Notes under the pieces: generated by a model
The model's input: only the letters and a program-made list of their open reading frames with translations
Database searches by the model: none
Told to the model about the DNA's origin: nothing
Shown here: piece after piece, positions 1-64,000 of the stretch
Numbering within the stretch: position 1 is the first letter of the stretch
How the letters are laid out: each line of letters begins with the position of its first letter
Made by a program: the position numbers and the translations under genes
From: Eledone cirrhosa
Taxonomy: Eukaryota
Assembly (NCBI GenBank): GCA_964016885.1
Contig: OZ024763.1
Coordinates: forward strand, 18,228,001 to 18,292,000
Reading direction: 5' to 3'
DNA: 64,000 nucleotides

Positions 1-33264: not shown

Positions 33265-36200
33265 GAATCGAAAGGGACAAGGCTGTGTGGTTACTAATAA
33301 CAAGTGTTTAGAAAGTAAAGGAAACACAAACATAGAGATAGGCATTTCCCCTCATCAGTTGTCTGCTGTGGGTCTCAGATGTTTCGGCACATTAAAGACA
33401 ATACATCTATCTGAAGTGCGATAATAACTTAGAAAGTTATTAGGCAAAGAAAAGACGAAAAAGAGACGATAGCGAAAAGAGAGAAAAAAAAAAAAAAACA
33501 TGCCGACAGTGGCACATGTATGTAGAGAGGGAGGGAGGGAGAGAGAGAGAGAGAGAGAGATGTTGACATGTACTTACCAGATGCAGAGAGATTCTTCTCA
33601 CAGATTAACCTGGCAGGGGCAATGTCCCCTCGCGACAAAACAGAGGAAGGACAACGCGGCCATCGATGTAATGAACTCATCATACCTGGAATAAATTAGG
33701 AAAGGTAAATTTAATTTATTTCTCACGAGTGTATATAGAGAAAAGGACCACATTAGATAATTGGATTGGTGTTACCCAGTGATAATTACAACTTTTAATT
33801 ACTTTAAAAAATACTCACACACACACACACACACATATATATATACATATAGACAATATGCCCCCACACCCTCCCACTGCAAAGTGGTCGTGTAGGCGCC
33901 ACAGCAAAAAAGCACCCAGCACTCACTGTAAATCAGCTGTAGAAATCAAGCCAAAATCAGTTCCTGTATGAGCAAGGCATGGTCAGCCGACCAGACACTG
34001 CCCACAACAGGACAACCCGTCTAACCCATGCTAGTGTGGAAGAACGGACGTAAAACGGTGATGATGATGATGATGATATATATATATATATATACATACA
34101 TATGTAAAGTGGTCGTGATGGTGACACGACAAAAAGTACCCAGCACACACTGTAAAGTGGTCGTGCAAAAGAAATGGCAAAAAGCACCGTCCACACGGTA
34201 AATGTGGTTGCTGCTAGGAAGGGCATCCAGCTGTAGAAAACCAGCCAGAAACTGTCCTATATGAGTGAGACATGGTCACACAACCGAACTTGCCATGCAA
34301 GTGTGGAAAAAACAACAATGATAATTTGATAATATGATAATAATGAAATTATTGTGTACAGTACTGAGGTGCACTACAACTCATCAAAGGTGCATGTATA
34401 GTACATAGAATAATTGTTTCTACTTTTGGCACAAGGCCAGCAATTATCCCATTACATTACTGGTACTTTATTTTATCGACCCGTAAGGATGAAAGGCAAA
34501 GTTAACCTCGGTGGGATTTGAACTCAGACCATAAAGGGCCGTAACTCTTTGCTGCAAAGCATGGCGTCCGACCCTCTACCGATATAATCTACAAATGTCA
34601 GGAAAGTGAACAGTCTGTGAGTCATGATATACACACAGATCCATGCATGCGTGTGTATGGAGGGGGGGGGGGGGGGATATCGGGTATAGCGTTGACGAAT
34701 TTCATGAAGCATGGAGGTTTTAAAGGATACAATGGAGGCACATGGCTTAGTGGTTAGAGCATTGGCCTTGCAATCGAAAGGTTGTGAGTTCAATCCTCAG
34801 ACCGGGTGATGTGTTGTTTCCTTGAGCAAGACACTTTATTTCACATTGCTCCAGTTTACTCAGCTGTAGAAATGAGATGATAGGGACTGGGGTCCATATC
34901 ATTCCACTGCAAAGTGGTCGTGGAGGTGCCACGGCAAAAAAGCACCCAGCACTCACTGTAAATGAGGTTGGTGTTAGGAAGGGCATCCAGCTGTAGAAAT
35001 CAAGCCAGTATCAGTTCCCGTCCCACCCTTGCAAGCAGGGAAAAGCGGACGTAAAATGAAATGATGATGATGATGATGAAATGAATGGTGATGATACACA
35101 GAATACATAGAAAAAAAGAATAACTTAACTTACTGGATTTAGACGTATGAAAGGATTTTCCGAGGTTAATGCTGTCCATTTTGAGACCGAGAATTTTATC
35201 TGATATACTGGCATGGCGGTCATCTGTTAGTGACCGAGATAATGGAGAGGAAGCAGGGGTGGAGAATCTAGAGGTATTGAAATAATTCAGGGAACTGTTG
35301 GCAGAGAAACACCTCTTGTGAGGGGAAGAATACGAGAACATGTTGAGTGAGGAGGGGCTGCAGGATTTACGGAACCGGGAAGACTCCGATGCTCGGCTGA
35401 GAGAACCGAAGCTTGGAGTGTCCATATGGCTCCCGGAAGAGAATGCCGGGAAGTTCGTGTGGACAGAGAGTGGACTCAATGATGGCTTCCTGACAGGGAA
35501 ACCGGCTAGTGAAGCAGTGCTCTTGCTCCTTTGTAGAGGGTGCACTGGTGAGTAGAGAGGCTTGCTACGGAGTAATGGCGATGTGGAAAATGCATTGTAA
35601 GAGGAACCAACAGAAGAGTTGGCTGTGTGGAAGCTCTTCACAGAGCCTAGTTTTGGAGAACTACATGAAGAATCGGAGAGTGAAGGCTGCGATGTCTGTG
35701 ATGCAAAACTGTCAGAATATCTGAAAATATAGAAGAAAAAACATCCATTTACTACATACATTGGCATATAAGTCTAAATATATGCAGGTGTGTGTGTGTG
35801 TGTGTGTGTAAGTATATACATGTCTGTGTGTGTGTGTGTAAGTATATACTAGTGTGTGTGTGTAAGTATATATATACTAGTGTGTGTGTGTGTGTGTAAA
35901 TATATACATGTGTCTGTGTGTGTGTAAATATATACATGTGTCTGTGTGTGTGTGTGTAAGTATATACATGTGTGTGTGTGTGTAAGTATATACTAGTGTG
36001 TGTGTGTGTAAGTATATACTAGTGTGTGTGTAAGAATATATACTAGTGTGTGTGTGTGTGTGTATACATGTGTCTGTGTGTGTGTGTGTAAGTATATACA
36101 TGTGTGTATGTGCGTGTGTAAGTAAATATATATATGTATCTCTGTGTGTGTGTATCTAAGTATATGTTTGTGTGGGTGAGCGTATCTAAGTATATATGCA

Positions 36201-36923
36201 TGTGTTTCTGTTTGTGTAAGTCTATGCATGTGTCTGTGTGTGTGTGTGTGTAAGTCTACACATGTGTCTGTGTGTGTGTATAAGTCTACACATGTGTCTG
36301 TGTGTGTCTGTAAGTCTATACATGTGTCTGTGTGTGTGTGTAAGTCTATACATGTGTCTGTGTGTGTGTATAAGTCTACACATGTGTCTGTGTGTGTGTG
36401 TGTCTGTAAGTCTACACATGTGTGTGTGTGTGTGTGTCTGTAAGTCTATACATGTATGTCTGTGTGTGTGTGTGTCTGTAAGTCTATACATGTGTCTGTG
36501 TGTGTGTGTAAGTCTATACATGTGTCTGTGTGTGTGTGTGTATAATTCTACACATGTGTCTGTGTGTGTGTGTGTGTCTGTAAGTCTACACATGTGTGTG
36601 TGTGTGTGCGTCTGTAAGTCTATACATGTGTGTCTGTGTGTGTGTGTAAGTCTATACATGTGTCTGTGTGTGTGTGTGTATAATTCTACACATGTGTCTG
36701 TGTGTGTGTGTGTGTCTGTAAGTCTACACATGTGTGTGTGTGTGTGTGTCTGTAAGTCTATACATGTGTGTCTGTGTGTGTGTGTAAGTCTATACATGTG
36801 TCTGTGTGTGTGTGTGTGTCTGTAAGTCTATACATGTGTGTGTGTGTGTGTCTGTAAGTCTATACATGTGTGTCTGTAAGTCTATACATGTGTGTGTGTG
36901 TGTGTCTGTAAGTCTATACATGT

Positions 36924-36968
<45 letters not shown>

Positions 36969-39900
36969 TGTAAGTCTATACATGTGTGTGTGTCTGTAAG
37001 TCTATACATGTGTGTGTGTGTGTGTCTGTAAATCTATACATGTGTCTGTGTGTGTAAGTCTATACATGTTTGTCTGTGTGTCTGTAAGTCTATACATGTG
37101 TGTGTGTGTAAGTCTATACATGTGTGTGTGTGTCTGTGTGTCTGTAAGTCTATACATGTGTGTGTGTGTAAGTCTATACATGTTTGTCTGTGTGTCTGTA
37201 AGTCTATACATGTTTGTCTGTGTGTCTGTAAGTCTATACATGTGTGTGTGTGTAAGTCTATACATGTGTGTGTGTGTCTGTGTGTCTGTAAGTCTATACA
37301 TGTGTGTGTGTAAGTCTATACATGTTTGTCTGTGTGTCTGTAAGTCTATACATGTGTGTGTGTGTAAGTCTATACATGTGTGTGTGTGTCTGTGTGTCTG
37401 TAAGTCTATACATGTGTGTGTGTAAGTCTATACATGTTTGTCTGTGTGTCTGTAAGTCTATACATGTGTGTGTGTGTAAGTCTATACATGTTTGTCTGTG
37501 TGTCTGTAAGTCTATACATGTGTGTGTGTGTAAGTCTATACATGTGTGTGTGTCTGTGTGTCTGTAAGTCTATACATGTGTGTGTGTGTAAGTCTATACA
37601 TGTTTGTCTGTGTGTCTGTAAGTCTATACATGTGTGTGTGTGTAAGTCTATACATGTGTGTGTGTGTCTGTGTGTCTGTAAGTCTATACATGTGTGTGTG
37701 TGTGTAAGTCTATACATGTTTGTCTGTGTGTCTGTAAGTCTATACATGTGTGTGTGTGTAAGTCTATACATGTGTGTGTGTGTCTGTGTGTCTGTAAGTC
37801 TATACATGTGTGTGTGTGTAAGTCGATACATGTTTGTCTGTGTGTCTGTAAGTCTATACATGTGTGTGTGTGTAAGTCTATACATGTGTGTGTGTGTCTG
37901 TGTGTCTGTAAGTCTATACATGTGTGTGTGTGTAAGTCTATACATGTTTGTCTGTGTGTCTGTAAGTCTATACATGTGTGTGTGTGTGTAAGTCTATACA
38001 TGTTTGTCTGTGTGTCTGTAAGTCTATACATGTGTGTGTGTGTGTAAGTCTATACATGTTTGTCTGTGTGTCTGTAAGTCTATACATGTGTGTGTGTGTA
38101 AGTCTATACATGTGTGTGTGTGTCTGTGTGTCTGTAAGTCTATACATGTTTGTCTGTGTGTCTGTAAGTCTATACATGTTTGTGTGTGTGTGTAAGTCTA
38201 TACATGTGTCTGTGTGTGTGTGTCTGTAAGTCTATACATGTGTGTGTGTCTGTAAGTCTATACATGTGTGTGTGTGTGTGTCTGTAAATCTATACATGTG
38301 TCTGTGTGTGTGTAAGTCTATACATGTGTCTGTGTGTCTGTAAGTCTATACATGTGTCTGTGTGTGTGTGTGTGTGTAAGTCTATACTATGTCTGTGTCT
38401 GTGAACAGAGAGATTTGAAAATGAGAGCCGACTTACTCAAAGTCCTGTTGGTGGTGGTACGTCACCCTGGTCCGGAGGAGGCAGAAGCCTGTAGAGGCAG
38501 TGTTGACAACGTGACAGCCACAGTGGAGGATGGCAATCATGGTAGAAGTGGTAGCTACATCAGTGAGGAACATTAAACTGAGGACATTGAGCAGGAGCCA
38601 GATGAAAGCATCAACCACATCACCAACATATAAACTGTAAAGTGGGGACCAGAAACATCAGACATTATAATTGTTTCTACTATAGGCACAAGGCCAGCAA
38701 TTATCCCAGTGTATTACTGGTACTTTATATTATCGACCCCGTAAGGATGAAAGGCAAAGTCAACCTCGGCGGGATTTGAACTCAGAATGGCAAGGGCCGT
38801 AACTCTATGCCAATCCACCGCCCTTAACTGTTTCTACTATTGGCACAAGGCCAGCAATTATCCCAGTGTATTACTGGTACTTTATATTATCGACCCCGTA
38901 AGGATGAAAGGCAAAGTCAACCTCGGCGGGATTTGAACTCAGAATGGCAAGGGCCGTAACTCTATGCCAATCCACCGCCCTTAACTGTTTCTACTATAGG
39001 CACAAGGCCAGCAATTATCCCAGTGTATTACTGGTACTTTATATTATCGACCCCGTAAGGATGAAAGGCAAAGTCAACCTCGGCGGGATTTGAACTCAGA
39101 ATGGCAAGGGCCGTAACTCTATGCCAATCCACCGCCCTTAACTGTTTCTACTATTGGCACAAGGCCAGCAATTATCCCAGTACATTACTGGTAGTTTATA
39201 TTATCGACCCCGTAAGGATGAAAGGCAAAGTCAACCTCGGCAGGATTTGAACTCAGAATGGCAAGGGCCGTAACTCTATGCGTCAAAGCATGGCGTCCGA
39301 CCTTCTACTGATACTGCCAATCCACCGCCCTTAACTGTTTCTACTTTTGGCACAAGGCCAGCAATTATCCCAGTACATTACTGGTACTTTATTTTATCGA
39401 CCCCGTAAGGATGAAAGGCAAAGTTAACCTCGGCGGGATTTGGCGGTGAATTGGCAGTATCGGAAGAGGGTCGGACGCCATGCTTTGATGCATAGAGATA
39501 CGGCCCTTGCCATTCTGAGTTCAACAGACATTATAATGAATTGCAAGTAGCATTAACATGGTGTACGGCATAATAGGGGTGTATAAGAAAGCATATACTA
39601 TGTATCTATCTATGTATGGCTTAGTGGTTAGTTAGAGTATTGGGCTTGCAATCAGTTGTGAGTTCAATTCTCAGACTGGGTGATGTATTGTGTCCTTGAG
39701 CAAGACACTTTATTTCACATTGTTCCAGTTTACTCAGCTGTAGAAATGGGATGATAGGGACTGGGGTCCATATCATTCCACTGCAAAGTGGTCGTGGAGG
39801 TGCCACGGCAAAAAAGCACCCAGGACTCACTGTAAATGAGGTTGGTGTCAGGAAGGGCATCCAGCTGTAGAAATCAAGCCAGAATCAGTTCCCGTCCCAC

Positions 39901-41166
39901 CCTTGCAAGCAGGGAAAAGTGGACGTATGATGATGATAATGATATATAAACGGAAAAAATGAAACAAAATTTCATTTCTCACTCTTAGTACGGCTGTTAC
40001 TTAAATTTAAGTATGTATACGTACATACATATATGTATACAGACGTACAGTAGTATGCATATATATATACATACATGCACACATATATATATGTACGTAT
40101 GGATTCACCGAACATTTATTATATTGCTCGGTGTGTTTGTAAACAAACATCCCGAATTAAGCCGTACAGTGTCTAGCAACCATCGTTGCTCATTTGTTCA
40201 ACACTGACAAAGGAACGCTGTACTAGTTTCAAGCTTATTAGCTATCGTCAGCAATGTATACCTTCCTGCCAGATGATTGAACGTCTGAAAGTATATACTT
40301 TCCTTATGCATATTAATGGCTGAGCAGCCTAATTTGCATATCGAGTGAGTTAATCGGCCGGGCGCACAGAAAACGATAAACGGAAAAAATGAAACGAAAT
40401 TTCATTTCGCACTCTTAGTACAGCTGTTACTTAAATATAAGTATGTATACATACATATATGCATACAGACGTACAGTAGTATGTATATATATATACATAC
40501 ATGCACACATATATATATGTACGTATGGATTCACCGAACATTTATTATAAGGCTCGGTCTGTTTGTAAACAAACATCCCAAATTAAGCCGTACAGTGTCT
40601 AGCAACAATCGTTGCTCATTTGTTCAACACTGACAAAGGAACGCTGTACTAGTTTCAAGCTTATTAGCTATCGTCAGCAACGTATACCTTCCTGCCAGAT
40701 GATTGAACGTCTGAAAGTATATACTTTCCTTATGCATATTAACGGCTGAGCAGCCTAATTTGCATATCGTATACATACTTATATTTAAGTAACAGCCGTA
40801 CTAAGAGTGAGAAATGAAATTTTGTTTCACTTTTTCCGTTTATCGTTTTCGGTGCGCCCGGCCGATTAACTCACTCGATATGCAAATTAGGCTGCTCAGC
40901 CGTTAATATGCATAAGGAAAGTATATACTTTCAGACGTTCAATCATCTGGCAGGAAGGTATACTTTGCGGACGATAGCTAATATGCTTGAAACTAGTACA
41001 GCGTTCCTTTGTCAGTGTTGAACAAATGAGCAACGATGGTTGCTAGACACTGTACGGCTTAATTCGGGATGTTTGTTTACAAACACACAGAGCATTATAA
41101 TAAATGTTCGTACATATATATATGTGTGCATGTATGTATATATATATATACATACTACTATACATA

Positions 41167-41197
<31 letters not shown>

Positions 41198-44100
41198 CAA
41201 AATAAATCCGTTGAGTTAAAAACTCACAATACTCCCTTATAATCAAATTAGCTCATGGAAAAAATCCAAACCCTTTATAACACAGATATATATCATCATC
41301 ATCATCATCATCATATAACGTCCATCTTCCACGCTAGCATGGGGTAGACGGTTTTCTTCCATATGATGCGGGAGTGGTCGGGAGACCGTGTCTTGCTCTT
41401 ACGAAAGTGTCTCTGGCAGGTTTTCTACGGCCAGATGCCCTCCCTAACACCAACCACCTTTACAGTTCAAAACATAATGTCGGTTTATATAGAGAAAAGG
41501 ACCACATTAGATTGGTGTTACTGCAGTGATAATTACAACTTTAAAAAATACTCACACACACACACATATATATTTATATTTATCCTTAATTTATCCTTTT
41601 AATTAAGTTCTGTGAACTGTACTATCTTTAGTGAATAGATTCTTCACCTTTGCGGTTTTGTATCCCTTATGATTTGAACACACATATATATATATGCGTG
41701 TTGTTCTCTCTTTACTGCGTTACATATATATATATACATATCACCGTCATCATCATCATCGTTTAACGTCTATCTTCCACGCTAGCATGGGTTTAGATGA
41801 GAGTTGTCCCACTTGAGGCAAGATTGGTCGGGTGACCGTGTCTCACTCGTATAGGACTGTCTAGCAGGTTTTCTATGGCTGGATGCCCTTCCTAACACCA
41901 ACAACATTTACAGTGTGGACTGAGAACTTTTTACCATGTTACCTACACAGCCACATTACAGCGTGGACTGTGTGTTATTTTGTTGTGACACCTACACGAT
42001 TTCGATCTCGATCGCATTAGTTTGGACTGGATGGTGTGGTATATATATATATATATATATGCAAAAGGAAATCAGAAATAACAAAACAAACAACACAGTA
42101 CAATGCAGAAATATATTAATTTTACACTTGATATAGTAGGAAAAAAGTCTTAACGTTTCAGACTCTAGTCCTTCATAAAAAAATATAATGAGAGAAGACA
42201 AGAGGGGAGAGACAGCTGAACAGAGATAGACAGAGAAAATAAATACAGACAGACAACTAGACATATAGCTAGATAGATATTTCTTACCTTACTTTGCCGA
42301 GAAATAAAAACTTTGATGCTAAACAGAAGAAGAGACCAGATATAGCAATGGGAGAAATATTCCTGTTAAGGATCTGCCAGACTTTTACAAGCCTCACAGG
42401 CGGTGCCATTGTAGCTATATAATCAGAATTGATCTGACAGACGTGTAAAATAAGGAGAGTCACAGCGGAGAGAAAACTGAATATCTCTAGAACTGGAGGA
42501 AGACGATATTGAAAACCTGTCAACATCGACATCTGAAAAGAAATACACAGCAGAAATAGTACAGATGTTTTCACTATAATATATTGCATATTACGACAGT
42601 CTTTAACCCTTTAGCATTTACACTACTCTATATATACTATTGTATTTTCACAGTAAAGGCTTTACCTCACATAATATTTACATTACTCTATATTTACTAT
42701 TGTATTTTCACAGTAAAGGCTTTACCTCACATAATATCTCACATAACATTTACCTTAATCTATATTTACTATTGTATTTTCACAGTAAAGGCTTTACCTC
42801 ACATAATATCTCACATAACATTTACATTACTCTATATTTACTATTGTATTTTCACAGTAAAGGCTTTACCTCACATAATATCTCACATAACATTTACATT
42901 ACTCTATATTTACTATTGTATTTTCACAGTAAAGGCTTTACCTCACATAACATTTACATTACTCTATATATACTATTGTATTTTCACAGTAAAGGCTTTA
43001 CGTCACATAATATCTCACATAACATTTACATTACTCTATATATACTATTGTATTTTCACAGTAAAGGCTTTACCTCACATAATTATCTCACATAACATTT
43101 ACATTACTCTATATTTACTATTGTATTTTCACAGTAAAGGCTTTACCTCACATAATATCTCACATAACATTTACATTACTCTATATATACTATTGTATTT
43201 TCACAGTAAAGGCTTTACCTCACATAATTATCTCACATAACATTTACATTACTCTATATTTACTATTGTATTTTCACAGTAAAGGCTTTACTTCACATAA
43301 TATCTCACATAACCTTTACATTACTCTATATATACTATTGTATTTTCATGGTAAAGGTTTTACCTCACATAATATCTCACATAACATTTACATTACTCTA
43401 TATATACTATTGTATTTTCATGGTAAAGGTTTTACCTCACATAACATTTACATTACTCTATATATACTATTGTATTTTCACAGTAAAGGCTTTACCTCAC
43501 ATAATATCTCACATAACATTTACATTACTCTATATTTACTATTGTATTTTCACAGTAAAGGCTTTACCTCACATAACATTTACATTACTCTATATATACT
43601 ATTGTATTTTCACAGTAAAGGCTTTACGTCACATAATATCTCACATAACATTTACATTACTCTATATATACTATTGTATTTTCACAGTAAAGGCTTTACC
43701 TCACATAATTATCTCACATAACATTTACATTACTCTATATATACTATTGTATTTTCACAGTAAAGGCTTTACCTCACATAATTATCTCACATAACATTTA
43801 CATTACTCTATATTTACTATTGTATTTTCACAGTAAAGGCTTTACTTCACATAATATCTCACATAACCTTTACATTACTCTATATATACTATTGTATTTT
43901 CATGGTAAAGGTTTTACCTCACATAATATCTCACATAACATTTACATTACTCTATATATACTATTGTATTTTCATGGTAAAGGTTTTACCTCACATAATA
44001 TCTCACATAACATTTACATTACTCTATATATACTATTGTATTTTCACAGTAAAGGCTTTACCTCACATAATATCTCACATAACATTTACATTACTCTATA

Positions 44101-47100
44101 TTTACTATTGTATTTTCACAGTAAAGGCTTTACCTCACATAACATTTACATTACTCTATATATACTATTGTATTTTCACAGTAAAGGCTTTACGTCACAT
44201 AATATCTCACATAACATTTACATTACTCTATATATACTATTGTATTTTCACAGTAAAGGCTTTACCTCACATAATTATCTCACATAACATTTACATTACT
44301 CTATATTTACTATTGTATTTTCACAGTAAAGGCTTTACCTCACATAATATCTCACATAACATTTACATTACTCTATATATACTATTGTATTTTCACAGTA
44401 AAGGCTTTACTTCACATAATTATCTCACATAACATTTACATTACTCTATATTTACTATTGTATTTTCACAGTAAAGGCTTTACCTCACATAATATCTCAC
44501 ATAACCTTTACATTACTCTATATATACTATTGTATTTTCATGGTAAAGGTTTTACCTCACATAATATCTCACATAACATTTACATTACTCTATATATACT
44601 ATTGTATTTTCACAGTAAAGGCTTTACCTCACATAATTACCTATGAGATTTTGATATTCATTTTGAGAAAAATACTGTAACATCAGGATGAACGGCCAGT
44701 TACAGCCAGTTTGAACAGAAAGAGGTGAGAGAATTCTGGCCAGATATGGCTGGTTTGAATGCTAAAGGGTTAATGTAAAGAATGGTGTGCTCATGTGAAA
44801 AGATGATACAAAATAGGTTATAAGATAGGATGAAGACCCTTAAAAGACAAAAAGAAGTTGCCAACAGCTGCTATGAGGAATCAAACCCCATATCTCCCTG
44901 ATACCGGCATCTGGAAGGTATAGGGGTTCAATTCCTTATAGCAGCTGTTGGCAACTTCTTTTTCCATCTTGTAACTATTTAGCATCTAAACCAGCCATAT
45001 CCAGCCAGAATTCTCTCAATTCATGCTGTTCAAACTGGCCACACATACTGATGTTAAGGTATTGTTCTTAAAATAAATAATTGTTTCTCCTTTTGGCACA
45101 AGGCCAGCAATAACCCAGTGTATTACTGGTACTTTATTTTATCGACCCCGTAAGGATGAAAGGCAAAGTTAACCTCGGCGGGATTTGAACTCAGATCATA
45201 AAGGGACGTAACTCTATGCTTCAAAGCATGGCGTCCGACTCTCTACCGATTCTGCCAATCCACTAAAATAAATAATAACATCATCAAAATCTCATTGATT
45301 CAATATTATGTGAGGTAAAGCCTTTACTGTGAAAATACAACAGTATATATAGAGTAATGTAAATGTTATGTGAGATATTATGTGAGGTAAAGCCTTTACT
45401 GTGAAAATACAATAGTATATATAGAGTAATGTAAATGTTATGTGAGATATTATGTGAGGTAAAGCCTTTACTGTGAAAATACAATAGTAAATATAGAGTA
45501 ATGTAAATGTTATGTGAGATATTATGTGAGGTAAAGCCTTTACTGTGAAAATACAATAGTAAATATAGAGTAATGTAAATGTTATGTGAGATATTATGTG
45601 AGGTAAAGCCTTTACTGTGAAAATACAATAGTATATATAGAGTAATGTAAATGTTATGTGAGATATTATGTGAGGTAAAGCCTTTACCATGAAAATACAA
45701 TAGTATATATAGAGTAATGTAAATGTTATGTGAGATATTATGTGAGGTAAAGCCTTTACTGTGGAAATATAATAGTAAATATAGAGTAATGTAAATGTTA
45801 TGTGAGATATTATGTGAGGTAAAGCCTTTACTGTGAAAATGCAACAGTATATATAGAGTAATGTAAATGTTATGTGAGATATTATGTGAGGTAAAGCCTT
45901 TACTGTGAAAATACAATAGTATATATAGAGTAATGTAAATGTTATGTGAGATATTATGTGAGGTAAAGCCTTTACTGTGAAAATACAATAGTAAATATAG
46001 AGTAATGTAAATGTTATGCGAGATATTATGTGAGGTAAAGCCTTTACTGTGAAAATACAATAGTATATATAGAGTAATGTAAATGTTATGTGAGATATTA
46101 TGTGAGATTAAGCCTTTACTGTGAAAATGCAACAGTATATATAGAGTAATGTAAATGTTATGCGAGATATTATGTGAGGTAAAGCCTTTACTGTGAAAAT
46201 ACAATAGTATATATAGAGTAATGTAAATGTTATGTGAGATATTATGTGAGATTAAGCCTTTACTGTGAAAATGCAACAGTATATATAGAGTAATGTAAAG
46301 GATTAAGGGTTTTACTGGAAAAATACAATAATATATAGAGTAATGTGAAGGGTTAAGGGTTTTACTATGAAAATACAATAGTATATATAGAAAAGATCCC
46401 ATAACTCCTTGTGGAGTCATAGTAGCACTGTCATACGGTGTGTCTAGGGTACTTTTAAACCTGGTGGAGCCAAAACCTCTCCAGGTCTGAACACAGCCAA
46501 TTTTTTCTATAGAGGAATAATCGACCCCAGTACTGGACTGGTACTTTTTTTTTATCAACCTCGAAAGGGTGAAAGGCAAAGTTGACCGTGGCGAGATATG
46601 AACTCGGGCCGCACAATGAGGTGGGACGAATACCGTAAAGCATTCTATCTGACGTCTTAACGACGCTGCCATTCCACTGCCTATTAAATATAGAGTAATG
46701 TAAATGGTTTTATTGAGAAAATACAACAGTATATAGAGAGTAATGTTAACGGTTAGAAGTCTTACACTGAACATACAATAGTATATATAAAGTAATGTTA
46801 AGGATTTTACTGCGAAAATACAACAGTATATATTGAGTAATGTAAAGGATTAAGGGTTTTACTGCGAAAATACAATATATATTGAGTAATGTAAAGGATT
46901 AAAGGTTTTACTGCGAAAATACAACAGTATATATTGAGTAATGTAAAGGATTAAGGGTTTTACTGCGAAAATACAACAGTATATATTGAGTAATGTAAAG
47001 GATTAAGAGTTTTACTGCGAAAATACAACAGTATATATTGAGTAATGTAAAGGATTAAGGGTTTTACTGCGAAAATACAACAATATATATTGAGTAATGT

Positions 47101-48919
47101 AAAGGATTAAGGGTTTTACTGCGAAAATACAACAGTATATATAGAGTAATGTAAAGGATTAAGGGTTTTACTGCGAAAATACAACAGTATATATTGAGTA
47201 ATGTAAAGGATTAAGGGTTTTACTGCGAAAATACAACAGTATATATTGAGTAATGTAAAGGATTAAGGGTTTTACTGCGAAAATACAACAGTATATATAG
47301 AGTAATGTAAAGGATTAAGGGTCTTCACCCTATTTTATAAGCTATATTCTAGCATCTCAGTGCGAATGAGGCCATCATTCTTTAGGTTATAAACAAAGTG
47401 TGAGATTACCTGAGAAGTAGAGTTAGAAAATGTAGAAGCAGTGGAAGAGGCAGGAGACAAATGGCCGCTGCTGACAGTTTGAGGGTATTTCATTCTCAAA
47501 AACACATCAAGACGTTCCAACTCCTGCTGAACGTAGAGTTTACACTTGTAACAGAGGTTGTAGATCTTCTCCAGGTGTTCTTTATAGTCGTTCACTTCAT
47601 TGTTGTAGTTGGACTAAAGAAAAACAGCAGTGGAAACAGAATATAATAATAATTGTTTCTACTTTTAGGCACAAGGCCAGCAATTACCCCAGTGCATTAC
47701 TGGTACTTTATTTTATCGACCCCGTAAGGATGAAAGGCAAAGTCAACCTCGGCGGGATTTGAACTCAGATCGTAAAGGGACGTAACTATGCTGGAAAGCA
47801 TGGCGTCCAACCCTCTGCCGATACTGCCAATCCACCGATAATAATAATTGTTTCTACTTTTGGCACAAGGCCAGTAATTTCCCAGTACATTACTGGTACT
47901 TTATTTTATCAACCCCGTAAGGATGAAAGGCAAAGTTAAGCTCGGCGGGATTTGAACTCGGATCCACCGATAATAATAATGATTTCTAGTATAGGCCCAA
48001 GGCCAGTAATTTTGGTGAGGAGAAAGTCGGTTAAATCAACCCCAGTGCATTACTGGTACTTTATTTTATCGACTCTGTAAGGATGAAAGGCAAAGTTAAC
48101 CTCGGTGGGATTTGAACTCAGGACGCAAAGGGCCGCAACTCTATGCTGCAAAGCATGGTGTCCGACCCTCTACCGATACTGCCAATCCTCCAAAGCAGGA
48201 AAATACAAGACTTACCTCAACAAACGGCCTAAAGACGGCCAACTGTTGTACTTTAAGAAGCTGCCTCTCATTACAGGCGGAACAGAGACCGTTTGATAAG
48301 GGAACCATCTTTTGTTTGGAACAGGAGATTGGGTAGTTAAGTTCTGTTGACCATTGGGCAGGTATTGGTTTGTTGTAATCTCCATCCTACAAACACACAA
48401 TAATAATAATAAAGGTTTATGATTTAGGCACAAGACCAACAATTTGGGGGGAGGGGAACATCGATTAAATTGACCCCATCTTACCAACACGGAAAAGTTG
48501 ATGTAAAAATGATGATATATATATATGCCATGTACATCCAGTTTACAATATGTATACAGTATCACTGACTGTCATAAGTGACTAAAAGGGTTATTGCCAG
48601 GAAAGGCATTTTAATGTAAAACATTGCCTCAAAAAGTCTCATCTAACCCATGTCAGCATGGAAAAGTAAACATAAAAACAATATTATGTACATGTGTCTC
48701 AGTTGCCAATATAAGCTTGTTTTTATTGACTTATATCGAGACAGACAAATTGTATTCACTTTAATTAGTTTATTTCATTAATAGCTGACTGTCTGTTGCA
48801 ATGCAAACAGGTTTTGTGTTTATCATATATTTTAATGTATTTAACTGCTCGGAAATGCCCCTTTCCTGGAGCTTAATTATTGTAAAGGACTGAGAGCTTA
48901 TTCTCAAAATATTATATAG

Positions 48920-48951
<32 letters not shown>

Positions 48952-49149
48952 TTGTTTACTTGTCTCACTCGCTTTACGCGTTTTAATTGTCCTAATAACT
49001 TATTTTAGTTATTATTGCGCCAACGTGAGGTATATGATTTTTAATGCAATGAAATACCTATGACCGTTGGTAAATCACTGATGAGGGACTCATTTTATAA
49101 CATGTTATCCATGTGCAACCATGCAGTATTCTTCTCCCCATTTTTTCAC

Positions 49150-49182
<33 letters not shown>

Positions 49183-49894
49183 GGTTGGCATTAGGAAGGG
49201 CATCCAGCTGTAGAAACCAAGCCAGAAACAATCCTGTATGAGCAAAACATGGTTCACTTGATCTGACTTGTCTCAACAGGATAACTCATCTAACCCATGC
49301 TTGCATGCAAAAATAGATGATACATAGATATGGAGGCACATGGCTTAGTGGTTAGAGCATTGGCTTTGCAATCGAAAGGTTGTGAGTTCAATTCTCAGAC
49401 CGGGTGATGTGTTGTTTCCTTGAGCAAGACACTTTATTTCACATTGCTCCAGTTTACTCAGCTGTAGAAATGAGATGATAGGGACTGGGGTCCCTATCAT
49501 TCCACTGCAAAGTGGTCGTGGAGGTGCCACGGGAAAAAAGCACCCAGCACTCACTGTAAAGTGGACGTGTAGGCGCCACGGAAAAAAAAAGCACCCAGTT
49601 GGTGTTAGGAAGAGCATCCAGCTGTAGAAATCAAGCCAGAATCAGTTCCCGTCCCCCCTTGCAAGCAGGGTAAAGCGGACATATGATGATGATGATGATA
49701 CATACACACACATGTATATATATATTGAAATAAAAGTTTGGTATAAATATGTAAGGGCAAGAGCACTCAGTCCATAGGATGAGTTTAGTATAAATAATTA
49801 CAAGTGACATATACGGGTATTAAGCTTCGTTGGTTATACACCCCAAATCATAACCCAACAAAACTTAAGTACCTTTAGATGTCATTGTTGTAAC

Positions 49895-49925
<31 letters not shown>

Positions 49926-52749
49926 GGAAAAATTAGCTTTTAAATCATTTTTAATTCGTTATACATGTTTCATATATAATTCTCTACATATATTTGAGCT
50001 TTGTATATATATATATATATACACCGTAAATGTGGTTGGTGTTAGGAAGGGTATCCAACCGTAGAAAACCTGCCAGACAGTCCTATACGAGAGAGACGAC
50101 CAATCTTGCCTCAAGTGGGATAACTCCCGTCTAAACCCATGCTAGCGTGGAAGATAGACGTTAAACAATGATGATGATGATAGACACACGTATGTATTCA
50201 TATAGACACACACTCACATTGTGTGTATCCCATACAACTGTAAAACATTGCCTCAAAGAGTCCCGTCCAGCCCATGCCAACAAAAGAATGGTGATGCCGA
50301 TGATGATTCTTCATCATCTTCGTTTAACGTCCATCTTCCACGCTAGCATGGGTTAGACGGGAGTTGTCCCACTTGAGGCAAGGTAAGTCGGGTGACTGTG
50401 TCTCGCTCATATAGGACTATCTGGCAGGTTTTCTACGGCTGGATGCCCTTCCTAACACCAACCACATTTACAGTGTGGAACTGGGAACTTTTTACTGTGT
50501 TTACCCACACAGCCACATTACAGCGTGGACTGTGTGTTTTTACCGTGTTACCTACACGGCCACATTACAGCGTGGACTGTGTGTTTTTACCGTGTTACCT
50601 ACACGGCCACATTACAGCGTGGACTGTGTGTTTTTACCGTGTTACCTACACGGCTACATTACAGCGTGGACTGTGTGTTTTTACCGTGTTACCTACACGG
50701 CCACATTACAGCGTGGACTGTGTGTTTTTACCGTGTTACCTACACGGCCACATTACAGCGTGGACTGTGTGTTTTTACCGTGTTACCTACACGGCCACAT
50801 TACAGCGTGGACTGTGTGTTTTTACCGTGTTACCTACACGGCCACATTACAGCGTGGACTGTGTGTTTTTTTGTCGTGACACCTACACGATCTCAATCTC
50901 ATTTATTTGGACTGGATGTTGTGGTACCAACGTTACAGAGAGAGAGTGGTGTTGGTGGGAGTGGGAGGATAAGGTAGGGGTAGTGGATTGGGGTGTATAT
51001 TTGGTTAAGAGGTACCTACTGACTGTAGGTTTCGCTTTGTACATAGGCAAGGAGGGTCTTCTGTATTACTGTGTAGCGCCAAAGATCTCGGTCCAGTGAC
51101 ATTGTCTTAGAGAGGTGCAAGTGTGTAAGGTCGGAATTTATCAGATCGTTCCAGGTTTTTCTGGGTCTACCTACTCCGTAACTAGCATCAATTTTGATCA
51201 CCCTGCACTTTTTTATATGCGCATCACGTGGCCATACCAACATACTCTTCTCTCAAGTAAATCTTACCGTTTTGAATCCATTGTACTGTTCACAGTAGGG
51301 ACAATCCCAACAATTGCGGTTTCCAAAGGGGACAGTGACTTTTTTACCACAAAACCAACAAACAACTCCAACGGGGAACTTGACCCTTAAAAATAAACAA
51401 AAAAGCAATAGGATTAATTCATTTAATGTGTGTATCTTGGTAAGTGCCCAGTCCACCTTGTAAAGTAGTCATTTTTGGAACCACGACATAAAGCACCTAG
51501 TCCACCCAGTAAAGTAGTTGTTTTGTAGCCATGACAAAAAGCACCCAATCCACACTGTAAAGTGGTTGTGTTGGTGCCACAAGCAAAAGCACCCAATCCA
51601 CACTGTAAAGCTGGTGCCACAAGCAAAAGCACCCAGTCAAGTGTTTGTGTTGTTTACACAATAAAACACACCCACTGTAAAGTGGTCATGGTGGTGACAA
51701 CAAAATGCCCCAGTCCACACTGTAAAGTGTCATGTTGGTTCCAAGACAAAAAGCTCCCAATCCACACTGCAAAGTGGTTGTGTAGGTGCCACAATAAAAA
51801 TAGCGCCCAGCTCACACTGTAAATGTGGTTGGTGTAAGAAAGGGCATCCAGCTGTGGAAACCAAGCCATAGACTCGCATAGATCAATGCCTTGCAAGTGA
51901 AATTTGGTAGACAGACATTACAGAAGCCCGTCGTGTTTGTGTGTGTGTGTATATATATATATATATACACACATAGCATGGTAGTGGTTAAGTTACTACT
52001 ATATATATATATATAAAACAAAGAAAGTGTGGTAAGATACCAGGTGGGCCATAACACACCAGAGTACTCAATACTTGGAGTAGTAGAGTGGGTAATAGGA
52101 AAAGAGTCAAGACCCCGACGGCTGAGCTCAGCCGTTGGGATCCAGTCTCTTTATATATATATATATATATATACTATATATATAGTATAATTAAAGTTTC
52201 ATACACTTTACTTGTATGCGCGACTTTAGGTTTTGGGGTCCAGTTATGGCCACCACTGGATCCCGAAATTTAAGGAACCACATACATGATAAGTGTATGA
52301 AACTTTATTTATATTAAATAAACTCTCTTGCAATAGATTGGGTATTATTTTCCTTGGCTTTTTATCTCCGTATATCCGACATAAATATATATATATATAT
52401 ATATATATGTAGATAAATCTACCAAAAGTTTACGGTAGTGTCCAATCCGTATCATTGTGATATGGATAATGGACAAGAGAAAGAGCTCAACTATTTGTAT
52501 ATGGAGTTATAAAGTCATACATATATATGTATATACATAAATATAAAATTTACACACATATACAATACAAAAATAAGAATATTTCCGTGAAAATAGGAGC
52601 AAATTATGTAGATAAATCTACCAAAAGTTTACGGTAGTGTCCAATCCGTATTCTAACACATATATGTCCTAGAAATGATCGTAAAATAATGAACTTTTTT
52701 TGTTTAATATAAGGAACTGTTTCTTTGTTTATTCATTATTTTTTTAATA

Positions 52750-52787
<38 letters not shown>

Positions 52788-53025
52788 ATGAGTTGACGGA
52801 CCCAGCATATTTATCAATGTCAGGACCGGTTGTACATCAGCGTACTCCATGGGGAATGTAAGATACATTCCCAGAGTATAGTTATTCGCTTCAATACAAC
52901 ACACGTAAAACGGGTGCCTATAATATATATATATGTATTTGCATTATGTATGTATATATCTAAAGCAGGGAAAAGCGGGCGTAAAATGATGATGATACAT
53001 GTGTGTGTGTATATATATGTAAATG

Positions 53026-53063
<38 letters not shown>

Positions 53064-53100
53064 TATATGTATGCGTGTGTGTATATACATGTAAATATGG

Positions 53101-53131
<31 letters not shown>

Positions 53132-53755
53132 TGTGTCTGTATGCGTCCGTGTCTGTTTACGTTTGTCTTTATATCCTGTATTTTAGTGGATCGACAAAGA
53201 CAGATCAATAAATAAAGCACCAAGATCAATTTGATGGGATTAAATCCCTTAAAATGTGACCACACTCCAGCATGATCGCAGTCAAATGACTGAAAGATAA
53301 GAACGTCCCAATACAAATGTCTCATGCGGTCCGTTCGTGTTGTTTTAAGGTGTTTATTATTTTTACAAAAACACTTGAGAGAATAAAAATATTTCAGCAT
53401 AATTTTTGTTTTATTCTCTCACATGAGACAATATTTAACGATAAATAGCAAAATATTAACATTAAAATGAAGCTTAATTTAATCTACAAGCAATCATTTG
53501 TAGTGTTGGTCTTAACACGACCTCGACACACGACAACACGTGTTGGCGCCAATTTGAAAAAAAAAATCAGAAATTGATAAATAAGTCAAAATCGAAGAGA
53601 ATATATCGATCAAATATTTCAACTGAAATGAAGTTTCAACAGCGATTGCCTTACCTAATTAGCTTAAATATTACGAGAGTACAACCAAAGGCAGCACTGC
53701 CGATAAGAAAGGCGGTCACCGACTGCAAATATATAAAATACTCCATTGCAGACAT
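29026..53755 (-). CDS. TMEM201: TMEM201 / Samp1 / Ima1-like inner nuclear membrane protein, 10 coding exons, 2172 nt CDS (~723 aa)
   Basis: Manual splicing of exons 53655-53755, 51268-51385, 48216-48386, 47410-47613, 42288-42532, 38437-38634, 35134-35720, 33578-33685, 31939-32193 and 29026-29210. All introns are GT-AG with matching phases. The protein has an N-terminal hydrophobic segment, an Ima1-type Zn-finger region with four CxxC (CWFC, CPYC, CSAC, CYKC) and '[25 protein letters not shown]', central TM segments, a Ser-rich region and a C-terminal TM helix. Confidence 0.93.
29894..30071. mobile_element. Tc1/pogo-like MITE (TA-CCGTATTTCC...GGAAATACGA-TA)
   Basis: Imperfect terminal inverted repeats with TA ends and an internal hairpin. 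Confidence 0.65.
31939..32193 (-). CDS. TMEM201: TMEM201 exon 9
   Basis: aatag| and |gtaagt; 255 nt open frame; phase 1-1. Confidence 0.83.
33578..33685 (-). CDS. TMEM201: TMEM201 exon 8 ([10 protein letters not shown]...DIAPARL...)
   Basis: ttccag| and |gtaagt; phase 1-1. Confidence 0.85.
35134..35720 (-). CDS. TMEM201: TMEM201 exon 7 (Ser/Pro-rich nucleoplasmic region)
   Basis: 587-nt open frame; ttttcag| and |gtaagt; phase 2-1. Confidence 0.9.
35788..38400. repeat. (TG)n-based minisatellite with TAAGTCTATACATG core (TMEM201 intron 6)
   Basis: Dozens of core copies separated by variable TG tracts. Confidence 0.95.
38437..38634 (-). CDS. TMEM201: TMEM201 exon 6 ([22 protein letters not shown]...)
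   Basis: ttacag| and |gtaagt; hydrophobic; phase 2-2. Confidence 0.88.
38670..39525 (-). repeat. Tandem array of five SINE-A copies (157-bp period, three with the same 36-bp deletion) plus an inverted head
   Basis: Starts at 38672, 38829, 38986, 39143 and 39336. Confidence 0.88.
39947..41165 (-). mobile_element. Hammerhead-bearing ~426-bp element: two tandem copies plus one inverted copy (TMEM201 intron 5)
   Basis: Direct repeats with 426-bp HHR-to-HHR spacing, inversion junction ~40769, (TA)n at the right flank. Confidence 0.85.
40641..40683 (-). ncRNA. Minimal type I hammerhead (copies: 40215-40257(-); core-mutated CGGACGA 40962-41004(+))
   Basis: ACGTTG-CTGACGA-t-AGCT-aata-AGCT-t-GAAA-CTAG-TA-CAGCGT; palindromic stem III ACTAGT; GUA triplet. 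Confidence 0.82.
42288..42532 (-). CDS. TMEM201: TMEM201 exon 5 (transmembrane segments)
   Basis: ttttcag|ATG acceptor, two hydrophobic stretches, AG|gtaaga donor in phase 2. Confidence 0.88.
42603..44773 (+). mobile_element. piggyBac-like MITE inflated to ~2.2 kb by an internal 60/72-bp satellite
   Basis: TTAACCCTTTAGCATT at 42603 and GCTAAAGGGTTAA at 44761-44773 bracket the array. Confidence 0.85.
44850..44962. repeat. ~110-bp fold-back hairpin (MITE-like)
   Basis: AAAAGAAGTTGCCAACAGCTGCTAT...ATAGCAGCTGTTGGCAACTTCTTTT. Confidence 0.8.
44975..46357 (-). mobile_element. Opposite-orientation copy of the satellite-inflated MITE (72-bp units; SINE-A inside)
   Basis: Reverse complement of the 42.6-44.6 kb units. 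Confidence 0.82.
46690..47325 (-). repeat. ~53-bp variant satellite of the same MITE end
   Basis: gagtaatgtaaaggattaagggttttactgcgaaaatacaacagtatatatt, about 10 copies. Confidence 0.88.
47410..47613 (-). CDS. TMEM201: TMEM201 exon 4 ([25 protein letters not shown]...)
   Basis: Fourth CxxC; tttag| and |gtaatc; 204 nt. Confidence 0.92.
48216..48386 (-). CDS. TMEM201: TMEM201 exon 3 ([12 protein letters not shown]...[24 protein letters not shown])
   Basis: Conserved [11 protein letters not shown] motif; gtag| and |gtaagt; 171 nt, phase 0-0. Confidence 0.95.
50513..50880. repeat. 47-bp minisatellite x8 inside a SINE/RTE-tail element
   Basis: ccacattacagcgtggactgtgtgtttttaccgtgttacctacacgg. Confidence 0.93.
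50995..51261 (-). mobile_element. RTE 3' fragment starting ~7 nt downstream of the exon 2 donor
   Basis: Homologous to 21598-21880 ([22 protein letters not shown]). Confidence 0.85.
51268..51385 (-). CDS. TMEM201: TMEM201 exon 2 ([12 protein letters not shown]...[12 protein letters not shown])
   Basis: Ima1 N-terminal CxxC motifs; ttaag| acceptor and |gtaaga donor. Confidence 0.95.
52184..52350. repeat. Fold-back element (TAAAGTTTCATACACTT...AAGTGTATGAAACTTTA); the same element at 10375-11230 is interrupted by MITE/SINE insertions
   Basis: Shared arms and 3' flank aaataaactctcttg.aatagattg. Confidence 0.7.
53655..53755 (-). CDS. TMEM201: TMEM201 exon 1 ([33 protein letters not shown])
   Basis: ATG at 53755, hydrophobic leader, donor AG|gtaagg in phase 2, matching exon 2. 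Confidence 0.85.
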
Positions 53756-53810
53756 GTCGGAAGTGTCGGCGTTTTCACCGGAAGTGACGTTAATCAATAT
53801 GGCAGATGAC
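53756..53810. promoter_or_regulatory. TMEM201 proximal promoter: two ETS sites (CGGAAGTG 53758-53765; CCGGAAGTGACGT ETS/CRE overlap 53778-53790) and YY1-like AATATGGCAG (53796-53805)
   Basis: Motifs typical of housekeeping promoters, in a locally CpG-rich patch directly upstream of the ATG. Confidence 0.6.
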
Positions 53811-54269
53811 CAGACCGGGCATTAAAAAGAATTTTTAATACTTTTTGCTCTTAAATATTTTTTCTGGTCGTCTTTAAAAAAAAGCTTATTTTCTTTGAAA
53901 AAAATTGTTACATACGCGATATATTGGCAGAAATATTTTTTCTTTTACAATCTAACTATAGCTAGTAAAATTTCATTTGACCACCGGTGAAGTTCTTATA
54001 TTTTGTCTGCTTTACGTTAGTTCCTACCAATAATTGACAAGACATCTCGAAATGAGAAAACGGAAATATTTTGTCACACTCACCGGATTAGGGTTAGAGT
54101 TAGCATTCATATAAATGTATAATATATATATATATATACATATATATATAATTGTTTCTACTTTTTGGCACAAGGCCAGCAATTCACCAGTGCATTACTG
54201 GTACTTTATTTTATCGACCCCGTAAGGATGAAAGGCAAAGTTAGTGTATATATATGTATATATCTGTGT

Positions 54270-54450
54270 GTGTGTTTTGTATAGAACAACGAAAAAGGGA
54301 CAGAAGTCAGAGGTGGGTAGTTAATTAGTTCATTGTTTTACGACCGTTTGAGGGTCTCGATCTTTCACGAACAATCGTAAAACAATGAACTACTTAACTA
54401 CCTACCTCTGACTTCTGTCCCCTTTTCATTGTTCTATGCACAAACACATA
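54270..54450. repeat. Fold-back element related to the 3' half of the 18.9-kb hammerhead-like motif
   Basis: Inverted arms; the minus strand reads GAAA-GATCG-agaccctcaaa-CGGTC-GTA-AAACAATGA. Confidence 0.65.
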
Positions 54451-54697
54451 TACGGCTCACAGCCCACACTGTAAAGATGGTTGGTATTAGGAAAGGCATC
54501 CAGCAGTAAAAGACCTGTCAGAGACACTTCCGTACGAGCGAGACACCGTCTCTCGACCATTCCCGCATCAAATGGAACAAAATCGTCTAACCCTTACTAG
54601 CGTGGAAGATGGATGTTAAACGATGATGATGATGATGATACATGCAGCATCATCATCATCGTTTAACGTCCATCTTCCACGCTAGTATGGGTTATAT

Positions 54698-54755
<58 letters not shown>

Positions 54756-54887
54756 CTCACACACACATACACCTATATATATATATATGTGTTTTGAGTT
54801 TATGTTGGTTGTATACCAACACTTCAGTATGCAGGCTGGAGCACTCGACGAAGTGCGCAGGTTGGTTTGGTTACTCCGGAGTAGTGT

Positions 54888-55235
54888 AAAATAAAGTTAC
54901 ATAAAAGTCAAATGATTAAAATTTAGCTTCGTTTATTACTGCTATATATATTTCAGTGACAGCCATCTTTGGCTGTGACCTCTTCAGGCAGTTTGAATTA
55001 GTATGGTAGTCATATGACTCCAGTTCCCCAGTGAATTAACAACCCAACAAGGAACTGGGCATATCAGAGTATTGACAATATCATACACCTAAACAACATA
55101 TGTACTTGTCTATACCATACTAATTCAAACTACCTGAAGAGGTCACAGCCAAAGATGGCTGTCACTGAAATATATATAGCAGTAATAAACGAAGCTAAAT
55201 TTTAATCATTTGACTTTTATTTAACTTTATTTTAT
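54888..55235. mobile_element. Inverted Penelope-like pLTR pair, each arm with a type I hammerhead
   Basis: ~122-bp arms around a ~100-bp spacer; HHRs at 54938-54992(-) and 55129-55183(+), each followed by AATAAA. Confidence 0.8.
54938..54992 (-). ncRNA. Type I hammerhead ribozyme motif (second copy 55129-55183, +)
   Basis: ACTGC-CTGAAGA-GGTcACAGCC-aaagat-GGCTGTcACT-GAAA-TATATA-TA-GCAGT. Confidence 0.83.
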
Positions 55236-55728
55236 ATATATATGTGTGTGTATGTGTATGTGTGTGTGTCCTTGCAGACGTAAAATGATGATGATATATA
55301 TTAGTATTACATTACAGCTTCGGATAATATGGTAGAGAGACAATATTCAAGAAATTAATGTGTTTGGATTGTCAAAGAATTGTAGGAATTTGGTTGCATT
55401 GTTTCCTGTAACACCATAAATGGAAGAATGTTATTAATAGCAGATCACCATGTAGACTAACAATAGAGAACAAATATTGTGAATAAGGCTCAAACAATGG
55501 GATATATATATATATTTTTTTTTTTTGGATCAATCGACTTTCGTCAAAACGGACCTAGGAAACAATGTTTCCATTGGTCTTTCCAATTACTATTACTATC
55601 TATCGGTCGCAACTCCAGGTAGAAGGAGCAACGAGAAATAAATTGTCTTGCTCAAGGACATAACGCATTGCCCAGTCCAGGAATCGAACTCACAACCTCA
55701 AGATTGTGAATCCAATTCTCTAACCACT

Positions 55729-56531
55729 CATTTTGTTCAACACTGACAAAGGAACGATGAACTAGTTTCAAGCTTATTAGCTATCGTCAGCATCGTATAA
55801 CTTCCTGTCAAATGATTGAACGTTTGAAAGTATATACTTTCCTTATGCATATTAACGGCTGAGTAGCCTAATTTGCATATCGAGTGAGTTAGGCGGCCGG
55901 GCATACCGAAAACGATAAATGGAAAAAATTAAATTTCATTTCTCACTCTTAATACGGCTAATACTCAAATATAAGTATGTATACGTACATGCATATATGT
56001 ATACAGACGTACAGTATTATGTATATATATACATACATGCACACATATATATATGTACGTATGGGTTTACCGAACATTTATTATAATGCTCGGTTTGTTT
56101 GTAAACAAACAGCCCGAATTATTAGCCGTACAGTGTTCAGCATGCAAATCACTCAATATGCAAATTAGGCTGCTCAGCCGTTAATATGCATAAGGAAAGT
56201 ATATACTTTCAAACATTCAATCAACTGACAGGAAGGTATACGGTGCTGATGACAGCTAATAAGCTAGAAACAGTTCATCGTTCCTTTGTCAGTGTTGAAC
56301 AAAATGGCAACGATGGTTGCTGAACACTGTACGGCTATAATTCAGGCTGTTTGTTTACAAACAAACCGAGCATTATAATAACTGTTTGGTAAACCCATAC
56401 GTACATATATATATATGTGTGTGCATGTATGTATGTATATACATACTACTGTACGTCTGTATACATACTTACATTTGAGTGAGTATCAGCCGTAGTAAGA
56501 GTGAGAAATAAAATTTCATTTTTTCCATTTA
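55729..56531. mobile_element. Diverged second locus of the 426-bp hammerhead element (direct plus inverted copy)
   Basis: Clear homology to 39947-41165; HHRs at 55754-55796(-) and 56240-56281(+). Confidence 0.83.
55754..55796 (-). ncRNA. Minimal type I hammerhead
   Basis: ACGATG-CTGACGA-t-AGCTaataAGCT-t-GAAA-CTAG-TT-CATCGT, with a fully Watson-Crick 6-bp stem I. Confidence 0.82.
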
Positions 56532-57195
56532 TATATATATATATATATAATGAAACAATTGTTAATACTGTAAATAAAACCCTTTTTGTACAGCCGACCA
56601 TGTTGTTCTTCACTCTGTCACTATATATATATATATAAACCCCAGATTGGAAAAAGGGTGAGCACTGATGTACATGGGACACAAACCCACATCTTTGGCT
56701 ATCATGAACACTGTTTTTATAACTCCAACTATTAATTTACTCAAAAATACGGTGGAAGCTCTATTTCACTATCTAATTTTCAAATTATTCACTGTTTGTA
56801 AAAAAAACTAATTTTCAAACCAACACTAAGCTCTGTATCTTATATATCATCATCTTCGTTTAATGTCCATCTTCCACGCTAGCATGAGTTAGACGGGAGT
56901 TGTCCCACTTGAGGCAAGGTTGGTCGGGCGACCGTATCTCGTTCATATAGGACTGCCTGGCAGCTTTTCTATGGCTGGATGCCCTTCCTAACACCAACCA
57001 CGTTTACAGTGTGGAACTGGCAACTTTTTACCGTGTTACCTACACGGCCACATTACAGCGTGGACTGTGTGTTTTTTGTCATGATACCTACACGATCTCG
57101 ATCTCATTTATCTCATTTATTTGGACTGGATGTTGTGGTACCAACTTTACAGAGAGGGGGTGGCATTCATCTACACCTAGTTTTCTAAGAGCCCA

Positions 57196-57256
<61 letters not shown>

Positions 57257-57357
57257 AGTTTATCCCAGGTTCAATCAGGGGTAACCAAAGCAGAGTATAA
57301 ATATTTAATATAGAAAAGGCTTCTACAGAACTAGAACTGTTTCATTCGGGAGAAATC

Positions 57358-57408
57358 GGCTTCCTGATGATTTCTCCCGAATGAAACAGTTCTAATCCTG
57401 TAGAAGCC
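57358..57408 (+). ncRNA. Type I hammerhead inside a fold-back element (57301-57425); degenerate relative at 59427-59550
   Basis: GGCTTC-CTGATGA-t-TTC-tccc-GAA-t-GAAA-CAG-ttctaatc-CTG-TA-GAAGCC. Confidence 0.78.
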
Positions 57409-57596
57409 TTTTCTATATTAAATATATATATATATATATACATACACATATATATATATATAAATCCATAGAGCAAATATATAGCAAATATATATATATA
57501 TAATAATGATTATTTACTTTTATCATCTGTCTCATTGTTTGTTCTTCATCTTGCTATGTTCTTGGTCTTTCTTTATTGTTTATTTTCTCACTAGTT

Positions 57597-57740
57597 TATC
57601 TTGGATTACTGTAAGTTCTCTTGAATCTTGGGTCACTGTAATGCCTCTTGAATCTCATATCACTGTAAGGTCTCTTGAATCTTGGGTCACGGTAAGGTCT
57701 CTTAAACCTTGGATCACTGTATGGCCTCTTTATCTTTGGT
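57597..57740. repeat. 27-bp minisatellite x5
   Basis: tcttgggtcactgtaaggtctcttgaa variants. Confidence 0.8.
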
Positions 57741-58715
57741 TGTATTTTTGGTATATATTTGATCGTATTTTACTTTGATAATGATTATCTTTACTCACAG
57801 AAACTCCATCTCTTTCTCTCTCACACACACACATTCATACAATCTCTTGCCCTTCTCTTTTTCTCTCTCTCTCACACACACACATATATATATAGGGAGA
57901 GAGAGAGAGAGCAAGATCAGGATTTTACCAGTTTTAAACACATAAGGGGCCATTATTCAACAGAGTACTCAATACTTGGGATAGTAGAATGTAACTATAT
58001 CAAAGAGAGTCAGGGCCTGACAGCTGAGCTCTTTCCATTTCGACAGCTAATTCCAGAGTAATTATATATATAATATATATCTAGAAATGAAGGTCATATG
58101 TGGCTTGGGAGCAAAATGTATTGCAACACAGTCATGTTGTACCAAAGGTAATGAATTTCAAGCAATGTGTGGCTACCTGGGAAGATATGATCCAAACCAA
58201 ACTAACTCTGCTGAATAATGAGAAAGAAAAGGGAAAATGGTGATCAAAGTAATCAGTTGTAGCCTGCATCAGCAAGTGGGAGGATTGCTCTGGTAAGGAC
58301 ATGTGATGAGAAAGTAGTCTTCAGAAGAGAAGTGAGAGGGAAGAAGACATATGACAGAGTGAAGAAAGCTGATCCATGTATGTGTAATCTCTCAAAAGAA
58401 ATGATTAAGTTGACAAAGGTCAGTTACAAGTTAGAAAATGCTGTGATGGATAAGTCCTGCTATTTTAATAACAGATGTATAATGATGATGATGATCTACA
58501 CGATGAACACACCCAGTACACTCTGTAAAGTGGTTGGTGATAGTCAAGGCATCCAGCTATAGAAAGCTTGCCAAGGGTCAGGAGGACTCTTCTGTCGTGT
58601 CAAGAACATGACATCTTGTGTTGGTGATCGACACGATAAACGCACCAAGTACATGATGTAAAGTGGTTGGTATTAGGAAGGGCATCCAGCTATATCTTGT
58701 TGTAGATCTTTTATA

Positions 58716-58747
<32 letters not shown>

Positions 58748-58754
<7 letters not shown>

Positions 58755-59165
58755 GTTAGAATATGTGTAATAAGGCCAAGACAATGCAGATATGGACATA
58801 GAAAAAAGAATGCAATAGTGAGAGATATTGATGAGAATTCGTCTTTCACCTTGAATTTATTTAAATGTCCTTAATTTTCGAGATAATATCTCTTCTTCGG
58901 AGGGAAGTAAAAGTCTCAGACCAGCGTCTTAAATTTCCAATGAAGCCATGCTGACCGGTCAGCATGGCTTCATTGGAAATTTAAGACGCTGGTCTGAGAC
59001 TTTTACTTCCCTCCGAAGAAGAGATATTATCTCGAAAATTAAGGACATTTAAATAAATTCAAGGTGAAAGACGAATTCTCATCAATATCTCTCACTATTG
59101 CATTCTTTTTTCTATGTCCATATCTGCATTGTCTTGGCCTTATTACACATATTCTAACGTTTATA
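58748..59165. repeat. 418-bp spacerless palindrome with degenerate minimal HHR-like motif in each arm (59008-59045 +)
   Basis: Centre GCTGACC|GGTCAGC at 58956/58957; arms appear identical; CCGAAGA-A-GAGATA-t-TATCTC-GAAA-AT-TA-AGG. Confidence 0.85.
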
Positions 59166-59293
59166 CCTCATTACACAATGTTTCAAGTGAACTATAACCT
59201 CCTCCATATATATATATATATATATAGGAAAAGAGTCAGAACCCCGACGGCTGACCTCTGGCCCTTTCGACAGCTTTCTTACCACACCCTCTT

Positions 59294-59357
<64 letters not shown>

Positions 59358-59707
59358 CCCGGGTTCAATCAGAGGTAACCACAGTAAGAAAGGTACTCAA
59401 TACATTAGTAGAGTGTAAACATCAAATTTAATATAGAAATGGCTTCTACAAGACTAGAACTGTTTCATTCAAAGGAGATCATCAGGAAAGCTTTGATGAT
59501 TTCCTTCAAATGAAACAGTTCTAGTCCTGTAGAAGCGATTTCTACATTGAAGGGCATCCAGCCATAGAAAACCTGCCAGATACAGTCCTCTTACGAGTGA
59601 GACACAGTCACCCGACCAAACTTGCCTCAAGTGGGACTATCCCGCCTAACCCATGCTAACGTAGAAAATGGACATTAAATGATGATGATGATATATATAC
59701 ATACATA

Positions 59708-59781
<74 letters not shown>

Positions 59782-59828
59782 GTTTATGACGTTAAATGTT
59801 GGTGATGATGTGTGTGTGTTTTGGGTGT

Positions 59829-60125
59829 GGTGCCAAAGTATATGAAATGGTTGAAGTATGCTTCTTATATACAACAGGAACTAAATTCCTATATCCAGAT
59901 ATAGCACTATATGGAGGAGATGGCATTGCAGACTCCCAATACACAACCATCCCTAGGAAAGACTGAGAAAGTTCTGTCTCAGGTTACCGCCAGTCTGAGA
60001 ACAATTGAACAGCCAAAGAAACCTCTACTAGAAACAATAGCCAAAGAAGTTTCTACTAGAATAGAAACAGCAGCCAAATATTCATTAAATCACACTGCAA
60101 TGCCTTGAAAAAGGAAAGGATAGTT
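59829..60125 (+). pseudogene. Highly decayed Penelope-like element reverse transcriptase relic
   Basis: In-frame GAKVYEMVEVCFL-x11-IALYGGDGIA matches the spacing of the PLE RT motif GAEVCELVGLYIL...IGLYRDDGLA; downstream PLLETIAKEVSTRI and AAKY..NALKK resemble the following PLE blocks. Confidence 0.55.
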
Positions 60126-60629
60126 TAAAGAATGTATTTATAAAATTCCTGGTGAATTAACTGTCTACATAGCATGGTAAGGGTGTTGGACTTGTGATCA
60201 TAATATCAGGGTAAATGTGGTTGGGGTTAGGAATGGCATTTAGCCAGAGAAAACCAAGCCAGAAGCAGTTGTATGAGAAAGACAAGGTCACCTGACCTAA
60301 CTTGCCTCAAACGGGATAACCCGTCAAACCCATGCTAGCGTGGAAAAATGGACGTTAAACAATGATGATGATGATGATGATGATGATGGTATTATTATTA
60401 TTTAGCATTAACATTAATACTAAAAATAATATTTTTTAGAGAAGGGCCTCAGATTTCATATAGCTTAGGGCCTCACTCAGCAGGTGAATGTTAGGCTCTG
60501 TAGGTGGTACAAATTTTAGCTGTAGGGAGGCTTTGGTACCCCTGTAGTGTGAGACCAATTGGTACAGATAATGCTGTTCTATATATACTAAGTCTGATAT
60601 AACAAACAAAAAAAGACGGGATAATTACA

Positions 60630-60784
60630 TAATATATAATTAAATTATTGGGTACAGTGCTCAGGTGTACTACAAAAGAAATGCTTACAGCACCTAGGTT
60701 TCCAAGCAGTCGCCCATCTAAGTGCTAACTAGACTCGACGTTGCTTCACTTCGGTGATCGGACGAGAACCGGTGTTTCCAGCGT
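60630..60784 (-). pseudogene. 5'-truncated 5S rRNA-derived copy (60679-60784) fused to a retroposon 3' tail
   Basis: ACACCGGTTCTCGTCCGATCACCGAAGTGAAGC...GGTGCTGTAAGCATTT, then TTGTAGTACACCTGAGCACTGTACCCAATAATT, a tail also seen at 30198-30280(+) and 34330-34411(-). Confidence 0.85.
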
Positions 60785-61765
60785 ACGAAAGAAAAAATCG
60801 CAAAACATTTTTGTTAGAAATCAAATTAGTCACTAGAGGTCACTACATGTATTTTATTAGCCGTTATCCTATAACAGATTGCTTTTTCTGCAAGAAGTAG
60901 CAGCCATATTGCATGAAGAAATCGTAGTTGCTAGTTATCTTCCTTGAGTATTTATTTTTTTGTGATGACATTTTTAACCACTAGACGTCATGACATGTAT
61001 TTTACTGTCCGTTGTCCTATAACAGATCGATGTCGTTGTTAGAAATAACAACCAAATTCACTTCACATTACATTCTACTATCGTGAAAAAACAAAGACAC
61101 ATTGGATGATGTATTTCTGAAACAGGTCAATAGTTGAGGTTGAACACAGATGTTCGACCCGTAGGCTATCTTTATATATAAATATTTTCCTGACAATATA
61201 TATATGTATATATGAAATATAAATAAATGTTATCAGCGAGAGGTGACATTTCGCAGAAAATGATTACTTGTGGATAGATCAATAGTAGTTATTGCTTTGG
61301 ACATTTCTATCGGCTTTCCATCAATACTTTTCTTGTCGTTTAAAGAACATGCGTTCCACAGACGGGAGAACCACATAATAGAATTGTTTAAATAAAACTG
61401 AGAATAATATACAAACCCCCACCACCCCCATCGTTACCCCCTGTGGCACATGTCTGGACAATGTGGATCAATGAGAAGGCTCTCCGAAGTACAGAACCCC
61501 AGATGCAAGCCTTCTCGTGGTCCCGGCAGATAGAATAGAGAATGTATTATTCCAGAAGATAGTAAGGGGGACGTGTTGAAATAGCCAAACCAACCTCCGA
61601 GTTTCATTTCTGCGGGTGGCCAACTCCCGATATAAACTTTATCCAAAAACAAGGTGGCTTAGGTAACAGTGAAATAGGTGTTGTTAATAGTATGTTTTCT
61701 CGATCAGAGTTAATCTGGGACTAAACAACGAGGAGCCATCTACCTGGTCACCCAAACCCAAATAA

Positions 61766-62105
61766 GAAGAAACGACAGTTAAATGCCCTCAAATTACACC
61801 TTATTGTCTTGAAATAAAGAGAACTGCTCACATTAATAGTTACTAAGCTTCCAGCTCGTTCAATTTCGTGTCTTTATATACATATAAAAAAAAAACCTCT
61901 TCCATCTCTATCACCATCACCATTTACTCAAATTGGAAGAAACGACACCTAAATAGTCCTCAAATTACACCTTATTGTCTTGAAATAAAGAGAACTACCC
62001 ACATGAATAGTTACTAAGCTTCTAGCTCGTTCAATTCCATGTCTTTATATACATATTTTTAAAAAAACCTTTTCCATCTTCTATCTCTATCACCATCACC
62101 ACTTA
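61766..62105. repeat. ~171-bp tandem dimer downstream of the orphan ORF
   Basis: gaagaaacgaca...ctcaaattacaccttattgtcttgaaataaagagaact occurs twice. Confidence 0.8.
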
Positions 62106-62233
62106 TTTCTTCGTCAATTCCCCCTTTCCTCGCATTCTTCTCTAGCTCGTCCATCTTGTCATTGTGTCCACCCCAAGCTCCTCTACTCCGACAAGCTCTT
62201 TAACTTCGACCAAAGCTCTAGCTACAACTATGA

Positions 62234-63127
62234 CTATAACTCAAACACCTCCGATTCTTCCTTGATTGTCTTTAACGAGGGGTAAAATCCCAAAATGTTC
62301 TTCTTCTGACATTTGCAGTTCAATCGCTTACACTTTTGTCTCACCAAATTTCTCCTCTGTGGAGAATTTATTTTATACCTACCGCACCTGGGACTACAAG
62401 TAAAGGCATTTTTCTTGATACAGGCAAAAGACACCATGTTCTTCCGACAATCATTACACGTATACAAATTTCTTGAGCCCGAACCACACATAAAGTGACT
62501 TCTTATAGTAGAAGTATATATCGTTAGATTTCTCTCCGAATAATTTCTAGCTAATAAATTTCTTCTGTTACGATTAGCTAACATACTGTAGCGGTTAGAA
62601 CTATATGTTGAAAGAGTTTTGCAGCTGGGAGCATGAACTATCGATCTTTGCGAGCTCAAGTTATCTTCTGATGAAGATTCTTTATTAGTAACCCACGGCA
62701 TCGACCTTCCTATGTTGTAGGTGTGTTGCAGCAACAAATCTATTTTGCTAGAGTTACCAGGAAACGAATGCCTTCTGCTGTTAATATCTGGCAAATGATT
62801 TGCCTTGATCTTGCTAGACTCGGCCGAGTTCCGATTTCTCCCTTGTTGAACAATCACCTTTGTCGGATCGTTAGAATTATGACTACAACTTCTACAGGCA
62901 GCGTACCATTTTGGAGAGATCACCTCTTCTGTTTTAACACAGGGGTCAGGGCCAACGGAATTATCCCAACAAAACGAGAACAACCTGCAACAACTGCGCT
63001 TGAGGCGGACAAAAGCGCTGGTCACACGTCGCATGTAACTTCTTTTGTTTATTTTAGTTATTACTGGAGATGATAATAATGGCGAAAAAGACGAAGACTG
63101 GTCAAACGGCAGAGACAACTGCGACAT
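62234..63127 (-). CDS. Intronless 297-aa basic Ser/Arg/Lys/Cys-rich protein of unknown function
   Basis: Non-repetitive 894-nt ORF from ATG to stop in AT-rich surroundings; no recognisable domain; C-terminal LKTIKEESE. Confidence 0.65.
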   Translation of the reverse strand: MSQLSLPFDQSSSFSPLLSSPVITKINKRSYMRRVTSAFVRLKRSCCRLFSFCWDNSVGPDPCVKTEEVISPKWYAACRSCSHNSNDPTKVIVQQGRNRNSAESSKIKANHLPDINSRRHSFPGNSSKIDLLLQHTYNIGRSMPWVTNKESSSEDNLSSQRSIVHAPSCKTLSTYSSNRYSMLANRNRRNLLARNYSERNLTIYTSTIRSHFMCGSGSRNLYTCNDCRKNMVSFACIKKNAFTCSPRCGRYKINSPQRRNLVRQKCKRLNCKCQKKNILGFYPSLKTIKEESEVFEL

Positions 63128-63396
63128 TTTTTGTCTTGTCTTGTATTGTCTTACTTCCTTTTTTTGGTTCGTCTCACACTATTTTTTTAAATAAATAAGT
63201 AAATAAATAAATAAACAACAACAACAGAAACAATCGAAAAGTGATCGATAATTTCTTTTTTGGTCCTTCCCACACTAACTTACAAAATTAATCGAAAGAA
63301 AATCGAGAAAATGGTTAGGAACAATAAACTGAACTAACGAAGTTATTGGTCGATTGATTTAAGTAACAATATGATTGATATAAGTATTGGTTCACA

Positions 63397-63752
<356 letters not shown>

Positions 63753-64000
63753 TATCAGAGAAATCCTCGAATGAATAGAGGAGGTGTGGAGTAAAACGAT
63801 AAAGTTATCAATTAAATAATTGATTAATAGAAATATATCGATTAATAAAAGGCAATAAGCGGCGCGGAGATGTAAAAACTGAAGGAAGCATGTAAAATTA
63901 CGATGAAAGAAGAAAGATTGAGATGACAGAATGAAAGAAGAGTTTACTATTATTATATCTTTATACAACTGGTTAACTTTGCCTTTCATCCTTACGGGGT

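Follow-up and report, generated by a model that had tools for sequence, protein, structure and literature searches.

Two hammerhead motifs arranged in tandem within an intron, on the sense strand of a housekeeping gene, raise the question of whether host transcription turns such a locus into a source of ribozyme-made RNA circles—or whether the motifs belong to an ordinary insertion of an abundant repeat. We addressed this question in a stretch of 64,000 nucleotides of Eledone cirrhosa DNA (hereafter, the window), in which tblastn with the proteins of O. vulgaris and O. bimaculoides placed 10 coding exons of TMEM201 from 53755 to 29035. Identity in the largest exon amounts to 66% with O. vulgaris and 64% with O. 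bimaculoides, and Pfam Ima1_N matches fall on two TMEM201 exons on the minus strand (two of the 16 frames tested). Both motifs lie on the minus strand within 42287-38635, i.e., in the sense orientation of TMEM201 intron 5 as claimed in the first-pass annotation of this DNA, with the number 5 resting on a count of coding exons, which would change if a non-coding first exon had escaped detection. The coordinates of all features are collected in Table 1.

Table 1. Features of the window with their coordinates and strand; unit positions are counted from the predicted hammerhead cleavage site.
Feature	Positions	Strand	Description
TMEM201 coding span	29035..53755	-	10 exons, octopod orthologue
TMEM201 intron hosting insertion A	38635..42287 (42287-38635 in sense)	-	GT...AG, between coding exons 5 and 6
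Insertion A, direct arm	39946..40769	-	1.93 tandem units (unit positions 304-426, 1-426, 1-271); 3′ end at 39946 into TA repeats
Insertion A, inverted arm	40769..41159	+	Unit positions 197-426, 1-about 168; head-to-head with the direct arm
Unit junction 271/272, family-wide 3′ terminus	40375..40376	-	Both direct arms end there, as do 43 contigs
Insertion B, inverted arm	55727..56142	-	Unit positions 43-426, 1-32
Insertion B, direct arm	56146..56532	+	Unit positions 296-426, 1-271, ending in (TA)n
Type I hammerhead motif, first transcribed	40641..40683	-	Core intact, 6-bp stem I, U-U plus 4-bp stem II, ACTAGT stem III, GUA; predicted cut after 40647
Second type I hammerhead motif	40215..40257	-	Core intact; private G-to-A at 40255 breaking a stem I pair; predicted cut after 40221
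Hammerhead motif, insertion A inverted arm	40962..41004	+	U4-to-G core change, breaks in stem I and stem II; antisense to the pre-mRNA
Hammerhead motif, insertion B inverted arm	55754..55796	-	Core intact, GUU triplet, stem I with 6 Watson-Crick pairs
Decayed hammerhead motif, insertion B direct arm	56240..56281	+	Stem III short by 1 nt

The earlier description of two minus-strand motifs 426 nt apart, with CTGACGA/GAAA cores, an ACTAGT stem III and a GUA triplet, proved accurate in every element. CTGACGA starts at 40677 and 40251 on the minus strand and is followed in both sense motifs by T-AGCT-AATA-AGCT-T, then GAAA, ACTAGT and the GUA triplet, and the adjacent inverted copy reported with a mutated CGGACGA core is present at 40968 on the plus strand. 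The core (C3-U4-G5-A6-N7-G8-A9, G12-A13-A14, A15.1-U16.1 and H17) is complete in both sense motifs and in 55754-55796; the full type I core was not found in the inverted copy (40962-41004). Helix I forms six of six pairs in 40641-40683 and five of six in 40215-40257, where an A-C mismatch occupies position 40255. The window holds five hammerhead motifs in two insertions, termed A and B here, and the palindromic helix III ACTAGT (dimer type) occurs in four of these five copies. Stem II opens at 10.1/11.1 with U-U in four copies, both sense motifs among them, and with C-A in the remaining one, the canonical G10.1-C11.1 being found in none. According to the sources consulted, the GUA triplet is known in active natural hammerheads (PMC1636495), and U10.1-U11.1 is found in nature as the best tolerated mismatch at this place (PMC3088659). 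By shape, the sense motifs are type I hammerhead ribozymes, with putative self-cleavage.

A CAG stands directly 5′ of the extended stem I at 40694-40692 and 40268-40266 (minus strand). The D. virilis Penelope is described as having an intron end at the 5′ side of helix I (PMC4209133), and by analogy the CAG is a possible candidate for a splice acceptor on the host sense strand.

Alternatively, the motif might have arisen by chance within a satellite or DNA-transposon repeat and never have been a ribozyme. Consistent with such an origin, Rfam gave no hammerhead match, either at gathering score (5S rRNA alone) or among 84 matches at E up to 10 (with microRNA-like chance matches on the AT-rich part); the isolated motifs fold no more stably than shuffled sequences (z -0.46 to 0.08), and the 10.1/11.1 pair is non-canonical. 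However, the pattern CTGANGA-N10-30-GAAACTAGT has three matches in the 64-kb window against none in each of 100 shuffles—the third match, 55761-55790, lying beyond those listed in the first-pass annotation—and the motif combines a full core with three stems in type I order and a palindromic stem III. Moreover, 97% of cells pair across the five window copies, as compared with 31-42% when the partners are slid; one stem I pair varies among the copies (U-G, A-U and G-U), with covariation that is weak among these five (its score was reached by 48 of 500 shuffles). Together with the distribution of family variation, restricted to free positions among the rows listed, and an insertion layout of the type seen in Penelope-like elements (PLEs), both detailed below, this evidence makes a chance origin very improbable.

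The 5S rRNA match corresponds to a 5S rRNA-like sequence at 60682-60799 on the minus strand (60.8 bits, Rfam) with many broken pairs, likely a pseudogene or a 5S-derived repeat. Beyond the window, the strict hammerhead pattern had no match in metagenomes and the hammerhead pattern none in prokaryote genomes. A loose pattern had a single metagenome match (L001:930-957), with the canonical G10.1-C11.1 and a long stem III; it was rejected as a relative of the repeat, having no BLASTN match to the window.

Both sense motifs are parts of a tandem repeat unit of 426 nt (426-430 nt), and a second insertion of the same repeat, unmentioned in the first-pass annotation, was found 15 kb from A and about 2 kb upstream of the TMEM201 start codon (insertion B, 55727-56532), differing from A by 7-10%. 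The two insertions have the same build: a partial tandem direct arm set head-to-head with a 5′-truncated inverted arm. Both direct arms stop at unit position 271—that is, 271 nt past the predicted cleavage site—and then run into TA repeats, which mask any target-site duplication. Both inverted arms cross the 271/272 junction, and their outer ends lie away from 271, at unit positions about 168 and 32 in these two whole insertions. In insertion A, the inverted arm is complementary to 40109-40450 over 342 nt and to 40535-40769 over 235 nt, at 97% in either case. Since A and B each carry a motif on both strands, the sense orientation of the motifs in TMEM201 is uninformative.

None of eight reading frames of the unit has a Pfam match under E 0.1, and as judged from the sequence no protein homology is detectable in the 426-nt unit. 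An open frame of 67 aa that spans the motif was considered as a remnant of a PLE ORF and discarded: it has no Pfam match, a single chance match (to a Desulfonema repeat protein) among 1.84 billion proteins and none among 21 candidates. Elsewhere in the window, a Ser/Arg-rich stop-to-stop frame of 314 aa (62234-63178, minus strand) is likewise without a Pfam match. At unit positions 299-304 (40348-40343, minus strand), where both direct arms begin, the unit reads TCACTC. We take this hexamer to resemble an initiator element, and the site is a possible candidate for an internal transcription start.

To gain a view of the repeat family, four of 23 listed public DNA runs were compared with 331 of the unit's 426 nt (40100-40430). 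Run X21 consists of RAD reads, with restriction-site bias, and run X1 of contigs, and the species of the runs may differ from that of the window; runs X4 and X5, which bear other organism labels and contributed nine short contigs each, were excluded from the evidence. The unit was matched by 36,188 of 12,467,656 X21 reads and by 9,067 of 16,517,967 X1 contigs—numbers that are not copy numbers—and on this basis the family is abundant. In 43 X1 contigs, loose (TA)n-like letters precede 40376, i.e., unit position 271, and these contigs form the largest among the loose-end groups listed, beyond which there are 488 further loose-end rows. Thirteen of the 15 joints listed in public DNA connect opposite strands at scattered sites, so inversion looks family-wide, with a possible contribution from library chimeras. 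In six of these 13 joints, a side falls at unit positions 272-310 (P about 0.05, for an interval chosen from A and B and with orientation not given), and in five, a side falls no more than about 20 nt away from the cleavage site (P 0.14). At 40155, 40331, 40334 and 40401, read ends pile up on AATT sites; these pile-ups were rejected as library cuts. At 40193, just past the motif, 10,864 X21 reads and 23 X1 contigs diverge into a related, distinct sequence, which may represent a second large subfamily sharing the hammerhead region.

Variation within the family appears to spare the constrained positions of the hammerhead. Among the 39 variable positions listed, none falls within the 25 constrained hammerhead positions (P 0.04), and the five located within the motif are all among its 18 remaining positions (P about 0.009)—namely the stem I pair sides 40254 and 40218, loop II 40237, N7 40247, and 40255. 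A further 44 variant rows beyond those listed may include core changes, and the phase of the variants is not given, so that the reads do not prove covariation. On the variant rows listed and the pairing across the five window copies, the repeat family keeps its putative ribozyme. The rows listed hold no variant at U10.1-U11.1, which appears fixed in the family.

The repeat displays several of the features by which non-LTR retrozymes are recognized: a non-coding unit, a few hundred nt long and repeated in tandem, that carries a type I hammerhead, a GC content below 45% (0.37 over 40001-42000) and high copy. As described for animal non-LTR retrozymes, including those of Mytilus with 350-390 bp (PMC7229834; 10.64898/2026.07.22.740005), the unit is short, AT-rich, high-copy and tandem, with no detectable protein, and carries one canonical-shaped type I hammerhead (helix I of 6 bp, helix II of 4 bp and a palindromic helix III); the intronic position of insertion A is also frequent in that class, and about 43% of the retrozyme copies in Xenopus are reported to be intronic (10.64898/2026.07.22.740005). 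Unlike the non-LTR retrozymes presented in these sources, the octopod repeat has a cephalopod host and U-U at 10.1/11.1, and instead of forming plain head-to-tail arrays, it is scattered in insertions that have an inverted arm and stop at a fixed 3′ end.

In these last respects, the repeat resembles PLEs. Partial tandems, inverted 5′-truncated copies and a bias towards microsatellites are described for PLEs (10.1101/2021.04.23.441226), as are an end set downstream of the hammerhead instead of at the cut and an AT-rich or (TA)n target (PMC11167929), and the ribozyme is of the dimer type, like the hammerheads of PLE pseudo-LTRs (PMC4209133). Several differences set the repeat apart: the 426-nt unit holds no RT or GIY-YIG ORF, the 30-40-nt one-sided tail of PLEs is not seen in the two insertions, the hammerhead has a canonical rather than a minimal shape, and the 3′ end lies 271 nt past the cut, as compared with about 90 nt in the Anolis PLE (PMC11167929). 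Octopus genomes are reported to contain PLEs (10.1101/2021.04.23.441226), with 31 recently active Penelope-like families described in O. vulgaris (PMC13282606), and non-LTR retrozymes have been argued from vertebrate phylogeny to be non-autonomous PLE derivatives (10.64898/2026.07.22.740005). From these sequence comparisons, the 426-nt repeat is likely a new octopod member of the retrozyme/non-autonomous Penelope-like class.

The route by which such an element reached the intron bears on the role of its ribozyme. In the Anolis PLE, reverse transcription is described as beginning inside the RNA, downstream of the hammerhead, with cleavage dispensable in vitro; hammerhead cleavage is protein-dependent, and the RNA-seq reads reported there do not end at the cut (PMC11167929). 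Instead, the same element could have moved by rolling-circle reverse transcription of ribozyme-made circles, a route that has been proposed for non-LTR retrozymes. Only private changes distinguish the units of insertion A, pointing to near-identity at insertion, both inverted arms cross the 271/272 junction, and mussel retrozymes of 350-390 nt are described as yielding abundant circles (PMC7229834)—all of which favors a circular template. However, the direct arms start at 304 and 296 and six of the 13 joints fall at 272-310, a pattern that a linear RNA with a defined 5′ end fits better, and the joints near the cleavage site (five of 13) carry a P of 0.14. We thus consider the rolling-circle route unlikely.

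The first-pass annotation had also proposed two fates for the intronic RNA, sequestration of the motifs as dsRNA by the inverted copy or cleavage through a host-transcribed dimer. Both were examined by protein-free secondary-structure folding, which ignores helicases, hnRNPs and editing. The inverted arm forms duplexes of -406 kcal/mol with the first unit and -591 kcal/mol with the second. Nascent transcripts were folded from 41115 at seven lengths, five of which hold a whole motif; in four of these five, the first motif has 40 of its 43 nt in duplex with the arm, and in the longest transcript the arm shifts, covering 40 of the 43 nt of the second motif. With 40 of 43 nt of one hammerhead paired at all five lengths, the folding models support sequestration.

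The dimer found no such support. According to this proposal, host transcription would supply the tandem pair, and the resulting dimer would cut twice, free a 426-nt monomer or circle and alter TMEM201 splicing. The two intact sense cores and the palindromic stem III are suited to dimers, the form in which PLE hammerheads are described as acting, slowly (PMC4209133; PMC6765202), and both the GUA triplet (PMC1636495) and U10.1-U11.1 (PMC3088659) are compatible with activity. In the models, however, enforcing the dimer costs about 187 kcal/mol relative to the ensemble of the whole insertion and 14-15 kcal/mol when the arm is left out, and the arm pairs one motif at every length. Additionally, one of the two partners carries a private break in stem I, and changes at the locus are not depleted within the motifs, as described below. 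We give a host-driven circle hardly any weight; for comparison, one of nine predicted dimers of Xenopus retrozymes is reported to cleave in vitro (10.64898/2026.07.22.740005).

A more modest outcome would be a single slow cut, which is possible because 40641-40683 is free in the full-length minimum-energy fold, with stem I at P 0.79 and stem II at P 0.96. When tertiary contacts are left out of the model, adopting the active-like fold costs this motif +7.7 kcal/mol. Freed upon the arm switch, it could cut once, either on its own as a monomer or together with family RNA acting in trans, so that a minor fraction of the transcripts would be nicked and the mRNA hardly affected; canonical-shaped type I monomers can cleave, as described for coral and mussel retrozymes in vitro (PMC7229834). 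Yet the motif would have to escape a 235-bp hairpin (-406 kcal/mol) before splicing, its stem III offers only 1-2 bp, U-U occupies 10.1/11.1, and PLE hammerheads are portrayed as slow or protein-dependent (PMC11167929; PMC4209133). Such a cut appears distinctly improbable.

Long intronic hairpins are typical ADAR substrates, and on the folding models a long dsRNA for ADAR editing would be the most likely RNA-level consequence of insertion A. The editing rate of octopus is reported as the highest of 22 species, with young repeats as the main targets (10.1101/2020.01.19.911685). Intron 4 contains arrays of a 60/72-nt satellite in opposite orientations (42591-44720 and 45159-46100) that form inverted repeats of up to 364 nt at 95-97%; intronic long dsRNA is therefore not peculiar to the hammerhead insertion. 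A 157-nt tandem repeat of about five copies (38667-39442) starts about 30 nt from the exon 6 acceptor, and an extra copy of it lies near 45077-45187.

The TMEM201 copy shows signs of decay. At 40255, the family base, which pairs, is found in 16,076 of 16,813 X21 reads and in 99% of the X1 contig depth, and with 96-99% of the family sequence holding the pairing base, the stem I mismatch of 40215-40257 is private to this copy. Pairwise differences among the three units of insertion A amount to 2.4-3.5%; because all of them are private changes, the units would have been near-identical when inserted. Private decay affects two of the three motifs of insertion A. A calibration quoted in PMC13282606 equates JC 0.09 with 25 million years, and we infer an age of roughly 4 million years for insertion A. 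Changed site-copies amount to four of 129 inside the motifs and 12 of 912 outside (Fisher P 0.13, with little power), and to one of 86 for the two sense copies alone—a comparison in which the locus shows no trace of selection acting on the ribozyme. An exapted, conserved intronic hammerhead was rejected in view of this lack of depletion and of the high-copy family. The copy resembles the conserved single intronic hammerheads of amniotes in lying on the sense strand of a host intron, but those are described as few and conserved (PMC7229834), whereas the TMEM201 copy is young, decaying and derived from a very abundant repeat.

Taken together, the reading that we favor, and consider probable, is that of an abundant octopod 426-nt repeat, likely a non-autonomous PLE/non-LTR retrozyme, likely put into intron TA repeats by a Penelope RT and predicted to be self-masked. 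Its presence in the TMEM201 intron is likely an ordinary insertion, not a gene switch. In the proposed sequence of events, an autonomous Penelope-type protein would start reverse transcription at unit position 271 on uncleaved multi-unit RNA, and the same protein would add the head-to-head inverted copy; the insertion would then decay neutrally, perhaps for a few million years. RNA polymerase would transcribe the inverted arm first, and the 235-bp hairpin would zip over the first hammerhead during its emergence, with strand exchange only swapping which hammerhead is covered. Because one hammerhead would always be covered, the dimer would not form, and the paired cuts needed for a 426-nt monomer or circle would be rare. 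Release of a monomer would require both cuts, one of them across the damaged stem I of 40215-40257, and the intron would be spliced normally.

Building on this interpretation, a more specific proposal is that of a cephalopod retrozyme family fixed for U10.1-U11.1 and moved by Penelope machinery on uncleaved linear RNA, with the inversion acting as a built-in off switch. The integration marks of the family—a fixed 3′ end at 271 nt beyond the cut, head-to-head inversions and a clustering of 5′ ends shortly behind the unit junction—would form part of the same proposal, which we put forward tentatively, as a possibility that falls short of being probable. Among the matches listed for octopus hammerheads, octopus Penelope elements and cephalopod retrozymes, no account of the 426-nt family was found; supplementary repeat libraries or hammerhead surveys may include it.

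Taken singly, the locus is of little weight: the family has many copies, this one is decaying, and its ribozymes are predicted to be masked. In the very remote case that the host-driven scenario were true, it would show a housekeeping gene powering the production of a circle by ribozymes, which would be of genuine interest. The family, on the other hand, can serve to examine by what route non-LTR retrozymes integrate and which purpose their hammerheads have, and its insertion layout matches the view of retrozymes as PLE derivatives drawn from vertebrate phylogeny (10.64898/2026.07.22.740005). Should the tentative proposal of an inverted off switch hold, live ribozymes could sit in introns on either strand while feeding dsRNA to octopus ADAR, and the family would offer direct structural evidence that animal retrozymes travel as Penelope passengers, not via ribozyme-made circles.

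Follow-up and report, generated by a model that had tools for sequence, protein, structure and literature searches.

Locus B, as the segment at 55729-56532 of the window (the whole stretch of 64,000 nucleotides that was analysed) is called here, most probably represents head-to-head, partial and decaying copies of a 426-bp repeat carrying a hammerhead ribozyme. The repeat is likely a non-LTR retrozyme, a passenger of Penelope-like elements (PLEs), and its source lineages were likely selected for their RNA fold. Five copies of the family are present in the window, A1 (40215), A2 (40641) and A3 (40962) at locus A and B1 (55754) and B2 (56240) at locus B (Table 1). An initial annotation of locus B had argued from three stems I that the ribozyme was under selection. 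For the source lineages, selection for the ribozyme and for RNA structure is probably right, since in contigs of four organisms the core is spared and most of the predicted pairs are retained, but the stem I evidence offered does not show selection.

Table 1 Features of the two loci of the 426-bp family and of other parts of the window
Feature	Position	Strand	Description
Reverse transcriptase (RT) fragment	3907-5245	+	5'-truncated, frameshifted; long (TA)n tracts on both sides; RVT_1, E 1.2e-20
Related 60-72-bp tandem arrays	19974-22418 and 42666-47322		partly inverted
Locus A main tract	39946..40769	-	824 nt, 1.93 tandem units; hammerheads A1 and A2; same fixed 3' end as B2
Hairpin P, reference copy	40190-40175	-	arms AGCAAC/GUUGCU; pair probabilities 0.92-1.00
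A1 hammerhead	40215-40257	-	A.C mismatch at pair 2.4-1.4
Invariant 30-nt block with octamer ATGCAAAT	40312-40341	-	octamer counterparts at 55871-55878 and 56158-56165
A2 hammerhead	40641-40683	-	stem I ACGTTG/CAGCGT; pair 2.3-1.3 U.G
Locus A inverted partner A3	40770..41165	+	runs out into (TA)n; right end approximate
A3 hammerhead, broken	40962-41004	+	U.C mismatch at 2.4-1.4; core U4->G; broken stem II pair
Dispersed SINE-like repeat	55625..55728	-	first ~16 nt missing; adjoins 3' end of B1
Copy B1	55729..56142	-	414 nt, ~1 circularly permuted unit; end 31 nt past predicted cleavage site
Predicted extended helix I around B1 hammerhead	55736..55820	-	distal helices beyond a UAU bulge; bounds carried over from locus A via the offset; private G>U breaks one distal pair
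Type I hammerhead motif of B1	55754..55796	-	C3 55790; H17=U 55760; pair 2.3-1.3 A-U; U.U at 10.1/11.1; ACUAGU palindrome intact
Octamer ATGCAAAT, B1 counterpart	55871-55878	-	second conserved block
Head-to-head junction of two 5' ends	56143..56149		short extra ATGCAAA-like stretch
Copy B2	56146..56532	+	~387 nt; finishes at fixed 3' end of the family (..CCRTTTAT)
Octamer ATGCAAAT in B2	56158..56165	+	second conserved block
Type I hammerhead motif of B2	56240..56281	+	C3 56246; N7=U; H17=U 56275; pair 2.3-1.3 G.U; C.A at 10.1/11.1; one loop-3 base missing, ACUAGU palindrome lost
Hairpin P in B2	56306..56321	+	6-bp stem; GAUG loop closed by C-G; ~30 nt past cleavage site
(TA)n flank	56533..56549		directly after fixed 3' end of B2; inferred insertion target
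5S rRNA match	60682-60799	-	60.8 bits; many broken pairs

At both loci two 5' ends are joined head to head. Locus B is a pair of roughly unit-length, differently permuted copies without a tandem part, and the only tandem direct repeat of the family within the window is found at 39946-40769, where the monomer between the two cut sites measures 426 nt. From the direct-plus-inverted layout formerly ascribed to locus B the head-to-head inverted pair therefore remains, but not the direct tandem. Locus A fits the class of low-GC, non-coding tandem units of 150-450 bp with a type I hammerhead each, whereas locus B is not tandem; two consecutive units with intact hammerheads are present at neither locus, the stem I pair of A1 being broken. 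B1 and B2 differ in 19 of 276 columns (6.9%), the copies of locus A among themselves in 2.3-2.8%, and B2 has G2.3, U7 and one upstream transversion in common with the main type of organism B (see below). Either locus B is old, or two different templates gave rise to it. The neighbouring repeat at 55625-55728, which we take to be SINE-like, has 12 other matches within the window, nine of them beginning at the junction base. The window's share of SINE-like repeats and microsatellites would suit the genome of a cephalopod.

On the ribozyme strand the motif consists of the 5' arm of helix I, CUGANGA, helix II (AGCU/AGCU with the loop AAUA), GAAAC-UA-GU-H and the 3' arm of helix I. This is canonical type I geometry with a 6-bp helix I, a UAU bulge, a 4-bp helix II and a short palindromic helix III, the palindrome being absent in B2. 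The core CUGANGA / GAAA / UH with open helix I is found in four of the five copies, A3 (U4>G) being the exception. The conserved G10.1-C11.1 pair is absent from all five, with U.U in four and C.A in B2. A type I descriptor gave eight matches in the window, three of them in the 426-bp family and five in a second family, and none in each of 30 block-wise dinucleotide shuffles of the window; the motif is thus not a product of chance. Two of the five copies fail the full descriptor and a third, B2, is without the palindrome. U at H17 is slower than A or C. Pairing of two copies through the ACUAGU palindrome is predicted at -6.8 kcal/mol for A2, -8.0 for B1 and -3.4 for B2. Cleavage at locus B is predicted to be weak or dead, because each strand carries one sense hammerhead, H17 is U and B2 has no palindrome.

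HH9 is a single-copy conserved motif of amniotes. The corresponding Rfam family (Hammerhead_HH9, RF02275) matches weakly but in register, with E 0.0066 and 0.018 and 18-20 bits, far short of its gathering score of 52; within this below-threshold match the type I topology, the UAU bulge and the AAUA loop 2 align, whereas the 426-bp family is a decaying repeat. No Rfam Hammerhead family (CL00010) reached its gathering score, the best match having 19.7 bits against 52, and a 1-kb scan by E-value returned no hammerhead among the 52 matches listed. At gathering level the whole window yielded only the 5S rRNA match, probably a pseudogene. Matches of miRNA families to the AT-rich arm were discarded on account of its low complexity.

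A second, unrelated hammerhead family was observed at 940-3457. Its 559-bp unit forms about 3.6 tandem copies on the plus strand after a head-to-head inverted copy, with (TA)n on both sides, and the layout is that of the 426-bp family. The copies are 98.6-100% identical and very young. In the motif stem II is long and branched and has C.A at the base, the stem III loop is palindromic and H17 is U; it is intact five times (C3 at 1626, 2185, 2742 and 3301 on the plus and at 1219 on the minus strand). Two consecutive intact units are present here, and this family would be a better candidate for cleavage than locus B.

The stem I arms on which the initial annotation relied, ACGTTG/CAGCGT (minus strand, 40683-40641), ACGATG/CATCGT (minus, 55796-55754) and ACGGTG/CATCGT (plus, 56240-56281), are real and lie at the places given for them. 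Likewise, pair 2.3-1.3 is U.G in A2, A-U in B1 and G.U in B2, and both N7 (C, C and U) and H17 (A, U and U) vary as had been claimed. The rest of the core, however, is not constant, as B2 has C.A for U.U at 10.1/11.1 and misses one loop-3 base. Furthermore, the set of three copies was incomplete: A1 and A3 had been left out, both of which break pair 2.4-1.4, directly beside the swapped one. The statement that both sides changed while pairing was kept holds for U.G compared with either A-U or G.U, but A-U and G.U are separated by a single one-sided transition. With all five copies the covariation is not significant, its score being reached by 57 of 500 shuffles. One of the 21 pairs changed on both sides, a count that 345 of 500 shuffles reached as well. 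The swap is one two-sided event with a chance P between about 0.03 (12 core pairs) and 0.05 (21 pairs), given the six differences by which A2 and B1 are separated over 76 nt.

Changes private to one copy affect 7 of 46 ribozyme columns and 5 of 105 columns outside (two-sided P 0.055); hence the inserted copies are not spared in the core. Two of the seven, the 10.1 and 11.1 changes of B2, could be minor lineage alleles. A core that mutates like its flanks had been named as evidence against selection, and this is what the inserted genomic copies show, but it is untrue of the high-share variants from four organisms. The private changes also bear on the idea that the genomic copies themselves are functional host ribozymes under selection, like the amniote HH9. 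Although HH9 is the best Rfam ribozyme match, changes at least as frequent inside the ribozyme as outside, together with the two copies failing the descriptor and the third without palindrome, have already largely refuted this explanation, and it has to be regarded as extremely improbable.

Lineage variants were taken from four sequencing runs (X1, X4, X6 and X7) mapped to 40130-40450 at 80% likeness; 23 runs were listed, 20 of them with part of the stretch and none recorded as RNA, which has no bearing on expression. Organisms A to D contribute 9,765, 3,272, 18 and 43 contigs; they are related and stem from three studies, and X1 may be the window's own source. Used were 40 of 159 variant rows, all with a share of at least 0.42 in at least one run; small shares were left aside and rarer core variants are possible. 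Three rows that only the reference copy shows were removed, which left 37 changes, distributed over 36 sites. Inside the 46-nt motif only 1.3, 2.3 and N7 belong to these 36 sites, and none falls into the 29-nt inner core (C3 to U16.1, N7 excluded). The sparing of the inner core has a P of 0.007-0.026 depending on the range assumed, and of 0.009 if base and CpG status are kept. It is not significant for the whole motif (P 0.07-0.21) or for the 11 catalytic nucleotides alone (P 0.17-0.26), which comprise too few sites. A second block of 30 nt, containing the octamer, is as invariant as the ribozyme core; a gap of at least 28 sites without variants arises by chance in 36% of simulations if the block is not named beforehand.

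The shares of U1.3 and G2.3 amount to 0.85 and 0.82 in X4, 0.79 and 0.40 in X7, 0.56 and 0.13 in X1 and 0.15 and 0 in X6. G.U at pair 2.3-1.3 is consequently a real state at the level of lineages, as U1.3 reaches 85% and G2.3 82% in organism B. A-U at this pair was directly observed in a single copy, that at 55754, the change not being one of the 40 rows used out of 159. What is left over in X1 and X7, about 0.4, is either A-U with a share slightly below 0.42 or U.U.

On the free circular fold, 20 of the 37 variants are unpaired, six keep the pair, three keep it together with a change of the partner and eight break it. Random placement predicts 15.1 broken pairs (permutation P 0.003). Neutral change from a structured ancestor with the reference refolded predicts 13.75, and eight or fewer were obtained in 3 of 300 replicates. 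Two of the eight pair-breaking variants lie in distal helix I beside a bulge (40209 and 40210). Extended helix I ends at 40197 and 40281, and it is at or close to these ends, at 40193-40196 and 40272, that organism-B contigs depart from the reference. A-to-I editing as the origin of the variants was rejected by eye, since on the sense strand A>G (5 of 37) does not outnumber U>C (6 of 37). Pattern scans of metagenome, viral and genome contig collections revealed no further loci of the 426-bp family.

The predicted 426-nt circular monomer is highly self-paired, with a z of -4.1 that none of 100 shuffles reached and of -3.35 if the AT-rich arm is left out. In its free fold both hammerhead stems form, stem I with pair probabilities of 0.45-0.94 and stem II with 0.90-1.00. 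The best covariation in the element is found outside the ribozyme, in the hairpin P. In a majority line of 47 organism-B contigs its arms, set in register by four variants, read GAUGGC/GCCGUC, and in a second line of 66 contigs GGGGAC/GUCCCC; both lines are loose-end majority sequences read by eye with an agreement of only about 0.6. The arms of the first line are also present on one single contig. In this line all six pairs are kept while 9 of 12 stem letters are changed, by four two-sided changes and one wobble, with one pair unchanged. The loops GAUG, GUUG and GGUG conform to C(GNUG)G.

The invariant block with the octamer ATGCAAAT may be a promoter of the snRNA type or a protein-binding site. 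A partial extra copy of the block was noticed at the junction of locus B (56142). It is a tentative and rather doubtful suggestion that hairpin P, under stronger compensatory evolution than the hammerhead, and the octamer block form a second structural module and are signals for the RT of a PLE, serving recognition of a circular passenger RNA, priming at a fixed internal site and copying across the ligation junction.

Instead of selection on RNA, processes at the DNA level might have produced the apparent structural conservation, namely the correction of short inverted repeats by template switching, mutation rates that are uneven, or a small number of founder lineages. The swap in stem I is a single event, the antisense strand folds about as stably in two of five segments, and one-sided changes to G.U or A-U (six) are not many more than those to C.A (four among the eight broken pairs); moreover, the runs come from three studies and related organisms. 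On the other hand, unpaired catalytic nucleotides are spared while N7, a known free position, varies, and hairpin P keeps a sense-strand wobble and a GNUG loop in spite of the changes in its stem. Since the neutral simulation also rarely reaches the observed count (3 of 300), this possibility appears quite unlikely, and selection on RNA in the source lineages remains the preferred reading.

The insertion structure connects the family with PLEs. In both loci the 3' end of the main copy is the same base (39946 and 56532); it lies beside an AT-rich simple repeat, and the cut site is found 155 nt downstream of it. Moreover, 59 contigs of X1 and one of X7 leave the element into (TA)n at this fixed end. 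The cut site is traversed by the copies, twice in locus A and once in B2. Taking both loci together, the layout is Penelope-like, with a partial tandem, an adjacent inverted 5'-truncated copy and an AT-rich or (TA)n target; a target-site duplication was not definable in the (TA)n flanks. The two main copies (n=2) have their start (40769; 56146-56150) about 27-33 nt beyond the point where the preceding unit has its fixed 3' end. This offset has the size of the PLE tail (30-40 bp), no tail was seen, and the offset is absent from the 559-bp family.

An ORF with RT plus GIY-YIG domains is found neither in nor beside the two loci, and the tandem units of locus A have no ORF between them. The scan of 20 of the 92 ORFs of at least 100 aa (most simple-repeat ones were skipped) gave one RVT_1 match and no autonomous PLE in the window. 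The matching fragment is presumably LINE-type, CR1/L2-like by its motifs, and was rejected as mobilising partner on these motifs. Its presence in the same window would suit a 426-bp repeat that travels, like a SINE, as the passenger of an ordinary LINE; amplification as local satellite DNA is another option, satellite-type tandem growth having been discussed for retrozymes (bioRxiv 10.64898/2026.07.22.740005). However, the copies lack a poly(A) or LINE-like 3' tail, their 3' end falls inside a unit that is circularly permuted, head-to-head partners are present at both loci, and dispersed copies end at one site in many contigs. Both variants of this explanation are very unlikely.

More serious is the proposal that the 426-bp unit is the pseudo-LTR (pLTR) of an autonomous PLE, so that the loci in the window are 5'-truncated or inverted ends without a circular RNA stage of their own. 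PLEs and their pLTR hammerheads resemble the 426-bp family in partial tandems, adjacent inverted 5'-truncated copies, AT-rich or (TA)n targets and an internal start of reverse transcription (PMC4209133; PMC8557442; PMC11167929). In particular, tandem and inverted insertions and (TA)n targets are reported in PMC8557442 and reverse transcription initiated internally in PMC11167929. Descriptions of PLEs include all three of the head-to-head layout, the (TA)n flanks and a spacing of 100-700 bp between hammerheads of opposite strands. Furthermore, frog retrozymes are sister groups of pLTRs according to the cited preprint, and in one PLE the hammerhead is dispensable for insertion in vitro, where mutants still insert (PMC11167929). 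Against a pLTR stand the 1.93 pure tandem units of locus A with no ORF between them, the canonical and not minimal, PLE-type geometry of the motif and the predicted fold of the unit as a stable closed circle; the family also differs from PLEs in the missing RT/GIY-YIG ORF and G10.1-C11.1 pair. We consider the pLTR explanation unlikely.

A retrozyme carried by PLEs would spread as follows. Tandem arrays would be transcribed, and two neighbouring hammerheads, paired via the ACUAGU palindromes, would excise monomers of 426 nt for circularisation. A Penelope-like RT/endonuclease would nick (TA)n DNA and prime inside the unit at the fixed position, 155 nt upstream of the cut. The template must be a circle or an uncut multimer, because the copies cross the cut site, and a second priming from the other end of the target would give rise to the head-to-head partner. 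Selection would act only on copies that become templates and not on those that have landed. Such selection at the level of the template is in keeping with a core that lineage variants spare as well as with the private decay of inserted copies.

Non-LTR retrozymes were defined in PMC7229834, where units of about 350-390 bp are given for mussels. With them (PMC7229834; bioRxiv 10.64898/2026.07.22.740005) the 426-bp family has in common the low-GC tandem unit of a few hundred bp without an ORF, one type I hammerhead per unit and a self-paired predicted circle that leaves the ribozyme free. It differs in its unit of 426 nt and its unrelated sequence, and its circles are predicted ones. In addition, the fixed internal 3' end, the (TA)n flanks and the head-to-head partners structurally tie it to insertion of the PLE type. 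The very short palindromic helix III, which is expected to require dimers, is shared with HHR_Amex1 and HHR_Amex2 of the axolotl and with newt satellite 2 (PMC7229834). HHR_Amex2, which cleaves weakly, also has U.U at the base of helix II (PMC7229834), whereas H17 can be A or U in the 426-bp family, in distinction from these amphibian hammerheads. For newt satellite 2 a promoter of the snRNA type is reported (cited in PMC2220036), compared with a mere octamer motif as candidate in the 426-bp family. Only one of nine predicted frog retrozyme dimers was cleaved (cited preprint). Loop contacts between hammerhead stems I and II are described in PMC3088659, and 235 hammerhead-1 loci were counted in a squid genome (PMC6962438). 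A search by title and opening of the abstract, outside most subscription journals, returned no publication on the 426-bp family or on hairpin P.

Covariation within hammerhead families has already been described (PMC4209133; PMC8557442; PMC11167929). As tandem repeats with hammerheads, and covariation within them, are known across animals, selection on the ribozyme is to be expected and not surprising. The present analysis separates this selection on source lineages from the neutral decay of inserted copies. The fixed internal 3' end, the (TA)n flanks, the head-to-head arrangement and the crossing of the cut site are evidence for a spread of retrozymes by Penelope-like elements outside frogs, which is proposed but unproven. 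Hairpin P, which covaries outside the ribozyme, is a concrete target for mutagenesis, and if its reading as a signal is true, the 426-bp family would be a compact test system for the mobilisation of retrozymes.
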